Shown in pieces: positions 1-64,000 of a DNA stretch of 64,000 nucleotides. The translations under genes and the position numbers were made by a program. The DNA comes from Bacteroidales bacterium (GTDB taxonomy: Bacteria; Bacteroidota; Bacteroidia; Bacteroidales; UBA3824). The stretch covers positions 10,932 through 74,931 of the forward strand of contig JAEERW010000016.1 of the NCBI GenBank assembly GCA_016286055.1. The letters are read 5' to 3'. The notes beneath the pieces are model-generated. The model made no database searches, was not told the DNA's origin, and saw nothing but the letters and a program-made list of their open reading frames with translations. Each line of letters starts with the position of its first letter. Position 1 is the first letter of the stretch.

Positions 1-63
1 ACGCTCGGAATTAGCGACACTGTTTCGCAAAATATTATTAATTTTGCCGCCAAAGAAATATAA
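1..63 (+). CDS. possible 3' end of an upstream CDS (TLGISDTVSQNIINFAAKEI*)
   Basis: Frame 1 is open from the window edge to TAA at 61-63, 11 nt before the next ATG; too short to identify. Confidence 0.3.
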   Translation, partial: TLGISDTVSQNIINFAAKEI

Positions 64-74
64 ATTTTCGTTTA

Positions 75-860
75 ATGCAATTAATTGCTCTTATTTCGTT
101 TTTACCGGTTTTTTTGATTCTTTATTACATTTACAAAAAAGACCGCGACCCCGAACCATTTCAAACTGTGAGCCTTACGTTTGTTTTTGGTGCGGTTTCG
201 TGTGTTCCTGCCATTTTTCTCGAACTTGGAGCCGAGTATGCTCTTAACGCTTCGACGCTCGAAGTGGATACGCCTATTTACAATCGTGCGCGTATGTTTG
301 CTGGCGTGGCGTTGATAGAGGAGGTTTGCAAATGGTGCGTGGTAATGCTCTTTATTTGGAAACACAAAGATTTCGACGATTCGTACGATGCCATTGTGTA
401 TTGCGTAACGGCGTCGCTCGGTTTTGCGGCTTTGGAAAACTTGCTCTATGTGGCGCAAAACGGTCTGGCTGTGGGAGTTATGCGTGCCGTTACCTCTGTT
501 CCCGGACACGCTTGCTTCGGCGTTTTTATGGGATACTTTTTGGCAAAGGCAAAATACCATTCAAGCCACGGCAATACACAAAAAATGATACTTTGGATGG
601 CTCTTGCGCTTGCTGTGCCGGTGCTTGTTCACGGCGAATACGACTATCTGCTCACCGTGGATATGCTGTGGGTATTTCTGGGTTTGATTGTGGTTGCCGA
701 CATTGTGGCGTTTGTGCTTATTCACCATAGTTTTCACGACGACCATCCGATTGTCGACCGTCCAATACCCATTCCGCCTGAGTTTCCTACCACGCCGCCG
801 GAGTTCCATAACTCTGTTCCTCACACTTTTAACCCTAACAATCAATGCGATACAAACTAA
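75..860 (+). CDS. PrsW-family intramembrane glutamic/metallo-protease
   Basis: Multi-TM protein with DRDPEP, IEEVCK, GFAALENLLY, PGHACFG and HGEYD motifs; Pro-rich C-tail; TAATTTTG promoter motif at 39-46. Confidence 0.88.
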   Translation: MQLIALISFLPVFLILYYIYKKDRDPEPFQTVSLTFVFGAVSCVPAIFLELGAEYALNASTLEVDTPIYNRARMFAGVALIEEVCKWCVVMLFIWKHKDFDDSYDAIVYCVTASLGFAALENLLYVAQNGLAVGVMRAVTSVPGHACFGVFMGYFLAKAKYHSSHGNTQKMILWMALALAVPVLVHGEYDYLLTVDMLWVFLGLIVVADIVAFVLIHHSFHDDHPIVDRPIPIPPEFPTTPPEFHNSVPHTFNPNNQCDTN

Positions 861-1573
861 CTCTTGCCTACAATGGCGAAAATTACCACGGTTGGCAAAC
901 TCAGCCCAATGCGCCCACGGTTCAAGAAACTTTGGAACGGGCTTTCTCTTTGATTCTCCGTCAAAACACCTCAATTACAGGCTGCGGACGTACCGACACG
1001 GGTGTTCACGCCGAATATTACGTGGCTCATTTCGACACCTACGATATCAATGGCAAAATAGGCGACTTGATTCACAAGATGAACTCTTTTTTGCCCAAGG
1101 ATATCGCAATTTACAATATCGAACCTGTTGACGATGATTTCAACGCACGTTTTAGTGCCGTTAAACGTTCGTACCGCTATTGGATTCATACTCGCAAAGA
1201 CCCTTTTCTCGACCGCAGTTCGTGGCTTGTGCCGTATCCAATTGATATTGAAAAAATGAACCAAGGATGCGAGATTTTGAAACGTTACACCGACTTTGCC
1301 TCGTTTTGCAAGGCGGGCAGCGACAATAAGACCACCATCTGCCACATTTCGTCGGCACAATGGACTCAGGATGCCCATCGCATAAAGTTTGAAATCACTG
1401 CCGATAGGTTTCTTCGCAATATGGTTCGTGCAATAGTGGGCACAATGGTAGACCTTGGCTTAGGTAAAACCTCACTTGCTGATTTTGAGGATATAATAAA
1501 AAGCCACAAGCGCAGTTCCGCCGGACAATCTGTGCCAGCAAAAGGACTTGCGCTTGTGGATATAAGGTATTAA
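845..1573 (+). CDS. truA: tRNA pseudouridine(38-40) synthase
   Basis: YHGWQ.Q, GCGRTDTGVHA, FNARFSA and FLRNMVR motifs. Confidence 0.97.
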   Translation: MRYKLTLAYNGENYHGWQTQPNAPTVQETLERAFSLILRQNTSITGCGRTDTGVHAEYYVAHFDTYDINGKIGDLIHKMNSFLPKDIAIYNIEPVDDDFNARFSAVKRSYRYWIHTRKDPFLDRSSWLVPYPIDIEKMNQGCEILKRYTDFASFCKAGSDNKTTICHISSAQWTQDAHRIKFEITADRFLRNMVRAIVGTMVDLGLGKTSLADFEDIIKSHKRSSAGQSVPAKGLALVDIRY

Positions 1574-1586
1574 AAAATCTATCTGA

Positions 1587-3164
1587 TTACGCTTCTGGTA
1601 ATTCGATATCCTCGTCGGCAAGGCGTTTGAGGATATTGTTGATGTCGCAGTTTTCAGAAACGATGTCGGCAACCTTGTCGATAGCCACACGCTCTTGTTT
1701 CATACTGTCGCGCCAACGGATGGTAACGGTGTTGTCTTTGAGTGTGTCGTAATCAACTGTTACACAGAACGGTGTACCGATAGCATCTTGACGGCGGTAA
1801 CGTTTGCCGATGGTGTCTTTCTCCTCGTAACGGCAGTCGAAACGGTACATAAGGTCTTTCATAAGTTTCTGTGCTATTTCTGGCAAACCGTCTTTCTTAA
1901 CGAGCGGGAACACAGCCACTTTTACAGGAGCGAGAGCGGGCGGAATCTTCATTACCACGCGGCTGTCGGCCTTTCCGTCGGTAGTGAGGTCTTCCTCGGT
2001 GTACGATCCGGCAATGATGCTCAGGAACATACGGTCGAGTCCTATTGAAGTTTCGATAACGTAAGGAGTGTAACTTTGGTTGAGTTCGGGGTCGAAGTAC
2101 TGAATGTTTTTGCCCGAATATTTTTGGTGTTGACCAAGGTCAAAGTCGGTACGCGAGTGAATACCTTCCACCTCTTTGAATCCCATCGGGAAGTTGTATT
2201 CGATGTCGGTGGCGGCGTTGGCATAGTGTGCGAGTTTCTCGTGGTCGTGGAAACGGTAGTTGTCGGTGCCGAAACCGAGAGCCTCGTGCCATTTGCGACG
2301 CATTGTTTTCCAGTATTTAAACCAACGGAGTTCGGTGCCGGGTTTGATAAAATACTGCATTTCCATCTGCTCAAATTCGCGCATACGGAAAATAAACTGA
2401 CGAGCCACAATTTCGTTGCGGAAAGCCTTGCCTATCTGTGCGATACCGAAAGGAATTTTCATACGGCCGGTCTTCTGCACGTTGAGGTAGTTTACAAATA
2501 TACCTTGTGCAGTTTCGGGACGGAGATATATTGTTGATTGTTCGTCGGATACGCTACCCATCTTGGTAGAGAACATAAGGTTGAACTGGCGAACTTCTGT
2601 CCAGTTTTTAGTACCTGAAATGGGGCAGACGATGTCGCAGTCGAGAATTATCTGACGGAGTTCTTCAAGGTTGTTCTCGTTGAGAGCCTTGTCGTAACGT
2701 GCTGTAAGTTCGTTGATTTGCTGCTGAACTTTTTGAACGTTTTCGCTTGTGGCAAGGTATTTTTCCTTGTCGAACTTGTCGCCGAAACGTTTAGCGGCTT
2801 TTTCCACGTCTTTTTCTATTTTAGCGTAGAGTTTGTCGCGGTATTCTTCGATAAGGTTGTCGGCTCGGTAACGTTTTTTAGAGTCGCGGTTGTCGATAAG
2901 GGGGTCGTTGAAAGCGGCCACGTGTCCCGAAGCCTCCCAAGTTTTGGGATGCATAAAGATAGCGGCGTCGATGCCCACGATGTTTTCGTGGAGGCGTGTC
3001 ATAAACTTCCACCAATACTCTTTGATGTTGTTTTTAAGTTCCACGCCGTTTTGACCGTAGTCGTACACAGCGGCGAGACCGTCGTAAATTTCGCTCGACG
3101 GGAAAATAAAACCGTATTCTTTGCAGTGCGATATAAGTTTCTTTAATTGGTCGTCTTGTGCCAT
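1587..3164 (-). CDS. glyQS: glycine--tRNA ligase (alpha2 type)
   Basis: LRPETAQGIF, GKAFRNEI, FIFRMREFEQME and IGKRYRRQDAIGTP motifs. Confidence 0.97.
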   Translation of the reverse strand: MAQDDQLKKLISHCKEYGFIFPSSEIYDGLAAVYDYGQNGVELKNNIKEYWWKFMTRLHENIVGIDAAIFMHPKTWEASGHVAAFNDPLIDNRDSKKRYRADNLIEEYRDKLYAKIEKDVEKAAKRFGDKFDKEKYLATSENVQKVQQQINELTARYDKALNENNLEELRQIILDCDIVCPISGTKNWTEVRQFNLMFSTKMGSVSDEQSTIYLRPETAQGIFVNYLNVQKTGRMKIPFGIAQIGKAFRNEIVARQFIFRMREFEQMEMQYFIKPGTELRWFKYWKTMRRKWHEALGFGTDNYRFHDHEKLAHYANAATDIEYNFPMGFKEVEGIHSRTDFDLGQHQKYSGKNIQYFDPELNQSYTPYVIETSIGLDRMFLSIIAGSYTEEDLTTDGKADSRVVMKIPPALAPVKVAVFPLVKKDGLPEIAQKLMKDLMYRFDCRYEEKDTIGKRYRRQDAIGTPFCVTVDYDTLKDNTVTIRWRDSMKQERVAIDKVADIVSENCDINNILKRLADEDIELPEA

Positions 3165-3193
3165 TGTATTGTATGTTAAATAATTTCAGGTTG

Positions 3194-3201
3194 CAAAGTT
3201 A
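3194..3201 (-). promoter_or_regulatory. Bacteroidota sigma-A -7 element (TAACTTTG) for glyQS
   Basis: Matches TAnnTTTG about 30 nt upstream of the start codon. Confidence 0.65.
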
Positions 3202-3277
3202 GATATAAATTTTGAGATTATATCATTTTTTTGCAAATTATCTTTTATTTGCATTCTTCTCGTTGGTTTCTATTTAT

Positions 3278-3357
3278 AAAAAAACTCCCCGGTCCTCACG
3301 GATACGGGGAGAAACTTTAAAAATTATGGATTATGACAATATAAATACTACAAATTA
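3278..3357 (-). ncRNA. candidate ~80 nt small RNA
   Basis: TATATTTG promoter motif (3363-3370, minus), U-rich body, then hairpin CTCCCCG-TATCC-GTGA-GGAC-CGGGGAG plus T7; no convincing ORF. Confidence 0.55.
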
Positions 3358-3464
3358 CGATGCAAATATAAGTATTTTTTTTGATGATGGAATGGTTATG
3401 GGCGTTTTTTTTCTAATCAGCGAAGAAGTAAAGATATTTTTTATATTTTTGTGATGTCAGAATT

Positions 3465-3938
3465 ATGAAGATAAAAAAACACATATTGGCGTTTGCACTG
3501 TTGTTTGTGATTGTAACAGTGGGAGTTGTGGCATTTTTGATATCAAAAGCCAACAACAACGGAGCCGAAATACTATTAAAATTGGCACCCGTTGACCCGC
3601 GTTCGCTTATTCAGGGCGACTATATGGCTCTCGACTACGAACTTATGTGGGAAATCCGCTACAAAGGCGATTACAAATTTGTGGTGGTAACGGTCGACGA
3701 CAATCGCGTGGCTACGTTCAACCGCCTGCAAAACGACAGCACCCAAAATGCCAACGAACTCCTACTCCGCTACAAACGCGACGGCAACAAAATTTCCTTA
3801 GGTGCCGAACACTTTTTCTTCAATGCCGACTCCGTAGAAAAATACCAACAAGCCGAATACGGATTAATCAAAGTAGACAACCAAGGTAGATGCAGCCTTG
3901 TGGGTGTTTGCGGAAATGATAAAAGGTTGATTGAGTAG
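3465..3938 (+). CDS. GDYXXLXY domain membrane-anchored protein
   Basis: N-terminal TM; PVDPRSLIQGDYMALDY signature. Confidence 0.88.
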   Translation: MKIKKHILAFALLFVIVTVGVVAFLISKANNNGAEILLKLAPVDPRSLIQGDYMALDYELMWEIRYKGDYKFVVVTVDDNRVATFNRLQNDSTQNANELLLRYKRDGNKISLGAEHFFFNADSVEKYQQAEYGLIKVDNQGRCSLVGVCGNDKRLIE

Positions 3939-3945
3939 TCCCCCG

Positions 3946-5079
3946 CTAACACTCAATTACACAGCACCTACCCCACTTCCGCAATCGTTCGGAATTGTAT
4001 TTTTCACATTGTTTGTCGGGAAAAATCCAGAGTACTTTTGGCTTGCGACCTGTGATTTTGGGCTCGTTGGCGTATCCGTCGGTAAAGATTATTATGCCGT
4101 CGTAATGAGTTTTGGATGTGCGAAAAAAATCAAAAACCGGCTGGAAATCAGTACCTCCGCGACCAGTTACTTTAATTTCGGTTTGTGCTTTTTTAAGAGG
4201 AAGAACTTCTCCTAACTCGGTATCAAACTGCACTGTATCAATACTTTCGATGCCGTATTTAAAGAAACGGTTTAATACCGAATAAAACTTTTGCAACATT
4301 TTGCTATCAACCGAACCGCTAACATCTACCGCTACCAAAAGGTTTGTGCGCATTTTGTACACGCTGCCAAGGTTTTGAAAATCAGTCCTGCGGTTGGGGC
4401 GCATACGTGTGAGGTTTCTGCGGCTGCTTATTACGCTTGCCCTGAATCCCGAAAGCACTTTGCGATAATCGATTTGAGCCTTTAACGATGCCTTTATCTT
4501 CTCCACCAAATCGCCAGGCAGCGACCCCCACGAGATGGTGTTTTCTATAATTTCGTTGATACGGCTACATTCAAACTCGTTCTCCTCCCACAACTCGGAT
4601 AATGGAGTGCATGGAGTGCAGGCAACTCGCCTGCCATCACCATTATTGCCATCACTTGATATGGCAGGCGAACCGCCTGCACTCCATAGTTTCATCGCAT
4701 ACCATTCAAAATATTCTGTTGAGGGCAATTGAAATTCATCTGCCTTGTGTAAATTCAAATATTTGAAATTATAATTGTTGGTAAGCACAATGTTGCTCGC
4801 AACTGCGCGTATCTCGGCAGGACATTCGGGCTGACGCTGATATGGATGTTTGAGCATAATGCGGATTGTTTCGGTGCGGAACAATTCTTCTAACGCATTG
4901 TCGTCTACCGTTTTAACAATGTCGGGATTATACTCAATTCGTCCACGTCCGCAGCGTACAGGGATAGGCATTTTAAAGTTTTCTACCAACTCGTGTGCGC
5001 ACAAAACTCCGTGCAACGCCGGCTCGGTAAGAAACCAATTGTCGTAAACATGCTTGCTGATACGGTCGTATGAGGTCAT
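3946..5079 (-). CDS. DUF2201-type protein: degenerate metallopeptidase-like N-domain plus vWA domain
   Basis: RPNRR, VAVDVSGS MIDAS, GRGGTDF and IIFTDG motifs; directly downstream of an AAA ATPase. Confidence 0.85.
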   Translation of the reverse strand: MTSYDRISKHVYDNWFLTEPALHGVLCAHELVENFKMPIPVRCGRGRIEYNPDIVKTVDDNALEELFRTETIRIMLKHPYQRQPECPAEIRAVASNIVLTNNYNFKYLNLHKADEFQLPSTEYFEWYAMKLWSAGGSPAISSDGNNGDGRRVACTPCTPLSELWEENEFECSRINEIIENTISWGSLPGDLVEKIKASLKAQIDYRKVLSGFRASVISSRRNLTRMRPNRRTDFQNLGSVYKMRTNLLVAVDVSGSVDSKMLQKFYSVLNRFFKYGIESIDTVQFDTELGEVLPLKKAQTEIKVTGRGGTDFQPVFDFFRTSKTHYDGIIIFTDGYANEPKITGRKPKVLWIFPDKQCEKYNSERLRKWGRCCVIEC

Positions 5080-5087
5080 AATGTCAA

Positions 5088-6161
5088 TTATAACTTACTT
5101 ACAAACTTCATTAATTTTTGATACACCTCCATTGCGTTAGATACAATGAATGCCACAGCCGAGGGGTACATGCCTTGCGAAAATACCGATGTAAAATGCG
5201 CCAAGGACTCTTTGTTGGTGTCTGATTCAAGGAGCGCAATATAGTTTTTGAGGTGGTCAGTGGCGGTGACTTTCTCCTCGGCGGTGATTTCGGCAGTTTC
5301 GAGAAAGCGGAAAATGCCTTCGTTTAACGTTGAAAACTGATGAACTTTGTATTTTGAAATCCTTGCCTTCACTTTGTCGAAATTCAATAGCACCTCTCTG
5401 CCTCCGATAATTTTGGCAGCCGATGCCGAAGCGTAGAATTTTTGCGCAGCCTGAACACCTATCACGCCGGCAATCATCTTTTGGTCAGTTTGGTCTAAAT
5501 CTCTGATATGCAGAATAATATCCGAGACTTTTTTCCAAGCCCTGCGGTCAGGAAATTTTTCTAATCCGCTGTCGATTTGCGGACGATCGGCAACATTGCC
5601 ATCGAGCCAATCGGGATTAGATGAAATAAAATCGGTAACGCGACTGTCAAGTTTCTGTTTTTCAGCCCACAAGAGCCATTCCTTATATGTAGGGCGAAAT
5701 CCGTAAACATTAAAACGCGAAACGAGCGCAGGGTCGAGGTCGGTAAGTTGATACTCCTCGCCATCGTTAACAGCCGAAATCAAGCGGCTACCCTTTGGAA
5801 GAGTACGTCCGGCGAGTTTTCGGTTAAGTGCCAAATCCATAATAGTTTGCAACACTTCGGGACGTGCGCGGTTTAATTCGTCTAAAAACAGCACCACCGG
5901 CTCATCATCGTTGGGGAACCAATACGGCGGCAGAAATTCCGTTCTACCCGATTCGGCATTTTTGATAGGCAGACCAATTAAGTCGCCCGGGTCGCTCATC
6001 TGTCCAAGAAACAGGGCTACCACCTTAAAGCCTTTTTCGGTGTAATAGTTAGTAAGAATCTCCGATTTGCCAATGCCGTGTTTTCCAACAAGCATAATAT
6101 TCTGATTGGCAGGGGTTTTATCGAGAATTTCTAAAAGTTCTATGGTGTTGATGTTTATCAT
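5088..6161 (-). CDS. MoxR-like AAA+ ATPase
   Basis: Walker A GKHGIGKS, Walker B LFLDELNRA, DPALVSRF; start moved to ATG 6161 because a TACCTTTG promoter motif lies at 6180-6187 (minus). Confidence 0.88.
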   Translation of the reverse strand: MININTIELLEILDKTPANQNIMLVGKHGIGKSEILTNYYTEKGFKVVALFLGQMSDPGDLIGLPIKNAESGRTEFLPPYWFPNDDEPVVLFLDELNRARPEVLQTIMDLALNRKLAGRTLPKGSRLISAVNDGEEYQLTDLDPALVSRFNVYGFRPTYKEWLLWAEKQKLDSRVTDFISSNPDWLDGNVADRPQIDSGLEKFPDRRAWKKVSDIILHIRDLDQTDQKMIAGVIGVQAAQKFYASASAAKIIGGREVLLNFDKVKARISKYKVHQFSTLNEGIFRFLETAEITAEEKVTATDHLKNYIALLESDTNKESLAHFTSVFSQGMYPSAVAFIVSNAMEVYQKLMKFVSKL

Positions 6162-6600
6162 AATGTACGTAGTTTTTGGCAAAGGTATATTATTTTTTGG
6201 GAAAGGAGTTTTTTTTAAGTTCAAAAACATTTCACGTTTTTGGTGGGATGGTCCCGACGCTGTGAAAGATTTTTATAGGGAAGAATTGAAACGCAAAAAA
6301 AACTAATTGAATATTACTTTTTCCAAAAGATTATTATCCTCTTTTATGATATTCTTTACATAAAAACGGCCGTTTTCTTCGGCAAAAGCCTTTATAGCCT
6401 TAATTCCAGCAATCACTTTGTCGATTTTTGATTTAGGTTTCAAGCTTGCGGAGTTGCTGTTTGTTAATAGTAAACATAGTGGTTTGTATTTTTGCAAAAG
6501 TAATTTTTTTAAGGGGGAAAGTGTATTTTTTGGGGAAAGACAAAAAATCATTACTTTTGCAGCCAATATTTGTAGTATTACCTTAATATATATATAAAGA

Positions 6601-8040
6601 ATGCTTTTTAGTTCTATAACGTTTATTGGATTTTTCTTGCCGGCAGTTATTCTGCTTTACTTTATTATCCCCAATAGGACTTATAAAAACATTGTGTTGC
6701 TTGTATCAAGCCTTCTATTTTATGCATGGGGCGAGCCTAAGTTCGTATTTCTGATGATGGGTTCGATACTAATCAACTATCTGATGGGTATTTTGATAGA
6801 GAAATACGAGAGAAAAAAACTCATACTTACTACGGCTATATCTATTAATCTATGCATATTATTTATATTTAAATATTTAGGGTTTACATGCGCAATTTTC
6901 GACGGTCTTATTGAATCGCTTCATATCAAGGTGCTGCAAGACTTAAACCTTGTAATGCCTATAGGAATATCGTTCTACACTTTTCAAACAATCACCTATA
7001 TAGTAGACGTTTACCGAGGACAGGTATCCGCTCAAAAAAACATTCTCAACCTCGGATTATACATTACCTTCTTTCCGCAATTGATAGCGGGCCCTATTGT
7101 GCGCTATCACGATATTAACCAACAGATAGAAAACCGAAAGGAAACGATAGAAAAGATAAGTGAGGGTTTACAACGTTTTATTATAGGTCTTGCCAAAAAG
7201 GTGCTGATTGCCAACAATCTTGCCATAGTGTGCGACTCAATTTACGATACCGACTACTTTGCTTACGGCACTTTTACTGCTTGGATTGCAGCCATATCAT
7301 ACGCTCTGCAAATCTACTACGATTTTTCGGGCTACTCGGATATGGCAATAGGTCTCGCCAAAATTTTCGGTTTCAACATTTTGGAAAACTTCAACTATCC
7401 GTATGCTGCAAAATCGGTTACAGATTTTTGGAAACGGTGGCACATTTCGCTTACCAACTTTTTCCGCGATTATGTTTACATACCTCTCGGTGGCAACCGC
7501 AAAGGTAAAAAGCGGACAATGTTTAACCGCATTACCGTGTTTTTCCTCACGGGTTTGTGGCATGGCGCAGCGTGGCATTTTATAGCGTGGGGCTTACTGC
7601 ACGGCCTTACAATGGTGGCAGAACGTGCGCTAAAACTCAACGAAAAACTTAAAGGTGTATTTAGCATTTTTTACCGAGCTTTTACGCTTATGCTGATTAC
7701 TATTTTTTGGGTAATATTCCGCAACGGAATCGACAAAACGGTTTGGCGATTCATACTCAAAATGTTCGGTGGCAACTATACAGTTTTTTCAAAAAGTTAC
7801 CGCCCAATTGTTGATACCAACTTGTTTTGGTTCGAATGCGACACCAAATTTTTCATCGTAATCACCATAGCCATCGCATTCTGCTTCCCATGGTGGAAAA
7901 AAATCACCCTACCACAGTCTCCACTAATCACAAACTCGCTCAGCATAATTAAGTGTCTGGTAATAATATTGCTATTTGTTTTATGCACTGCATATTTAGC
8001 CAACAACACATACAATCCGTTTATTTATTTCAGATTTTAA
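6601..8040 (+). CDS. MBOAT-family O-acyltransferase (AlgI/PatA-like)
   Basis: PIGISFYTFQ, FFPQLIAGPIVR, DFSGYSDMAIG, FWKRWHISL, YIPLGGNR, GLWHGA and NPFIYFRF motifs; TACTTTTG promoter at 6552-6559. Confidence 0.93.
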   Translation: MLFSSITFIGFFLPAVILLYFIIPNRTYKNIVLLVSSLLFYAWGEPKFVFLMMGSILINYLMGILIEKYERKKLILTTAISINLCILFIFKYLGFTCAIFDGLIESLHIKVLQDLNLVMPIGISFYTFQTITYIVDVYRGQVSAQKNILNLGLYITFFPQLIAGPIVRYHDINQQIENRKETIEKISEGLQRFIIGLAKKVLIANNLAIVCDSIYDTDYFAYGTFTAWIAAISYALQIYYDFSGYSDMAIGLAKIFGFNILENFNYPYAAKSVTDFWKRWHISLTNFFRDYVYIPLGGNRKGKKRTMFNRITVFFLTGLWHGAAWHFIAWGLLHGLTMVAERALKLNEKLKGVFSIFYRAFTLMLITIFWVIFRNGIDKTVWRFILKMFGGNYTVFSKSYRPIVDTNLFWFECDTKFFIVITIAIAFCFPWWKKITLPQSPLITNSLSIIKCLVIILLFVLCTAYLANNTYNPFIYFRF

Positions 8041-8041
8041 A

Positions 8042-9124
8042 ATGAAAAAATTTATCCACATATCTTTCTGCACCGTAATAGGAATAGCCTTGGCGTTAAG
8101 CATAGTAAATTTCAATCGTCAGGGTAACGTTTTGTCTACCGAAAAACGTTCAATAGCCCCTATTCCAAAGCATATCACTGATTTTAAAGATTGGGATACA
8201 TGTTTCAACGATCGTTTCGGCTATCGCGAACAACTTATAAATATTGCAAACTTTATCGACTACGATATTCTTCATAAAACAATAAAAAACTCTAAGGCTT
8301 TCAAGGGCAAAGATGGCTGGTTCTTCTATATAAATGCTGCCGATGGCAACAACCAAGGTGATTATAGCAAGACTAATTTACTCAATGAAGATGAATTAGC
8401 AAAATTTAAGGCTGAGATTCAAGAAAACGCTAAATGGTGCAGCGATAATGGAATCAAGTGTCTGTTTGTAATTTGCCCAAACAAGCATAATGTGTACCCC
8501 GAATACCATATTCTGGACCGACCAGAAGGCATCACTCGCACCGAACAACTTCTTTCTGTCTTCAACGAATCTGGTATCAAATGCATTTATCCTCTTGATT
8601 ATCTCTTAGAAAAGAAAAAAACAGACACCATCCCTCTTTATTATGAAACCGACACGCATTGGAATGACCTCGGAGCCTACTATGCGTTTGAAGCAATAAA
8701 AGAGGAGATTGTAAAAATGTTCCCCGACAAAAACTTTCCAAATATTGAATACAAACGCAAAGTTTCTTATAGCGAAACCGCAGGTGACATCCCCCCGATG
8801 CTAAACATAAAAGAGGCAAAGAGCACTCGTATTTCTCTCTCCCCTATTAAAGGTAGCTTTAAAGACTATTATGTGTATACCAAAAACGAAGAAAGAGACG
8901 GTGTTATTTCAAAAGGCAAAAACAAAAATCTTCCTAAGGTTGTGATATTCCGCGACTCGTTCTTTACCGCCATGACTAAATATCTATCTACCTTATTTTC
9001 TAATGCAGAATACAATTGGAGGCGTATAACCGATGATGACAAGAAAAGCATTCTGGCTAACAAGCCCGATCTAATTATTTTCGAATCAGTGGAACGTAAT
9101 GCTGTAACTATTGCTAAGGAATAG
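8042..9124 (+). CDS. AlgJ/AlgX-like SGNH O-acetyltransferase partner
   Basis: N-terminal anchor, GKDGWFF, PNK..VYPE, YYETDTHWN..GA and FRDSF motifs; starts 1 nt after the MBOAT stop. Confidence 0.85.
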   Translation: MKKFIHISFCTVIGIALALSIVNFNRQGNVLSTEKRSIAPIPKHITDFKDWDTCFNDRFGYREQLINIANFIDYDILHKTIKNSKAFKGKDGWFFYINAADGNNQGDYSKTNLLNEDELAKFKAEIQENAKWCSDNGIKCLFVICPNKHNVYPEYHILDRPEGITRTEQLLSVFNESGIKCIYPLDYLLEKKKTDTIPLYYETDTHWNDLGAYYAFEAIKEEIVKMFPDKNFPNIEYKRKVSYSETAGDIPPMLNIKEAKSTRISLSPIKGSFKDYYVYTKNEERDGVISKGKNKNLPKVVIFRDSFFTAMTKYLSTLFSNAEYNWRRITDDDKKSILANKPDLIIFESVERNAVTIAKE

Positions 9125-9128
9125 GTAA

Positions 9129-9899
9129 CTATATCCAAAAATGATTATTATTGCTTTTGTAATATCTTTTTATCCTAAAATCGTTGCCTTGGGTTACAAA
9201 GTCGTTTAGGGTTTTTACAACATTGATAAACGCATCGGGATTTGCCAATAATTTAGCGTTTTTAATATAAAAATTTACTTCTTTTTTATCGCTTAGTATT
9301 ACTTTTATATTGCTACTTGGACGCTTAACTAATGTGTTGTATTTCAGTCCCAAGGGGGTAAGTTTTTCTTTGAGAAGTGCCTCCACTGCGGCAACGGAAA
9401 TCTTGTTTTTCATCAAATCTTTCTGTACCGCAAATTTTATGCGTTCGGCAATGGGTTTCCAAATGGGAATGCGGGTGGCGATAAACTCCACCACATCGCA
9501 AAAACGCGGAATATCGTCGCCGGTGATTAGACATTCGCACCCAGTAAAACCGGTGCTGTAATATCCCGAACGGAATGGTTCAAGGCAAATCACTCCTCCT
9601 TCGTGAAATTTTATGTACAAGTAATCGAAACCTCGCGAGTCCTTTGCCACATCTGCATATTTGCCGTGTCGCTCTAATAGCGTGGCATAAACGGTCTCAA
9701 AATCCATTTTTTTAGCATTGGCAGCAATTTCCCTATTGCGATGCAGACGAGGAAGAAAATGCGAAACAAACACCACCATAGCATATTTCAACAGTTCATC
9801 AGCATAGAGATTCATATTCTTAGTAGGAGTGTTTCGCTTTGCCTCTTTAAAGCATTCGGATTCTATTTTGCGGAGTTCTTTTGGGTCGAGTTCTAACAT
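9129..9899 (-). CDS. hypothetical protein
   Basis: 256 aa ORF filling the gap between the fumarase terminator and the AlgJ-like gene; A-rich start region. Confidence 0.7.
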   Translation of the reverse strand: MLELDPKELRKIESECFKEAKRNTPTKNMNLYADELLKYAMVVFVSHFLPRLHRNREIAANAKKMDFETVYATLLERHGKYADVAKDSRGFDYLYIKFHEGGVICLEPFRSGYYSTGFTGCECLITGDDIPRFCDVVEFIATRIPIWKPIAERIKFAVQKDLMKNKISVAAVEALLKEKLTPLGLKYNTLVKRPSSNIKVILSDKKEVNFYIKNAKLLANPDAFINVVKTLNDFVTQGNDFRIKRYYKSNNNHFWI

Positions 9900-9932
9900 A
9901 ATAAAAGGTTATATTAATACAATTCTAAAAAT

Positions 9933-9969
9933 AAAAACAGGGCTGAATTATATTTCTCAGCCCCGTTTT
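9933..9969 (-). terminator. intrinsic terminator after fumarase
   Basis: GGGCTGA/TCAGCCC stem flanked by A and T tracts. Confidence 0.7.
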
Positions 9970-9994
9970 CAATTATCAACATTCAATTTTTAAC

Positions 9995-11647
9995 TTACGC
10001 GATTATTGTGCAGCCGGAGCAAGGTTTCAACTGTTTAAAAAAGTCGTTGCCTTTGTCGTCTACAAGAATGAAAGCGGGGAAATCTTGTACTTTGATTTTC
10101 CAAATTGCCTCCATTCCAAGTTCGGGATATTCTACGCATTCAATGCTCTTGATGTTGTTTTGAGCAAGGATAGCGGCAGGACCGCCGATTGAGCCAAGGT
10201 AAAATCCGCCGTGCTTTTTGCAAGCGTTGGTAACGGCTTCGGTGCGGTTGCCTTTTGCAAGCATAATCATTGAGCCGCCGTGGTCTTGAAACTCGTCAAC
10301 ATACGGGTCCATACGGTTGGCTGTGGTGGGACCCATTGAGCCACAGGGCATTCCAGCGGGAGTCTTGGCAGGTCCGGCGTAATAAATCGGGTGGTCTTTC
10401 ATATACTGCGGAAGGTCTTCGCCGGCATCCAAACGTGCTTTTAGTTTGGCGTGCGCAATGTCGCGACCTACTATGATAGTTCCGTTCAATGAAAGACGTG
10501 TGGCAACGGGATATTTAGTAAGAATTTTGCAAACCTCGCTCATAGGTTGGTCGAGGTCGATTTTTACTGCGTTGCCTTCGCCAGCGTTGCGGAGTTCTTC
10601 GGGAATAAGTTCGGTAGGATTGTCGTCCATTTTTTCAATCCAGATACCGTCTTTGTTGATTTTTGCCTTGATGTTGCGGTCGGCAGAGCAACTTACGCCC
10701 AAACCAATCGGGCAACTTGCACCGTGGCGGGGAAGACGTATCACACGCACGTCGTGAGCCATATATTTGCCGCTAAACTGTGCGCCGAGACCAATTTTGT
10801 AAGCCTCTTGCAAAAGTTCTTTTTCGAGTTCCACATCGCGGAATGCGCGTCCTGTTTCGTCGCCGGTGGTGGGCAACGAATCGTAGTAATGGGTAGATGC
10901 CAACTTAACGGTCAAGAGGTTCTTTTCGGCTGATGTTCCGCCAATTACAAATGCAATGTGGTAAGGAGGACAAGCCGCTGTGCCGAGACTCTTCATTTTT
11001 TCTACCAAGAATGGAACCAATGTGCCGGGGTTTTGGATACGTGCTTTGGTTTCTTGATAAAGGTAAGTTTTGTTGGCCGAGCCGCCGCCCTTGGTTACCA
11101 TAAGGAATTTGTATTCCATACCTTCGGTGGCTTCGATGTCGATTTGCGCGGGAAGGTTGCAACGTGTGTTTTTCTCCTCGTACATACTCAGTGGAGCGTT
11201 TTGCGAATAGCGCAGATTGTCCTGAGTATAAGTGTTATAAACGCCTTTTGCAAGAAATTCTTCATCGCAGAATCCTGTCCACACCTGCTGACCTTTTTCG
11301 CCGTGGATAATGGCTGTACCGGTGTCTTGGCAGAGGGGAAGTTGACCCTTTACCGAAACCTCGGCATTGCGCAAGAATGTGAGAGCCACATATTTATCAT
11401 TTTCAGATGCCTCAGGGTCGCGGAGAATTTTGGCTACCTGTTCGTTGTGTTTGCGGCGGAGCATAAACGAAACATCGTGAAATGCTTGCTGCGAAAGTTT
11501 TTCCAAAGCCTCGGGTGCAACCTTCAAAATCGGTTTGCCTTCAAATTCCGAAACCGAAACTCCTTCTTTTGTAAGGAGATAATATTCGGTATCGTCCTTG
11601 CCCAACTGAAACATCGGGGCATATTTAAAATCGGGAATGTTTGCCAT
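9995..11647 (-). CDS. fumA: class I (Fe-S) fumarate hydratase
   Basis: [39 protein letters not shown] motifs; TACCTTTG promoter at 11680-11687 (minus); fumA versus fumB cannot be told apart. Confidence 0.93.
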
Positions 11648-11821
11648 TTGTTTAATATTTTTGATATGTTTGTTTTGCGCAAAGGTAGGGATATTTTAGG
11701 GAAAATAACAATATTTCAATAGATATTTTTTAACAAAACACCATCCGCCACAACTAAATTGTTTTTGTTGTTAATAAAAAATCAATTACCTTTGCGGTGT
11801 TAGCAAAATTGTCATCTTACA

Positions 11822-12178
11822 ATGAAAACACTTAAAACAACTGCCATTATACTTGTTGCATGCCTTATCAGTGCGTGCTGCACTCCTATAGCCTCTATCA
11901 CAAAACATCCTGCTGAATACCGTGGCAAAACCGTAATTGTAAAAGGCAGAGTTATCAACACCCTCCGCCTCGAAGACCTTAGTTTCTTCACCATCAAAAA
12001 CCACGGGAAAATCAACATCACCACCACAAGTTTTCTCCCTGTAAAAGACGACTATGTGCGTGTACGGGGCATTGTAGACGACAAATTCTACTATCAGCGC
12101 GACACTATTCTTATTATCCGCGAAATTGTAGAAATCGACGAAAATGTTAAACCAGACTTTAACCGAATGGTGAACTAA
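11822..12178 (+). CDS. small lipoprotein, probable OB-fold
   Basis: Lipobox-like LISAC; P..Y.GK.V.VKG.V and V.VRG.V pattern; TACCTTTG promoter at 11787-11794. Confidence 0.65.
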   Translation: MKTLKTTAIILVACLISACCTPIASITKHPAEYRGKTVIVKGRVINTLRLEDLSFFTIKNHGKINITTTSFLPVKDDYVRVRGIVDDKFYYQRDTILIIREIVEIDENVKPDFNRMVN

Positions 12179-12180
12179 CA

Positions 12181-13650
12181 ATGAATAAGTGGTTGATAAT
12201 TATCTGGTTAATAACGGCAGCAAAAATCCTATCTGCTCAGGATTTTAAAATTAGCCGTATCGATGAGAGCGAATTCCCAACCATTTCGTTCCAGCTCGAA
12301 ATCTCAGGAGGAAGCGAAAAATCTATAGATGGTTTTACCTTAGAAGAATACAACAACCCTATTGAATACTCATCTACCCCAGATGATGCTACTGGAATCC
12401 AACAATCAAGAACTTATATTTTTTTAATCGAAAACTCATATTATTTTCACAAAAACAAGATTTTCCCTGAGCTTATCACATCGATAAAACAGGTAAACAA
12501 CAACATAAATGAAGACGATCGGGTAAACATTCTCTTTTTTGGAAGCAAACTCCAGCCCACTGTTAAATACGTTAGCATAGAACCAACAGCCGACACTCAC
12601 AGACTCAACAGCATGGTTGACTGCTATTTCAAATCTGAATCAGACAGCACATATATCGACAATCCTCTTTACCCAAGCATCGAAGAGGCAGCTGAATATG
12701 CCCTCTCGTTGCCTTCGCAAAACAGCATCAAATTTCTTATTGTTATTGCCAGAGGGCTCAACCTTTGCAACACTCTCACATTCTCCCCAAACTTTATGGA
12801 ATCGATGCGAAAGAGCAACCTGTATATCAACGTAGTGATGTTCAAAACCGAAACACCAAACGCCAAACGTGAACTTGCCGACTTATGTGAATCGTCAGGA
12901 GGCTCATTCGTAACCTTTGAACAAGGACAGCTAGAACAGACCCTCATGCAACTCGGCGAAAAAAACAGCAAAACCCCTCCTAAAATCACAAACCATTGCT
13001 ACAAAATCAGTTTCAAAACTGCGCAAAATGGCACCAACAATTTTGTTAAAGCTCGGTTCTATGGGGCAGAAACTGTTGTTGAATTTTCAAACCCAAACAA
13101 AACTGGCATTTTTGGACGTCACCCGTCTACTGCATTTGCTGGCATTATGTTCGCTGTTTTGGCGGTGGTACTAATTATTTACGCCATAGTACGCAACAAA
13201 GTAATCAAAAAAATCGATGATGCCACAAAACTCAAAATGCGCGAAATTCAAATTCAAAACAAACGTCTAAAACGCGAAATCGAAAAATACCGCAAACATC
13301 CAGTGAGCGTGTCACAATCGTTCGACGACTTCAACTCCGCCGAAAACCTCGTAGCAGGCGGACAGCAGACTCCTAAACTCATCTGCGCCAACGACGGTGA
13401 AAACACTTCATACGACCTCAACAAGTTGGTAATGTCTATCGGTCGTGCCGACGACAACGATATTGTTATTCACAATCGCACCGTGTCGTCGCACCACGCT
13501 ACTCTCAGTTTTGAGGGTGGCGTATTCTACATCAGCGACAACGACAGCACCAACGGTATTTTTGTCAACGACATCAAAATCACAAAAAGCAAAGTTAACA
13601 ACGACGACATCATCCGTATTGGTGCCGTGTTTGCCAAACTTAAATATTAA
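12181..13650 (+). CDS. signal peptide + vWA-like domain + TM + C-terminal FHA domain
   Basis: FHA motifs IGR, VSSHHA, STNGIFVN; TM near aa 317-337; vWA-like strand/helix pattern with degenerate MIDAS (LIENSYY). Confidence 0.8.
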   Translation: MNKWLIIIWLITAAKILSAQDFKISRIDESEFPTISFQLEISGGSEKSIDGFTLEEYNNPIEYSSTPDDATGIQQSRTYIFLIENSYYFHKNKIFPELITSIKQVNNNINEDDRVNILFFGSKLQPTVKYVSIEPTADTHRLNSMVDCYFKSESDSTYIDNPLYPSIEEAAEYALSLPSQNSIKFLIVIARGLNLCNTLTFSPNFMESMRKSNLYINVVMFKTETPNAKRELADLCESSGGSFVTFEQGQLEQTLMQLGEKNSKTPPKITNHCYKISFKTAQNGTNNFVKARFYGAETVVEFSNPNKTGIFGRHPSTAFAGIMFAVLAVVLIIYAIVRNKVIKKIDDATKLKMREIQIQNKRLKREIEKYRKHPVSVSQSFDDFNSAENLVAGGQQTPKLICANDGENTSYDLNKLVMSIGRADDNDIVIHNRTVSSHHATLSFEGGVFYISDNDSTNGIFVNDIKITKSKVNNDDIIRIGAVFAKLKY

Positions 13651-13655
13651 ATTAT

Positions 13656-14852
13656 ATGGCAGAGACAAAAGAACTAACAAATTTTCACTACATCAGCCTC
13701 ACCGACAAGGGCTGCGTCCGCACCAACAATGAGGACTATCTCGGCTATTTCGACACACTCAACGGTCATGTGTTTGTAGTGTGCGACGGTGTGGGGGGGC
13801 TGCCTTGCGGCGAAAAGGCTTCTCAAACCGTAGTCAATTCGGTCAAGTTCTTCTTCTCCAATTTTTACTACAAAGACCCGTTTCAAGCGATCTCCGACGC
13901 GCTCAATTACGCCAACAACCGTATCGACGAAGAAACCGCCAACGACTACACATGCCATGGCATGGGAACTACCGTGGTGCTGGCTCTTGTTCGGTACAAC
14001 AAGGTGTATTACGCTCACCTCGGCGATTCAAGATTATATTTTTTACATGAGGGGAAATTAATCCGACTCACTCGCGACGACACCTATGTAGAACACCTCG
14101 TAGAGGAAGGAAAACTCGCTGCAAACGAAATCAGCAATCATCCGAGAAAAAACGAACTTACTGCAGCCATGGGTCTTTACGGCTCTCCGCACATCTGCTC
14201 TGCCCCTATCTCCCCGTCCGAAAAAGACTTGATCCTCCTCTGCACCGACGGACTTTACAATATGATTTCCGAAAAAGAGATTCAATCCTTCCTCTGCCGA
14301 CGCGGACACATCGAAGACAAAGGCATGGATATGCTCAAAACCGCCATCAAACGAGGTGCTCCTGACAATATAACCCTGCAAATTATAAAATTTTACAATG
14401 TCGAGCCCAAAAACTCATCAGAAAATAAACCTAATGAGACAACGTCAAAGCCCCAACTCAAAAAGGCTATTCTCGTTTTTGAAATTCTGCTTGCAGTTTT
14501 GATCGTGGTAGGCATTGCAGTAATGAGGCACAGCGGCAAAAACCCAACTCCTGCCGAAAAGCCAACTCCTCCAAATACTTCGTACAGCATCAACATCAAA
14601 ACCGATGAGTCGTGCAATATCGATTCCATTTCTCAACTCTACGGTGTTAAAATCGAAGATATCGTGGTTTATAGCCAAGGAGGAAACTTTATAATGAATA
14701 TACCCGTAAAAAAAATTCTCAAAACACGTTATTTCGACAACCTTGCTACTTTAGAAAAACAATACGGCACAAGCCAGCGAAGGATAATGATTGTAAACAA
14801 ATTCCAAAGCACGCACGTTGCCCCTGGTACAAACATTACAATCCCCTTTTAA
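13656..14852 (+). CDS. PP2C/PPM Ser/Thr phosphatase + TM + C-terminal LysM-like domain
   Basis: RTNNED, VCDGVGG, GTT, HLGDSR, LCTDGL, DNIT motifs; C-terminus DNLATLEKQYGTS..IMIVN..VAPGTNITIP is LysM-like. Confidence 0.88.
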   Translation: MAETKELTNFHYISLTDKGCVRTNNEDYLGYFDTLNGHVFVVCDGVGGLPCGEKASQTVVNSVKFFFSNFYYKDPFQAISDALNYANNRIDEETANDYTCHGMGTTVVLALVRYNKVYYAHLGDSRLYFLHEGKLIRLTRDDTYVEHLVEEGKLAANEISNHPRKNELTAAMGLYGSPHICSAPISPSEKDLILLCTDGLYNMISEKEIQSFLCRRGHIEDKGMDMLKTAIKRGAPDNITLQIIKFYNVEPKNSSENKPNETTSKPQLKKAILVFEILLAVLIVVGIAVMRHSGKNPTPAEKPTPPNTSYSINIKTDESCNIDSISQLYGVKIEDIVVYSQGGNFIMNIPVKKILKTRYFDNLATLEKQYGTSQRRIMIVNKFQSTHVAPGTNITIPF

Positions 14853-14864
14853 AACCCAATAATT

Positions 14865-16604
14865 ATGCAAACAAATTCGCTCATAGGTCACCGCCTCGGA
14901 AACTACAAAATCGACAGCCTTATTGATCAAGGCGGCATGGGGAGCGTATACGAAGGCGTTCATATGCTGTTAGGACGAAGGGTCGCTATCAAACAACTAA
15001 ACCCTATACTCGAACAGAAAGAAGGTGTCAAGGAACGCTTTAAAAATGAGGCGATAATCCTATCGAAACTCAAGCATCCGCACATTGTCAGCATTTACGA
15101 TTACATCGAATGCGACAAGGGAACATTTATTATCATGGAGCTTATCAAGGGAACGGCTCTGGATGTATACCTAAAAAACGAATCTGGGCCTATTCCCGAA
15201 CCTCGTGCTGTTAGATACATCTCTCAAATGCTCGACGCCATAGGATACATGCACTCCAAAAACATAATCCACCGCGATATCAAACCTGGAAACTTCATCA
15301 TCACCGCCGACGATGAAATCAAAATACTCGACTTCGGAATCGCACAGCTCATCGGCGAAACGCCAAAACACCTAACCCAACCTGGCACTAAGGTGGGCAC
15401 CGCTCTATATATGAGTCCTCAGCAGGTAAAAGGGCAGCCGCTCGACCGTCGCACCGACATCTATTCTCTCGGAATTACCTTCTTTCAGATGCTCACGGGT
15501 CAACATCCATACAACACAAAACTCTCAGAATACGATATTTACAACAAAATCATAAACGAACCTCTTCCCCCGCCATCTTCTATCTACGCAGGAGTATCGC
15601 CCCAAATGGAAGACATTATATATAAGGCCACTGCAAAAAAACCGTTAGACCGATATCAAAACTGCGCCGCCTTCCTCCACGATGTCAAAGCCGCAGCCAA
15701 GCAAACTGCAGGCGAGGATAAAAACCTCAACACCCAGATTTTTGAACTTACACCGGTCGACACCGAAAAAAAACAGTCAGCTTGGAGAAATATTGCAATC
15801 CTGCTTGTGGTTTCGGTGTTCCTGCTTTCCGTAGCGGTATCAGTCTTCACTTTCGGTCGTCACGACCAAATGCACGTAATCGGCGACAACGCCCACCTTT
15901 ACAAGGCCGACAGCCTCAACTCCGAGCGCACCGACCGTTTAAACTATGGCGAAACGGTAAGAATTGTACCCGACCGTCCTGAAATCGTCAACAACGGAAC
16001 GGCTTGGGTAGAGGCCACTTCGCTACGCGGCTCCAAGGGATATATCCCCAAAAAACAGCTTGTTTCGTCAAAAATTTACCAGCAAATCAACTCCATGTTT
16101 ATGACAAAAGAGGCCATCGACCTCACACCTTGCGAGTACAAACTCGTGCTATGGAAATATTTTGTGGAAAACAAGTATTTCCGAAATTCGTCTACCTCAT
16201 GGAAAATATCATCCGACACCAAAAACGAGCTCGACTTTTCAGGTATAGCTTCGGGACGCTTCAACGCTAACTCCACAACCGACTACGCTTGCATCCTTCA
16301 TAGCCTCAGCGACCGCAGATGCCGAATCATAATATTCTTTGACCAATCATCCGAAAACATCGCGATCGACTTCCCTGGCGAAGTAAGAATCAAGACAATT
16401 CCCGCTGGCGAACAAGGCGGAGGTTGGTTCCTCGGCAACACTTACAAACGCACCGCCGCTAATGGTTCGCAATACGAGGTCGACAAATACGAATTCTTGC
16501 CAACCGATGGCATTATGATTTACGACATCGAAAACGAAACCAATTCGGTATGCGTTTTTAATTCTGCCGAAAACAAAATCCACACCTATCTACAGCCAAA
16601 ATAA
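14865..16604 (+). CDS. Hanks-type Ser/Thr kinase + TM + SH3b-like extracytoplasmic domain
   Basis: GGMGSVY, VAIK, HRDIKPGN, DFG, DIYSLG motifs; TM near aa 308-330; LNYGETVRI..W.....G.KGYI is SH3-like. Confidence 0.9.
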   Translation: MQTNSLIGHRLGNYKIDSLIDQGGMGSVYEGVHMLLGRRVAIKQLNPILEQKEGVKERFKNEAIILSKLKHPHIVSIYDYIECDKGTFIIMELIKGTALDVYLKNESGPIPEPRAVRYISQMLDAIGYMHSKNIIHRDIKPGNFIITADDEIKILDFGIAQLIGETPKHLTQPGTKVGTALYMSPQQVKGQPLDRRTDIYSLGITFFQMLTGQHPYNTKLSEYDIYNKIINEPLPPPSSIYAGVSPQMEDIIYKATAKKPLDRYQNCAAFLHDVKAAAKQTAGEDKNLNTQIFELTPVDTEKKQSAWRNIAILLVVSVFLLSVAVSVFTFGRHDQMHVIGDNAHLYKADSLNSERTDRLNYGETVRIVPDRPEIVNNGTAWVEATSLRGSKGYIPKKQLVSSKIYQQINSMFMTKEAIDLTPCEYKLVLWKYFVENKYFRNSSTSWKISSDTKNELDFSGIASGRFNANSTTDYACILHSLSDRRCRIIIFFDQSSENIAIDFPGEVRIKTIPAGEQGGGWFLGNTYKRTAANGSQYEVDKYEFLPTDGIMIYDIENETNSVCVFNSAENKIHTYLQPK

Positions 16605-16633
16605 TTTTTACCTTTGCAAAAAAAAATACTAAC

Positions 16634-18907
16634 ATGAAATTTTCAGCAAATGAAATAGCCGACATAGTTAACGCCGACTCTATCACAGGCAACAAATCGT
16701 TGGAAGCCACACAATTAATACTTAGAGCTGCCACTGCCGCAGCCCTCCCTGATTCTGTTTATTTCAACCTTCGAAAATTTAAAGACCCACCTGAGGCTAT
16801 CAGCAGAATGCACAAACTCGGTGTGAGAATCTTTGTCCACGCCGAACCGTTAGACCACGAACCGTTCAGCGACTCTGTATATATAAAGGTGCGAAACATC
16901 AATACAGCTATCAACCAATATATTACCGAGGTAATTCGCCGCTATGAAGGCACTATAATTGCCGTACCAGAGCAAAATGGACGTTGCTCCATCAAAGACT
17001 GGATGGCTCTGCTGCTTAAAAACTCTGCCAACATCTTTACTACTGCACATTACACTTCTGAATTAGACTTCATCGAAAACATCAGCCTCCTTGACAACAC
17101 CTACGACATCGCCGTATGCCAAATCCCCGACCGATACGAATACACTTCTATCGCCGCTATCGAACAAGCCGACACCGTTAGTTTCAACGAGGAAGAGTTT
17201 TCTATCTCTTTCAACAAATCTGAATCTTCTACCGAAATAAGCATCACCCAGCGGCAATCAGAGTTCCCTGCCTCTATCAAAATCCCTTTTTGCGACACCG
17301 AACACGCTCAAGACGCAGCCAAATGTCTGTGCTACCTCTTAAAGCAAAATCTTTACATTCCATCGATACACAACCCTATTTTCAAAACACTTGAAATTCC
17401 CGACCCACTTATCAAAATGCGCAACGGCGATTTCAACATCGGCATTGTGTCGTGTTTCTCGTCAAAAAACAATATTTACGCAATCTGCAAGTGCTTCGAC
17501 TTTATGGCACGGCAGCACCAATTCCATTCGCTTACTGCCGTAATTGCAAAGCCCGATTTTGAAACCCTCACAAAAGAGGAATTCTTTTCTAAACTATTTT
17601 TTGCAGCACGAGGATGCGGTATTTCGCGCATTGTGTTTATTGGATATTTTGAGCAGATCCCTCACAACGAATTCATTCGCATCACCAAATACGACACCAT
17701 TCAGGACTTCATCGACAACTTTGACGAGCAACCATTTACGGGCGGCGGAATACTGCTCAAAGGCGAATGCTACAACGACTTCGCCGACGCTTTCGACTTT
17801 TTCCACACAGGCAACCACGACACTGTTTTAGAAGTAAGTCTCAATGCGCTCAAGCACAACCTCAACTACTACCGCGCTCTGCTCCGTCCACAAACCAAAA
17901 TGATTGCTATGGTAAAAGCCAACTGCTACGGCAGCGGCAGTTTCCAAATAGCCAACATGCTGCAAAACAACGGTGTTGACTATCTGTGTGTAGCTTTCGC
18001 CGAAGAAGGAATTGCCCTCCGACGAGCCAATATAAAAATGCCAATCATGGTGATGAACTACGACGGACGCAACTATAAGCAGCTAATCAACTACCGTCTC
18101 GAACCTGTTTTGTTCTCTTCCGAGCGCACACTCCGCCTCATCGAAATCCTAAAAGAACGCGGCATAACAAATTATCCAGTACACGTAAAACTCGACACTG
18201 GAATGCACCGCTCTGGATTTATGCCACACGAACTGCCCGAATTTTGCAACATCATAAAAAGCAACTCCGAAACAGTCAATATAGTTTCAATGTTCACCCA
18301 CTTTGTTGCCGCCGACGACAATCAGGAAGACAAATTCTCCCTCACCCAAGTTTCGCGTTTTACCGAAATGGCCGACACAATATGCCATCTTACAGGTCTT
18401 AACCCCATGCGACACATCTGCAACTCTGTTGGCATAGAACGCTTCACCGACTACCAGTTCAATATGGTCCGCCTCGGAATAGGTCTGTACGGCGTGGCAT
18501 ACGAAGCCACCGACCAGCTGATGGGCATATCTAAATGGAAAACCAACATTGTGCAAATAAAAAACATCGAAAAAACCGAAACCGTAGGCTACAACCGACG
18601 GGGCAAAATCAACCGCAACTCGCGCATCGCCCTCATCCCTGTTGGCTACGCCGACGGACTCAACCGAAAATTCGGCAACGGCAACCTCCAAGTAGAAATC
18701 AACGGACACCGCGCCCCTATCATCGGCAACATCTGCATGGATATGTGCATGGTAGACATCACCGACATTGAATGTAAAGCCGGCGACGAAGTTGTGATTT
18801 TCGACACAAACACAAAACTTATTGAGATGGCTGCGGCAATTGGCACAATTCCATACGAAATCCTCACAGGCATCTCGCCACGTGTAGCAAGAATATATAT
18901 CGAATAA
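16634..18907 (+). CDS. alr: alanine racemase fused to a degenerate MurF-like N-terminal region
   Basis: MVKANCYGSG (PLP Lys), HVKLDTGMHR, VGY, GNICMDMCM, GTIPYEIL motifs; own TACCTTTG promoter at 16609-16616. Confidence 0.9.
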   Translation: MKFSANEIADIVNADSITGNKSLEATQLILRAATAAALPDSVYFNLRKFKDPPEAISRMHKLGVRIFVHAEPLDHEPFSDSVYIKVRNINTAINQYITEVIRRYEGTIIAVPEQNGRCSIKDWMALLLKNSANIFTTAHYTSELDFIENISLLDNTYDIAVCQIPDRYEYTSIAAIEQADTVSFNEEEFSISFNKSESSTEISITQRQSEFPASIKIPFCDTEHAQDAAKCLCYLLKQNLYIPSIHNPIFKTLEIPDPLIKMRNGDFNIGIVSCFSSKNNIYAICKCFDFMARQHQFHSLTAVIAKPDFETLTKEEFFSKLFFAARGCGISRIVFIGYFEQIPHNEFIRITKYDTIQDFIDNFDEQPFTGGGILLKGECYNDFADAFDFFHTGNHDTVLEVSLNALKHNLNYYRALLRPQTKMIAMVKANCYGSGSFQIANMLQNNGVDYLCVAFAEEGIALRRANIKMPIMVMNYDGRNYKQLINYRLEPVLFSSERTLRLIEILKERGITNYPVHVKLDTGMHRSGFMPHELPEFCNIIKSNSETVNIVSMFTHFVAADDNQEDKFSLTQVSRFTEMADTICHLTGLNPMRHICNSVGIERFTDYQFNMVRLGIGLYGVAYEATDQLMGISKWKTNIVQIKNIEKTETVGYNRRGKINRNSRIALIPVGYADGLNRKFGNGNLQVEINGHRAPIIGNICMDMCMVDITDIECKAGDEVVIFDTNTKLIEMAAAIGTIPYEILTGISPRVARIYIE

Positions 18908-19106
18908 GTAAAATCTACATTACTTGATTAATAATTATTAAAAAATTAAGTTAATTAACACACAAATTATCCGCTTATTACACAATAAGTAAAAAATATT
19001 TTTAGATTTTAACATTTTTTAACATAATTAAATAACGCGCTACAATACGCTATACGGCATTTTTCTAAAAATATTTTACATTTTACGGTAAAATATATAA
19101 AAAACA

Positions 19107-19138
19107 TTTGCATTTTTAAAAAACTATAATTATCTTTG
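19107..19138 (+). promoter_or_regulatory. complete Bacteroidota promoter (-33 TTTG, 20 nt spacer, -7 TATCTTTG)
   Basis: Both boxes present with consensus spacing. Confidence 0.75.
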
Positions 19139-19142
19139 TATC

Positions 19143-19307
19143 GTTAAAATAAAACACCGACAGAAAGGCGCAAGTCCGGACGGCAGAAACAACGGTATTT
19201 AGAATTTTGAGAAACAGTCCGGCAGCCAAGTAACGGCTAAAATTTTAACCAACTTTAAATTTGAGAAAAAATCCCGCATGGTAAAAAACCAGCGGGATTT
19301 TTTTTTT
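19143..19307 (+). ncRNA. candidate ~165 nt small RNA
   Basis: Lies between a full promoter and a strong terminator; no ORF; the next gene has its own -7 box at 19366-19373. Confidence 0.5.
19266..19307 (+). terminator. intrinsic terminator
   Basis: AATCCCGC..TGGT/ACCA.GCGGGATT stem followed by T10. Confidence 0.8.
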
Positions 19308-19411
19308 CAAAAAAATTTCACTCCAGAAACTTCCATCCAACTATTATAATACAAAAATTTTCGCTTATCTTTGCGCTGATTAAATACAGCCTTTATATAA
19401 CAGACAAGCAA

Positions 19412-20149
19412 ATGAAGATTTTTGGCAAAAACAACGACGGCGGCGTGTTCACAACACGTATGGTAACTACGGTAACCGACATTATTGTAAAAAAGTACAT
19501 AAAAGCCGGATATATCGCCCCCGACGATTTTGAAGACTACAAACAGACGATAATTGAAAAATATATAACAAAACGCGAGAGGATTGAAAGCTTGTACGAC
19601 AACCGCGCAAAACCCGAAACATATATTTCGGCGGTATTGTACAGAATGATGCTCGAAATTCTAAGGGCCGGATCCACAAAAGAGAAACACTTCGGCGAAT
19701 ACGAAACCACCGTCCTGAAAAACGGTGAAGGCCACCAGGTGACCCCCGAAGAACAACTCATCATCGAAAACGAGAAACGCTACCTTGAAAAGGTGCTTTC
19801 CTCGTTCGGACCCGAAACCCCGAAGGTAACGCTACTATGCAAAATGTTTTTCAGAATCAGGCCCACCGAACTTGATTTGGAAGCCTACCTGAAAAAAAAG
19901 CCAGACAGCGAAATCCTCAAACTAACGCTCATTGAAGGCAATGAACTAGATAAAGACATTTTCGACAGGCTATGCATTATTTGCAACACCGCCGAAAACA
20001 AAAACAACAAACCCGACGCTGTACGAATGTACGTAGGGAAAACCAATGGCAAAATCATCAACCGTCTCAACCTCAACAGGCAGACAAACTACAACGAAGA
20101 ATCACTTGCCATTTTATTTGACATGCTTTACACTGACAAAGATACATAA
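19412..20149 (+). CDS. atypical ECF sigma-factor-like protein
   Basis: DFEDYKQTIIEK..YDNRAKPETYISAVLYRMMLEILR resembles sigma region 2; TPEEQL..E..L linker; divergent C-terminal half. Confidence 0.5.
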   Translation: MKIFGKNNDGGVFTTRMVTTVTDIIVKKYIKAGYIAPDDFEDYKQTIIEKYITKRERIESLYDNRAKPETYISAVLYRMMLEILRAGSTKEKHFGEYETTVLKNGEGHQVTPEEQLIIENEKRYLEKVLSSFGPETPKVTLLCKMFFRIRPTELDLEAYLKKKPDSEILKLTLIEGNELDKDIFDRLCIICNTAENKNNKPDAVRMYVGKTNGKIINRLNLNRQTNYNEESLAILFDMLYTDKDT

Positions 20150-20196
20150 AAGAGATTTTAAACGATAACCAACACCAACTAATTAAATTTATTTAC

Positions 20197-20742
20197 ATGC
20201 AAACATTTAACGATAACCAACTCGCGCTATGCGCCGATTACCTTAACGGTTGCGGCAACGCTCCTTCTCCCAACGACATCGGAATTTTTTCCGACGACGA
20301 CCTTGCTATGTCGGCCGTTGAAATCGCCGAGATATCTGCCCTCGCTCAAAAACAGCTCGCAAAAAACCGCTCCATCAAGCTCATCCCCTTATTAGCAATA
20401 GCTGTTGCTGCCGCTGTTGCTCTTTTCGTTTTCATACCAACAAATGTAATCGAAGACGCCGCACCCGCTCTACAGACCTCCGTTTCAACCTCCGCCAAAG
20501 CTAATTCTGCCGACAATGTTGTAGCTGAAAACGGAATCGCCTCCATCTCGTGGAATTTCGTAGCCACCGATGCCGACACCCTCGTCATATACAACGAAAA
20601 TGGAACACCCATCATAAAAAAGCCCATCGCAGGCAACTCTGCCACCGTTGTATTGCCCTCCAACGAAAAAAAACTCTCATACAAAATTGAACGAAACGCT
20701 ATTGACGTACTAAAAAAAGGAATAATTTCGATAAAAAAATAA
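20197..20742 (+). CDS. single-pass membrane protein, anti-sigma-like topology
   Basis: About 60 aa N-domain, TM LIPLLAIAVAAAVALFVFIP, beta-rich C-domain; directly follows the sigma-like gene. Confidence 0.55.
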   Translation: MQTFNDNQLALCADYLNGCGNAPSPNDIGIFSDDDLAMSAVEIAEISALAQKQLAKNRSIKLIPLLAIAVAAAVALFVFIPTNVIEDAAPALQTSVSTSAKANSADNVVAENGIASISWNFVATDADTLVIYNENGTPIIKKPIAGNSATVVLPSNEKKLSYKIERNAIDVLKKGIISIKK

Positions 20743-20868
20743 AAAAAAATATTCGTTGATTTGTTTCAAACATAATTATTTGTATATTTGCCTTACCGAC
20801 GTACAAGCTACAAACGCCCCGTACGGTAACAACACAACATCAACCAACTTACACATATACAGACAATT

Positions 20869-22905
20869 ATGCAGCACACGTGGGACGAATTCAGAAAAGC
20901 ATATGAAAACGAACAAGTAGCCAGACTCGCATTCTGCGACCTCTGCGAAGACATTATGAGGCTTAAATATCCCGATCACAACATATTCAAATCGGTTGAT
21001 ATTTTAGAAAACGACAACAGCAAGGCCGATACAAACGGGAAGACTTCGGTCATTTACCTTCCGAAATTCTTCACCGACGGAGTGTCAAACTCTCGAAAAG
21101 GGCAGATCAGAAAATCGCTCAACGACAACCTGCCTTTTATGAAAGTCAACGACATCAAAAAATGGGTGCTGTTTGTACCCACGAAACTTACTTCAGAAGA
21201 ATCATCGTGGTGGGAAAATTGGACTTCGAGAATCGCCAAAGAAAACGGCACCGAACTCACAATTTACGACAGCAAAGCTATTTTCAGCCTCCTTTCTGAT
21301 TTCAAAATCACAGGAAAATGGTTTCAATCCGAACACGAATACACTTCCGACGTAAAACAAGAAGGCAACGAACTACTCGACTTCGCATTCGATATAGGCG
21401 GTATGGAAGAGGATATGGCAAAAAAAGAACCTGAAACCCACACTACTACAACAACAACCACTACCACTGTTACAACACAAACAATCAAAACCATTTCAGC
21501 ACAAAAACCAGAAACTTTCGCCGCAGCTGCCATTCCAGTGGCCAATGCCGTTAGCGAAGACCCATCCGAGCCCAAAATTGAAGACCTTGAAAACACATTC
21601 AAGTTTAAACAGCTTTTCGAAGAACTCGAACTCTTGCACAAAACAAGACTCAACAAAAAACAACGTGCCATATTCGACAAACGCCGCGAAAATAGTAAAG
21701 TGGCTAACTATCTCAACGACTTTGAGTTCGGCGACCTATCAAGCACTACAACTAGCGACCTCATCTACAAGGCCGACGCTTACGCCGCTAAAAGCCAGTA
21801 CTCAAGAGCACTTTATATATTAGAGTACATAGCTTTCAAAAACCAGATTTCAGAAGACCGCAAAGACGAACTGAATATTGGTATCACCGAAAACTGCGAC
21901 AACCTCAACTTCATGTACAAAATGATGAAGGGTGACCTCCTATTCGCTTCACGCGACTTTATCAACGCATCCGAAGAATACGAAGAGGCCGCAAACCTCA
22001 AAGACGGAGAAAACTCCGAAGCCAATTCCAAAAAATTTGAGGCACGCGGAGAAGCCCTCCTCGAAGTCGGCGACTTTGCCAACGCTGCCGAATGCTTCAA
22101 AACCGCACTCAGTTACAACGTAGCCGACGACAACCTCAAGAAACGTTACCAAATAGCCAAGTCGCTCGACAAAGGAACCAATTTCTTCAAAAGCAAATGG
22201 CTACGCTGGCTCAACATATTCATTGCACCGTTCGCATATTGGAACGCTCGCCGCAAAGACCCAACAATTGTAGAAAACGAACACGCTAAGAAACTCCGCC
22301 GCAAAGCATGGTGGGGTGTGATAACGGTGCTTCTCCTAGTGTTCGGAGTACTTGCTATTTTCTTAATTGGCCGATACCTAGCCAACAAGGCTGTTCAGCC
22401 AGAAATTGAAACAAACGCAATTCAAACTCCGCACGAAATTCAGATTAACCTCGGCGACTACTATATGGAAAACTTCTCAAACGAGAATCCCCACTACATC
22501 GACAGCGCTATTGCTGCATACAAACGCGCCATCAGATACGACAACACCGACACCGCCGCTCAACGCAAATACCGCAACGCTGAAAACCGCCGTATTGCTT
22601 ACATTAACGAGGTTCAGAACAATATCGACAACGACACCACCTATTTCCTAAGCATGCGACGTCCTACCGAAGGTCTATGGTTGTTTAAGTATCGCTACGA
22701 TAAGAGCAACCCATCGAAAGGCAAGTTTGGATACGCCGACTCTGCTATGCACGTGGTAATTCCTCCGATGTTCGACTTCAATTACCGCAAGATGGAAGGC
22801 GCTGGCGAAACTTTCTGCAACGGGCGTGCGCTCGTTTGCCTCAAAGTGGGTCAGGATACCATTTATTTCCACATCGACAACAGAGGAAACAAGATTGAAG
22901 AATAA
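20869..22905 (+). CDS. membrane protein: restriction-endonuclease-like N-domain, TPR-like helices, TM, WG-repeat C-terminus
   Basis: FCDLCEDIM..PKFF..QIRKSL..KWVLFVP..LT..E..WW; TPR-like GEALLEVGDFANAAECFKTAL; GKFGYAD...VVIPPMFD; promoter TTTG-19nt-TATATTTG at 20760-20790. Confidence 0.6.
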   Translation: MQHTWDEFRKAYENEQVARLAFCDLCEDIMRLKYPDHNIFKSVDILENDNSKADTNGKTSVIYLPKFFTDGVSNSRKGQIRKSLNDNLPFMKVNDIKKWVLFVPTKLTSEESSWWENWTSRIAKENGTELTIYDSKAIFSLLSDFKITGKWFQSEHEYTSDVKQEGNELLDFAFDIGGMEEDMAKKEPETHTTTTTTTTTVTTQTIKTISAQKPETFAAAAIPVANAVSEDPSEPKIEDLENTFKFKQLFEELELLHKTRLNKKQRAIFDKRRENSKVANYLNDFEFGDLSSTTTSDLIYKADAYAAKSQYSRALYILEYIAFKNQISEDRKDELNIGITENCDNLNFMYKMMKGDLLFASRDFINASEEYEEAANLKDGENSEANSKKFEARGEALLEVGDFANAAECFKTALSYNVADDNLKKRYQIAKSLDKGTNFFKSKWLRWLNIFIAPFAYWNARRKDPTIVENEHAKKLRRKAWWGVITVLLLVFGVLAIFLIGRYLANKAVQPEIETNAIQTPHEIQINLGDYYMENFSNENPHYIDSAIAAYKRAIRYDNTDTAAQRKYRNAENRRIAYINEVQNNIDNDTTYFLSMRRPTEGLWLFKYRYDKSNPSKGKFGYADSAMHVVIPPMFDFNYRKMEGAGETFCNGRALVCLKVGQDTIYFHIDNRGNKIEE

Positions 22906-22944
22906 ATCATCCTCATAGTTTTTTTCATATTTAATTTAACATTT

Positions 22945-22977
22945 AATCCCGTTTTGTAAAAAAGACGGGATTTTTTT
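22945..22977 (+). terminator. intrinsic terminator
   Basis: AATCCCGT/ACGGGATT stem plus T tract. Confidence 0.75.
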
Positions 22978-22991
22978 ACACCAACAAAAAA

Positions 22992-23606
22992 ATGAACATA
23001 CTACCATTCAAATCAAAAGTTCTGCTCACAGTACTAACAACAGCAATGCTCCACACCGCAGCCAAAGCCCAGACCTTTTCGGGAGGATTCACAATAGGAA
23101 TAAGCGGCTGCCAGGTAGACGGCGACACACAAGGCGGCTACCACAAGCCAGGAATACGCACAGGATTCATAGTTTCCGCACCGGCAACATCGCCGTTTGC
23201 CGTAGAATCGGGCATACTGTTTTCGTCGAAAGGAGCAATAAAAAAAACACAAGGATATACCGAATTTAAGACACTTCTCAACTATGCGGAACTACCTATG
23301 ATAATAAAATATCATTTTAAGCCCAAATTTGGTGTAGAGTTAGGTATATCTTACAATCGAATAATATCATCAAAAATTATAGAGGCAAACGGAGCTGAAC
23401 AGAAGAATCCCACATTTCTAAAAAAATACGACATTGATGGAATTGCCGGATTCCGCTTATATCTTTCGCCCAAGTTTGAACTTACTGCTTCATTCGGATA
23501 TAGCATCACAAAAATTACCGACGACCCTGATATGCCATATTGGAGAAACAATTTTATCAACCTTAGCATAACCCGCCGATTCAACGGCAAAAATTCTCAG
23601 CAATGA
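22992..23606 (+). CDS. outer-membrane beta-barrel protein (PorT/OMP_b-brl_2-like)
   Basis: Signal peptide AKA-Q; SKGA and LNYAELP pattern; alternating beta strands. Confidence 0.75.
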   Translation: MNILPFKSKVLLTVLTTAMLHTAAKAQTFSGGFTIGISGCQVDGDTQGGYHKPGIRTGFIVSAPATSPFAVESGILFSSKGAIKKTQGYTEFKTLLNYAELPMIIKYHFKPKFGVELGISYNRIISSKIIEANGAEQKNPTFLKKYDIDGIAGFRLYLSPKFELTASFGYSITKITDDPDMPYWRNNFINLSITRRFNGKNSQQ

Positions 23607-24154
23607 AAGTAACAGTAGCAATCACTGGTGCAAGCGGAACTATCTATGCCCAACGCCTCATCAATAAATTGGAAGAGTCGTCAGAAATAGAGCAAATTGC
23701 CGTAGTATTTAGCGATAATGGACTAAAAATTTATAACACAGAGACCCTTACCCCACTCCACCAAAACGAAAAGATAAAGATATATCCCAACAACACCTTT
23801 GCAGCGCCATTTGCGTCGGGTAGTTGCACATATTCGGCATTGATAGTGTGTCCATGTTCGTGCGGCACATTGGGCAGAATTGCCAACGGCATATCCGACT
23901 CTCTTATCACACGTGCAGCCGACGTTATGCTCAAAGAGCGCAGGAAACTGATTCTCGTTACTCGGGAAACCCCATTAAGCCTTATACACATCCAAAATAT
24001 GGAGCTAATCACGCTCGCCGGAGGCATCATTTGTCCCGCCTCTCCTTCGTTCTACTCCTCCCCTACCTCCATCGAACAGTTAGCCGACACAATTATTTAC
24101 CGAATTTTATCCCTAATCGGCATAAAAAACAACGGATATAGGTGGCAAGAGTAA
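23603..24154 (+). CDS. ubiX: flavin prenyltransferase
   Basis: AITGASG, ASGS, PCS.GTL..IA.G, RAADV.LKERR.L, RETP motifs. Confidence 0.95.
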   Translation: MKVTVAITGASGTIYAQRLINKLEESSEIEQIAVVFSDNGLKIYNTETLTPLHQNEKIKIYPNNTFAAPFASGSCTYSALIVCPCSCGTLGRIANGISDSLITRAADVMLKERRKLILVTRETPLSLIHIQNMELITLAGGIICPASPSFYSSPTSIEQLADTIIYRILSLIGIKNNGYRWQE

Positions 24155-24284
24155 AAAATCACTATTTTTTATATAAAATACTATTAATAAGCGAGTTATA
24201 CTTGGTTATCTAAACATATTATACATTATAAAAAAATAAAAAGATATTTTTTTTTAAAAAAAATTAAAAAAAAATGCAAAAATA

Positions 24285-24316
24285 TTTGCATTTCTCATTT
24301 TTTTTGTTTATATTTG
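24285..24316 (+). promoter_or_regulatory. Bacteroidota promoter for the lysozyme gene, implying a ~175 nt leader
   Basis: TTTG (24285-24288), 20 nt spacer, TATATTTG (24309-24316). Confidence 0.65.
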
Positions 24317-24497
24317 CAACATAATTTAAAGAAATAAGTATAAGGTATTATAAAAAAGAAGTTATAATAACAATTACAAAACCTTTAAATTATATCATAA
24401 CATATCAAATACGGTTTAAAAGCCGATGCAAGTTGCCGCACAGGCATATATCTAAGGATAATACCTGAGCGATTATTTACATAAAAATTTGAGCGTT

Positions 24498-25127
24498 ATG
24501 AAAACTTTAATTTTAAGACTCGTAATGAGTGTCGGTTGTGTAATGCTCACAAGTAGCACCACAGCCCCCGACCCTGACAGAAGTTACTTCGATATCAGGG
24601 GCGAGTATTTTGAGGAAAAACACGCCGAGGAATCGGTAGAAAGTTACACGATTATTCCTTGTAACTCTACAACTGGTTATTCCGACGCATTTGAAAAAAC
24701 CATCGCGTTTATTAAAAAGCACGAGGGTTTCGCAGGCGGTAAGGCTTATTACTGCGCCGCCGGTTACAAGACCATTGGATACGGTCACGTGGTTAAAAGT
24801 AACGAGCACTTTAAAGACGACCGCATTACACGTCAGGAGGCTGACCGTCTTCTCCGTAGCGACCTTAGCAAGTGTATCGTTCTTGCACGTAAACATACTT
24901 CGGGTCTTACCGAACATCAGTTGATGGCGGTTGCCCACTTTATTTTCGCAAAGGGTATTGGTAGTTACCTTAAAAGTCAGTTGAAGGTGAAAATCGACAA
25001 CGGCGAAAGCCCTGACGAGGAGTTCCGAAAATGGTGTAAGTATCACAAACCTGACGGTACTCTGGTAACAAGTCAGTACAGTTTGAATATCCGAAAATGG
25101 GAGATCGAAATGTTTAACTCTGAGTAA
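24498..25127 (+). CDS. GH24 (phage T4/P1-type) lysozyme with N-terminal signal
   Basis: IKKHEGF..AYYCAAGYKTIGYGH, IT..EA..LL..DL motifs; start set at ATG 24498. Confidence 0.85.
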   Translation: MKTLILRLVMSVGCVMLTSSTTAPDPDRSYFDIRGEYFEEKHAEESVESYTIIPCNSTTGYSDAFEKTIAFIKKHEGFAGGKAYYCAAGYKTIGYGHVVKSNEHFKDDRITRQEADRLLRSDLSKCIVLARKHTSGLTEHQLMAVAHFIFAKGIGSYLKSQLKVKIDNGESPDEEFRKWCKYHKPDGTLVTSQYSLNIRKWEIEMFNSE

Positions 25128-25132
25128 TAAAT

Positions 25133-25164
25133 AAAAAAGCGGAATTTAAAGTTCCGCTTTTTTT
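25133..25164. terminator. bidirectional terminator between lysozyme and dusB
   Basis: A6-GCGGAAT/GTTCCGC-T7. Confidence 0.85.
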
Positions 25165-25168
25165 ATGT

Positions 25169-26164
25169 CTATTCAAAACTGAAATCTTTGTAACGTTCGC
25201 CCACCTCGTCTAATATGGCGTTTATCGCCTCAGGGTCGGGCTCGGTAACCAGCCGCATCCTGTATGGCTTGAAATCGGGCACGCCTTTGAAATATTGCGA
25301 GTAATGACGGCGCATCTCCAACATTCCGCGTGTGTCGCCTTTCCACTGCATCGAGGTTTCCAATTGGTACTTGGCAAGTTTCACACGTTCAGCCACAGAG
25401 GGTTCGGGCGGAAGCACGCCTGTTTCAAGATATTGGTGAACAGTTTTAAATATCCACGGACAACCTACCGCTGCCCGGCCTATCATTATGGCGTCCACTC
25501 CGTAACGGTTTCGCATTTCGGCAGCCTTTTGCGGAGAGTCAACATCGCCATTGCCAATAATGGGAATATGCATACGGGGATTGTTTTTCACCTCACCGAT
25601 GAGAGTCCAATCGGCTTCACCTTTATATAATTGCATTCGGGTGCGTCCATGAATAGCAAGCGCCTTAATGCCAGCGTCTTGAAGGCGTTCGGCAAGAGAA
25701 ACAATGATTTTTGAGTTATCGTCCCACCCGAGGCGAGTTTTCACAGTAACTGGTATAGAAGGCACGGCGGCCACCACAGCCTTAACTATCTCAATCATGA
25801 GGTCGGGGTTTTGCAAAAGTCCGGCACCGTCGCCACGAGTAGCAATCTTCTTTACAGGACAGCCGCAGTTGATATCGATCAAATCAGGTTTAAGTTCAGC
25901 AGCCATCCGCGCCGCCTCAGCCATATGGTCGGGGTCGTGTCCGTAGATTTGAATTCCAGCAGGACGCTCCGAATCTTCCAAGTGCATCTTGCGCACGGTT
26001 TTGTCGATGTTGCGCACGAGGGCTTCGCTGGCTATAAACTCAGTATAAAGCATATCAGCACCGTACATCTTGCAAATATGGCGGAAAGAAACATCTGTAA
26101 CGTCCTCCATAGGTGCAAGGAACAAGGGATAACGGTCAAATTTTATATCTCCGATAGTAAACAT
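25169..26164 (-). CDS. dusB: tRNA-dihydrouridine synthase B
   Basis: LAPMEDVTD, IDINCGCP, TVKTRLGW, IHGRT, NGDV, MIGR motifs; start at ATG 26164. Confidence 0.92.
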   Translation of the reverse strand: MFTIGDIKFDRYPLFLAPMEDVTDVSFRHICKMYGADMLYTEFIASEALVRNIDKTVRKMHLEDSERPAGIQIYGHDPDHMAEAARMAAELKPDLIDINCGCPVKKIATRGDGAGLLQNPDLMIEIVKAVVAAVPSIPVTVKTRLGWDDNSKIIVSLAERLQDAGIKALAIHGRTRMQLYKGEADWTLIGEVKNNPRMHIPIIGNGDVDSPQKAAEMRNRYGVDAIMIGRAAVGCPWIFKTVHQYLETGVLPPEPSVAERVKLAKYQLETSMQWKGDTRGMLEMRRHYSQYFKGVPDFKPYRMRLVTEPDPEAINAILDEVGERYKDFSFE

Positions 26165-26260
26165 CTGAAAAAAATTTTTCACAAAGGAACAAACTTTTTT
26201 TGAAAAAATAGCCAAAACCTATATTTTTGGCGTTTTATAATAACAACACATCAGTACTAT

Positions 26261-27841
26261 ATGAGCAAAATATTCTTCGACTTATTTAAAGAGTTTTCCG
26301 ACTATTTGATTTCCACCTTTACAGGATGGGGCATATCGGCAGACTGGGCGATAATTTTCAAGGGCATTATCAATATGCTGATTATTGCCATAATATGTTT
26401 TATCAGTTACTTCATCACCAAACTGATAATCAACCGCGTGGTGCACACCATAGTAACCAAAACCGAAAACAAGTACGACGACGAACTTGTAAAGCACAAG
26501 GTACTTGTTCCGCTGTCGCACATGGTACCCGCTGCTATCATTTACTATTTGATACAGTTTGCCATTACTGATCCCAACTGGGTGCAGCACATTCGCACAG
26601 CTTGCTATGTATACAACATATTCTCGGTGATGCTCACAGTGCTCAAAGCCCTTAACGCTGCCAACGACATTCTCGATTCTATCATGCGCCAAAAACGTCG
26701 CAAGATGAGTTTCAAGGGGTATGCTCAGGTGGCAAAAATCATCACCATACTTATCTGCGGCATTCTTTCCATATCAATCATACTTGGCAAAAGTCCCGAC
26801 GCGCTACTAACTGGACTCGCAGGTATGTCGGCAGTGCTGATGTTAGTGTTCAAGGATTCTATCTCGGGATTTGTGGCTTCAATACAACTATCCACCATGA
26901 ATATGATAAAGAAAGACGACTGGATAACAATAGCCAGCCGCAGCATAGAGGGTCACGTTATCGACATCAACCTTACAACGGTGAAAGTGAGAAATTTTGA
27001 TAACAGTATAGTAACTATTCCCACGGCATCGTTGATGAGCGAGTCGTTTATCAACTGGAGCAATATGCAAGAAACCAAAGCCCGCCGCATCAAACGCACC
27101 ATACCCATTGATGCCGACAGTATCAAAACCGCCGACCAGGAATTATTAAACAAACTTAAGAAATACACCCTTCTTACCGACTACATCAAGGAACGCCAAG
27201 AGCAGATAAAAGGTGGCGACCCTAACGTGGAATTCGACAAACGCGAGCTATCAAACATAGAGTTGTTTAGAAAATACATCGAATTTTATATCCGCGCCAA
27301 TTTCCAAGTGTTTAAAAAATATACTCCCACGATGGTAAAGTCAAAGAAATACAGTCGCGAGGAGTACATTATCCACGACAAAGAGGAGTTTCTCAAAATC
27401 AACGGCGAGACGGCAGAGGAGTTTCTGGCTCAAGACGAAAACGGCAACACATACATTCAGAGTTTCGCAAAGTTTGTAAAGAGCCGAGGACAGAAGCTGG
27501 AAGTGGACAAAAAAGACCCAAAAACCTTCTACCCCGTTACCGCTTCGATAGAGAAAGACTTTGTGAACAACGAACTTATGGGCCACACCGTTTACAACCG
27601 CATATTGGAGAAAGACGGCGTGTTTGTAGAAAACGGACACCTGATGGTACGCCAAATGCAACCCACACCCACTGGCATTCCACTTGAAATATATGCATTT
27701 ACCAAGATAACAGAATGGGGAGCGTTTGAAAAAATACAGACAGCATTTTTTGAGCACCTCTTCAATGTGGTAAAAGACTTCGACCTAAAAGTATACCAGC
27801 TGTCGCCCGAAGACCGTGCGACAACAGCATTATCATATTAG
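26261..27841 (+). CDS. MscS-family mechanosensitive channel (YbdG-like) with large C-terminal insert
   Basis: LVFKDSI.GFVASIQ, TTVKVRNFDN, RRIKR, LMVRQ..PT..G.PLEIYAF motifs. Confidence 0.9.
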   Translation: MSKIFFDLFKEFSDYLISTFTGWGISADWAIIFKGIINMLIIAIICFISYFITKLIINRVVHTIVTKTENKYDDELVKHKVLVPLSHMVPAAIIYYLIQFAITDPNWVQHIRTACYVYNIFSVMLTVLKALNAANDILDSIMRQKRRKMSFKGYAQVAKIITILICGILSISIILGKSPDALLTGLAGMSAVLMLVFKDSISGFVASIQLSTMNMIKKDDWITIASRSIEGHVIDINLTTVKVRNFDNSIVTIPTASLMSESFINWSNMQETKARRIKRTIPIDADSIKTADQELLNKLKKYTLLTDYIKERQEQIKGGDPNVEFDKRELSNIELFRKYIEFYIRANFQVFKKYTPTMVKSKKYSREEYIIHDKEEFLKINGETAEEFLAQDENGNTYIQSFAKFVKSRGQKLEVDKKDPKTFYPVTASIEKDFVNNELMGHTVYNRILEKDGVFVENGHLMVRQMQPTPTGIPLEIYAFTKITEWGAFEKIQTAFFEHLFNVVKDFDLKVYQLSPEDRATTALSY

Positions 27842-27862
27842 CAACCAATAAACTATACCATT

Positions 27863-28624
27863 ATGTTAGGAGCAATCATAGGCGATATAATAGGTTCGCG
27901 TTTCGAGTACGGCGGGCGCAACATGCCCAACTTCCAACTCTTTACGCCAGAGTGCGACATTACCGACGACACCATCTGCACAGTTGCCATTGCCGACGCC
28001 ATAATCAACGGTGCAGACTACGGCGAATCCCTTATAAAATGGTGCAACAAATATCCGTTTCCACTGGGAGGATACGGCAGCAAGCTTACAGCGTGGCTCA
28101 AAAGCACCCAGCAAAAAGCCTACGATAGTTGGGGCAACGGCTCGGCAATGCGTGTGAGCGCCATAGGCTGGGCGTTCGATTCGGAACTCAAAACAGCAAA
28201 AGAGGCAACCAAATCGGCAAAACCCACACACAGTCATCCCGAAGGTATAAAAGGAGCTGTTTGCGTTGCCGACCTGATATTTTTACTCCGCACAAAAAGG
28301 ATAGTAAAAGCAGACGTTGCCGACATTGTAAAAGAGCGCTTTGATTACAACATGCCAGTGCTCAGCGATGTAAAAGGTATGCACGACAGCTGTATGGAAA
28401 CAGTTCCGCAAGCCATTGAGTGCTTTTTAGAAGCCGAGAGTTTTGAAAGCACCATCCGCAAAGCGGTAGAGATAGGCGGCGACACCGACACCACAGCAGC
28501 CATAGCTGGTTCAATAGCGGAAGCCTACTATCCTATACCTCAGGATATTAAAGAGAAAGCTTTGAAGTATCTCGACAACGACATGAAAGCCATAGTAGCC
28601 GAATTTTTTGCAAAATTCAGATAG
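27863..28624 (+). CDS. ADP-ribosylglycohydrolase family protein
   Basis: GAIIGDIIGS, TDDT, SWGNGSAMR, THSHPEG, GGDTDT motifs. Confidence 0.92.
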   Translation: MLGAIIGDIIGSRFEYGGRNMPNFQLFTPECDITDDTICTVAIADAIINGADYGESLIKWCNKYPFPLGGYGSKLTAWLKSTQQKAYDSWGNGSAMRVSAIGWAFDSELKTAKEATKSAKPTHSHPEGIKGAVCVADLIFLLRTKRIVKADVADIVKERFDYNMPVLSDVKGMHDSCMETVPQAIECFLEAESFESTIRKAVEIGGDTDTTAAIAGSIAEAYYPIPQDIKEKALKYLDNDMKAIVAEFFAKFR

Positions 28625-29032
28625 CTAGGCAACAACGCCGTTAAAACTGAATATATCGGAGCGAAGGCCAAGTCAATTAAGAATAAACAAAGGATATTGA
28701 GATATTAAAAATATACACAAAACTTGCCAAATAGTAACATAAAGACTTATATAATATAAGTATACAAGTATAAATAAAAACTAAATGTATCCAATTGTTA
28801 ACTAAAATAATATTACAAATGTAAAAACATAAAACAAACAACCTAATAAACAACTACTTAGCTAATATTAAAACAAGGTAAATGTGAATTAAATATCCAA
28901 AACACTATCCGTGTTTATCTTAACGAATTATTAGAAAAACAAAAACAAAAAGGTAAATTTTAAAAAAAACGACAAAAACTAAGATAATTTATATAACTTC
29001 GTATTTTGAAAAAATAGTGCGTCAAGGGAAAT

Positions 29033-31786
29033 ATGACAAAAGAAAGTGCATATATATCTGCAATAATAACAGCATTGCTATTGACATTGTGCAGCAGCTG
29101 CAAAGAAAACGTAGAAGCAGCTGCCGACCCTGTATTCAGTGCTATTCCTTATGAACCAAGTCTAATAATCACCACAAGCGACATTGTTTCGCTCACCAAC
29201 AGAATAAAAGAAGGAGGCGCAGCTTGGAACGATATCAAAAGCACAAACCAGTTTCAAACCGCAGATGCGCTTTTCAAAGAGATAAACACCCTGCTTACAA
29301 AAGAAGACAACCTGAGAGCGGTAATAAGAAACAAAAGTTTTGCCATAGCATTTTACAATATGGGCAACAGAATTTCTGGATTAGGTGCAATCTACGCAGG
29401 AAAAAACGCAGGTAAGATACTTTTTGAATCGATAAACAATTTGTCGAAAGAATACGAACTAAAAATATCAGGTGCAAAATACGAAGACGTAAGCATCTAC
29501 TGCGCAAAATCTCCAAACCTTAAACGTGCAGTATATTTTACATTCTTCAAAAACTTCATTCTATTCAGCTACAGCGACATATACATCCAAAATTCTATAA
29601 GGCAACTAAAAGGAAACGAAAGCATAGTAAACATAAAACCACTCAACAAGATTATCACATTCAAAGACAATGACGCAGATGCAAACATAATTATCAATTA
29701 CGCAAAATTTTACGAAACTATAGGTTCAATACTCAACAGCAATAAAAAATCCATTACAAAGAAAATAGCCAGATTTGCAGATTGGTCGGTATTAGACCTC
29801 TCGGCCCACAACCAGAGTGTAACGTTAACCGGATTCAGTAGCGCAAAAGAAAAAACTGGCGCATACGTCAACATTTTCGACAAGCAAGACCCCGTATCAA
29901 ACAGTTTTGAAGACTATATACCAAGCAAAACAATACAATTTGCGTCAATTGGCATATCAGACATCGAAAAATTTAAAACCAGTTACAAACAATACATCGA
30001 ACTTAGCGAACGCAAAAACGATTACGACGCACAAGACAATACAAACAGCAAAAAATACAAAATCACATTAGAACAAGAGATCTACAAAATAGTTTCAAAT
30101 AGAATTACAGAATTTACCACCGATTACAGTATAGCCACAAGAGCCAACGACAACTACATAATTGCCGAAACCGACGACGAGGAACTCGCAAAAAAAACAT
30201 TACTCGGAATAGTAAGCAAATTTCAGCAAAACAATAATAAAACAGATTCTGAAATAGCAACAGCCATAATATCACAAAATAAGAAAAAATATATAGTGTA
30301 CTATTTTCCAATAAAAAACCTATTTGCCACATACTTTGGGGAGATATTCGGAACAATGGACTACAGCTATATGACAATCTACAACTCAAAACTGGTATTT
30401 GCTCAAAACGTTAACGCCATAAAAGAGTATATCAACGCTATGGAGGCAGGGAAAACACTGTCGAACAATTCATACTACAAAGAATTTAGCGAACTCATCA
30501 ACGGCAAAAGCAACATTTTTTACTACACCGACCTTGCTTACAACAAAAACACAATAGCCGACCTATTAAACCAAACTTACAAAAACGAATACATAAAAAA
30601 CTACCAGCAGTTGAAAAATTTCCGTTCCACTGCACTGCAAGTGAGCAGAATAGACGAGAGATACTATACAAACATAGTATTGAAATACAGCGATATGGTA
30701 GAAACAGAACGACTAATAAACTGGAAAACAGAACTTGACTCAACGGCGATAATAAAACCACAAATAGTAAAAAACTTTGAAACTGGCGAAAACAACATAC
30801 TTGTACAAGACGAATCTCGCAAAATACACCTTATTGACAAAAACGGCATAAGGATATGGAAGAAACAGCTTCCAGAAGTAATTGTAGGCAAAGTACACGA
30901 AGTAGACCTATACCACAACGGCAAAATCCAGTTTATGTTTGGAACAGAAAACTTCATACACTGCATCGACAAAAACGGCAACTACGTTGAAAACTTTCCG
31001 TTAGAGATAAAAGGCGGAATATCAAGCGAGATATCGGTATTTGACTACGAAAATGATGGAAATTACCGAATTTTTGTTCCATGCAACAACAAAAAGTTGT
31101 ACCTTTACACCAAAAATGGAACACCATTAAACACATGGAAACCAGTGGAAACCATAGAGAAAATAATTACACCAGTACAATATCTACGATACAAAGACAA
31201 CGAGTATTTGGTATTTGCCGACAATCTAAAGACCTACATACTCAATAGGAAAGGCGAACCCAAAGTAGTGCCCACAAAAAATTTCCCCAAGGCACCCAAA
31301 ACTAAATACTACATTGAAGGCACTGACGATGGCGTAAACCTAAGATTCATTACTACCAACGCAGCAGGCGAAATAGAATACATCAACAACGATGGTTCGT
31401 CGGAAACAAAAAAAATAAAAAGCTACAGTATAAATCACAACTTTTTAATGGAAGATATCAATGGTGACGGACGCAAAGAATATATTTTTACAGAAAACAA
31501 CACCATAGAAATATACGACGACAGATTTCAGAAAATAGGCGACTATTTTACCGAAGGAGAGATAACGGGCAACCCGATAATATTCAAATTTGGCGGCAGC
31601 AACAACAAAATTGGCGTTACATGTGCCAATACCGACAAAGCCTACTTGCTCGACAACAAATGCAAACCGATTGATGGATTCCCCATAAACGGAATCACAG
31701 ATATCAGTATTACAAAATTTGGCAGAGAATACTGCCTGATAATAGGAAACAAGGATAAATACTTATACAATTATACAATAAAATAA
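29033..31786 (+). CDS. large lipoprotein (DUF3352-like) with beta-propeller-like C-terminal region
   Basis: Lipobox LCSSC; repeated D..NGK / DYENDG / DINGDG and LLD..G..V..FP motifs. Confidence 0.65.
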   Translation: MTKESAYISAIITALLLTLCSSCKENVEAAADPVFSAIPYEPSLIITTSDIVSLTNRIKEGGAAWNDIKSTNQFQTADALFKEINTLLTKEDNLRAVIRNKSFAIAFYNMGNRISGLGAIYAGKNAGKILFESINNLSKEYELKISGAKYEDVSIYCAKSPNLKRAVYFTFFKNFILFSYSDIYIQNSIRQLKGNESIVNIKPLNKIITFKDNDADANIIINYAKFYETIGSILNSNKKSITKKIARFADWSVLDLSAHNQSVTLTGFSSAKEKTGAYVNIFDKQDPVSNSFEDYIPSKTIQFASIGISDIEKFKTSYKQYIELSERKNDYDAQDNTNSKKYKITLEQEIYKIVSNRITEFTTDYSIATRANDNYIIAETDDEELAKKTLLGIVSKFQQNNNKTDSEIATAIISQNKKKYIVYYFPIKNLFATYFGEIFGTMDYSYMTIYNSKLVFAQNVNAIKEYINAMEAGKTLSNNSYYKEFSELINGKSNIFYYTDLAYNKNTIADLLNQTYKNEYIKNYQQLKNFRSTALQVSRIDERYYTNIVLKYSDMVETERLINWKTELDSTAIIKPQIVKNFETGENNILVQDESRKIHLIDKNGIRIWKKQLPEVIVGKVHEVDLYHNGKIQFMFGTENFIHCIDKNGNYVENFPLEIKGGISSEISVFDYENDGNYRIFVPCNNKKLYLYTKNGTPLNTWKPVETIEKIITPVQYLRYKDNEYLVFADNLKTYILNRKGEPKVVPTKNFPKAPKTKYYIEGTDDGVNLRFITTNAAGEIEYINNDGSSETKKIKSYSINHNFLMEDINGDGRKEYIFTENNTIEIYDDRFQKIGDYFTEGEITGNPIIFKFGGSNNKIGVTCANTDKAYLLDNKCKPIDGFPINGITDISITKFGREYCLIIGNKDKYLYNYTIK

Positions 31787-31796
31787 AAATAAAACT

Positions 31797-32909
31797 ATGA
31801 AAAAGCAATTAATAACCATGATCACCGGCGCACTGCTGTTATCGTCAGCAATAACAGCGTGCCGCGACGATTTCGAATTTGACGAGTTCGAAAAATACGA
31901 CGACTCAATTGCAATCAACGGAAAAGTGGCATCGCCATTGATCAACACAAGAATGAAGTTTTCTGACGTTAACACAAAGAGCATCAACGAACGTCTTAAT
32001 TTTTCTTACGACAACAGCGGGCTGACACATATGGTTGTAAACCAAGACGATAAAGTCATTAACCTACCTAACATGCTAAGTCCTGCAGAATTAGCTGCAC
32101 TGGGTCTCCCCCCGCAAACATGGGAAAAAACCTACACAACAGACAAACAAAGCATATTTCAAGACAGAGCTGGCGGTACATTCTTTATAAAAAATCCTAC
32201 CTTCACCCTAAATAAGAAGGTAATGAAAAATAGTACCATTTTGCTCAAAATCAACAAAATAGACTTCTACAACACCAGCGGAACCCTGCTTAAAACCATA
32301 TCTCCAATAAACGATGAATTTGGAGAATCAATAGTACTAAACAACGAAAACACCAACGGAGGTTTGTCAGAAGCTCTTGAAATGATGCCTGATTACTATG
32401 TACTACAGTATACAGCAAAATCTGATGCCATAGAAAACGGTGACAAAATGAAGATCAATGTAATATTGGATCTCCCGTTAGAGATAAAAACCGACAAATT
32501 TTCTATCCGCGACACAATGGTTATCGACATCGACGACATTATAGAAAATGCTGACAAACTTATAATAAAGACCAAAGTTCAAAACAACATACCAGTTGAA
32601 ATAAAGCTGAGAGCTAATTTTCTTGCCCAAGGGGTAGTAATAGACTCAATATATGAACAAGGACCATTAGTAATTGACGCAGCTACTACCGACGACGACG
32701 GCAAGGTTCTCAATACCACAGCCACCGACCGCATCAACACATTCGACAAAATGCGAATCACAAAATTACTAAACGCTAATTGCGACAAATTGTCGTACGA
32801 ATTTGTGATATCTTCCGACCAATCCAAATATGTTAAAATAACCGAAAACCAAACCCTCGACCTTAGAATGTCGATGTGCGTAGAAGCAGGATTTTCAACC
32901 AAAGACTAA
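31797..32909 (+). CDS. hypothetical lipoprotein, probably surface exposed
   Basis: Lipobox ITAC followed by acidic RDDFEFDE export-signal-like stretch. Confidence 0.7.
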   Translation: MKKQLITMITGALLLSSAITACRDDFEFDEFEKYDDSIAINGKVASPLINTRMKFSDVNTKSINERLNFSYDNSGLTHMVVNQDDKVINLPNMLSPAELAALGLPPQTWEKTYTTDKQSIFQDRAGGTFFIKNPTFTLNKKVMKNSTILLKINKIDFYNTSGTLLKTISPINDEFGESIVLNNENTNGGLSEALEMMPDYYVLQYTAKSDAIENGDKMKINVILDLPLEIKTDKFSIRDTMVIDIDDIIENADKLIIKTKVQNNIPVEIKLRANFLAQGVVIDSIYEQGPLVIDAATTDDDGKVLNTTATDRINTFDKMRITKLLNANCDKLSYEFVISSDQSKYVKITENQTLDLRMSMCVEAGFSTKD

Positions 32910-32926
32910 TTAAAAAAAGCACACAG

Positions 32927-34360
32927 ATGAAAAACACAATTAAAAATATAGCGCTAACAGCTGCATTGACATTCGCAGGCGCAACAGCCGGAGCACAATC
33001 GCTCACTGGTTACTTTATGGACAATATCCCCAATGTCAACATATACAACCCCGCATTCAACCCACACAGCAAGGTTTACGTGTCGATTTACGACGTTTAC
33101 ACAGGCGTTGGAAACTCTGGATTTGCAATCAAAGATATGTTTCAGCATACAAAAGAAGACAAATATATCTTCGATCTAAACCAGATATACAACAAACTCA
33201 AGAAAAACAACTATCAATTTGCCGACTTCAATATCCAGTTGTTTAACTTCGGATTTCGTCTTGGAGAAGGATACGTACATGCAGGTGTATCGCTCAGAGG
33301 AGACGAAAATTTTGCATATCCCAAGGAACTAATGAAGTTTAAGGACGGAACATACTTTGACAAAGAGAGCACCATCGACCTTAGTGGATTCGATATTAAA
33401 GCCAACGCATACTATCAATACTCGTTTGGATATTCGTGGGAATTTTCAGACAAAATAAACTTTGGCGCAGCTGTTAAACGCTTGCAAGGTATAGCAAACG
33501 CACGTACCAAGAAATTTGACATGCAGCTCACCACCGAAGACGATATGTACGACGTCAGTCTCAAATCCGACGTACAGATGCAGTTTGCTTGTGGCGCCGA
33601 CATTGAGTTTGAATACGACGACAATGGTATGATTCACGATGCCAATGCCACCAACATGGATCTCGACGACATGTCGAACGATGATTGGAAAAAACTTTTG
33701 AAGAAAACCAAAAACGGAGGTTGGGCCGTTGACCTAGGTATGACATACAAGTTTGACAACCGCTTATCATTCGCAGGTTCAGTTACCGACCTTGGAGCCA
33801 TCAAATGGAAAAAATACGGCAAGACATTGGAACAGAAGGGAACATTCGATTTTACTGGTGTTGACATTGCAAAATATTTCAACAACATAGACTCGCTCGG
33901 CACTGTGATGAAAGACTCTATTGCAGCATTTGCTTCTCCTTCTGACAATGGCAAAGCCTACACAGATTGGCTTCATACCAAAATTTATCTTTCGGCTGAA
34001 TACGAAATCAACAAATATATCGACCTTGGAATGATGTTTCGTGGAATGTGGTATTCAAAACATTTCCATCCGTCGCTCACCACTTCGGTAAACTTCCGAC
34101 TCGGCAGTGCAACACAGATAAGCATATCGCAATCGTTTGTTAACCGCCGTGCAAATGTTTGGGGTATTGGCTATTCGCAACAGATGGGTCCAATACAACT
34201 ATATTTCATAGTAGATCAGTTCTCGCCAGCATTCTGGGCAATGAACGGAAGCGATATGGCAGAAAACTGGGTTAAGAAAACCAATATGGCCACATTCCAA
34301 ACTGGAATGTCGATAATTATCGGTCGCCAAAAATACTACGAAAAAGCACTATTTGAATAA
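32927..34360 (+). CDS. DUF5723-like outer-membrane barrel protein
   Basis: Signal peptide AGA-Q, YNPAF, G.AVDLG.TY and S.TDLG.I.W motifs; start at ATG 32927. Confidence 0.75.
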   Translation: MKNTIKNIALTAALTFAGATAGAQSLTGYFMDNIPNVNIYNPAFNPHSKVYVSIYDVYTGVGNSGFAIKDMFQHTKEDKYIFDLNQIYNKLKKNNYQFADFNIQLFNFGFRLGEGYVHAGVSLRGDENFAYPKELMKFKDGTYFDKESTIDLSGFDIKANAYYQYSFGYSWEFSDKINFGAAVKRLQGIANARTKKFDMQLTTEDDMYDVSLKSDVQMQFACGADIEFEYDDNGMIHDANATNMDLDDMSNDDWKKLLKKTKNGGWAVDLGMTYKFDNRLSFAGSVTDLGAIKWKKYGKTLEQKGTFDFTGVDIAKYFNNIDSLGTVMKDSIAAFASPSDNGKAYTDWLHTKIYLSAEYEINKYIDLGMMFRGMWYSKHFHPSLTTSVNFRLGSATQISISQSFVNRRANVWGIGYSQQMGPIQLYFIVDQFSPAFWAMNGSDMAENWVKKTNMATFQTGMSIIIGRQKYYEKALFE

Positions 34361-34385
34361 AAGCACACCTTATATTATTTAATAC

Positions 34386-34421
34386 AAAAAAAACGGGCTG
34401 CTAATCGCAGCTCGTTTTTTT
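34386..34421. terminator. bidirectional terminator
   Basis: A8-CGGGCTGC/GCAGCTCG-T7 between convergent genes. Confidence 0.8.
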
Positions 34422-34451
34422 GTTGTACACCTCAAAACTGTTGACCTGTGT

Positions 34452-36911
34452 TTACCATCTGGTTTTAAGACGTCGCAACATATGTTGGAAATGTTTTTCA
34501 AAATAACTAAATTTCAGATACTTGGAAATAGCGAGACCCTTTTTGATATAATCGGAATGAGCATCGCTACCAATAGGAGAAAAAGCAGCTGCGATTTCGC
34601 AAAAGCGCATATTCCAATAATTGGTGGCGCAAATTGGAAAAGCATCGCGAATTTCGGTTATGCGGGCAAAAAACTCGTTAGCCTTTTTAGCATAGCCGAC
34701 TTTAAGCAGTGAATAAGAATAAAGGAGCTGCAACTGTTGATAATATTCATTTACCTGCTGGCGGTGACCGTGGGGTTTGTCGTTAAGAATCAACTCGCAA
34801 ATATCTTTTACCAGATGCCATTGCTCAGCGAGGGATAGCGAATCGGCAAGAATTATGTCACCGTAGGTAAAGGCTTGCGACAAGTTTTCGCTACGATTGT
34901 AATAATCACGGGCGAAAGTAGATATATAGTCTAATAGCGAAGCAGGAATACGGCCATCGCTCATAGAGTAATAAAGTACTTGAACAGACATAAACTCTAT
35001 GTAGCAAGTATTGTCGTCATGAGGAATATCGAGCGATTCAACCGCTGTAAAATACTCGTGCATAAGTTTTTGGTCACGGTTAAAATAGCTTTGCTGAATT
35101 TTGATGGTGTAAGCAAACATTTTGTCGCCCACCGACACCGAATTGTTGATATATTGTTTTAGTGCGTCGCCATAGAACGCGTTGAGCGAGTCGATATCAC
35201 AGAAATGCATAAAGTAATAGAACCTACCCGACTGCGTAGAAGCGTACACAGGAAGCACTTCAGCACGAATTTCGGGATACTTGCGCAGCTCAGTGCCAAC
35301 TGTATTTATCAACTTCTGCATAAAGGTTTGCTCTTCGAGGTCGGCAAAATTTTTATCCAAAATGTCAAAAATACCAGATAAGATGTCGGTTCTGTTGTCT
35401 TTAAAAGCGTATTTAACCAACCAAGAAACTATCTGGAACTTGAGCGAAGGATTACCACGATAAAAGTCGCTAATTTCGGCAAAGAGTTCACTATCAAAAG
35501 TGGTTTCTCTCAACCAATAGTTTGCCAACAAAAACTCGAACAATATCTGATGGCTGAACTTGATATAAGTGGATGTTTTCAAGAATTTATCCTCTTGCTT
35601 ATACTCAAATAACACACCTAACGAAACAAGTTCGTCGAATTCGTTACGGTATTCGGTAAGAAGATTTTGCATACTGTTCATCACCACAATATCGTTATCC
35701 AAACCATAATTGGTACTAAATAACAGAAAATCAATAAGTTTTAATTTACGTTCGCCATTTTCTGTACCAATGATGCGCCTACTTACAAACTCACGCAAAA
35801 GGTTGGCATCCGACACCACATTTTTATTGTCCTGCGCCAAAGATATATAAAGGTGTAGGAAATAAGGAATTCGGGTAATATTCATAATGCCGTCTTGCAT
35901 AATGTTAACCACCGACGAAGCATCGTATACACCACTGTTTCGCAAAATTTGCTCAACTTCCGCCATTTTTAACAGAGGGACATTGGTGGCAACGGGTGTG
36001 GATGTAGAAAATTCAACTCCATACCAAGTGGATTTGATTTCCATACTGTCGCTAAGGGCACGGCAGATATAGTTCCAAAGGTCAGGACGAAGTGTAAGAA
36101 CCACCTTAAACCAACGGTCTTCCATATTGGAGGCGATGAGCGACAGAATATTGTTGATAAGGTTGCGAGTGCTTCCGGCATTTCCCGAAAACTCACTCAG
36201 CCCATCGAAAACCAATACAATGCGACCCCTCATAGCAGCTGGGAAAAGTAGGAAATACTCTTTGAAACTTTTTTGGTCGCCATATCCTAAAAGCCTGAGT
36301 ATAAACTGTTCAACGTTGAAATCTTGATCTGCCACATTGTCGAGCACACCGCAATCCATAAACCAAACAATGTCGTCGGGATAGCGGGGATTTTCGCCCA
36401 AGAAAAAATCGTTGACCAAAGTAGATACAATAGTAGATTTGCCATACCCTCCCGGTGCAATAAATGCGGTAGCTGTTTTATCAGATTGCAGAAAGCCTTC
36501 CAACATTTCGGTGGCGAACTTTCGATGCACCATTTTTTTTACATCCACGCCCATACGGTTTTTAACAGAAAGAAAACTGTTGTAACTGATGGCGCGGGCT
36601 TTTTGGCGAATCTGCTCCCACTTTTCAATATTTTCGGCTTTTTTAGTAACGCTGTGACGGTTAGAAACAAAATCGTCCCAATCCTCAAATCCGATATATT
36701 TGCTCAGCGAGTTGAGAGTATATTTCGAAGGATTAAACACGCTCGCCACCAAATTCCAAAGGCGCTTGATGGTAGTTTCGCTGATTTTGTTGCCCGTAGC
36801 ATCAAAAACTACGTCAGACAGCGCAGAGCAGTCCTTGGCGTAAAGAATCTTTGCGCCAAACTTTTGTTCCACTGCTTCTTTAAGAAGGTCTATGTCGTCT
36901 AAATTGTCCAC
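34452..36911 (-). CDS. N-terminal HTH + STAND/NACHT-like P-loop NTPase with helical C-terminus
   Basis: HTH-like ISETTIKRLW..PSKYTLN.LS.YIGF.DW.DF; Walker A APGGYGKST; Walker B VLVFDGLSE; PYFLHLY. Confidence 0.75.
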   Translation of the reverse strand: MDNLDDIDLLKEAVEQKFGAKILYAKDCSALSDVVFDATGNKISETTIKRLWNLVASVFNPSKYTLNSLSKYIGFEDWDDFVSNRHSVTKKAENIEKWEQIRQKARAISYNSFLSVKNRMGVDVKKMVHRKFATEMLEGFLQSDKTATAFIAPGGYGKSTIVSTLVNDFFLGENPRYPDDIVWFMDCGVLDNVADQDFNVEQFILRLLGYGDQKSFKEYFLLFPAAMRGRIVLVFDGLSEFSGNAGSTRNLINNILSLIASNMEDRWFKVVLTLRPDLWNYICRALSDSMEIKSTWYGVEFSTSTPVATNVPLLKMAEVEQILRNSGVYDASSVVNIMQDGIMNITRIPYFLHLYISLAQDNKNVVSDANLLREFVSRRIIGTENGERKLKLIDFLLFSTNYGLDNDIVVMNSMQNLLTEYRNEFDELVSLGVLFEYKQEDKFLKTSTYIKFSHQILFEFLLANYWLRETTFDSELFAEISDFYRGNPSLKFQIVSWLVKYAFKDNRTDILSGIFDILDKNFADLEEQTFMQKLINTVGTELRKYPEIRAEVLPVYASTQSGRFYYFMHFCDIDSLNAFYGDALKQYINNSVSVGDKMFAYTIKIQQSYFNRDQKLMHEYFTAVESLDIPHDDNTCYIEFMSVQVLYYSMSDGRIPASLLDYISTFARDYYNRSENLSQAFTYGDIILADSLSLAEQWHLVKDICELILNDKPHGHRQQVNEYYQQLQLLYSYSLLKVGYAKKANEFFARITEIRDAFPICATNYWNMRFCEIAAAFSPIGSDAHSDYIKKGLAISKYLKFSYFEKHFQHMLRRLKTRW

Positions 36912-37086
36912 GAGCCAAAAGTAGAATATATCAGCAAATTAACCAAATAAAAATGAACAAAATGAATGAAAAAAAATTTTACCATAAAATTATAAGGTGT
37001 GAGAATTGTTTTTTTTGCATTTTTTATTTTAAGCCAAAATCATTACTTTTGCTCAAATTTTAGGAACAATCATCATTCACTTCACA

Positions 37087-38949
37087 ATGAAAAAATCACT
37101 TCTTATTATTTCTGCATTATGCGCTGTGTCAAGCGTTTATGCTCAGAACGACACCATTATCGACAAAATTGTAATACATCCTGAAGTTGTGGTTACAGGC
37201 ACTCGCAACGCTATCGACCAACGTTATCTGCCGCTCACAGTTACGCAGATTTCAAACAAGGATCTCGCTGTAAACTACAACACTTCGATGATTCCCTCAC
37301 TTACCGAACAGACTCCGGGACTATTTTCCACATCGCGTGGCATTATTGGCTACGGCGTGTCGACCAACTCTGCAGGCGGCATCAAGGTGCGAGGTGTGGG
37401 CGACGGCTCAAGAATTCTTGTGCTTATCGATGGTCAGCCGCAATTTGCAGGATTGATGGGTCACCCTATCCCTGACGCTTACCAGACCTTTATGGCCGAC
37501 AAGGTGGAAGTGCTTCGCGGACCTTCTTCGCTTCTTTACGGCTCTAACGCTATGGGCGGAGTTGTCAACATAGTTACCCGCGAGGCAGTAGACGGCGTTA
37601 AAACTGAATTTATGCTCTCAGGCGGAAGCTACGGCACAGCCGAGCTGCAGGGTATGGCACGTATGAAATATGGCAAATTTTCGGCAGTGCTTGGCGCCAA
37701 CTACCAACGCACCGACGGACACCGCTATAATTCTGGTTTCGAGCAGATTAGCGACTTTATAAAAGTAGGCTATCAGTTATCGAACAATTGGAAAGTGTCT
37801 GCCGACCTCGACCTCACTTATTTCGACTTCAACAATCCCGGTCCAGAAAATGCGCCACTCTTTGATACCCAAGCCGATATTCTCCGCGGACTTGCAAGTA
37901 TCTCAGCCACCAACAATTACGGCAATACTTCTGGTTGCATCCGTTTCTTCTACGACTGGGGACATCACGAAATCAACGACGGACACCTATGGGGTCAGCC
38001 CGAAAAAGACAATCTCTACATGCACGACGACTTTATCACAGGAGCCACTATCTATCAGAACTTTAAGCCCTTCAGCGGATCGCGCATAACAGTAGGTTTC
38101 GACTATCAACACTTTGGAGGCGAGGCTTGGAACGATTTCTTCAACGGCGACAAAAAATATCTTGTTGAAGACCACAATCAAGACGAAATCGCAGGCTATA
38201 TCGACTACAACCAACAGATTACCAAATGGATGTCGGCAGATTTTGGCGTAAGGGTAGACAATCATTCGCAGGCTGGCACTGAGATTATTCCTCAGGCAGG
38301 AATCTCGTTCTACACAATGAACAAAGACAACATCAAACTGTTAGTTTCCAAAGGATTCCGCAATCCCAACATCAGAGAGATGTATATGTTTCCTCCTCAG
38401 AATGACAACCTCGAACCCGAGCGTATGATGAATTACGAAGTATCGTACGCCAAAACACTGCGTCGCCTCTCTTTTGGCGCTAACGTCTATTATATAAAAG
38501 GTGACAACCTTATCAACACCGTTCCCCGCACCGAAGGTCAAGGCATGATAAACATGAACACCGGTGAATTTGAAAACTACGGTTTCGAACTAACGGCTAC
38601 TTACACCATAAGAGCATGGAAATTCGACGCCAACTATTCGTATCTCCATATGGATACTCCTGTGACGGGCGCTCCCGAAAGCAAAACCTTCTTTGCCGCT
38701 CAATACTCAAGAGGCAAAATTACCGCAAGGATAAGCGAGCAGAGCGTTTCGGGACTCTACATCACCACTGGCAACAACGCCGAAACTGAGGAGTACAACC
38801 TCGTGAACGCCAACTTCGCTTACAATATACTGCCCACCATACGTCTATTTGTAAAAGGCGAGAACCTGCTCGGCGAAAAATATCAGACCTATCAAGGATT
38901 CTATATGCCCAAAGCAACGTTTATGGGCGGAATTTGCATAGAATTGTAA
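37087..38949 (+). CDS. TonB-dependent outer-membrane receptor
   Basis: EVVVTGTR, LVLIDG, VEVLRGPSSLLYGSNAMGGVVNI plug motifs; NLL..Y near C-terminus. Confidence 0.92.
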   Translation: MKKSLLIISALCAVSSVYAQNDTIIDKIVIHPEVVVTGTRNAIDQRYLPLTVTQISNKDLAVNYNTSMIPSLTEQTPGLFSTSRGIIGYGVSTNSAGGIKVRGVGDGSRILVLIDGQPQFAGLMGHPIPDAYQTFMADKVEVLRGPSSLLYGSNAMGGVVNIVTREAVDGVKTEFMLSGGSYGTAELQGMARMKYGKFSAVLGANYQRTDGHRYNSGFEQISDFIKVGYQLSNNWKVSADLDLTYFDFNNPGPENAPLFDTQADILRGLASISATNNYGNTSGCIRFFYDWGHHEINDGHLWGQPEKDNLYMHDDFITGATIYQNFKPFSGSRITVGFDYQHFGGEAWNDFFNGDKKYLVEDHNQDEIAGYIDYNQQITKWMSADFGVRVDNHSQAGTEIIPQAGISFYTMNKDNIKLLVSKGFRNPNIREMYMFPPQNDNLEPERMMNYEVSYAKTLRRLSFGANVYYIKGDNLINTVPRTEGQGMINMNTGEFENYGFELTATYTIRAWKFDANYSYLHMDTPVTGAPESKTFFAAQYSRGKITARISEQSVSGLYITTGNNAETEEYNLVNANFAYNILPTIRLFVKGENLLGEKYQTYQGFYMPKATFMGGICIEL

Positions 38950-38990
38950 AAAACTGTATATTTGCACCGAAAATATAAACAAACTCCGCG

Positions 38991-40778
38991 ATGAAAAATA
39001 TTCGTAATTTCTGCATAATAGCCCACATCGACCACGGCAAAAGCACTCTTGCCGACCGTCTGCTTCAATACACCAAGACCATCAACGAAAAAGACCTTAC
39101 CAATCAGGTGCTCGACGATATGGATCTTGAGCGTGAGCGCGGCATCACCATCAAGAGCCACGCTATACAGATGCGTCACAAATACAACGGCGAGGATTAT
39201 GTGCTCAACCTCATCGACACTCCCGGCCATGTGGATTTCTCATACGAAGTATCGCGGAGCATTGCAGCCTGCGAGGGCGCGTTGCTTGTTATCGACGCCA
39301 CACAGGGTATTCAGGCGCAAACCATCTCAAACGTCTATATGGCAATTGAGAACAACCTTGAAATTATCCCCGTGCTCAACAAAATGGATATGCCTGCCGC
39401 CAAACCTGAGGAAGTGAAAGACCAAATCATCGAACTCATCGGCGGCAAGCGCGAGGATATTATCGAGGCCTCTGGCAAAACAGGACTTGGCGTAGAACGT
39501 ATCTTAGACACCATTATAGAGAAAGTGCCCGCACCCGAAGGCGACCCCGAAGCACCGTTGCAGGCGCTGATTTTCGACTCGATGTTCAACCCATTCCGCG
39601 GTATCATAGCATATTTCCGCATCTACAACGGAACGCTCAAAGCCAACGACCGTGTAAAATTTGTAAACACCAAAAAAGAGTACAACGCCGACGAGGTGGG
39701 CATCCTTGAAATGGACTTAAAACCACAGTCAGAAATCTCTGCTGGCAATGTAGGCTACATAATATCAGGCATCAAGCAAGCCACCGAAGTAAAGGTGGGC
39801 GACACAATCACCCACGTGGAAAATCCTTGCGAAAAAGCCATCGAGGGTTTTGCAGAAGTGAAACCGATGGTTTACGCCGGCGTTTATCCAATTGAAACCG
39901 ACGAATATGAGGAGCTGCGCACATCGCTTGAAAAACTGCAATTAAACGATGCGTCGCTTACATTCACCCCTGAATCGTCGATAGCGCTCGGATTCGGTTT
40001 CCGTTGTGGATTCTTGGGAATGCTGCACATGGACATTGTGCAGGAACGCCTCTCGCGCGAGTTTGATATGGACGTTATCACCACTGTGCCCAACGTTTCA
40101 TATAAGGTGTTTACCACCAAAGGCGAAATGATAGAGGTGCACAACCCCGCAGGATTGCCCGAACAAAAAGCCATCAGCCATATCGAAGAACCTTACATCA
40201 AGGCTGATATTATCACAAAATCAGAGTTTTACGGACCAATTACAAAACTCTGTATGGAAAAGCGCGGCATCAAAATCAACGAAACATACCTTACTGCCGA
40301 CCGCATAGAACTCAACTTTGAGATGCCGCTGGCAGAAATAGTGTTCGACTTTTACGACAAACTCAAAAGCATATCAAAGGGTTACGCATCGTTCGACTAC
40401 CACCCTATCGACTACCGCGAATCCAAGCTCATCAAGTTAGACATCCTGCTCAACGGCGAACCTGTTGACGCTATGAGCAGTCTCATCCATGAGAGCAACG
40501 CCTACGAGTTTGGCAAAAACATCTGCGAAAAACTCAAAGACCTAATACCGCGACATCAGTTCGACATAGCCATCCAGGCCGCCATAGGCACCAAAATCAT
40601 ATCGCGAAGCACCATCAAAGCCTTCCGCAAAGACGTTACCGCCAAATGTTACGGTGGCGACATCTCTCGTAAGCGCAAACTTTTAGACAAGCAGAAAAAA
40701 GGTAAGAAGCGTATGAAACAAGTTGGCGACGTGGAAGTCCCGCAAAAAGCATTCCTTGCGGTATTGAAAATCGGCTAA
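38991..40778 (+). CDS. lepA: elongation factor 4
   Basis: [42 protein letters not shown] motifs. Confidence 0.98.
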
Positions 40779-41036
40779 TACCATCCACAATAATTTGTAA
40801 TGCATACAATTCACAAAAGTAAATATAATTTATTTTTGTAAACTCATTTTGCAATAAAGTTAAATATAAAACAACCAATATCGCATACAGATAACAAGTC
40901 AAAAAATATTTATGTAGAATAGTTTTATTTTTTTGAATAAATTATTAAGTTTTTGATAAATTAAACAAAGTTAAGGATAATTTAATTTGCAAGTTAAAAA
41001 TATATCTCTACATTTGTGTCGAAAAATAATAAACAA

Positions 41037-41765
41037 ATGACCACACAATTAACATACAATTATTCAGCAGCCGAAATAACATCGCGTTGTCGTCAGATAA
41101 TAGAACTTGTAGGCAACGACATGAAGCTATTTGCCAAATTTGGAGTAACAGAAAAAGAGCTTGAGACCCTTAAGAAAAAGATATCCGACTATGAAACCTT
41201 CCCCGAGGACAAAATCTTTGCCGAAAGAGTAAGCAGCAAAACACGTGTAAAAACAGAAAAAGAAGAAATTCTACGCGTAGAAATCAGAAACTTTCTGCTT
41301 CACATATCAATAGTGATAATCGGCAAACAGGAGATGAAAAAATATTTCAAAAGTCAGAAAATCACAGGCATACCCACAACCGCACTCATTGAGTTCGGAG
41401 AAAAAGTGGTAACTGTATCCAAAAAATTCAAATCTAAACTTTTGAATGTGGGTCTCAAAGAAGAGGACTTTGAAAACCTTAAAAACAACATCAAGCAGAC
41501 CAAAGCAGCAGTAAAAGAGCTTGAAAGCGTACGGGCAGAGCGTGTTAAAAACACAGCCCGTCGTCATGAGCTTGGAAAACAGCTGTACGAAAAACTCGTC
41601 AAGTTCAGCTCGTTGGGCAAAAATATCTGGAAAGGCAAAGACGAAGAGCAATACAAACGTTATCTATTGTACGCAGAGTATTACCAAAAAGTGAAAGACA
41701 AACGCGAGCAATACCTCAAAGAAAAAAAAGGAAAAGAGGCTAACAGTCAGAAAAATAAACAATAA
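41037..41765 (+). CDS. basic all-helical hypothetical protein with an internal two-fold repeat
   Basis: LFAKFGVTEKELETLK resembles LLNVGLKEEDFENLK; start moved to ATG 41037 because TACATTTG at 41009-41016 overlaps the GTG. Confidence 0.75.
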   Translation: MTTQLTYNYSAAEITSRCRQIIELVGNDMKLFAKFGVTEKELETLKKKISDYETFPEDKIFAERVSSKTRVKTEKEEILRVEIRNFLLHISIVIIGKQEMKKYFKSQKITGIPTTALIEFGEKVVTVSKKFKSKLLNVGLKEEDFENLKNNIKQTKAAVKELESVRAERVKNTARRHELGKQLYEKLVKFSSLGKNIWKGKDEEQYKRYLLYAEYYQKVKDKREQYLKEKKGKEANSQKNKQ

Positions 41766-41806
41766 GACCCAAATGCAAATATTTTTCAGTAAAAAGAGTA
41801 AAAAAA

Positions 41807-41838
41807 TTTGCAGCATTAAAAAATAACCGCTAATTTTG
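41807..41838 (+). promoter_or_regulatory. promoter of the tRNA-Phe pair
   Basis: TTTG, 20 nt spacer, TAATTTTG. Confidence 0.75.
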
Positions 41839-41853
41839 CACCGCAAAAAGCGA

Positions 41854-41926
41854 GGTACCATAGCTCAGTCGGTAGAGCAAAGGACTGAAAATCCTTGTGT
41901 CCCTGGTTCGATTCCCGGTGGTACCA
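41854..41926 (+). tRNA. tRNA-Phe(GAA)
   Basis: Cloverleaf with GGTACCA/TGGTACC acceptor stem, anticodon loop CTGAAAA, GGTTCGATTCC; no encoded CCA. Confidence 0.97.
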
Positions 41927-41956
41927 CACAACATAAATCCGATAACAATAATAATC

Positions 41957-42029
41957 GGTACCATAGCTCAGTCGGTAGAGCAAAGGACTGAAAATCCTTG
42001 TGTCCCTGGTTCGATTCCCGGTGGTACCA
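41957..42029 (+). tRNA. tRNA-Phe(GAA), identical second copy
   Basis: 73 nt identical to 41854-41926. Confidence 0.97.
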
Positions 42030-42036
42030 CCCTTAG

Positions 42037-42065
42037 AAGCCAAAGCAAATAGCTTTGGTTTTTTT
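42037..42065 (+). terminator. terminator after the tRNA-Phe pair
   Basis: AAGCCAAAGC/GCTTTGGTTT stem plus T tract. Confidence 0.75.
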
Positions 42066-42098
42066 GTGTCGATACATTTCCATCATAAAAAAATTGAC

Positions 42099-42134
42099 AA
42101 AAAAAAGTTCCACAGACTTTTGTCTGTGGAACTT
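42099..42134 (-). terminator. terminator after tRNA-Gln
   Basis: AAGTTCCACAGAC/GTCTGTGGAACTT perfect stem with an A tract on the left. Confidence 0.8.
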
Positions 42135-42135
42135 G

Positions 42136-42206
42136 TAGACCTATGGGGATTCGAACCTCAACTAACAGAACCAAAATCTGCTGTGCTACCATTACACCAT
42201 AGGTCT
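42136..42206 (-). tRNA. tRNA-Gln(TTG)
   Basis: Reverse complement AGACCTA..GCAGA-TTTTGGT-TCTGT..GGTTCGAATCC..TAGGTCT-A; TACCTTTG promoter at 42243-42250 (minus). Confidence 0.93.
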
Positions 42207-42400
42207 ATACCAAACGTCAAATTGCTTTCGCTTTTGACGGCGCAAAGGTAGATATTATTTTTTTATTCCAAAATTTTTTCTGAACTTTTTTTCACAATAT
42301 TGCAAAAAATGTGTATTCAATAGTTTGTGGGGCATCATTAAAAATTTTTTTTTAATTATAAAATAATAGTTTTATTTTTGCCGCATTATTAAAATAAGTA

Positions 42401-45400
42401 ATGAAACAATTTAAACTATACAACAAGATTGCAGGCTGGGCGACGTTCACAATTGCGGCTCTCACATACCTGCTCACTATTGAACCCACGGCCAGTTTTT
42501 GGGATTGTGGAGAATTTATAGCCACGGCTGTAAAATTAGAAGTGGGACACCCACCAGGAGCACCTCTCTGGATGATTATAGGACGTGTGGCAGCGTTGTT
42601 CGCATGTGGCGACGTCACAAAAATGGCAATGATGGTAAACGCCGCAGCGGCTTTGGCAAGCGCGTTCACCGTGCTGTTTCTCTTCTGGAGTATAACACAC
42701 ATAGCCCGCAAACTCATCAACAATATATATTATAAAGGTGTAAAAGATGAAAAAAGCATCAGCTACACTATGCACGAAAACGTTATCATGCTTGCAAGCG
42801 GCGTGGTGGGTTCGCTCATCTATTGCTTCTGCGACACGGCATGGTTCTCAGCGGTAGAGGGCGAAGTATACAGTATGTCGAGTTTATTTACTGCTGTGGT
42901 ATTCTGGTGCATTCTCAAATGGGAGGAGTGTGCCGACGAAAAATACGCCAACCGCTGGATAATATTAATTTGCTACCTGATGGGATTGTCAATAGGCGTG
43001 CACCTGCTCAACCTTTTGGTAATACCCGCTATTGTATTTGTATATTACTACAAAAAATACAAAACCACACAACGTGGAACTATCACTGCGTTAGGCATTT
43101 CGCTCATATTATTAGTAGCGATACTTTATGGTATCATTCCACAGTCGGTTAAGATTTCAGCATATTTCGACCTCCTGTTTGTCAACGTCTTTGGAATGAG
43201 CTATCTCTCTGGAACATTGTTTTTTGTGATAGTGCTTGCAGCAGGACTTTCGTTCCTTATATGGTGGAGCCACAAAAAGAAAAAAGTGCTTCTCAACACC
43301 ATAGCACTTGGCGCGGCAGTAATGTTTATAGGCTACGGCACATTTGCCATGACTGTAATACGAGCATGCGCTAATCCTCCGATGAATGAGAACAGTCCCG
43401 ACAACGGATTCAGCCTTCTCTCCTACCTCAACCGTGAGCAATATGGCGACTGTCCGCTAATCTACGGCAATTACTACAACGCCGACGTAACAGACCAGAT
43501 ACAGCTTTACACCTACATAGCCCAAGACGGCAAGTATGTACAAGCCGCCAAAACCAATCCCGAATATGTATATGACGCTGAGCATTGTGGATTCTTTCCA
43601 CGTATGTACAGTCAAAACCCAAGCCATATCTCAGGCTACAAAAGCTGGGCAAACATCGACTCGTCGAATCCTACGCAGCGGCCATCATTCGCCGACAACT
43701 TAGCATTCTTCTTTAAATATCAGCTGGGGCATATGTATTTCCGCTATTTTATGTGGAACTTTTCAGGTCGTCAAAACGACATACAAAGCCACGGTAGCTA
43801 TATTAATGGCAACTGGATAACCGGATTCGATTTTTTAGACAGCCTAAGGCTTGGCGACCAAAGCGACCTTCCCGATCGACTAAAAAACAATCCAGCTCGA
43901 AACGCTTACTACCTATTGCCATTGATTTTAGGATTTTTGGGCTTGTTTGCTGGATTTAACCACGACCAGAAAAACTGCTTTGTAATATTTCTGTTTTTTA
44001 TCTTAACAGGTGTAGCCATAGTAGTTTATCTCAACCAAACGCCGTATCAGCCCCGTGAACGTGACTACGCTTACGCAGGATCATTCTACGCATTTTCCAT
44101 CTGGTGCGGATTAGGTGTGGCAGGTATTTATGCATTTTTCCGACGCAAATTGAGCAAAATTAATATGATGCCAGCAACTGCGATAATCGCAGGCGCCTGC
44201 TTGATAGTGCCGATAGAAATGGCATGTCAAAACTGGGACGACCACGACCGTTCTAACCGTTACACATGCCGCGATTTTGCTCGCAACTATCTAGAATCGT
44301 GCGCACCTAACGCCATACTATTCACCTTTGGCGACAACGACACATTCCCGTTGTGGTACGCTCAAGAAGTAGAAGGAATACGAACCGACGTGCGCGTGGT
44401 AAACCTTTCGCTTGCCGGCACCGACTGGTATTTAAAGCAGACTATGGAGAAAAAATACGATTCCGACCCCGTTGACTTCATAATCAAAGCCGATCAATAC
44501 GCAGTAAACAAACGCAATGTGGCACTTGTGTACACCGACAATCCAACAGTGTATCTCAACGACAAGATATCAAGCAATCCTAAAGAGGTGCAAGAGATTG
44601 TAAGCCCATTCTTCAACGAGTTTGTTAAAACAGTATCAAACAGCAAGTTTCCGCAACTTTACGCCAAAGATTACGAAACCATAACACAATCGCAAGATGC
44701 AATATCACCACTGCAATTGATAGCTTTGGTGCAAACACTCGCAAAAAATCCGACAACCGTGTTTGGCACCAACACCGAAGGTATCAACAACCTCAATGCT
44801 AAAGTTCCCACTCTGCTAAAAAAATTGTGTGACCTGCCCGCACCAATACAAAGCGTGGTATCGCTACTAGCATCTGACAATGAGAAAGATAAGATACCAT
44901 TACAATCGGGTGAAACTATCAACTATATAGGTTCGCGCAATATTTCTATTCCTGTAAATAAGGAAAACTGCATTGCCAACGGCACACTCAGCGCCAACAA
45001 TGCCGACCGTGCTGAAGACAAAATAGTAATCAACATCTCAAAAACTTATTTCCTTAAAAACGACATAGCTGTATTCGACATCATTGCAGCAAACGACTGG
45101 AAACGCCCCATCTATTTTGCAGCAAGCGGTAGCATCGACGATTATTACGGTTTAGACAAATATTTCAGACTTGAAGGATTTGCTTACCGAGTAGTGCCAT
45201 ACACCATCCACAAGGAAGACGAAACTGAGGTGGGAGAAGTTGACGGCGACATAATGTACAACAACGTGATGAACAAATTCCGCTGGGGCAATATGGGCAG
45301 CGACAAGGTAACTATAGAAGAAAACAATCGCCGCCAAATCAACATCATAGGTATAAGAGAAATGTGTGCTCGCCTTGCAACACAGCTTGTAAAAGAAGGC

Positions 45401-45739
45401 AAAAAAGAGAAAGCACAAGAGGTGATAAACAAATGCTTAGAGATAACACCATCGCATCAGGTATATTACGACCAGTCGATGCTTCCTTTGGTAAACGCTA
45501 TGTACAATGCCGGAATGGAACAACAAGCCGCCGAAATATCACAAAAGATTGGCGACGAATACAACAGCATACTCCAGCACTATATCACACTAAAAAACGA
45601 TGGTATAATCGAAACCCGCGAGGCTAACATTGGAGTAGCCATTATAGCTCAGCTGGCTCAATACGCTATTATAAACAACCAAGAGACAGCTGCAAATAAA
45701 CTCAGAGCATTGTACGACAAATACAGCTCTATGTTTTAA
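42401..45739 (+). CDS. DUF2723 / TMEM260-like polytopic membrane glycosyltransferase
   Basis: SFWDCGEFI, HPPGAP, AVEGEVY, PRERDY, GDNDTFPLWY motifs. Confidence 0.88.
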   Translation: MKQFKLYNKIAGWATFTIAALTYLLTIEPTASFWDCGEFIATAVKLEVGHPPGAPLWMIIGRVAALFACGDVTKMAMMVNAAAALASAFTVLFLFWSITHIARKLINNIYYKGVKDEKSISYTMHENVIMLASGVVGSLIYCFCDTAWFSAVEGEVYSMSSLFTAVVFWCILKWEECADEKYANRWIILICYLMGLSIGVHLLNLLVIPAIVFVYYYKKYKTTQRGTITALGISLILLVAILYGIIPQSVKISAYFDLLFVNVFGMSYLSGTLFFVIVLAAGLSFLIWWSHKKKKVLLNTIALGAAVMFIGYGTFAMTVIRACANPPMNENSPDNGFSLLSYLNREQYGDCPLIYGNYYNADVTDQIQLYTYIAQDGKYVQAAKTNPEYVYDAEHCGFFPRMYSQNPSHISGYKSWANIDSSNPTQRPSFADNLAFFFKYQLGHMYFRYFMWNFSGRQNDIQSHGSYINGNWITGFDFLDSLRLGDQSDLPDRLKNNPARNAYYLLPLILGFLGLFAGFNHDQKNCFVIFLFFILTGVAIVVYLNQTPYQPRERDYAYAGSFYAFSIWCGLGVAGIYAFFRRKLSKINMMPATAIIAGACLIVPIEMACQNWDDHDRSNRYTCRDFARNYLESCAPNAILFTFGDNDTFPLWYAQEVEGIRTDVRVVNLSLAGTDWYLKQTMEKKYDSDPVDFIIKADQYAVNKRNVALVYTDNPTVYLNDKISSNPKEVQEIVSPFFNEFVKTVSNSKFPQLYAKDYETITQSQDAISPLQLIALVQTLAKNPTTVFGTNTEGINNLNAKVPTLLKKLCDLPAPIQSVVSLLASDNEKDKIPLQSGETINYIGSRNISIPVNKENCIANGTLSANNADRAEDKIVINISKTYFLKNDIAVFDIIAANDWKRPIYFAASGSIDDYYGLDKYFRLEGFAYRVVPYTIHKEDETEVGEVDGDIMYNNVMNKFRWGNMGSDKVTIEENNRRQINIIGIREMCARLATQLVKEGKKEKAQEVINKCLEITPSHQVYYDQSMLPLVNAMYNAGMEQQAAEISQKIGDEYNSILQHYITLKNDGIIETREANIGVAIIAQLAQYAIINNQETAANKLRALYDKYSSMF

Positions 45740-45794
45740 AACAGATTCCAATTCTTTTAGTTTTCATAATTTTTAATGTTTTTTTTACCCCAAA

Positions 45795-45828
45795 AAGGGA
45801 CTGATGCGAATCGGTCCCTTATTTTTTT
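45795..45828 (+). terminator. intrinsic terminator
   Basis: AAGGGACTGA/TCGGTCCCTT stem plus T tract. Confidence 0.7.
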
Positions 45829-45882
45829 ATTTCCACAAAAAACACTTTATTTGCAAAGCAAAAAACATATAAAGTTACATCT

Positions 45883-46863
45883 ATGGAAAACAACAATACC
45901 GAAATCACACATAATCCTCAGCCCCTATTTTCAAGGGCGTTTGCATACGATGGCAGAATCCGACGCTTAGAATATTGCCTGTCGTTTGTAATAGGTGTAA
46001 TTATAGTAATGGCCACAGTATATCTGCCTGAATATATCTACACCATGGAATTAAAGAGCAGTGTAAATGCAAATAAGCCATTATTTCTATTAGAAAGGTC
46101 AACTACAATGATGTTTGTAAATCTTCTATGCGAATGGATATATTGCATCACTTGTTGGTTTATGTTGGCACAGAGCACAAAACGATGCCACGATATAGGA
46201 GAAACTGGATGGATGCAGTTCATCCCTATTTATAACCTAAAACTATTCTTTGTAAAAAGCAACAGCGACGTTAATCGCTACGGCTACCCTCCAAAAAAAA
46301 GAATAAGTGTTGACAGTAATTTGATCCATAAGAATATCATTAAAGAAAATAATACTTTGGTTACCGTTTATCTTTTGGTGATGATTTTCTTACATAGCGA
46401 CTTATTAACCCAAATAGCACAATTTATAAGAACCTCAGATATCTTCCACTATATTTCATTTATGGATTTGTTAATACTATTAATATATAATAGTATTAAA
46501 TTTATTTCCCTAATTGGATTTGTTTTGGTGTTTCACTACAAGAAAATTGGATTTTACATCGCCACTATGGCAAGCTCCATTTTACTTTTGATCAGTGTTT
46601 ATTATACATCGGATAGTTCATCCGAAGAATCGATAGGATTATATCAAATATTTTTATGGACTTTCCGCATTATAGGTTCATTCGGCTTCTTAGCACTCTT
46701 TCCAATACTCAACATTAGGAAAAACGGAGAATCTGTTTGGGAAAAAATGGAGCCAAGTTTAAATAATACCGATTGGAAATCATTCCTCCTATATTTATTC
46801 ACATTTCAAATAGCGATGCTGTTCGAATATTTAGCTCATATACTCTTTCGTATCCTAAATTAA
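45883..46863 (+). CDS. DUF805-domain membrane protein with extra C-terminal TM region
   Basis: GRIRRLEY, KRCHDIG..GW, N.YG.PP motifs; more AT-rich than neighbours. Confidence 0.8.
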   Translation: MENNNTEITHNPQPLFSRAFAYDGRIRRLEYCLSFVIGVIIVMATVYLPEYIYTMELKSSVNANKPLFLLERSTTMMFVNLLCEWIYCITCWFMLAQSTKRCHDIGETGWMQFIPIYNLKLFFVKSNSDVNRYGYPPKKRISVDSNLIHKNIIKENNTLVTVYLLVMIFLHSDLLTQIAQFIRTSDIFHYISFMDLLILLIYNSIKFISLIGFVLVFHYKKIGFYIATMASSILLLISVYYTSDSSSEESIGLYQIFLWTFRIIGSFGFLALFPILNIRKNGESVWEKMEPSLNNTDWKSFLLYLFTFQIAMLFEYLAHILFRILN

Positions 46864-46997
46864 TAAATCAAACCTTGATTCTAAGACAAAAAAAACAATG
46901 TAAATTATTGTTAATTATTGCAATTATAGTGTAGGTTTTTCAAAAATGTAATGTATCTTTGCATCCTGAAATCGGGCAGGAAAAAACAAACAAAAAA

Positions 46998-49460
46998 ATG
47001 AAAAACCTTAACAAGATTAACCTATTGACCGCCCTTCTGCTTATTGCATCGAGTCTTTCGGCTCAGACCAAAGTCAGGGGGATAGTTACCGATGCGTCCA
47101 CAGGTGAACCATTGCCGTTTGCCAACGTGGTTTTGGTGGGTACCACAGTAGGAACTATCACCGACCCCGAAGGCAACTACAATCTGCAAACAAACCAAAA
47201 ATGCGATTCCATTTCGTTCTCGATGCTCGGCTACCAAACCTACACATTGCCAATATCATCAGGTTCATATCAAGAAATCAACGTACAGCTGATTCAAGGC
47301 GACCTTATGCTCAACGAAATAGTGATACACCCAGGCGAAAATCCTGCTTGGCGTATTATGCGCAACGTGGAGGCCAACCGCAAAAAAAACAATCCCGACA
47401 AGCTACAAAGCTACAAGTTTCAGTGTTACAACAAGATGGAAATCGACCTCAACAACGTCAAAGACGGCCTAACTAAAAAGGGCGTTATGAAAAACTTTGA
47501 CTTTGTGATGAACTACGCCGACACATCAGCCGAAACTGGAAAAGTTTTTCTTCCTGTGTTTATAACAGAAACACTTTCAGATGTTTACTGCAAATCATCT
47601 CCACTAAAAAAGAAAGAGGTGATAACCGCAAGCAGAGTATCTGGCGTTGAAAGTAGCAACGTGTCACAGTTTACCGGACAAATGTTTATCGATGTTAATA
47701 TCTACAAAAACTACATCCCCGCATTTGGACACGAATTTGTATCACCTGTATCAGACTATTGGAAAGCCAATTACAAATATTATCTATTGGATTCGCTCTA
47801 CGAAGACGGGCACTACCTTTATCATTTGGCCTTTAAACCAAAACGCAAACAGGAATTTACATTCAACGGCGAACTCTGGATCAACGACTCTACCTGGGCT
47901 GTAAAAAAAGTTAAGGCAAAATTAAGCAACGGTGTAAACATCAACTTTGTAAACGACCTTAATATTACACAAGAATACGCCTTTGTAGATTCAGTATGGT
48001 TTTTACAAAAAGAAGAGCTATTTGTAGACTTCAACCTCGCCGACAGCACAATGGGATTTTTTGGACGCCGCACCGTATCGCGCAAGAATATCGAAATAAA
48101 TCCAGAATTTGAACCCGGCACATTTTCGGCATCTGCCAACGACGAAACCATAGTTCTCGACGATGCGCTCAATCACGACACCGCTTTTTGGAACACCGAA
48201 CGACACGAAAAACTCACCCAAAAAGAACAAGACATATACATAATGGTAGATTCCATCAAGGAAGTACCTATTTTTCATACCATTACAAACACAATCAATA
48301 TGTTTGTAACAGGATATTGGACACACTCTTGGTGGGAAATGGGTCCATATTTCAAATTCTATAGCCACAATCCTATAGAGGGTCACAGATTTCGTTTTGG
48401 AGGTCGCACCAGCAACCAATTCAGCACCGACATTATGTTTAATGCCCATATTGCATACGGCACAAGAGACCAGAAATTTAAATATGGCGGCGGATTCATG
48501 TATATGGTAAACAAAAATCCGCGTAGGGTAATTGAAATGCAGTATAAATACGACTACGAGCAACTTGGACAGTCGATCAATGCTTTTTCGGAAGACAATA
48601 TCCTTTCAAACCTTTTGGCACGTCGCGAAAACGACCATCTGTTGCTTGTTCAGGAACTTTATTACAACTACGAACACGAATATTTTCAAGGCTTTTCAAA
48701 CACTGTGGGCGGAAAATACCGCAAGTTATACCCATCGGAGGTGATACCGTTTAGAAACGAAGTGTTGCAAACCGATATGAAAAACATAACAAGTTTTGAA
48801 ATAAGCCTCAACACCCATTTCTGTTACAACGAAAAATTTGTGGCAGGAGAGTTTCTGCGCCGAAGCATGTCGAGCGATTATCCAGCACTCGATATCACCG
48901 CTACCATAGGTTTTTGGAACAACAAAGGCAGCTACGACCATTATTTCAGAATTACCTCGTCTATACAACAACAGGTGTCAATAAGTCCAATAGGAAAGCT
49001 CAAATATCTTATTGAGGCTGGCAAAATAATTGGCACAGTGCCATTTCCGCTGCTAAAACTACACGAAGGCAACGAAACATACGCATTCGACACATACGCC
49101 TTCAATATGATGAACCTCTACGAGTTTGCCTCCGACACATACCTAAGCGCAACGCTCGAACACCATTTCAACGGATTTTTCCTCAACCGCATTCCCCTTA
49201 TGCGCAAACTCAAATGGCGCGAAGTAGCTTACGCCAAAGGACTTGTGGGCGACATTTCTGATAATAACAGCCGCGAAAACGCACTTCTCGACTTTCCGTC
49301 AACACTCGGCGATGTAAACAAACCATACGCGGAAGTGGGTGTGGGAATAGAAAACATATTCAAATTTTTCCGCGTAGACGCTATCTGGCGACTCACTCAC
49401 TTAGACAATCCTGACATCACCAAATTTGCCATTATGTGCAAGGTGCAATGCTATTTTTAA
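46998..49460 (+). CDS. carboxypeptidase-regulatory-like domain + DUF5686 outer-membrane protein
   Basis: G.VTD..TGEPLPFANV, YNK.E.D, PYAEVGVGIENIFK.FRVD motifs; start at ATG 46998; TATCTTTG promoter at 46954-46961. Confidence 0.85.
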   Translation: MKNLNKINLLTALLLIASSLSAQTKVRGIVTDASTGEPLPFANVVLVGTTVGTITDPEGNYNLQTNQKCDSISFSMLGYQTYTLPISSGSYQEINVQLIQGDLMLNEIVIHPGENPAWRIMRNVEANRKKNNPDKLQSYKFQCYNKMEIDLNNVKDGLTKKGVMKNFDFVMNYADTSAETGKVFLPVFITETLSDVYCKSSPLKKKEVITASRVSGVESSNVSQFTGQMFIDVNIYKNYIPAFGHEFVSPVSDYWKANYKYYLLDSLYEDGHYLYHLAFKPKRKQEFTFNGELWINDSTWAVKKVKAKLSNGVNINFVNDLNITQEYAFVDSVWFLQKEELFVDFNLADSTMGFFGRRTVSRKNIEINPEFEPGTFSASANDETIVLDDALNHDTAFWNTERHEKLTQKEQDIYIMVDSIKEVPIFHTITNTINMFVTGYWTHSWWEMGPYFKFYSHNPIEGHRFRFGGRTSNQFSTDIMFNAHIAYGTRDQKFKYGGGFMYMVNKNPRRVIEMQYKYDYEQLGQSINAFSEDNILSNLLARRENDHLLLVQELYYNYEHEYFQGFSNTVGGKYRKLYPSEVIPFRNEVLQTDMKNITSFEISLNTHFCYNEKFVAGEFLRRSMSSDYPALDITATIGFWNNKGSYDHYFRITSSIQQQVSISPIGKLKYLIEAGKIIGTVPFPLLKLHEGNETYAFDTYAFNMMNLYEFASDTYLSATLEHHFNGFFLNRIPLMRKLKWREVAYAKGLVGDISDNNSRENALLDFPSTLGDVNKPYAEVGVGIENIFKFFRVDAIWRLTHLDNPDITKFAIMCKVQCYF

Positions 49461-49536
49461 AAAAATCCCAAAAAAATACACATTATATTATTTTTTTGTT
49501 GTATCTTTAAGCGCAATTTTATAAGCGCATAATCCG

Positions 49537-52005
49537 ATGGCAACAAAAAAGATTATCAATACTGCAGATTTGCACAAATACCGACCGCTAATATGGTACG
49601 GTGAACCTGTTCACGCAAGGTTTTCACAATTGGAAACCATATTACGTAACGGGTTAGGCGAGTTTTACGCCGACTTTTTGGCAGAACCACTCATTACTTC
49701 AGGACAAGCAAGATGGATGAGCGCAGCCGTGCCAAACGGGGTACCATTTACCCAACTCGAGCCTCAGAAACAAGAAATGGCAAGAGTGTCGCTTCAAAAT
49801 ATCCTCAACAAAATCAAAAACTTTGCGCAAGAACTATTACAAGCCGACGACCCTCATCAAAAAGAGCTCGGAGAACTATTGCTACTATCCATCGAAGTTC
49901 CTTCGCTCGACACTGTAATTGTTGACAACGAACGCATAGTGCTCACTATATGGGGATTCAGCAGTGAAGAATCTCAAAAAGTCAATTTCAAACTCGATGC
50001 TAAAATTGAAAAACCGGTGAATCCTGCGGTAGCCTCAGTGCCGCTATCAACACCAGCTCCCCCTACCCCACCCGAGCCGGAAACAACCACACAGCCAGAA
50101 CAAGTGGAGCAACCCACTCCGCCACCGCCGCCCACTATGCAGACACAGAGCGCAGGTGCAACACCTCCACCCCCACCGCCCCCACCGCCAACTAACAATA
50201 GCGGCAAGAAAAAAGGTCTTCCAGGATGGCTTTGGTTCTTGTTAGGACTTCTGCTTGCTCTCCTACTAGTTTGGCTCTACTTCCATTTTTTCGGTAAGCC
50301 CGATCCTAAGGACGAGGGCAACAACAACCAAACCGAGAACAACGACCCGACGAATCCGGGCGACTACACCAACATTCTACCCGAAAACCCTAACATCATA
50401 CCGCCTATCGACACCACTCGTGTGATAGTAGACCCCGACGACCCTGGTCAGCGTCGCGTATTCTCCGACAAGGTGAACATCGCTCTCAACAAAGGTGTCA
50501 ACCCGCTGACATTTGCTCAAAAACTCCACGACCAATATGCCGAGGAACTGAAAATCGTATATTGCGACACCGTGATCAAACTGATGCAAGTGGAAACCCC
50601 CGAAGGCCAATGGAAAGAGTGGATGACAAAGCTCAAAGCTATGGACGAGGTTAAGCTGGCATTTTCTAACACAATGTTTTCGAGCGAATACAAAGCCTCA
50701 GACCCAGCATTTAGCGACGCAAAAAAATCGTGGTATTTTGAAATGGTTCAGGCTTACAAAGCTTGGGATATCACCAGAGGTGATCCAAACGTAATTGTGG
50801 CTGTTGTTGACAACGGTTTCGATCTCACCCATCCCGAAATCAAAGACAAAATTGTTTCGCCCTACGACATCACCACAGGAAGCTCCACAGTAAAACCCTG
50901 CGGAGGCGAAGGCAACGAACACGGCACGCACGTGGCAGGCACAGCAGTAGGCAGTAGCGACAACGGACAAGGATTGTGCGGCATCGCTCCCAACTGCAAA
51001 CTTATGCCTATCAAGATAGCCGACGAATACGGCAATATGCAAACAATTTCGGTGGTGGCAGGCATACTCTACGCCATTCACCACAACGCCAAAGTGGTGA
51101 ACCTTTCGCTTGGAACATATTTTGGCGAAGATATAGTATCGATGCCCACAAGCCAGCAAAACCAGTTGGCACACAACGAATATGCCGACGAAGCCGCATT
51201 TTGGAGCGACCTTTTCCAGTTTGGACTCGACGAAGACATAGTGCTTGTGATAGCGGCAGGCAACCAAAACATTATCACAGGCATCGACCCCTTTGCACGT
51301 TCGCCCAAAACCCTCACCGTTTCGGCATTTCAAAAAGGCGGCAAACCCAAAGCTGAATTTAGCAACCACGGAGAGTTTGCCACCATCTCGGCACCGGGCG
51401 TGGATATTTACAGCAGCGTTCCAGGAGCAAAGTTTGAATACTTAGACGGCACAAGTATGGCAAGCCCAATAGTGGCAGGTGCGGCAGCATTAATGCGTTC
51501 GGCACATCCGCACATCAAAGCCGAAGACATAGTGGCTATATTGAAAAAGACCGCCAAACCGCTCAACAGCACACCCAAGATAGGACCGCTGCTGCAAATT
51601 GAAGACGCACTGAAAAGTCCCGGCGGAGTACTCATCATTCCCGACAACGCCACCAATGCCGACTTTGCGCAGGGCAAGTGGAAATCTACCACCGACCTCT
51701 ACTCCACCAAAGACTCGGTAGATATTATGCTCTACTTTACCTTAGAAAACGGTGGGAAAGGCACTATCACCTATTCACAATCCGACGGCAAAGATTTCCG
51801 AGCACCGCTTACCGTAACATTTGAAAACGGCAAATTGGTGATGGTGCAAAACAGCGAAGCTACCAACGATGACTATCCTGACGACGGATACCACCCATAC
51901 AAGTTCACCTGCAGCCAAGACGGCAACAAAACCGACGGAGCCAACTGCAAAGCAGAATACGAGGGCGAACCAAACGTTGGATTCAAAATGATAAAAATAC
52001 TTTAA
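49537..52005 (+). CDS. SrfA-like membrane protein with inserted S8 (subtilisin) peptidase
   Basis: Catalytic triad VAVVDNG, HGTHVAG, GTSMASP plus AAGN; Pro-rich linker and TM; N- and C-terminal domains resemble SrfA (from recall). Confidence 0.8.
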   Translation: MATKKIINTADLHKYRPLIWYGEPVHARFSQLETILRNGLGEFYADFLAEPLITSGQARWMSAAVPNGVPFTQLEPQKQEMARVSLQNILNKIKNFAQELLQADDPHQKELGELLLLSIEVPSLDTVIVDNERIVLTIWGFSSEESQKVNFKLDAKIEKPVNPAVASVPLSTPAPPTPPEPETTTQPEQVEQPTPPPPPTMQTQSAGATPPPPPPPPPTNNSGKKKGLPGWLWFLLGLLLALLLVWLYFHFFGKPDPKDEGNNNQTENNDPTNPGDYTNILPENPNIIPPIDTTRVIVDPDDPGQRRVFSDKVNIALNKGVNPLTFAQKLHDQYAEELKIVYCDTVIKLMQVETPEGQWKEWMTKLKAMDEVKLAFSNTMFSSEYKASDPAFSDAKKSWYFEMVQAYKAWDITRGDPNVIVAVVDNGFDLTHPEIKDKIVSPYDITTGSSTVKPCGGEGNEHGTHVAGTAVGSSDNGQGLCGIAPNCKLMPIKIADEYGNMQTISVVAGILYAIHHNAKVVNLSLGTYFGEDIVSMPTSQQNQLAHNEYADEAAFWSDLFQFGLDEDIVLVIAAGNQNIITGIDPFARSPKTLTVSAFQKGGKPKAEFSNHGEFATISAPGVDIYSSVPGAKFEYLDGTSMASPIVAGAAALMRSAHPHIKAEDIVAILKKTAKPLNSTPKIGPLLQIEDALKSPGGVLIIPDNATNADFAQGKWKSTTDLYSTKDSVDIMLYFTLENGGKGTITYSQSDGKDFRAPLTVTFENGKLVMVQNSEATNDDYPDDGYHPYKFTCSQDGNKTDGANCKAEYEGEPNVGFKMIKIL

Positions 52006-52038
52006 AACACAAACATACAAGAAAAACTGATAAACGCA

Positions 52039-54570
52039 ATGAGCCAACCCATAATAACAACCGACATATCGTCGGTACGACCGGTATTTACCGCAGGCAC
52101 AAGCGAAAATATAAAGCGCTACAACCAATTGAAAAAACTTTTCGAGGACGGCAAAGAGTACACCGTACTTGCTAAACCTATTCCTGCTGGAAAAGATAAG
52201 ATTACTTGGCACACCGAGTTTGACGGCAATCCCGAACCATTCTCAAAACTTACTGAGGAGGAACAGAAAGTTGCCAAAGGGAGAATTAAATACCAGGTAA
52301 ACCGCATGTACAAAGCAGCGTACTACATTCTACGTAAAGAAAGCAAACAAGAAATTGACGAATTATTTGAGATTCTTGACTCCTGCATCGAAATCCCCGA
52401 CTACGACAACATCTTTAGAATCACAAATTCTAACGGAAAAGTAAACTACGTGCTCATCAGATGGGGATTCATCGGCGATGAGTTTAATTCTGGATCGGGC
52501 ATCATCAAACGTCTTGTCCCTCTCAAAGTAGACACTATCAAGGTTAAAGTGCTATACAACGGCTCTCCGGCAGTAGGCATAAAAGTAATAGTAAACCACA
52601 GAGGAAAAATCTACCAGCTTGAAACCGATAGTCTGGGCTATGCTTGCGTAGAGGATATTCCTTTAGGCGACAAGTTCACTGCCGAAACTGACGAAGAAAA
52701 CTCGTTGGTAGAATTCACATGCGACGGTAGCGACGAATATCACGTGCTCATTGGCACTAAATCGGCAGATATGGTTTTCAAAATTGTTGACAAAAACAAC
52801 AAGCCGATTCCCGGAGCAAGTGTTTCGTTTACTTTCGAAGGTAAAACATTCAACGAAATCGCCGACCAAAACGGGAAAATCACACTGCACGACATCCCCG
52901 AAAACACGGAAATCTTAGCCCGTCAAGATAATATATCGCAATCATTCGTGTGCGACCCGCAACGCGACGAGTACATATTCAACGGTTCAAGTCCGTCGGC
53001 CGAAATCGAAGCTCTTATAATAACCGAAAACGGCGAACCTGTTGACAACGTAGATATTCTTGTGGAATACAACGACAGTCGTCACTCCCTCTGCTCCGAC
53101 AAAAACGGCAAGATACAGCTCGATAATCTTCCAGTAAATTGCGATATCTCAATCACTTGCAACGACCACGATTTCAACCGTGCATCTATATCCTTTACCA
53201 CGCAAGAAGGCCTTAATATGGCAGAACTCAAGGTAAAGAAAAAAACTACCGAGGGCAAAATGACAATCAAGGTTATCGACGACCACGGCGGTATCATTTC
53301 AAACTCATTGATACGTTGCGAATTCGATGATTTCAAAACCGAAATTGTTACAGACGAAAATGGAGAAATTGTTATTGAAAAAGTGCCGTTCGACACCGAG
53401 GTTACTTGCACACAGATGATCGACGGTCTTGGTAGCCGCCGCCATAAGTTCCTATTTACCAAAGACAACGACCTTTACATTCTTAAAGGTTTGAAAATTC
53501 TCGGCAAGGCAGCCATCTCCGACCTCGAAATCCATATTCAGAACAAAAAGAAACAGGATATTCCCAACCTCCGCGTTACCATCAGCGACGGACACAAAGA
53601 TATCAACCGCATCACCAACGAGAACGGACGTGTGTATGTTAACGAACTGCCCCGCAGCAAAAAATACGTTATCACCACCGAATACAAAAACAAAACCACA
53701 CATACTGATTATGAATGCACCAAAGACAAGGAACTTGTACATTTGTTTGTTGGCCGCAGCCCGTGGTTGTTCCTCTTATGGCTGATACCGCTGCTCGCCA
53801 TTATTGGTTTTGCCATTTACAAATATGTGGTGCCTGTGCTTACCGAAAGCAATCCTGCTCCTGTGGTAGTGGCAGACAGCACCGACAACAACGCTCAGCC
53901 CGAACCTGAGCCGCAACCCGAGCCGCAGCCTGCTCCCGAGCCTCAGCCAGAACCCGAACCTGAGCCCGCTCCTGCTCCGGTAACAATTGTAAACCAAGGC
54001 ATTGTGCTCACCATTATGGACGAAGAATCAGGCAATCCCATAGCCGATGCTACCGTGCATTTGGAGTGCAAAGGTCAGGTGTTCGACGACCGCAGCGATG
54101 TAAAAGGTAAGGCAACAATCGACCAACTCAACGCCGACACCACCGACAAGGTAGATGTAAAAATCACCTCACAAGGTCACGACGAATTTATTGGCTCGTT
54201 TATGTACACGCCCAACAAAACCATTATCATCCCCAAAAAATCAATAGAATTTAGCGAGGAGATACTCCCCTGCGGCACCGAAATCCGTTCAAAAGGTTAC
54301 CACAGCACCGTTAAGACCTTCGACCTCAAAAAGAAGAAAGGCAAAGTGAAAATCTATTACCAGATGAACGACGTGCCCGACCAGATGGTAATCTACAAAG
54401 GACGCGCTTCGCAAATATCTGATTCTAAGATAATATACGACACCAAATTCGTAAAATTCTCTAAGATGATAACCATACCGTTCGACACCGAAGACGGACT
54501 CATTACCGTAAAAATCAACGGCGGCGACGACTCTAAAACACAGTGGTACGTAAAAGTAAATTGTCCGTGA
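52039..54570 (+). CDS. SrfA-like N-domain + ~5 prealbumin/Ig-like repeats + TM + PEPQ linker + C-terminal beta domain
   Basis: LAKP..ITW..F..L.EE.Q..A..CIEIP..WGF shared with neighbours; repeats V.D....PI....V...TD.NG. Confidence 0.75.
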   Translation: MSQPIITTDISSVRPVFTAGTSENIKRYNQLKKLFEDGKEYTVLAKPIPAGKDKITWHTEFDGNPEPFSKLTEEEQKVAKGRIKYQVNRMYKAAYYILRKESKQEIDELFEILDSCIEIPDYDNIFRITNSNGKVNYVLIRWGFIGDEFNSGSGIIKRLVPLKVDTIKVKVLYNGSPAVGIKVIVNHRGKIYQLETDSLGYACVEDIPLGDKFTAETDEENSLVEFTCDGSDEYHVLIGTKSADMVFKIVDKNNKPIPGASVSFTFEGKTFNEIADQNGKITLHDIPENTEILARQDNISQSFVCDPQRDEYIFNGSSPSAEIEALIITENGEPVDNVDILVEYNDSRHSLCSDKNGKIQLDNLPVNCDISITCNDHDFNRASISFTTQEGLNMAELKVKKKTTEGKMTIKVIDDHGGIISNSLIRCEFDDFKTEIVTDENGEIVIEKVPFDTEVTCTQMIDGLGSRRHKFLFTKDNDLYILKGLKILGKAAISDLEIHIQNKKKQDIPNLRVTISDGHKDINRITNENGRVYVNELPRSKKYVITTEYKNKTTHTDYECTKDKELVHLFVGRSPWLFLLWLIPLLAIIGFAIYKYVVPVLTESNPAPVVVADSTDNNAQPEPEPQPEPQPAPEPQPEPEPEPAPAPVTIVNQGIVLTIMDEESGNPIADATVHLECKGQVFDDRSDVKGKATIDQLNADTTDKVDVKITSQGHDEFIGSFMYTPNKTIIIPKKSIEFSEEILPCGTEIRSKGYHSTVKTFDLKKKKGKVKIYYQMNDVPDQMVIYKGRASQISDSKIIYDTKFVKFSKMITIPFDTEDGLITVKINGGDDSKTQWYVKVNCP
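53896..53978 (+). repeat. coding (Q/E)P-EP low-complexity repeat
   Basis: QPEPEPQPEPQPAPEPQPEPEPEPAPAP linker after the TM. Confidence 0.8.
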
Positions 54571-54612
54571 TAACTATCTGAAAACATATTAACAACATAA
54601 AAACCTGAATAT

Positions 54613-55779
54613 ATGAACATTATAGCCACAAAAGACCTCAACAACATACGCTATATGCTCGGTGCTGCCGAAACAGCCAAAGGTGTTTACAACCAAATAA
54701 AGGCGACGTTTCCCAACAGCGACGAGTATAAGATATTTGCCGAGCCAATCATATTGGAAAACGGCGCAAAGATAGCGTGGGCGTCGAACTACGACGGCAA
54801 GGGCGTGTGCTACGACCATCTCTCAGAAGAAGACCAGAGCATTGCCCGCGACATACTTTCGGCAAGCATCAAAAAACTCTTAGACAAGGTAAAAGAGTTT
54901 AACGATCAGTCTATCACCGATATGATGTACAAATGCATCGAAATTCCCGGCATGAACGACGTATATATGATACGCAAAAACGGCGAAACCAAAGTAGTGA
55001 TTGCCGAATGGGGATTTGTGCTTGATACTCCCGGCGCAGAGAAAGGTTTGCTTTACAAAATTTTGAATACACGTAAAATTCCCATGAAGTTTACAGTTGT
55101 TTACAGCGACGACCTTTCAATTGCTCCGTTTGAGGATATAATTTTTGAGTACGAAGGCAAGCCATTATCTTCTAAATCAGACGAAAACGGTATCATCGTT
55201 CTTGAAAAAATCAAAGAAGATTCTTACATCAAAGCGTTTGAACCCGATGGCGACCAAAAAATCAACATGCAGGGCTTCACTTGCTACGAAGAGGGCGCGT
55301 ACACCATCAAAGTAACTCCCAAAGGCGATATGCTCTTTGAGGTAACCGACCAAAACAAGAATCCTCTCAGCGGCAAAGAATTTATATTTGAATATAACAA
55401 TGAGAAGATAAAAGCCATCTCTGATGCCGACGGTCACATGACCTTAAAGAAGGTTAAAAACGGTGTTACAGTTCAAGCCTACCAAGAAGGTGAATCAGGC
55501 AGAGAGAATCAAAACACCTTTGTTTCTGACCGCAAAATAGAGAAGTATCCTATTGTAATAGAGATAAAAGAGGAGTTACCTCCTCCCCCTCCGCCGCCAC
55601 CGCCGGCTCGCAAAATGCGCTTTAAAGTTATCGACGAGAAAAACAACGTGGTAAAGAGTGCCGAAGTGATAGTAAAATATAACGGCATAACCAAAACCCT
55701 CTTTACCGATGCCGATGGCTACTGCGAACTTGAAGATGTTCCGATTGGCGCAGTTGTTGAGGCAAAGGCTAAAAAATAA
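54613..55779 (+). CDS. SrfA-like N-domain + Ig-like repeats, last repeat truncated, no TM
   Basis: FAEP..IAW..CIEIP..WGF; repeats; poly-Pro; ends EDVPIGAVVEAKAKK*. Confidence 0.75.
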   Translation: MNIIATKDLNNIRYMLGAAETAKGVYNQIKATFPNSDEYKIFAEPIILENGAKIAWASNYDGKGVCYDHLSEEDQSIARDILSASIKKLLDKVKEFNDQSITDMMYKCIEIPGMNDVYMIRKNGETKVVIAEWGFVLDTPGAEKGLLYKILNTRKIPMKFTVVYSDDLSIAPFEDIIFEYEGKPLSSKSDENGIIVLEKIKEDSYIKAFEPDGDQKINMQGFTCYEEGAYTIKVTPKGDMLFEVTDQNKNPLSGKEFIFEYNNEKIKAISDADGHMTLKKVKNGVTVQAYQEGESGRENQNTFVSDRKIEKYPIVIEIKEELPPPPPPPPPARKMRFKVIDEKNNVVKSAEVIVKYNGITKTLFTDADGYCELEDVPIGAVVEAKAKK

Positions 55780-55785
55780 TACACT

Positions 55786-55849
55786 TAGAGACGTGCCAAG
55801 GTGCGTCTCTATTTTCAATATTATGAGACGCACCATGGCACGTCTCTAC
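55786..55849. repeat. REP doublet (REPIN-like inverted pair of palindromes)
   Basis: TAGAGACGTGCCAAGGTGCGTCTCTA (55786-55811) and inverted copy GAGACGCACCATGGCACGTCTCTAC (55825-55849), whose reverse complement begins GTAG. Confidence 0.8.
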
Positions 55850-55881
55850 ATTTAAAACAACCTTATTTGAATTAAATAATT

Positions 55882-57603
55882 ATGGAAGGCTCAGGAAAAT
55901 ACACATACAACGAATCCGATTCGGAATATATCGTAAAAATCAAAGGCCGCAAACCATGGTGGCTTTTGTTGTTGTTGCTTTTGTTGCCGTTGCTTTTATT
56001 GCTGCCATTTGAAAAAGATGTAGTGTTTAAAACTGTAAACAAATCGTCCGGTGATGCTATACCCCAAATCAATGTTAAGTTTCAATATGTAAAACATACT
56101 TTTATTTCTTTCTCACCATTTGGATTTTGTGTAAAGGATACTATAAAATATGAGAATCAGAGCGACGAGAAGGGTGAAGCATTGTTTACAAAAGTAAAAT
56201 ATACTTTATTTCAGTCGTTATTTTACGGAGGCGAAAACACTGAGGCATCGGCATTTGGAGGTTGCTTAACCGGCGACACTATTACACCTCCTTTTGGTTC
56301 GCTCGGAGGACTTCTTGCCGATAAAATTGAATTAGGGTTTAAAGGTTACGACCTTGATTTTAAGGTAATTGATGCCGACGACAACGAGCCCATTCCCGAC
56401 GCAACAGTAAAGGCAGTAATATCAGGTCCTGAAAACCGAAACGACAACCAAAATTCCGACCCGGGTGGATACGCAATGTTTGAAAGCACTCCCCTATGCT
56501 CCGACATCACTGTTGTGGCACAAAAAGAGGGCTACGAACCCGACACAATCACCGGCGGTGTGGAGTCGCTTTTAAAAGGCGAATTTGGACGCACTCTGCG
56601 TTTAAAACCCGGCAAGGGGGCAGTTACATTCACAGTAAAAGATTTAGTTAGCCGTCAAACAATTCCGGGTGCAAAGGCAACGCTGATTACCACTAACGGC
56701 TCAATAAGTCTCACCACCAATACAAACGGCGTGGGCAAGGGCTTTTTCGACAGCATCAACGTTAACAAAACAATCAAAATTCAGGTAGAGAAAATCTATT
56801 ACTACGACACCACTTCCGCCGAATACACAGTGATGAAATACGAAAAACTTTCGGACGACGAGCGCACACTCTATATGCGTCCCAAGACCGAAAATCTTGT
56901 TTTCCGCGATGTGGATGCAGTATCTAACAAACCGATAGCAGGCGTGCAAAACGTGATTTTTATCAACGGTAAAAAAAATGCCACAGAGTATTCCAACAAT
57001 CAAGGCTGCTTTAACGTGGCGGGCTTAAAACCCGAAGACAAAATCAGCGTGGTGGCTACCAAAGGCGGATACATCAAAAACGAGGATAAGATTAAAAACG
57101 CCCGTACATCTACCCTCGACAACCAAGAAAAACGTGATATTCCGCTATTTGCAATTCAAGAAATGCACTCAAAACCACGCAAAAACTGCGGTGTGCACTT
57201 CTCAGGCACTCTCCTATCCGACACCGAAATCAAGGGTCATATCTCAAAAATCTACCAGCCCGACAAATACGGCGAATATGTTGGCGACGGAATGTACCCG
57301 AGTAATCAAGCCGCTTTCCCAAATGCAGTTCAGTATACATTTGATGCAATAGCAGTTGACAAAGGTACACATCTCACGATATATAGTCAACCAAACTTTA
57401 AAGGAAAGATTCTGTTAGACGTTACAGGTCCGGCTTTAATCAACAACGTTAAGTGGAAAGACGAATCGCGAATCAAAGACGTTAACGAAAAAACTTTCTC
57501 TGCTGAGTTTGAGGCAAACTTCCCGAAGAGTTGCCGCCGATGGAGCACCGAGAATATGAATCAATGGGACTACGGTTCGGTTAAAATCACCTGCGGAGAA
57601 TAA
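55882..57603 (+). CDS. membrane-anchored protein with prealbumin/Ig-like repeats and crystallin-like C-terminal domain
   Basis: TM PWWLLLLLLLLPLLLLLP; repeats V.D....PIP.A.V; FDAIAVDKGTHLTIYSQPNFKG resembles a beta/gamma-crystallin motif. Confidence 0.7.
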   Translation: MEGSGKYTYNESDSEYIVKIKGRKPWWLLLLLLLLPLLLLLPFEKDVVFKTVNKSSGDAIPQINVKFQYVKHTFISFSPFGFCVKDTIKYENQSDEKGEALFTKVKYTLFQSLFYGGENTEASAFGGCLTGDTITPPFGSLGGLLADKIELGFKGYDLDFKVIDADDNEPIPDATVKAVISGPENRNDNQNSDPGGYAMFESTPLCSDITVVAQKEGYEPDTITGGVESLLKGEFGRTLRLKPGKGAVTFTVKDLVSRQTIPGAKATLITTNGSISLTTNTNGVGKGFFDSINVNKTIKIQVEKIYYYDTTSAEYTVMKYEKLSDDERTLYMRPKTENLVFRDVDAVSNKPIAGVQNVIFINGKKNATEYSNNQGCFNVAGLKPEDKISVVATKGGYIKNEDKIKNARTSTLDNQEKRDIPLFAIQEMHSKPRKNCGVHFSGTLLSDTEIKGHISKIYQPDKYGEYVGDGMYPSNQAAFPNAVQYTFDAIAVDKGTHLTIYSQPNFKGKILLDVTGPALINNVKWKDESRIKDVNEKTFSAEFEANFPKSCRRWSTENMNQWDYGSVKITCGE

Positions 57604-57606
57604 ACG

Positions 57607-58209
57607 CTAATAAAAAAGCATTAGCATATTACCACACAAAAATCCCGTTACATAGCCAATTAAAAGGCGTGTAAACGGGATTTTTTCTATATGCATACGA
57701 GCAAAGGCGCAAATAGAAAACACCAAGACTGTTACCACAAACGTCCAAAAAACATCTGCGCCGCTGATTTTGCCAATCAAAACCACAAACGACGATAATC
57801 CGCCGCAAAACAGTCCGTATGGATGAAGATGAAATTTATTGAAATCTAAAAGAGATATCGCCGATAATATAGCAAACAACTGAAAAATAGAGAGAACTCC
57901 GTGCGATGAGAAATTTTCGTTTCGCATAACATAAAAGCCGAGCACGTAAGAACCAATCATTGCTGTCGTAATCAAAATTTTAGAGCGCAAAGAAGATTCG
58001 CCGCTAAAAACATCTTTGATTTTGGCGATATACATCACATAAGACGGAATCAGCACTACCAAAAGCAGCACAAAAAAATAGTAATAGACCGACGACCAGA
58101 CCGAATAGTAATAAGCCTGCCGCTCTGTGCCGTAAAACACCGTAAAAGCGTAAAAAGGCATTAAAAACGGGTAGGTTAATACCGACAGTATCTTGGCAGC
58201 ACACTCCAT
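57607..58209 (-). CDS. hypothetical polytopic membrane protein
   Basis: About 6 hydrophobic segments; start overlaps the rpoN stop. Confidence 0.75.
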   Translation of the reverse strand: MECAAKILSVLTYPFLMPFYAFTVFYGTERQAYYYSVWSSVYYYFFVLLLVVLIPSYVMYIAKIKDVFSGESSLRSKILITTAMIGSYVLGFYVMRNENFSSHGVLSIFQLFAILSAISLLDFNKFHLHPYGLFCGGLSSFVVLIGKISGADVFWTFVVTVLVFSICAFARMHIEKIPFTRLLIGYVTGFLCGNMLMLFY

Positions 58210-59765
58210 TACAATTCTTTTCTAAGGCGTGCTACAAGTATGTTCATCTGTTCGCGATATTTTGCCACAGTGCGTCGTGCAATCTGATAACCGCGTTGTT
58301 GGAGAATCTTGGCGAGTTTTTCGTCGGTAAGGGGCTGACGCTTGCTCTCGTTGTCGATGCACTCTTTGAGTATCTTCTTGATTTCGCGGGTAGAAACCTC
58401 ATCACCATCTGTGGTTTGCATACCTTCGGAAAAGAAGAATTTAAGCGGAAAAATACCAAAATGAGTTTGAATATACTTGCTGTTTGCCACACGCGAAATG
58501 GTGGAAATGTCGAAACCTGTGGCGTCGGCTATGGTTTTGAGAATCATTGGCTTCAACTTGGTTTCGTCGCCATCTTCAAAATACTCTTTTTGATAGTCGA
58601 GGATAGCCTGCATTGTTATCATAAGTGTATTCTGACGCTGCTTAATAGCCTCGATAAACCATTTTGCGCTGTCGAGTTTCTGCTTTACAAAGAGTAAAGT
58701 TTCCTTATCTTTCTTATTACCCTTCGACTTACCTACGCTGTCAATCATATCAGCGTAAGTGCGGTTGATACGCAGTTCGGGAACGTTTTTGGAATTAAGA
58801 TGGAGAATAAAATCGCCGTCGTGATCTTCCAATATAAAGTCGGGAATAATATGCTGAGTACTTTTTGAGAGTTGCGGTGCAAAAATACTTCCCGGCTTGG
58901 GATTCAAACGTGTGATATCCTCAACAGCCTGTTTCAACTGTTTTTCTGTAATATCGGTTTTAGAAAGTATCTTGTCGTAATGCTTTTTAGAAAATTCCTC
59001 AAAAAACTCTTTTAGAATTAGATATTCAAATTTCAGAATGGTTTTGTCGCCCTTTTGCGAGCGGTAGTTGCGCATAACCTGCAACATAAGGCACTCACGC
59101 AAATCACGTGCTCCTACGCCGGCAGGGTCAAAATCTTGAATTATAGTAAGGATTTTCAAAAGTTCCTTTTCGGTGGTCTCGTATCCAGCAGTAAATGCAA
59201 TATCGTCAACAATGTTTTCAATATCGCGGCGCAGATAACCGTCCTCGTCAATATTACCGATGATATATTCTGCAAGCAGTTGCTCATCCTCGTTCATTAC
59301 GCCGAGACCGAGTTGCGAAAGCAGATACTCGTGGAGCGAATTACCCGAAGAATAAGGAATGTCGGAACGGCGGTCGTCGTCATCATCGCTGTAATTATTT
59401 GAGTTTAGGCGATAGTTTGGAGTGTCATCGTCTTCGAGATAATCCTCCACGGTAAACTCCTCGTCGCTCTGAGTTTTTTTAAACTCGTCGTCGTTGTAGT
59501 CGTCGTTGATGTCGCGCTCGGGTTCATCGTATTCAGGACCATCGAGAGAATCGTCGTCGCCTTCGTGGTCGGAAGAATAATCATCTGTGCTGCGGGTGTT
59601 ATCGTCCATATCCTCGCCGCCCTCTTCAAGCACGGGATTCTCCTCAATCTCGCGTTTGATTCGCTGCTCTAACTGTATAGTAGGTATCTCCAACAGTTTT
59701 ATCAACTGTATTTGTTGCGGCGAAAGTTTCTGCAACAGTTTCTGTTGAAGTTTCTGATTAAGCAT
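58209..59765 (-). CDS. rpoN: RNA polymerase sigma-54
   Basis: Gln/Leu-rich region I, DPAGVGAR.L.ECL, STISR, RpoN box ARRTVAKYRE; start at ATG 59765. Confidence 0.97.
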   Translation of the reverse strand: MLNQKLQQKLLQKLSPQQIQLIKLLEIPTIQLEQRIKREIEENPVLEEGGEDMDDNTRSTDDYSSDHEGDDDSLDGPEYDEPERDINDDYNDDEFKKTQSDEEFTVEDYLEDDDTPNYRLNSNNYSDDDDDRRSDIPYSSGNSLHEYLLSQLGLGVMNEDEQLLAEYIIGNIDEDGYLRRDIENIVDDIAFTAGYETTEKELLKILTIIQDFDPAGVGARDLRECLMLQVMRNYRSQKGDKTILKFEYLILKEFFEEFSKKHYDKILSKTDITEKQLKQAVEDITRLNPKPGSIFAPQLSKSTQHIIPDFILEDHDGDFILHLNSKNVPELRINRTYADMIDSVGKSKGNKKDKETLLFVKQKLDSAKWFIEAIKQRQNTLMITMQAILDYQKEYFEDGDETKLKPMILKTIADATGFDISTISRVANSKYIQTHFGIFPLKFFFSEGMQTTDGDEVSTREIKKILKECIDNESKRQPLTDEKLAKILQQRGYQIARRTVAKYREQMNILVARLRKEL

Positions 59766-59853
59766 AATATTTCGGTTATTAATTTTTAATAACACAAAAA
59801 TAAGGAATAATCTTTAATGTTGGTATATTTTATGCAACAATTTTTTCTTTTTT

Positions 59854-60882
59854 TTAAAACTTGGTCTCGGAAGTTACCCTAAACACGGCAGTTGTCTTAG
59901 AGCCGCGTTTGTAAAATTCGCAGAGCCAACCACGCTGCAAAAATTTTTCGCGAAGAGTTTCGGCAGAAGTTTCGGTGGTGAATGAAACAATATTTGCGCA
60001 AGGTTTTTCGGGATTGAAGCCCATTTCGCGGAGAGTGTCGTAAAGGCGGAGAACGTTTTCGCAGAGGGCATCGCGCTCATCATCAGAATAATCAATAAAT
60101 GTTTGAAGGTCGAAGGCGGCAGTGGCAAGCGTACCTTGCTGAACGCTTACCGAATATCTAAGCGATACAGACCGACGGCGAAGAAGTTCTATCAAAGTGG
60201 AATCGCCACAGACAAACGCTCCTACCGAGGCTTTGAGAGTGGATTGAAGATTAACGATTTTTAAATCGGCAAAACCACGAATGCCGCAATGCTCGTCGCT
60301 ACCACGTCCGTTTTTACCACAGGCGAGAAAACCGAAACTATCGTCTACCACCACCAAAGCGTTGTATTTTTCTGCCAATTGTTTTATGGCGTTGAGATTG
60401 GCACATTGCCCCGAATCGCAAAAAATACCGTCGGTAACTATCATCCTGATTCTCCGCATTTGCGATAGTTTCAATTTATCTTCAAGTTTAGACATATCGT
60501 TGTGGCGGAAGCGGAGTTTTTCGGCAGCAGAAAGACGTATGCCACGCATCAAAGAGGGATTGCAATATTCGTCGTAAATAATGGCGTCGGTATCGTTTAA
60601 GAGGTTGGCGGCAAAATCGGCAGTAATAGCCTCGTAAGATGGAAACACCAATATTTCAGGCACTTGAAGAAAATCACAAACTACGGATTCAAACTCCTTT
60701 TGTTCTTTGGTAACACCGCACGAATAGGTGTTGAAAATGGTTTGGAAGCCACCCATTACACCAGTGTTAGAAAAATTAATAATTGATGTATTATCAAAGT
60801 CGAAAACCATATCAGATGGTCGCGATATGGCTTTCGACATTACAAGTTCTTCTTCAAAAAACTGACGGCTGTTTGAATCCAT
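59854..60882 (-). CDS. Kbl/BioF-like (alpha-oxoamine synthase fold) protein lacking catalytic residues
   Basis: GIRLS.A....F.HNDM..LE, IVTDGIF, LVVVDDS, GKNGRG motifs; the His and PLP-Lys positions are substituted. Confidence 0.75.
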   Translation of the reverse strand: MDSNSRQFFEEELVMSKAISRPSDMVFDFDNTSIINFSNTGVMGGFQTIFNTYSCGVTKEQKEFESVVCDFLQVPEILVFPSYEAITADFAANLLNDTDAIIYDEYCNPSLMRGIRLSAAEKLRFRHNDMSKLEDKLKLSQMRRIRMIVTDGIFCDSGQCANLNAIKQLAEKYNALVVVDDSFGFLACGKNGRGSDEHCGIRGFADLKIVNLQSTLKASVGAFVCGDSTLIELLRRRSVSLRYSVSVQQGTLATAAFDLQTFIDYSDDERDALCENVLRLYDTLREMGFNPEKPCANIVSFTTETSAETLREKFLQRGWLCEFYKRGSKTTAVFRVTSETKF

Positions 60883-60899
60883 AGTTTAAATAATGATGG

Positions 60900-61841
60900 T
60901 TATTTTCGCTTATAATAAGTTTTTACTCCTGTGCTACTTTCGCGGCAGTTGCCGGTATACTTGTAAGTGATTTCATCGGTGTCGGACGAATTATCCTCTT
61001 TATAGTTACTTTTAGTAACAGATTTAATCAAACGTCCGGCATTGTCGTATTCGTAAGTAGAATTAGAGGTCATAGCCGTATTCTCGTAAATCTGTTTTGA
61101 CAATGTTCCATCGGCATTATACTCATTAGTAGTGGTTTCGGCAACTTCCCATTTTCCATTTTTGGCTTTACGCTTTGTTTCAGAACTCTTTACAAGATAT
61201 TTACCACCTATCGAAACATAAGATATGCGAGTTTCTGATAAGCCCTCTTCCTGAGAATTTACAACTATAAGAGTGTCATTATTATTTGCGTCAAAATATT
61301 TCTCGGTTATAGTTTTTTTGGGCTCGCACTCCATCATCGAAAGAATACGGGTTTCGGTACTTTTGTTACCCTCGTATTTGGTTGTGGAGGTCTCCTCGCC
61401 GCCGTCGGCACCGTAATAGGTTTCTACAAGACGGTTTTGCGAATCATAGGTATAAGTGTCGGTGGTTTCAATCTCAGAATCGCTGATAGGGTCGTAATAA
61501 ACGTAAGACGTGAGGTTGCCATTGTCGTCGTAGTTATAGTTGACAATGCATCCGCAACGGTTTTCCTCGTAATAGTCGGCGAATTTTTTACTTATTCTGT
61601 CTTTGGCATCATATTCCAAACGGTAGGCAGTGTCGCCATTGCTTTGAATTTCGTAAAGCGGTTTTTCCCAATCGATACCATCGTCAACGGGCTGGGCGGG
61701 TTGCGGTTCGGGTTGAGTTTCGGTAACGGCAGATGCAGTGGAATCAACATTCTGAGCGGTTTGATTATTACCATTGGATGCGCATCCTGCCAAAACTGCA
61801 AGCGATGCCAATGATAAAATAGTTAGATAATGGTTTTTCAT
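60900..61841 (-). CDS. lipoprotein with YD-like repeats (paralogue C)
   Basis: Lipobox LAGC; repeated Y.YD..GRL motifs. Confidence 0.8.
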   Translation of the reverse strand: MKNHYLTILSLASLAVLAGCASNGNNQTAQNVDSTASAVTETQPEPQPAQPVDDGIDWEKPLYEIQSNGDTAYRLEYDAKDRISKKFADYYEENRCGCIVNYNYDDNGNLTSYVYYDPISDSEIETTDTYTYDSQNRLVETYYGADGGEETSTTKYEGNKSTETRILSMMECEPKKTITEKYFDANNNDTLIVVNSQEEGLSETRISYVSIGGKYLVKSSETKRKAKNGKWEVAETTTNEYNADGTLSKQIYENTAMTSNSTYEYDNAGRLIKSVTKSNYKEDNSSDTDEITYKYTGNCRESSTGVKTYYKRK

Positions 61842-61886
61842 TGTAAATAAAAGTTTTAACTAATGATATGTAAAAGATTGAATTAC

Positions 61887-62738
61887 TTATTTTTTTGCAT
61901 AGTATGTTTTATATCCGTTGTCCTCGATTTTGCAGTTGCCATCGTAAGAATAAGTGTAAGTACTGGTCCTGGCGGGATCGCCGTCGCCATAATCACTAAC
62001 ACAAATACTTTTGGTCAACCTGCCGTATTGGTCGTATTCGTTATCCTTTTTAAAAGAAACAAATTTTTGTCCATCTTTGGTCTCCTTGTTGGTAATCGAT
62101 GATTTTAAAACCTTTTTACCGTTGATGGTGACGTATGTAAAGCGAGTGGTATAGATGTCGGGCTTGACAGTGTAGTCGGGTTCGGTATCGTCCGCTCTGC
62201 GAACCAACTGCGATTTGTCTATCTCCAAAGTATCGTTTCCGTCGGCATCAAAATAGGTTTCAATAACGTTTTTATAGATCTCCTCCGAATATGATTCTGA
62301 CTCAGTGATTTTTTTGTTGCCTTCATAGCGGTATGTGGAGGTTACATCGGATGATAGGTCATGTGTTTTGTAGGCAATAACACGGTTTTGCGAATCGAAT
62401 TGTTTAGAATAACTTCCGATTTCCAGATCTTCGGAAACACAAGAAGTGTCGTTACCGGCGGCATCGTAATAATAAGTAGAATACGACTCCTCACTGTTAT
62501 CAGAATAGTAAGAGACCTTTACAAGTTTGCCGGAAGCATTGTATTGATACACTGTGGAAGTATCTCCCATTTTGTCAAGAGAATAAAGCGGTTTTCCCCA
62601 ATCGATACCGTCGTCAACGGGCTGGGCGGGTTGCTGTTCAGTGTCATTCTGAGCGTTTTGATTGTTACCATTGGATGCGCATCCTGCCAAAACTGCAAGC
62701 GATGCCAATGATAAAATAGTTAGATAATGATTTTTCAT
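61887..62738 (-). CDS. lipoprotein with YD-like repeats (paralogue B)
   Basis: First 27 aa identical to paralogue C; body highly similar to paralogue A. Confidence 0.8.
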   Translation of the reverse strand: MKNHYLTILSLASLAVLAGCASNGNNQNAQNDTEQQPAQPVDDGIDWGKPLYSLDKMGDTSTVYQYNASGKLVKVSYYSDNSEESYSTYYYDAAGNDTSCVSEDLEIGSYSKQFDSQNRVIAYKTHDLSSDVTSTYRYEGNKKITESESYSEEIYKNVIETYFDADGNDTLEIDKSQLVRRADDTEPDYTVKPDIYTTRFTYVTINGKKVLKSSITNKETKDGQKFVSFKKDNEYDQYGRLTKSICVSDYGDGDPARTSTYTYSYDGNCKIEDNGYKTYYAKK

Positions 62739-62783
62739 TGTAAATAACAGTTTTAATTAATGATATGTAAAATATTGAATTAC

Positions 62784-63674
62784 TTATTTTTTTGCATAGT
62801 ATGTTTTATAACCGTAAGTGTCGGTTTTGCAGTTGCCATCGTAAGAATAAGTGTAAGTATCGGTAGTGGCAGGATCGCCGTTGCCCTGATCCGAAACACA
62901 AATATTTTTGGTCAACCTGCCGTATTGGTCGTATTCGTTATCCTCCTTAGAAAAAACAAATTTTTTCCCGTCTTTGGTCTCCTTGTTGGTAACCGATGAT
63001 TTTAAAACCCTCTTGCCGTTGATGGTTACGTAGGTATTGCGGGTGGTAAAAATATCGGGCTTAACAGAGTAGTCGGGGTCGGTATCGGACGCTTCGCGAA
63101 CCAACTGCGATTTATTTATAACCAAAGTATCGTTTCCATCGGCATCAAAATAGGTTTCAATAACTTCTTTATAGATACACTCGGAAAGGGATGATTCTGA
63201 CTCAGTGATTTTTTTGTTGCCCTCATAGCGGTATGTGGCGGATTCTGAATCAGATTCGCCATCCATTTCGTAGGCAATAACACGGTTTTGCGAATCGAAT
63301 TTTTTTGAAAAACCTCCGCAGGGTAATTCCTGACTTTCGTCTACGAAAAATGAAACACAAGAAGTGTCGTTACCGGCGGCATCGTAATAATATTTACTTC
63401 CCGACATTAAATGTTTTTCGTAATAGTTACTGTGCTTAACAAGTTTGCCGGCAGCATTGTATTGATACACATCGGATGTATCTCCCTTTTCGTCAAGCGA
63501 ATAAAGTGGTTTTTCCCAATCAATACCATCGTCTAATACCTGAGATTCTGATTTGGTTTCAGTGGCGGCGGAGGCAGTTGAATCTACATTCTGAGCGTTT
63601 TGATGTGAATTGTTTGATGCGCATCCTGCCAAAACAGCCGATGCACACAAAATTGTTAAATAGTTGATTTTCAT
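62784..63674 (-). CDS. lipoprotein with YD-like repeats (paralogue A)
   Basis: Lipobox LAGC, DDGIDWEKPLY shared motif; TACCTTTG promoter at 63710-63717 (minus). Confidence 0.8.
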   Translation of the reverse strand: MKINYLTILCASAVLAGCASNNSHQNAQNVDSTASAATETKSESQVLDDGIDWEKPLYSLDEKGDTSDVYQYNAAGKLVKHSNYYEKHLMSGSKYYYDAAGNDTSCVSFFVDESQELPCGGFSKKFDSQNRVIAYEMDGESDSESATYRYEGNKKITESESSLSECIYKEVIETYFDADGNDTLVINKSQLVREASDTDPDYSVKPDIFTTRNTYVTINGKRVLKSSVTNKETKDGKKFVFSKEDNEYDQYGRLTKNICVSDQGNGDPATTDTYTYSYDGNCKTDTYGYKTYYAKK

Positions 63675-63788
63675 AATTATAAAAAATTAATTGATTAAAT
63701 AATACAGGGCAAAGGTAAAAAAATTAATCTACATATTATATTAATTCGTAAATTTGCATTGAATCTAAAACTTATAAACACAGCACAA

Positions 63789-64000
63789 ATGGTAAAATAC
63801 AAACGCATATTATTGAAACTCAGCGGCGAAGCACTTGCCGGCGAAGATCATTACGGCATCAACGCCTCTACCCTCGAAGAATTTGGAAAAGAAATTTTGG
63901 AACTTACCAACGATGGTGTTCAGGTGGGAATAGTTGTGGGCGGAGGAAACATTTTCCGCGGACTCACCGGCACAAGCAAGGGCATAGAACGCACCAAGGG
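63789..64000 (+). CDS. pyrH: UMP kinase, 5' part (runs off the window; absent from the ORF track)
   Basis: Translates MVKYKRILLKLSGEAL...IVVGGGNIFRG; TAAATTTG promoter at 63749-63756. Confidence 0.93.
   Translation, partial: MVKYKRILLKLSGEALAGEDHYGINASTLEEFGKEILELTNDGVQVGIVVGGGNIFRGLTGTSKGIERTK

Follow-up and report, generated by a model that had tools for sequence, protein, structure and literature searches.

A Probable SrfA-Type Membrane Protein With a Built-In Subtilase Precursor in a Rumen Bacteroidales Genome

Introduction

SrfABC systems are widespread, carry the database label of virulence factor or toxin, and have, to our knowledge, no known biochemical activity; the canonical order of their genes is srfA-srfB-srfC. 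A preprint on SrfA (10.64898/2026.09.18.752743) presents it as a succession of a head, a disordered region, a transmembrane (TM) helix, a variable segment and a lipocalin- or avidin-like C-terminal domain (SrfA-C), with four cysteines in 89.5% of SrfA-C sequences, and includes an AlphaFold3 model in which SrfB, and then SrfC, bind SrfA. Co-immunoprecipitation of SrfA, SrfB and SrfC as well as cytotoxicity were reported for the canonical Xenorhabdus system (PMC6950479). The preprint 10.64898/2026.09.18.752743 also argues for vesicle export of canonical SrfA and doubts that SrfABC is a toxin.

Here we analyze a protein of a rumen Bacteroidales that resembles SrfA at both ends and a subtilase (peptidase family S8) in between, encoded at 49537..52005 of a 64,000-nucleotide stretch of DNA (hereafter, the window). 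With SrfA of Salmonella enterica, Xenorhabdus stockiae and Haemophilus parainfluenzae it shares the succession of a head, a disordered linker, a TM helix and a barrel containing an F-x-x-G-x-W motif, and its genome likewise contains srfB and srfC, which in relatives belong to the same operon. It differs from them by ~440 residues of prodomain-like and S8 sequence between TM helix and barrel, by a score under the family cut-off, by retention of two of the four tail cysteines, by a gene order that in relatives of the S8 form is srfB-(x)-srfC-srfA rather than srfA-srfB-srfC, and by the presence of two further head-bearing paralogues next to it, with srfBC unlinked. Full-length homologues form at least 60 clusters (38–89% identity) whose sole name is "S8 family serine peptidase [Bacteroidales bacterium]," and no paper describing such an SrfA/pro-S8 fusion was found.

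Results and Discussion

Domain Organization of the Fusion Protein

The open reading frame is free of stops over 822 codons, and its translation consists of an SrfA head, a disordered linker, one TM helix, a prodomain-like segment, an intact S8 domain and an SrfA C-terminal β-barrel (Table 1). This order, an SrfA-like scaffold with an intact subtilisin between TM helix and C-terminal domain, had been proposed by a sequence-only reading of the window and was reproduced here by profile matches and by the AlphaFold model.

Table 1. Coordinates of the fusion gene, its predicted parts and its downstream neighbours in the window.
Feature	Coordinates	Strand	Basis
Whole gene, probable SrfA-type membrane protein with built-in pro-subtilase, 822 aa	49537..52005	+	ORF translation
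SrfA N-domain (head), aa 1–160	49537..50016	+	NF040486, own profile, model pLDDT
Pro-rich disordered linker, aa 161–226	50017..50214	+	pLDDT, sequence
Single TM helix, aa 227–253	50215..50295	+	Hydropathy scan, AlphaFold model
Prodomain-like segment, aa 284–384	50386..50688	+	Conserved block, model secondary structure, thermitase alignment
S8 catalytic domain, aa 385–696	50689..51624	+	Pfam, fold match, catalytic residues
D425 codon	50809-50811	+	S8 triad
H462 codon	50920-50922	+	S8 triad
N576 codon	51262-51264	+	S8 oxyanion Asn
S640 codon	51454-51456	+	S8 triad
SrfA C-domain (small β-barrel, FAQGKW, two Cys), aa 697–822	51625..52002	+	NF040486, model
Paralogue 1, 843 aa	52039..54570	+	NF040486 E 1.1e-7, CarboxypepD_reg
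Paralogue 2, 388 aa	54613..55779	+	NF040486 E 2e-7; own head profile E 2.8e-13
TM-anchored protein with CarboxypepD_reg repeats, no SrfA head, 573 aa	55882..57603	+	Pfam, hydropathy

SrfA-Derived Head, Linker, TM Helix and Tail

The whole protein matches the NCBIfam family SrfA_fam (NF040486) with E 4.9e-33 in two stretches, the alignment of aa 6–287 to profile positions 3–279 extending through the linker and the TM helix. Its 115.2 bits lie below the curated cut-off of 150, which is reached by none of 201 Bacteroidales genomes and by none of 401 genomes in a phylum-level sample. When the two ends were scanned separately, aa 1–150 matched profile positions 3–146 (E 5.4e-14) and aa 697–822 matched positions 317–435 of 438, i.e., the C-terminal third (E 1.6e-10); aa 253–418 alone gave no NCBIfam match. 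Since head and tail match without the linker and at the correct ends of the profile, the likeness to SrfA is hardly due to linker composition.

The head is recognized by its own profile with E 3.9e-73, is modelled with pLDDT >90 and contains residues invariant across 49 relatives, W139 and G140 among them; no signal peptide was detected in it, and from this we infer that it is cytoplasmic. A search of the ESM Atlas placed the head at 0.92 to unnamed clusters of ~150–165 aa, commonest in Pseudomonadota (a lead only), and yielded nothing usable for the tail (score under 0.8). Confidence of the model drops below pLDDT 50 in the linker (aa 165–228), at the end of which a GKKKG motif directly precedes the helix. 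The TM position suggested earlier (~50215-50292) agrees well with the hydropathy scan (aa 227–253, nt 50215-50295) and with a modelled helix at aa 230–252.

Likewise, the proposed start of the tail at nt 51628 (aa 698) coincides with that of the domain delimited by a profile from relatives (aa 698–821). Its assignment as an SrfA C-domain rather than a generic S8 accessory domain also stood: SrfA_fam is the sole NCBIfam match of the tail at E up to 10, and Pfam, searched to the same limit, has no such domain and gave sub-threshold matches only (LapA, 0.011; DUF3642, 0.097), so that a generic accessory domain was rejected. A T9SS C-terminal sorting domain (Por_Secre_tail-type) was rejected as well, none being matched by the tail in NCBIfam or Pfam at E up to 10. 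The tail contains the motif FAQGKW, which fits the F-L-N-G-x-W-like motif of SrfA-C given in 10.64898/2026.09.18.752743. It is all-β in the AlphaFold model, and the best fold matches of aa ~705–822, obtained by searching with the complete 822-aa model, were a designed eight-stranded barrel (6czj_B, Z 9.8, 104 residues aligned) and shwanavidin (3szh_A, Z 8.5, 98 aligned), both near the level common by chance. The first cysteine pair of SrfA-C is missing, with F754 and N777 in its place, and only C792 and C804 are kept; among 49 relatives the four positions are Cys in 25, 26, 46, and 49. Word-index searches for shorter proteins with tail aa 690–822 and head aa 1–160 returned fragments only (2 and 1, respectively) and are uninformative on relatives of canonical size.

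The Subtilase and the Segment Preceding It

The catalytic domain is an unambiguous match to Pfam Peptidase_S8 (PF00082; aa 418–676, E 2e-47, 162.4 bits vs. a cut-off of 21.8). The triad D425, H462, S640 and the oxyanion N576, described earlier as intact, are each present in 49/49 aligned full-length relatives. Thermitase is matched both by sequence (E 8.9e-32) and by fold (1tec_E, Z 40.2, rmsd 2.0 over 277 residues, 32% identity), and PADLOC assigned the protein only a generic subtilase match.

The sequence-only reading had placed a probable prodomain before the protease, and this is supported in part. Position, secondary structure (β-α-β-β-α-β at aa 296–379 of the AlphaFold model), the alignment of thermitase residue 1 with aa 385 and conservation of the segment as a block in 49 relatives are consistent with a prodomain, but the segment has no match in Pfam or NCBIfam; the list of best fold matches for the 822-aa model is filled by the catalytic domain and hence holds no prodomain matches. 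Overall, the D-H-S triad, the oxyanion Asn and a ~100-aa segment of this topology directly before the catalytic domain are shared with thermitase and subtilisins (I9-type propeptide). The differences are a signal-anchor helix with a 226-aa cytoplasmic extension instead of a cleavable signal peptide, a putative propeptide that Pfam does not recognize, and SrfA-C as the C-terminal appendage.

Mycosins (MycP) of the ESX type VII systems provide a second comparison. These are S8 proteases tethered by one TM helix, as is, by prediction, the protein studied here, and in both cases the protease is encoded together with, and presumably acts in, an envelope machine of several proteins that is powered by NTPases in the cytoplasm. 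The mycosin family TIGR03921 is the best NCBIfam match of the S8 part (E 4.3e-43), and MycP3 (4kg7_A, Z 33.4) and MycP5 in the ESX-5 complex (7np7, Z 28.2) are among the fold matches. Identity as a mycosin was nevertheless rejected at 147.8 bits vs. a cut-off of 278.75. Moreover, the mycosin anchor is C-terminal, whereas here the anchor precedes the prodomain-like segment; a type VII context is missing at the locus, and the catalytic domain is better fitted by thermitase and subtilisins.

Architectures Among Relatives

It had further been suggested that SrfA acts as a carrier frame into which effectors are inserted. We classified with our own HMMs the architectures of the best 150 representatives from a search with the tail profile, of which 77 have the order head-TM-pro-S8-tail and 5 are headless. 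Other arrangements include a protein with nothing between TM helix and tail (P0272, 361 aa; a 310-aa head and tail protein lies in locus L014), one with β-sandwich repeats there (P0249), and two in which head and TM helix are followed by two tails (P0199, P0265). Thus, the frame claim holds as far as the SrfA ends are present, the pro-S8 part takes the place of the short or variable SrfA segment, and nothing, β-sandwich repeats or a second tail may occur there instead; varied effectors between TM helix and tail were not found, the insert being nearly always pro-S8.

The tail itself is often dispensed with. It is kept in only 14 of 53 metagenome head/S8 fusions (39/53 lack it) and is absent from 44 of the best 120 full-length matches. 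With most head and S8 fusions tailless, it is the cytoplasmic head plus TM helix, rather than a two-ended frame, that forms the constant unit, and the predicted periplasmic payload is what varies.

srfB and srfC in This Genome and in Relatives

In this genome, srfB (PF07520, E 2.2e-233) and srfC (PF10139, E 2.5e-160) are neighbours, with a 337-aa gene between them, on a contig (C35) other than that of the S8 locus, and no SrfA-head gene adjoins them there. When the 12,668 reading frames of 80 aa or more in the six-frame translation were all scanned, SrfB and SrfC were found in single copy, the head profile matched only three genes, all in the window, and the tail profile only 49537..52005. Neither SrfB nor SrfC has a TM segment or signal peptide. 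SrfB (997 aa) carries the motifs DVGNSRT and DIGGGTTD of the Hsp70/actin-fold ATPase type, and its model, although mediocre (mean pLDDT 67.2), had Hsp70s as best Foldseek matches among solved structures (DnaK 7ko2_B, E 9.4e-13, probability 1.00, TM-score 0.33); by sequence, PDB matches were at chance level for the single sequence and absent with a profile. SrfC has the motifs GQSQVGKS and DFPG of a P-loop, GTPase-like protein, with no PDB match as a single sequence and, with a profile, only a P-loop-level match to Der (E 0.01).

Co-occurrence was assessed in the 201 Bacteroidales genomes, with SrfA-like genes defined by a head or tail match at E <=1e-14. Such genes were found in 12/201 genomes, and SrfB in 11 of these 12 vs. 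0 of the other 189; the 11 genomes with both represent 11 different families (Fisher p = 3e-17, relatives not being independent). The phylum-level sample, which is mostly outside Bacteroidales, added a single genome (G521; 1/401) with a match at E <=1e-6.

Physical linkage points in the same direction. The usual gene order in relatives is srfB, a ~330-aa gene, srfC and then the head/TM/pro-S8 gene, and same-strand adjacency of srfB, srfC and the S8 gene is found in G022, G015, G100, and G008, as well as in G521, a genome from a different taxonomic order. From 566 relatives in metagenomes 80 loci were kept, 53 of them with a head plus S8 reading frame and 48 of these with assessable upstream DNA. 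Here srfC is the next reading frame upstream in 44/48 and lies within three reading frames in 46/48, and srfB is also seen in 39. Three loci (L049, L052, L065) carry a split form in which srfC is followed by a head, linker and TM gene (263 aa), a 158-aa gene and a TM-pro-S8 gene (492 aa); the fusion thus unites parts that in other loci are encoded by adjacent but distinct genes.

Some loci depart from this pattern. In a genome of the same genus (G140, 98% complete), the S8 gene is accompanied by both paralogues, but SrfB and SrfC were not found by family or protein queries; the protease may work there without them, or the assembly may be missing that region. A rumen-clade metagenome locus (L030) has no srfC upstream, and G008 encodes a headless TM-pro-S8-tail form directly after srfC.

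Head-Bearing Paralogues and Other Neighbours

The SrfA head recurs in the two genes that follow. The product of 52039..54570 consists of an SrfA head (own profile E 4.7e-19; 28% identity to the head of the fusion protein, E 1e-11), β-sandwich repeats, a TM helix at aa 574–601, a PE-rich linker, further repeats and a Cys-framed end domain of ~100 residues (aa 739–843). The product of 54613..55779 is an SrfA head with β-sandwich repeats, in which a hydropathy scan revealed neither a TM or hydrophobic segment nor a signal peptide. Head paralogues also adjoin the S8 gene in G140, G022, G015, G100, G038, G075, and G058.

The end domain of the 52039 product, predicted to be periplasmic, was found in 16 loci and in three settings, namely as a small stand-alone gene between a head-TM gene and a TM-pro-S8 gene, as part of head paralogues, and, in L059, attached to the end of an S8 domain. 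The sequence-only reading had suggested that the protease may process the membrane proteins encoded next to it. These settings lend indirect support to a functional link between the end domain and the S8 protease, a role as its cleavage substrate aside. Membership of the headless 55882..57603 gene in the system is uncertain: a terminator-like hairpin (55786-55811) lies upstream of it, and a counterpart beside the cluster was found only in the same-genus genome G140. PADLOC gave no match for the paralogues, the small neighbours, SrfB or SrfC.

Assignment of the Protein and Alternative Readings

Taken together, we consider it fairly probable that 49537..52005 encodes an SrfA-type membrane subunit of a Bacteroidales SrfB/SrfC system that carries a periplasmic subtilase precursor. 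An alternative, which we regard as unlikely, is an autonomous membrane-anchored periplasmic subtilase that turns over envelope proteins or releases peptides as nutrients, with the SrfA head and barrel left over as anchor and accessory and no working link to SrfB and SrfC. It would account for the unlinked srfBC of this genome, for the retained locus of G140, for L030 and for the headless forms, but the head is strongly conserved and is present three times in the locus; the distribution of srfB (11/12 vs. 0/189) and the proximity of srfC in 46/48 loci also argue against it, and even the headless form of G008 directly follows srfC.

Quite improbable, in our estimate, is an exported toxic or effector part of a SrfABC-type toxin, delivered, e.g., in membrane vesicles and degrading competitor or host proteins. 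The cytotoxicity and vesicle export discussed for canonical systems in PMC6950479 and 10.64898/2026.09.18.752743, respectively, would fit it, as would a subtilase as a plausible toxic activity and weak ADP-ribosyltransferase-like (E 1.5e-4) and DO-GTPase-like genes in some related operons. Against this, the signal-anchor helix is the only secretion signal and the tail has no T9SS sorting domain, SrfB and SrfC are cytoplasmic and NTPase-like rather than toxin-like, the locus lies amid chromosomal housekeeping genes, apart from the generic subtilase there is no PADLOC or toxin family match, and the latter source itself casts doubt on SrfABC being a toxin.

Finally, the idea of an SrfA likeness by chance or by composition of the Pro-rich linker, with an ordinary S8 accessory domain as tail, is hardly credible: the linker alone does draw weak NF040486 matches (E ~1e-4) in 4/201 genomes (counted among the 189 without SrfB), the score of the whole protein falls short of the NF040486 cut-off, and the tail is mostly found on proteins with pro-S8 and/or head (at least 89 of the best 150 representatives) or on short S8-tail pieces (20 more), but the separate matches of head and tail without the linker, the tails without S8 in head-TM-tail proteins, and the co-occurrence and adjacency with srfB and srfC refute it computationally.

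Proposed Mechanism

For the SrfA-type subunit that we favour, the absence of a signal peptide, the lysines before the helix and the cysteines in the tail make an N-in topology likely, with the head in the cytoplasm and the protease in the periplasm. By analogy with canonical SrfA, the head could plausibly dock onto cytoplasmic SrfB and SrfC. The prodomain may plausibly fold and then inhibit the protease, with autocleavage near aa 384/385. As the prodomain lies between TM helix and protease, such autoprocessing would split the SrfA frame in two: the head, TM helix and prodomain would stay in the membrane, and the S8-barrel part would either diffuse in the periplasm or stay bound non-covalently to the tethered prodomain. 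More speculatively, both head paralogues might share one SrfB/SrfC machine, the end domain of the 52039 product being a partner or a substrate of the protease.

An extended version of this scheme, which we put forward only tentatively and think doubtful as a whole, has SrfB/SrfC as a cytoplasmic engine that would control periplasmic enzymes from inside via interchangeable SrfA-head adaptors. At this locus the membrane-tethered prodomain would keep the protease inactive until action of the engine on the head sets it free or activates it, and the paralogues and the 52039 end domain would be co-clients or substrates. If true, SrfABC-type systems would represent a new class of machines for envelope proteolysis or remodelling regulated from the inside out, and not toxins.

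Apart from this scheme, there is a large family branch, common among Bacteroidota of gut and rumen, in which a recognizable enzyme takes the place of SrfA or is added to it. The active site of this enzyme can be assayed, and fused and split gene forms tie the enzyme to the head-TM module. The function of SrfABC thereby becomes experimentally approachable in terms of topology, autoprocessing, SrfB/SrfC dependence and substrates. Hundreds of database entries whose only name is "S8 family serine peptidase" are probably parts of a multi-gene system, and the SrfA head emerges as a portable module, carried by several different proteins within one locus.

Promoter Scan and RNA Coverage

A scan for sigma-70 promoters, with a model that does not cover those of Bacteroidota, yielded 22 sites vs. 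23.6 in shuffled sequences and is thus uninformative. Gaps in the cover by three of four RNA runs (X2, X3, X6) carry no weight. In one bovine-gut RNA library (X1, the only one of the four runs), for which DNA contamination is possible, contigs cover 49537..52005, and one of them spans the stop of this gene into the next.

Domain architecture and predicted structure

The ORF previously read as a SrfA-like scaffold carrying an intact subtilisin was confirmed as such, with domain scans, structural model and conserved residues in agreement. Its single Pfam domain is Peptidase_S8 (aa 418-676, E 2e-47), and the active-site residues D425, H462, N576 and S640 are kept in 49 of 49 relatives. In NCBIfam, the whole protein matches the family SrfA_fam (NF040486; E 4.9e-33) over two stretches. 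Scanned on their own, both ends behaved as the sequence-only reading had anticipated, aa 1-150 matching profile positions 3-146 (E 5.4e-14) and aa 697-822 matching positions 317-435 of 438 (E 1.6e-10), with no accessory domain detected in the tail by the Pfam scan; the assignment of this tail to the SrfA-C pattern thus stands. These piecewise scans also rule out a match driven by the Pro-rich linker alone. For aa 253-418, the NCBIfam scan returned zero matches.

The AlphaFold2 model, built from 49 full-length relatives (mean pLDDT 84.3), comprises the units listed in the table. The modeled protease superimposes on thermitase (Z 40.2, rmsd 2.0, 277 residues), residue 1 of which falls at aa 385. 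The proposed prodomain fits by its position and its beta-alpha-beta-beta-alpha-beta unit but is recognized by no profile, and its designation stays putative. With subtilases set aside, aa 705-822 match best to eight-stranded barrels of small size (designed barrel 6czj_B, Z 9.8; shwanavidin 3szh_A, Z 8.5), modest scores from a whole-protein search that agree with the lipocalin- or avidin-like SrfA-C described in a preprint on SrfABC (10.64898/2026.09.18.752743).

Features of the 822-aa protein (AlphaFold2 model) and of the window around its gene
Feature	Position	Remark
S8 gene	49537-52005 (+)	822 residues on translation
Compact head	aa 1-160
Disorder	aa 165-228
Helix	aa 230-252
Disorder after helix	up to aa 273
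Beta-alpha-beta-beta-alpha-beta unit	aa 296-379
Protease	after the aa 296-379 unit
All-beta end domain	aa 713-821
AAA_5 (MoxR-like) ATPase adjoining VWA-like DUF2201 protein	3946-6230
FHA protein, PP2C phosphatase, Ser/Thr kinase	12181-16604	in a row
TMEM260-like O-mannosyltransferase with TPR repeats	42401-45739	1112 aa; upstream of S8 gene
Terminator-like hairpin	45795-45820	strong, 11 pairs, T run after; 3' of 42401 gene
DUF805 membrane protein	45883-46863	two genes upstream of S8 gene
DUF5686/CarboxypepD_reg protein	46959-49460	833 aa; directly upstream of S8 gene
Head paralogue	52039-54570	843 aa; ~400 residues of beta-sandwich repeats ahead of TM
Beta-sandwich repeats	52039-53760	CarboxypepD_reg/Big_1/SpaA-like; predicted cytoplasmic side
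Cys-framed periplasmic domain, ~100 aa	54256-54567	aa 740-843 of 52039 product; no Pfam match
Head paralogue with beta-sandwich repeats	54613-55779	388 aa; CarboxypepD_reg/Big_1/SpaA-like, predicted cytoplasmic side; no TM, no signal peptide
Terminator-like hairpin	55786-55811	strong, 11 pairs, T run after; 3' of 54613 gene

The protein is homologous to SrfA and predicted to work like it, but is set apart by an enzymatic insert of ~440 residues. It also departs from the curated family in score (115.2 bits vs. a cut-off of 150) and in its tail, which lacks the first of two cysteine pairs (Cys occupies the four tail positions in 25, 26, 46 and 49 of the 49 relatives). Mycosins are likewise machine-associated, membrane-tethered subtilases; identity as a mycosin was rejected (147.8 bits vs. 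a 278.75 cut-off). Databases name such proteins S8 peptidases, nothing more. Among the full-text literature matches listed, none describes a SrfA with an S8 domain, or SrfBC in Bacteroidota; those joining SrfA, SrfB and subtilisin concern Bacillus surfactin genes only, and those joining SrfB, SrfC and Bacteroidetes consist of the preprint only (10.64898/2026.09.18.752743), whose supplements may list homologue architectures.

Association with srfB and srfC

In the source genome (4.18 Mb, 36 contigs), srfB (PF07520, E 2.2e-233) and srfC (PF10139, E 2.5e-160) are each present once, both on contig C35 with a 337-aa gene between them; no SrfA-like gene was seen beside them. Head and tail profiles built from the alignment of full-length relatives were run against the full set of 12,668 six-frame ORFs (80 aa or longer): the head was found in three genes only, i.e., the S8 gene plus the pair immediately downstream (pairwise head identity 27-28%), and the tail in the S8 gene only. 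Also near the srfB-srfC pair (C35:24000-43999) are a protein of >2059 aa that has a TM at its N-terminus as well as a PKD domain, an AAA-ATPase_like/PDDEXK_9 protein, two ClpP paralogues in tandem together with trigger factor and, immediately upstream of srfB, a 208-aa protein combining a Pro-rich linker with a C-terminal zinc ribbon.

Across 201 sampled Bacteroidales genomes, head or tail matches (E <= 1e-14) occur in 12, and srfB is present in 11 of these, representing 11 different families. No srfB was found in the other 189, including four whose sole "SrfA" match is a low-complexity linker; canonical SrfA above the family cut-off was found in 0 of 201. The exception is the same-genus genome G140 (98% complete), which carries the S8 gene together with both paralogues and in which searches for srfB and srfC found neither. 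Where contigs permit a view, srfB, srfC and S8 genes are contiguous on one strand, in the order srfB, ~330-aa gene, srfC, S8 gene in three genomes (G022, G015, G100), and without the small gene in G008, whose S8 protein is headless. In G521, from another order, srfB and srfC adjoin, on one strand, an 831-aa frame that matches the SrfA profile at both ends. The metagenome scan retained 80 loci from 566 relatives, of which 53 combine head and S8 in one ORF; among the 48 with assessable upstream DNA, srfC is the next upstream ORF in 44 and lies within three ORFs in 46, the two exceptions being L030, a relative 88% identical to the window, and L064 (srfC four ORFs upstream). In 39, srfB is visible as well. 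Given this close linkage in metagenome loci and other genomes, the separation of the window's S8 gene from srfBC is an unusual arrangement limited to its rumen clade.

Neither a TM segment nor a signal peptide was found in SrfB or SrfC. SrfB carries DVGNSRT and DIGGGTTD, which we take to be Hsp70/actin-fold ATPase motifs, and the best Foldseek matches of its model, mediocre in confidence (mean pLDDT 67.2), are Hsp70s (DnaK 7ko2_B, E 9.4e-13, probability 1.00, TM-score 0.33). The GQSQVGKS and DFPG of SrfC are presumably GTPase motifs.

Module shuffling and proposed mechanism

The head is present in 118 and the tail in 76 of the best 120 full-length matches; another large group carries Listeria-Bacteroides repeats ahead of the TM and a different C-terminus. 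The tail profile retrieved 935 representatives (E <= 0.001), the best 150 of which were classified by self-built profiles and a hydropathy rule.

Architectures of the best 150 of 935 tail representatives
Architecture	Count	Remark
head-TM-pro-S8-tail	77
Copy with second pro-S8 ahead of TM	3
TM-pro-S8-tail	5	headless
pro-S8-tail	2
Tandem arrays of 2-4 tails	24	mostly after signal or TM segment
head-TM-two tails	2
head-TM-tail	2	one (P0249) with beta-sandwich repeats in between
head-tail	1
TM-tail	1
4289-aa protein	1	unclassified
Short pieces	32	probably fragments

Three split loci (L049, L052, L065) encode srfC followed by a 263-aa head-linker-TM protein, a 158-aa TM protein and a 492-aa TM-pro-S8 protein. 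The periplasmic domain of the 158-aa protein shares homology with the C-terminal ~100 residues of the 52039 product (26% identity, E 3e-9), and the profile of this end domain matches in 16 loci, once fused after S8 (L059). In view of the split loci, the varied architectures and the several settings of the end domain, head-TM, pro-S8, tail and Cys-framed domain are shuffled among neighboring genes of one system, which supports a functional link, as distinct from cleavage, of the protease with the 52039 product. The earlier suggestion that SrfA acts as a carrier frame holds insofar as the S8 unit lies between head-TM and tail and S8-free head-TM-tail proteins exist, but only 14 of 53 metagenome head-S8 fusions keep the tail, and a frame overlooks that the predicted autoprocessing would split the protein.

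Most likely, we are dealing with a bitopic inner-membrane protein, predicted to dock its cytoplasmic head on the SrfB/SrfC pair and to hold a protease precursor as its periplasmic half. For the canonical proteins, co-immunoprecipitation of SrfA, SrfB and SrfC (PMC6950479) and an AlphaFold3 model of their interaction (10.64898/2026.09.18.752743) have been reported. Since the prodomain sits between membrane helix and enzyme, subtilase-type autoprocessing near aa 384/385 would cut the protein in two: the membrane would retain head, TM and prodomain, and protease and barrel would either be set free or stay docked on the tethered prodomain. The periplasmic domains encoded alongside are the obvious candidate substrates.

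The Cys-framed domain occurs in head paralogues, in stand-alone TM proteins of 155-168 aa encoded between head and S8 genes (L052:7618-8094) and behind S8 (L059:1-2100). The double-protease relatives P0137, P0146 and P0047 (1273-1303 aa; head/pro-S8/TM/pro-S8/tail) imply one subtilase copy on the cytoplasmic face of the membrane. Extra genes of related operons (L012 on G022:C15, L013/L014 on G015:C685, L016 on G008:C91, and L047) include, upstream of srfB, those for a TssR-like VWA protein, an ABC ATPase and a 4-TM protein; others encode a JAB-domain protein, a transglutaminase-like DUF553 domain joined to a head, and DO-GTPase-like proteins, and there is a weak ADP-ribosyltransferase-like match. 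In G015, both srfB and the S8-SrfA gene are present twice.

Neighboring genes and expression

The DUF5686 gene precedes an S8 gene, besides the window, only in G140, of the same genus, and in L030, and thus probably lies outside the conserved system. In a distant metagenome operon, a DUF805 gene (L084:12632-13345) likewise lies near the head-S8 gene, two genes downstream, and because of this proximity in both places it may be a further component. The two hairpins may bound a transcription unit (45883-55779), leaving the 55882 gene outside. CarboxypepD_reg/Big_1/SpaA-like folds are usually extracytoplasmic.

In a bovine-gut RNA library (X1), 73% of the sampled words of the S8 gene are present, and contigs reach 28 of the 30 bins across 45000-58500, one spanning 50665-51702 with 6 differences and another (51735-52242) running across the S8 gene stop into the next gene; as DNA carry-over is possible, transcription is only weakly indicated. 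Over 52228-52378, in the head-coding part of the 52039 gene, contigs from two studies (X1, X3) skip or diverge over 147-149 nt, probably reflecting strain variation. Otherwise the window holds chromosomal housekeeping genes (class II tRNA synthetase, fumarase, LepA, RpoN, alanine racemase).

Follow-up and report, generated by a model that had tools for sequence, protein, structure and literature searches.

Our analyses of a 64,000-nucleotide stretch of a Bacteroidales genome (the window) suggest, with a probability of roughly 0.55, that two neighbouring open reading frames, ORF1 and ORF2 (Table 1), constitute the halves of a bitopic, SrfA-like protein of the inner membrane, long divided within its last cytoplasmic repeat, and that the halves would be rejoined by β-strand complementation. 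That the split itself is ancient, positionally exact and conserved, with both genes under strong purifying selection, is close to certain. A first-pass annotation of this DNA had noticed the divided repeat, but its reading was incomplete in that the SrfA-like family, the ancient and recurrent character of the split and four further proteins with the same tail and TM helix went unmentioned.

Table 1. Features of the ORF1/ORF2 locus and its neighbouring paralogues (nucleotide positions in the window; residue numbers refer to the encoded proteins).
Feature	Position	Strand	Description
Third SrfA-like gene 49537	49537..52005	+	822 aa: SrfA-N-like domain, Pro-rich linker, TM, Peptidase_S8, SrfA-C-like end
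Fused paralogue 52039	52039..54570	+	843 aa: SrfA-N-like domain, Ig-like repeats, TM, Pro-rich linker, periplasmic domains
52039 last cytoplasmic repeat	53515-53751	+	residues 493-571; 7 strands, leads straight into TM helix
52039 TM helix	53764-53847	+	residues 576-603 (AF2)
ORF1	54613..55779	+	388 aa, soluble N-half: SrfA-N-like domain (~residues 1-155), two complete 7-strand Ig-like repeats, poly-Pro linker, truncated last repeat
ORF1 truncated last repeat	55606..55776	+	residues 332-388; strands 1-5 only, ends Lys-rich ...VVEAKAKK
Spacer	55780..55881	.	102 nt with REP doublet, AT-rich leader before ORF2 ATG
REP cores	55788-55809 and 55825-55846		two palindromic units, mutually inverted
ORF2	55882..57603	+	573 aa, C-half
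ORF2 cytoplasmic N-tail	55882..55959	+	residues 1-26
ORF2 proposed strand 6	55894-55917	+	GKYTYNES
ORF2 proposed strand 7	55921-55944	+	SEYIVKIK, followed by basic GRKP
ORF2 single TM segment	55960..56007	+	WWLLLLLLLLPLLLLL, read off the sequence
ORF2 periplasmic part	56008..57603	+	CarboxypepD_reg-type repeats and ~140-aa C-terminal domain

Hydropathy analysis detected no TM segment in ORF1, whose C-terminus reads ...EDVPIGAVVEAKAKK up to the stop codon. In an AF2 model built from a shallow alignment of 13 sequences (mean pLDDT 81.5), the complete repeat at residues 237-316 has seven strands and the last repeat five, at residues 332-338, 351-356, 359-364, 370-377 and 383-386, with 10-residue-block means of 82-90 from residue 331 onwards. 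Residues 338-380 match positions 5-49 of the 82 in the Pfam CarboxypepD_reg profile, and the last repeat therefore ends about two-thirds of the way through; its score is 30.2 bits against a cut-off of 32.3 (CarboxypepD_reg/prealbumin-like, PF13620, PF17802). The sequence, Pfam and AF2 thus agree with the first-pass annotation that the gene is split inside an Ig-like repeat, ORF1 ending after strand 5 of 7. The earlier ORF1 repeats and those of ORF2 are complete ~80-residue, seven-strand β-sandwiches; the last ORF1 repeat is not, and by Pfam and AF2 it has the form of an acceptor domain lacking its C-terminal strand(s). Foldseek searches with the whole model returned generic tandem Ig-like adhesins and pilins only and did not resolve the N-domain, and the repeats resemble pilin/adhesin Ig-like domains in Foldseek and Pfam (SpaA). 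The 90% cluster of ORF1 contains 61 members, of which the 15 among the matches listed are all 388-391 aa long; the sole named member among these matches is called 'hypothetical protein'.

ORF2 begins with MEGSGKYTYNESDSEYIVKIKGRKPWW, followed by a Leu-rich membrane segment, and the alternating pattern of this tail is kept in 13 orthologues. The basic residues on the N-terminal side of the TM segment, the positive-inside rule and the bitopic form of SrfA, as reported in a preprint (bioRxiv 10.64898/2026.09.18.752743), suggest an N-in topology. The periplasmic repeats match PF13620 (56 bits in Pfam), and the C-terminal domain is highly conserved but carries no family assignment; searches with ORF2 gave no match in NCBIfam, and none to PDB sequences with its profile. 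Over 509 aa, ORF2 is 35% identical to the C-half of a fused relative (P0036).

The two ORFs laid end to end are colinear with the single protein 52039 to within one residue: YVITTEY/KTTHTDYE/KELVHLFV/GRSPW and the TM helix of 52039 correspond to VVEAKAKK of ORF1 and to GKYTYNES/SEYIVKIK/GRKPW and the TM segment of ORF2. In the AF2 model of 52039, the equivalents of the ORF2 tail form strands 6 (552-559) and 7 (564-571) of a complete repeat, and the TM helix runs on from residue 576. This model also rests on a shallow alignment (10 sequences; mean pLDDT 78.5, blocks 490-570 at 83-89), and with an overall pTM of 0.30 its confidence is good only locally. Furthermore, a profile HMM for which only the juxtamembrane stretches of 86 fused relatives in the databases were used picked out the ORF2 N-terminus (residues 7-43 of the open frame) as its best match among the 8,280 six-frame ORFs of the genome, with E = 9.4e-11; the resemblance of the tail is therefore far above chance. 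Two first-pass observations are borne out in this way, namely that the ORFs together parallel 52039 (GRKPW against GRSPW) and that the start of ORF2 looks like the missing strands.

Many distant relatives are fused across exactly the ORF1/ORF2 junction. Four of them (P0018, P0025, P0030 and P0056) run from ...KARARK-QRKRGKKK-FLFTNPNNDHIIKIRK...WW into the TM helix and then into ORF2-like sequence. Longer relatives of ORF1 appeared in number in a full HMMER scan, the word-index search being too limited to show any. In short forms from different clades the protein ends right behind the 'V.V.A' motif of strand 5, in a Lys-rich tail, and a pair in one distant genome (L023) has its cut one strand further on. 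A tree of SrfA-N domains comprised 124 rows; with 108 of them labelled, a minimum of 8 changes is required for the split/TM label, at least 4 being forced by well-supported branches, and none of 500 shuffles was as low. By this sequence-based tree, split and fused forms have interconverted at least four to eight times; because it is unrooted, the direction (fission or fusion) cannot be read from it.

Within the genus, the split falls at the same residue in all 20 loci that contain the junction, down to a protein identity of about 40-50%, and the two genes are adjacent in every one. An ORF1-type open frame is found in 23 of 24 other genus genomes (388-398 aa in 22, and 269 aa in one where the contig truncates it), none of them fused, and ORF2 open frames span ~570-613 aa. 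Comparison with three close relatives gave ω values of 0.010, 0.014 and 0.058 for ORF1 and of 0.019, 0.068 and 0.085 for ORF2, values of strong purifying selection. No part of ORF1 is better conserved than the truncated repeat, which shows 0 non-synonymous and 15-19 synonymous differences from close relatives, and its dN in distant pairs is 0.125-0.15, versus 0.33-0.38 in the remaining ORF1. The tail of ORF2, by contrast, shows no extra conservation in distant pairs (dN 0.33-0.49 versus ~0.44 for the rest of ORF2).

These data bear on an alternative already raised in the first-pass annotation, a recent disruption. In the form considered here, insertion of a REP doublet would have broken a single gene and left one or both halves to decay. 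The doublet does coincide precisely with the junction, and this genome has both ORFs in one frame, yet of the 20 orthologous spacers only 3 carry a doublet and 3 more a single unit, 14 being free of REP units, and the split falls at the same point with or without it. REP-free loci, one with a spacer of just 15 nt, the persistence of the split at 40-60% identity, the low ω values and the uniform length of the ORF1 cluster members make this explanation virtually untenable. A pseudogene or newly disrupted gene was likewise rejected as a candidate: the same break recurs in 20 of 20 loci and ω lies between 0.01 and 0.09, so that neither a lineage-specific break, nor fused close relatives, nor relaxed selection was found. 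The 'tolerated fission' that the first-pass annotation had offered instead, with a ~20-aa peptide that would complete the fold and dock the soluble half to the membrane, accords with the observations; the split, kept intact under purifying selection, is ancient and recurrent and not a local event.

Recoding, in which stop-codon read-through or frameshifting would yield one polypeptide from both ORFs, could draw on the shared frame in the window and on one locus (L009) where a single stop and 15 nt separate the ORFs. The window spacer, however, contains three in-frame stops; the frames vary between species, 6 of 12 compared loci having the two ORFs in different frames, spacers range from 15 to 167 nt with neither length nor sequence conserved, and the ORF2 orthologues all possess starts of their own in matching positions. 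Given variable frames and multiple stops, we rejected read-through and frameshifting, and regard a joint product as highly improbable.

The REP unit is a 26-nt imperfect palindrome, GTAGAGACGYGCCATGGCRCGTCTCTAC. Allowing up to 2 mismatches, the genome contains 29 copies of it, with 4 doublets; it has the properties of a REP element, being short, imperfectly palindromic, dispersed in many copies and often paired. In the window, the chance expectation for such a doublet was 0.00 in 100 shuffles. The dispersed palindrome in a spacer, with a first unit that is terminator-like in combination with a T-run, recalls REP/BIME-type repeats, here absent from most orthologous spacers. Since the hairpins are confined to six close relatives, they arrived after the split, and the doublet is a latecomer to the spacer, incidental to the division of the gene. 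A 10-nt direct repeat (55778-55787 / 55898-55907) considered as a target-site duplication was discarded, its second copy lying inside ORF2 and not at the REP edge. The A-rich start region that the first-pass annotation ascribed to the downstream half is present as an AT-rich stretch ahead of the ORF2 start codon.

For the proposed docking of the halves, strand complementation in trans is the most likely mechanism. It fits the five of seven strands in ORF1, the equivalence of the tail to strands 6-7 in the 52039 model and the colinearity of the fused homologues. In the single-chain form, which 52039 and many distant relatives represent, a cytoplasmic SrfA-N module and a string of Ig-like repeats on the same side of the membrane precede a single helix, with periplasmic domains beyond it. 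In this lineage the coding sequence has long been divided in the Lys-rich loop after strand 5 of the last cytoplasmic repeat, ORF1 retaining strands 1-5 and ORF2 strands 6-7 joined directly to the membrane helix. In the cytoplasm, the ORF2 tail may insert as the two missing strands of the last ORF1 repeat, and this docking would tether the soluble SrfA-N module, a presumed platform for SrfB and SrfC encoded on another contig, to the membrane-anchored periplasmic module.

The genome also encodes four further tail-plus-TM proteins (G000:C2:59612-60748, C2:60752-62470, C5:372817-374496 and C33:80064-80807) with no ORF1-like gene beside them, which makes it possible that the hairpin is sufficient in itself as a juxtamembrane element. 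We consider it possible, if less probable than complementation, that ORF1 and ORF2 are linked functionally without reconstituting a domain, the hairpin and TM helix being a generic N-terminal anchor and ORF1 a free cytoplasmic SrfA-N paralogue with a merely shorter last repeat, acting on SrfB/SrfC perhaps as a soluble regulator or as a decoy. Besides the four paralogues, this would accommodate an ORF2 tail under no more constraint than the remainder of ORF2, the good AF2 confidence of the five-strand end of ORF1 modelled alone, and a genome (G039) in which the genes are unlinked: there an unrelated permease comes after the best ORF1 orthologue, and the orthologues of ORF2 lie on another contig. 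It sits poorly with a break that falls within a repeat and not between domains, with fused relatives that are colinear across it, with the truncated repeat being the best-conserved part of ORF1, with short forms of several clades that end at the same strand and with the unbroken adjacency of the genes in the 20 genus loci. A more speculative extension of strand complementation, which we think rather unlikely, is that ORF1, a SrfA-N platform with an open five-strand 'socket', docks any of five tail-anchored proteins (ORF2 and those on C2, twice, C5 and C33). Each of these starts with a two-strand 'plug' and bears a different periplasmic module, fused to SrfA-N in other organisms, and alternative SrfA-like transmembrane assemblies might then be made combinatorially through non-covalent completion of a cytoplasmic Ig-like fold. 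Such an arrangement, if true, would be nature's equivalent of engineered split-domain tags.

ORF1 alone has no TM and lacks the bitopic layout of an N-domain, one TM helix and a periplasmic C-part; the layout appears when ORF1 and ORF2 are taken as one protein, and in 52039 and 49537. SrfA of the SrfABC system is described in the preprint as SrfA-N, a TM and a periplasmic SrfA-C (bioRxiv 10.64898/2026.09.18.752743), and like SrfA (NF040486, SrfA_fam) the pair has a SrfA-N-like domain without signal peptide, a single TM helix and a periplasmic C-part. Scores against NF040486 were 30.8 bits for ORF1, 31.6 for 52039 and 115.2 for 49537, all below the curated cut-off of 150; 49537, which also matches PF00082 (162 bits in Pfam), is hit in both its N and C parts and is the only one to match the lipocalin-like SrfA-C end (profile positions 277-435). 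The genome encodes srfB (PF07520, 776 bits; G000:C35:34451-37423) with srfC immediately downstream (PF10139, 537 bits). Across the 41 genomes sampled, ORF1-like and ORF2-like genes occur in the same 27, and SrfB in 21, all within those 27; SrfB was not found in 6 of the 24 genus genomes with the pair, three of the six being 90-98% complete. Unlike in SrfA, the SrfA-N domain and the helix are separated by two to six Ig-like repeats, the scores fall below the cut-off, ORF2 lacks the lipocalin-like end, srfBC lies on another contig, not adjacent to the window's cluster, and the protein is divided into two genes. A literature search, in which the PKL preprint alone concerned SrfA and SrfB of this phylum, found no description of split SrfA-like proteins.

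Donor-strand complementation or exchange is a feature of chaperone-usher pili and of the type V pili of Bacteroidia (e.g. PMC13655056). There, a second polypeptide lends a strand to an Ig-like fold whose C-terminal strand(s) are missing. These pili use the same kind of incomplete acceptor as ORF1, but they do so outside the cytoplasm, with one strand and to form polymers, whereas for ORF1/ORF2 we propose two strands, in the cytoplasm, and a 1:1 tether to a membrane helix. A second parallel is SpyTag/SpyCatcher, an engineered split CnaB2 domain locked by an isopeptide bond (PMC6539128, PMC5814910); there too, a small Ig-like adhesin-type domain is cut before its last strand and reassembles spontaneously from two pieces, although that pair is man-made and isopeptide-locked and the ORF1/ORF2 split is natural. 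If the halves do reassemble, they would form a natural, evolutionarily stable β-sandwich that two genes encode in pieces and that is made whole in trans in the cytoplasm. A soluble module for signalling, or one serving as a platform, would thereby be coupled to a periplasmic module anchored in the membrane. This would offer a testable architecture for the poorly understood SrfABC-type systems of Bacteroidales, show that an intra-domain break can serve as a permissive, recurrent site of gene fission or fusion, and provide a naturally evolved two-strand tag and acceptor. If they stay apart, the locus would still be a clean example of why a within-repeat split should not be taken for a pseudogene.

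A sigma-70 promoter scan returned 5 sites where 3.7 were expected and is uninformative for this phylum. RNA-library contigs leave parts of the stretch without cover; these parts, like contigs that end at the REP, carried no weight in the argument. One contig of 1,693 nt (97% alike) spans ORF1, the spacer and ORF2, and another from a second study spans a single-REP variant, neither being proof of a single transcript. RNA contigs that stop at the REP have loose ends explained by the REP copies elsewhere.

A SrfA-like bitopic protein is split inside an Ig-like repeat; the split is real, conserved and recurrent, and goes beyond a local oddity. By Pfam, both halves (ORF1, soluble, and ORF2, membrane-anchored) and their fused paralogue, the neighbouring 843-aa protein 52039, carry Ig-like repeats of the CarboxypepD_reg/SpaA type, and the last repeat of ORF1 (residues 338-380) aligns to no more than positions 5-49 of the 82-position profile. 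In an AF2 model of ORF1 built with 13 orthologues (mean pLDDT 81.5), the complete repeat at 237-316 has seven strands and residues 332-388 have five (ARKMRFK, EVIVKY, ITKTLF, YCELEDVP and EAKA); Foldseek matched this model to pilins and adhesins with tandem Ig-like domains. The corresponding cis model of 52039 used the sequences of nine fused homologues and reached a mean pLDDT of 78.5 (pTM 0.30, blocks 490-570 at 83-89); in it, the last cytoplasmic repeat has seven strands, of which strands 5 to 7 are KYVITTEY, KTTHTDYE and KELVHLFV, and the membrane helix begins at W576. The end of ORF1 (VVEAKAKK) and the start of ORF2 (GKYTYNES, SEYIVKIK, then GRKPWW and the membrane segment) are colinear with 52039 to within one residue, so that the first-pass reading of a gene cut within an Ig-like repeat, with the two ORFs together paralleling 52039, holds.

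Coordinates of the split pair, its spacer and related loci (window positions unless a contig is named; G000 is the window's own genome, G002, G010 and G020 other sampled genomes)
Feature	Position	Strand	Details
ORF1	54613-55779	plus	388 aa; C-terminus ...EDVPIGAVVEAKAKK, then stop
ORF2	55882-57603	plus	573 aa; N-terminus MEGSGKYTYNESDSEYIVKIKGRKPWW, then Leu-rich membrane segment
Palindromic unit cores, two inverted copies in spacer	55788-55809 and 55825-55846		chance expectation: none
Second ORF1-like genes	G010:C122:78689-79870; G020:C191:26981-28162; G002:C201:43226-44191
Four further tail proteins	C5:372817-374496; C33:80064-80807; C2:59612 and C2:60752 (C2:59612-62470)		juxtamembrane profile
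srfB-srfC operon	G000:C35:26002-38144	minus	locus L025; no adjoining SrfA gene

The 102-nt spacer holds three in-frame stops and two copies of a palindromic unit, GTAGAGACGYGCCATGGCRCGTCTCTAC; since 29 copies (at most two mismatches) and four doublets occur in the 4.18-Mb genome, this unit represents a REP family of modest size. Together with its T-run, the first copy has a terminator-like score. RNA-library runs from ruminant gut samples contained as much as 43% of the words sampled from the junction region. One contig, 1,693 nt long, aligns to 54516-56208 with 58 differences and no gaps and covers ORF1, both REP units and the beginning of ORF2; another from a different study (55609-56633) also bridges the junction, in a variant where 32 nt of the second REP are missing. 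These two contigs hint that the junction is expressed; contigs of this kind may include DNA and are no proof of one continuous transcript.

We examined 41 genomes from among the window's relatives, comprising the window's own, 24 others of the genus and 16 of other genera. ORF2-like genes (open frames of ~570-613 aa in orthologues) are present in 27 of them, namely the window's own, all 24 other genus members and two of the 16 from other genera, and ORF1-like genes occur in the same 27. An ORF1-type open frame was found in 23 of the 24 genus genomes (388-398 aa in 22, a contig-truncated 269 aa in one); in one genus genome, 61% complete, the 52039 type was the only ORF1-like gene detected. The 90%-identity cluster of ORF1 has 61 members, and the 15 listed measure 388-391 aa, the sole named protein among them being 'hypothetical protein [Bacteroidales bacterium]'. 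At each of 20 inspected junctions, ORF1 stops at the identical residue (VE[AV].A.K, with one variant VEAIVK) and ORF2 follows as a gene of its own, opening with the same pair of strand-like segments. The spacers are of unrelated sequence and 15-167 nt long. Comparing orthologues with and without the REP doublet, as the first-pass annotation had suggested, gave the same cut at all 20 loci, with a doublet at only three (a single unit at three, none at 14); the doublet is thus a bystander to the split. Conserved read-through or frameshifting is excluded because the two frames agree in six and differ in six of the first 12 loci. In some genus members, a second soluble ORF1-like gene (open frames of 401-476 aa, 32-39% identical) lies directly upstream of the ORF1 orthologue.

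Nei-Gojobori estimates, calculated with our own script against three close relatives, gave omega values in the purifying range for ORF1 (0.010, 0.014 and 0.058) and for ORF2 (0.019, 0.068 and 0.085). A recent disruption of one gene, which had been offered as an alternative, is contradicted by these values and by the identical split at all 20 loci. The truncated repeat of ORF1 has no non-synonymous and 15-19 synonymous differences from close relatives; for distant pairs, dN is 0.125-0.15 in this repeat, versus 0.33-0.38 elsewhere in ORF1. Around the junction (55606-55959), dS among close relatives is 0.64-0.97 in the last ORF1 repeat and 0.33-0.70 in the ORF2 tail, mostly above the gene averages (0.22-0.47), which may reflect recombination near the inserted REP or noise from the small sample. 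The poly-Pro linker 5' of the last repeat (55570-55600) differs between orthologues in both length and composition (PPPPPPPPP at one extreme, absent at the other), and a poly-Gly ORF opposite it was dismissed as a mere mirror artefact. The most conserved part of ORF2 is residues ~430-573 (57169-57600, NCGVHFSGTLLSD...), with long runs of invariant columns; these C-terminal ~140 residues had no sequence match in Pfam, NCBIfam or PDB.

A HMMER scan with ORF1 over 1.84 billion representatives returned 235 matches (106 at E <= 1e-10), 150 of them listed; 121 representatives with a complete N-domain, joined by the three window proteins, formed a set of 124. By a crude hydropathy test, 88 carry a membrane segment, 29 are short and lack one, and seven are long with none detected, at least two of these having membrane segments that the test visibly missed. 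Four fused representatives (P0018, P0025, P0030 and P0056) align with ORF1 through its final residue, and their C-halves are 34-36% identical to ORF2 over 417-509 aa; beyond the end of ORF1, fused forms continue, for example, as KVKARARK-QRKRGKKK-FLFTNPNNDHIIKIRKPISLWW with a membrane segment and then ORF2-like sequence. Short forms of several clades end just past the 'V.V.A' motif of strand 5, their tails rich in Lys. Labelling 108 of the 124 as split or membrane-bearing (leaving nine short ones with unclear ends and the seven long ones), we counted at least eight label changes on a FastTree phylogeny of the N-domain, and at least four on well-supported branches alone, with 0 of 500 shuffles scoring as low; as the tree is quick and unrooted, fission and fusion are indistinguishable on it. 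In a distant genome, a 509-aa SrfA-N protein with strands 1-6 is followed by a gene starting MEHTIKIKKFTWWW and a membrane segment, a pair cut one strand later than ORF1/ORF2.

Complementation in trans is the best-supported, putative mechanism: the ORF2 tail would supply strands 6 and 7 to the open last repeat of ORF1 in the cytoplasm, and this strand donation would tether SrfA-N to a membrane protein. The N-in topology of ORF2 that this would involve is suggested by basic residues preceding its helix and by the topology reported for SrfA. A serious rival is that the hairpin of ORF2 is a free-standing anchor and soluble ORF1 acts independently, because similar tails occur alone, the halves are unlinked in one genome and the ORF2 tail is conserved only to about the ORF2 average. 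Searching 8,280 ORFs from all six frames of the genome with a juxtamembrane profile made from 86 fused representatives only, we recovered the ORF2 N-terminus as the top match (E = 9.4e-11), followed by 52039 and four proteins whose N-termini share this two-strand tail, with KKKKFPWW and a membrane segment after it. Their periplasmic parts all match C-halves of SrfA-N-bearing fused relatives from other organisms, and no SrfA-N gene adjoins any of them. In the unlinked case (G039, of the sampled genomes), an unrelated permease follows the ORF1 orthologue and the ORF2 orthologues lie on a different contig.

According to a 2026 preprint (10.64898/2026.09.18.752743), SrfA consists of a pseudo-kinase-like SrfA-N platform in the cytoplasm, followed by a disordered linker, a single membrane helix and a domain in the periplasm, and it binds SrfB first and SrfC after. 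Over their first ~155 residues, 49537, 52039 and ORF1 match NCBIfam SrfA_fam (NF040486) at 115, 32 and 31 bits, all below the cut-off of 150; no other gene of the genome matches it. The 822-aa 49537 (49537-52005, plus strand) is a SrfA bearing a subtilase: SrfA_fam matches its N part and last ~165 residues, and between these, in the periplasmic part, lies a Peptidase_S8 domain (162 bits). SrfB (PF07520, 776 bits) and SrfC (PF10139, 537 bits) are encoded together on another contig, in the order 231-aa ORF (weak zinc-finger match), SrfB (1011 aa), 341-aa ORF (no family match), SrfC (953 aa) and a 1393-aa PKD-domain protein. SrfB occurs in 21 of the 41 genomes, every one among the 27 with ORF1/ORF2 genes; it was not found in six genus genomes with the pair, three of them 90-98% complete. 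Elsewhere in the window, an 819-aa ORF (34452-36911, minus strand) matches NACHT weakly (23.4 bits against a cut-off of 26.7). In two other genera, SrfB and arrays of SrfA-like genes share a contig; an array at G039:C685:20000-39999 holds at least seven SrfA-N-bearing genes, soluble or fused and some followed by hairpin-plus-membrane-segment genes, with unrelated small ORFs interspersed and a SrfB gene ~7 kb upstream.
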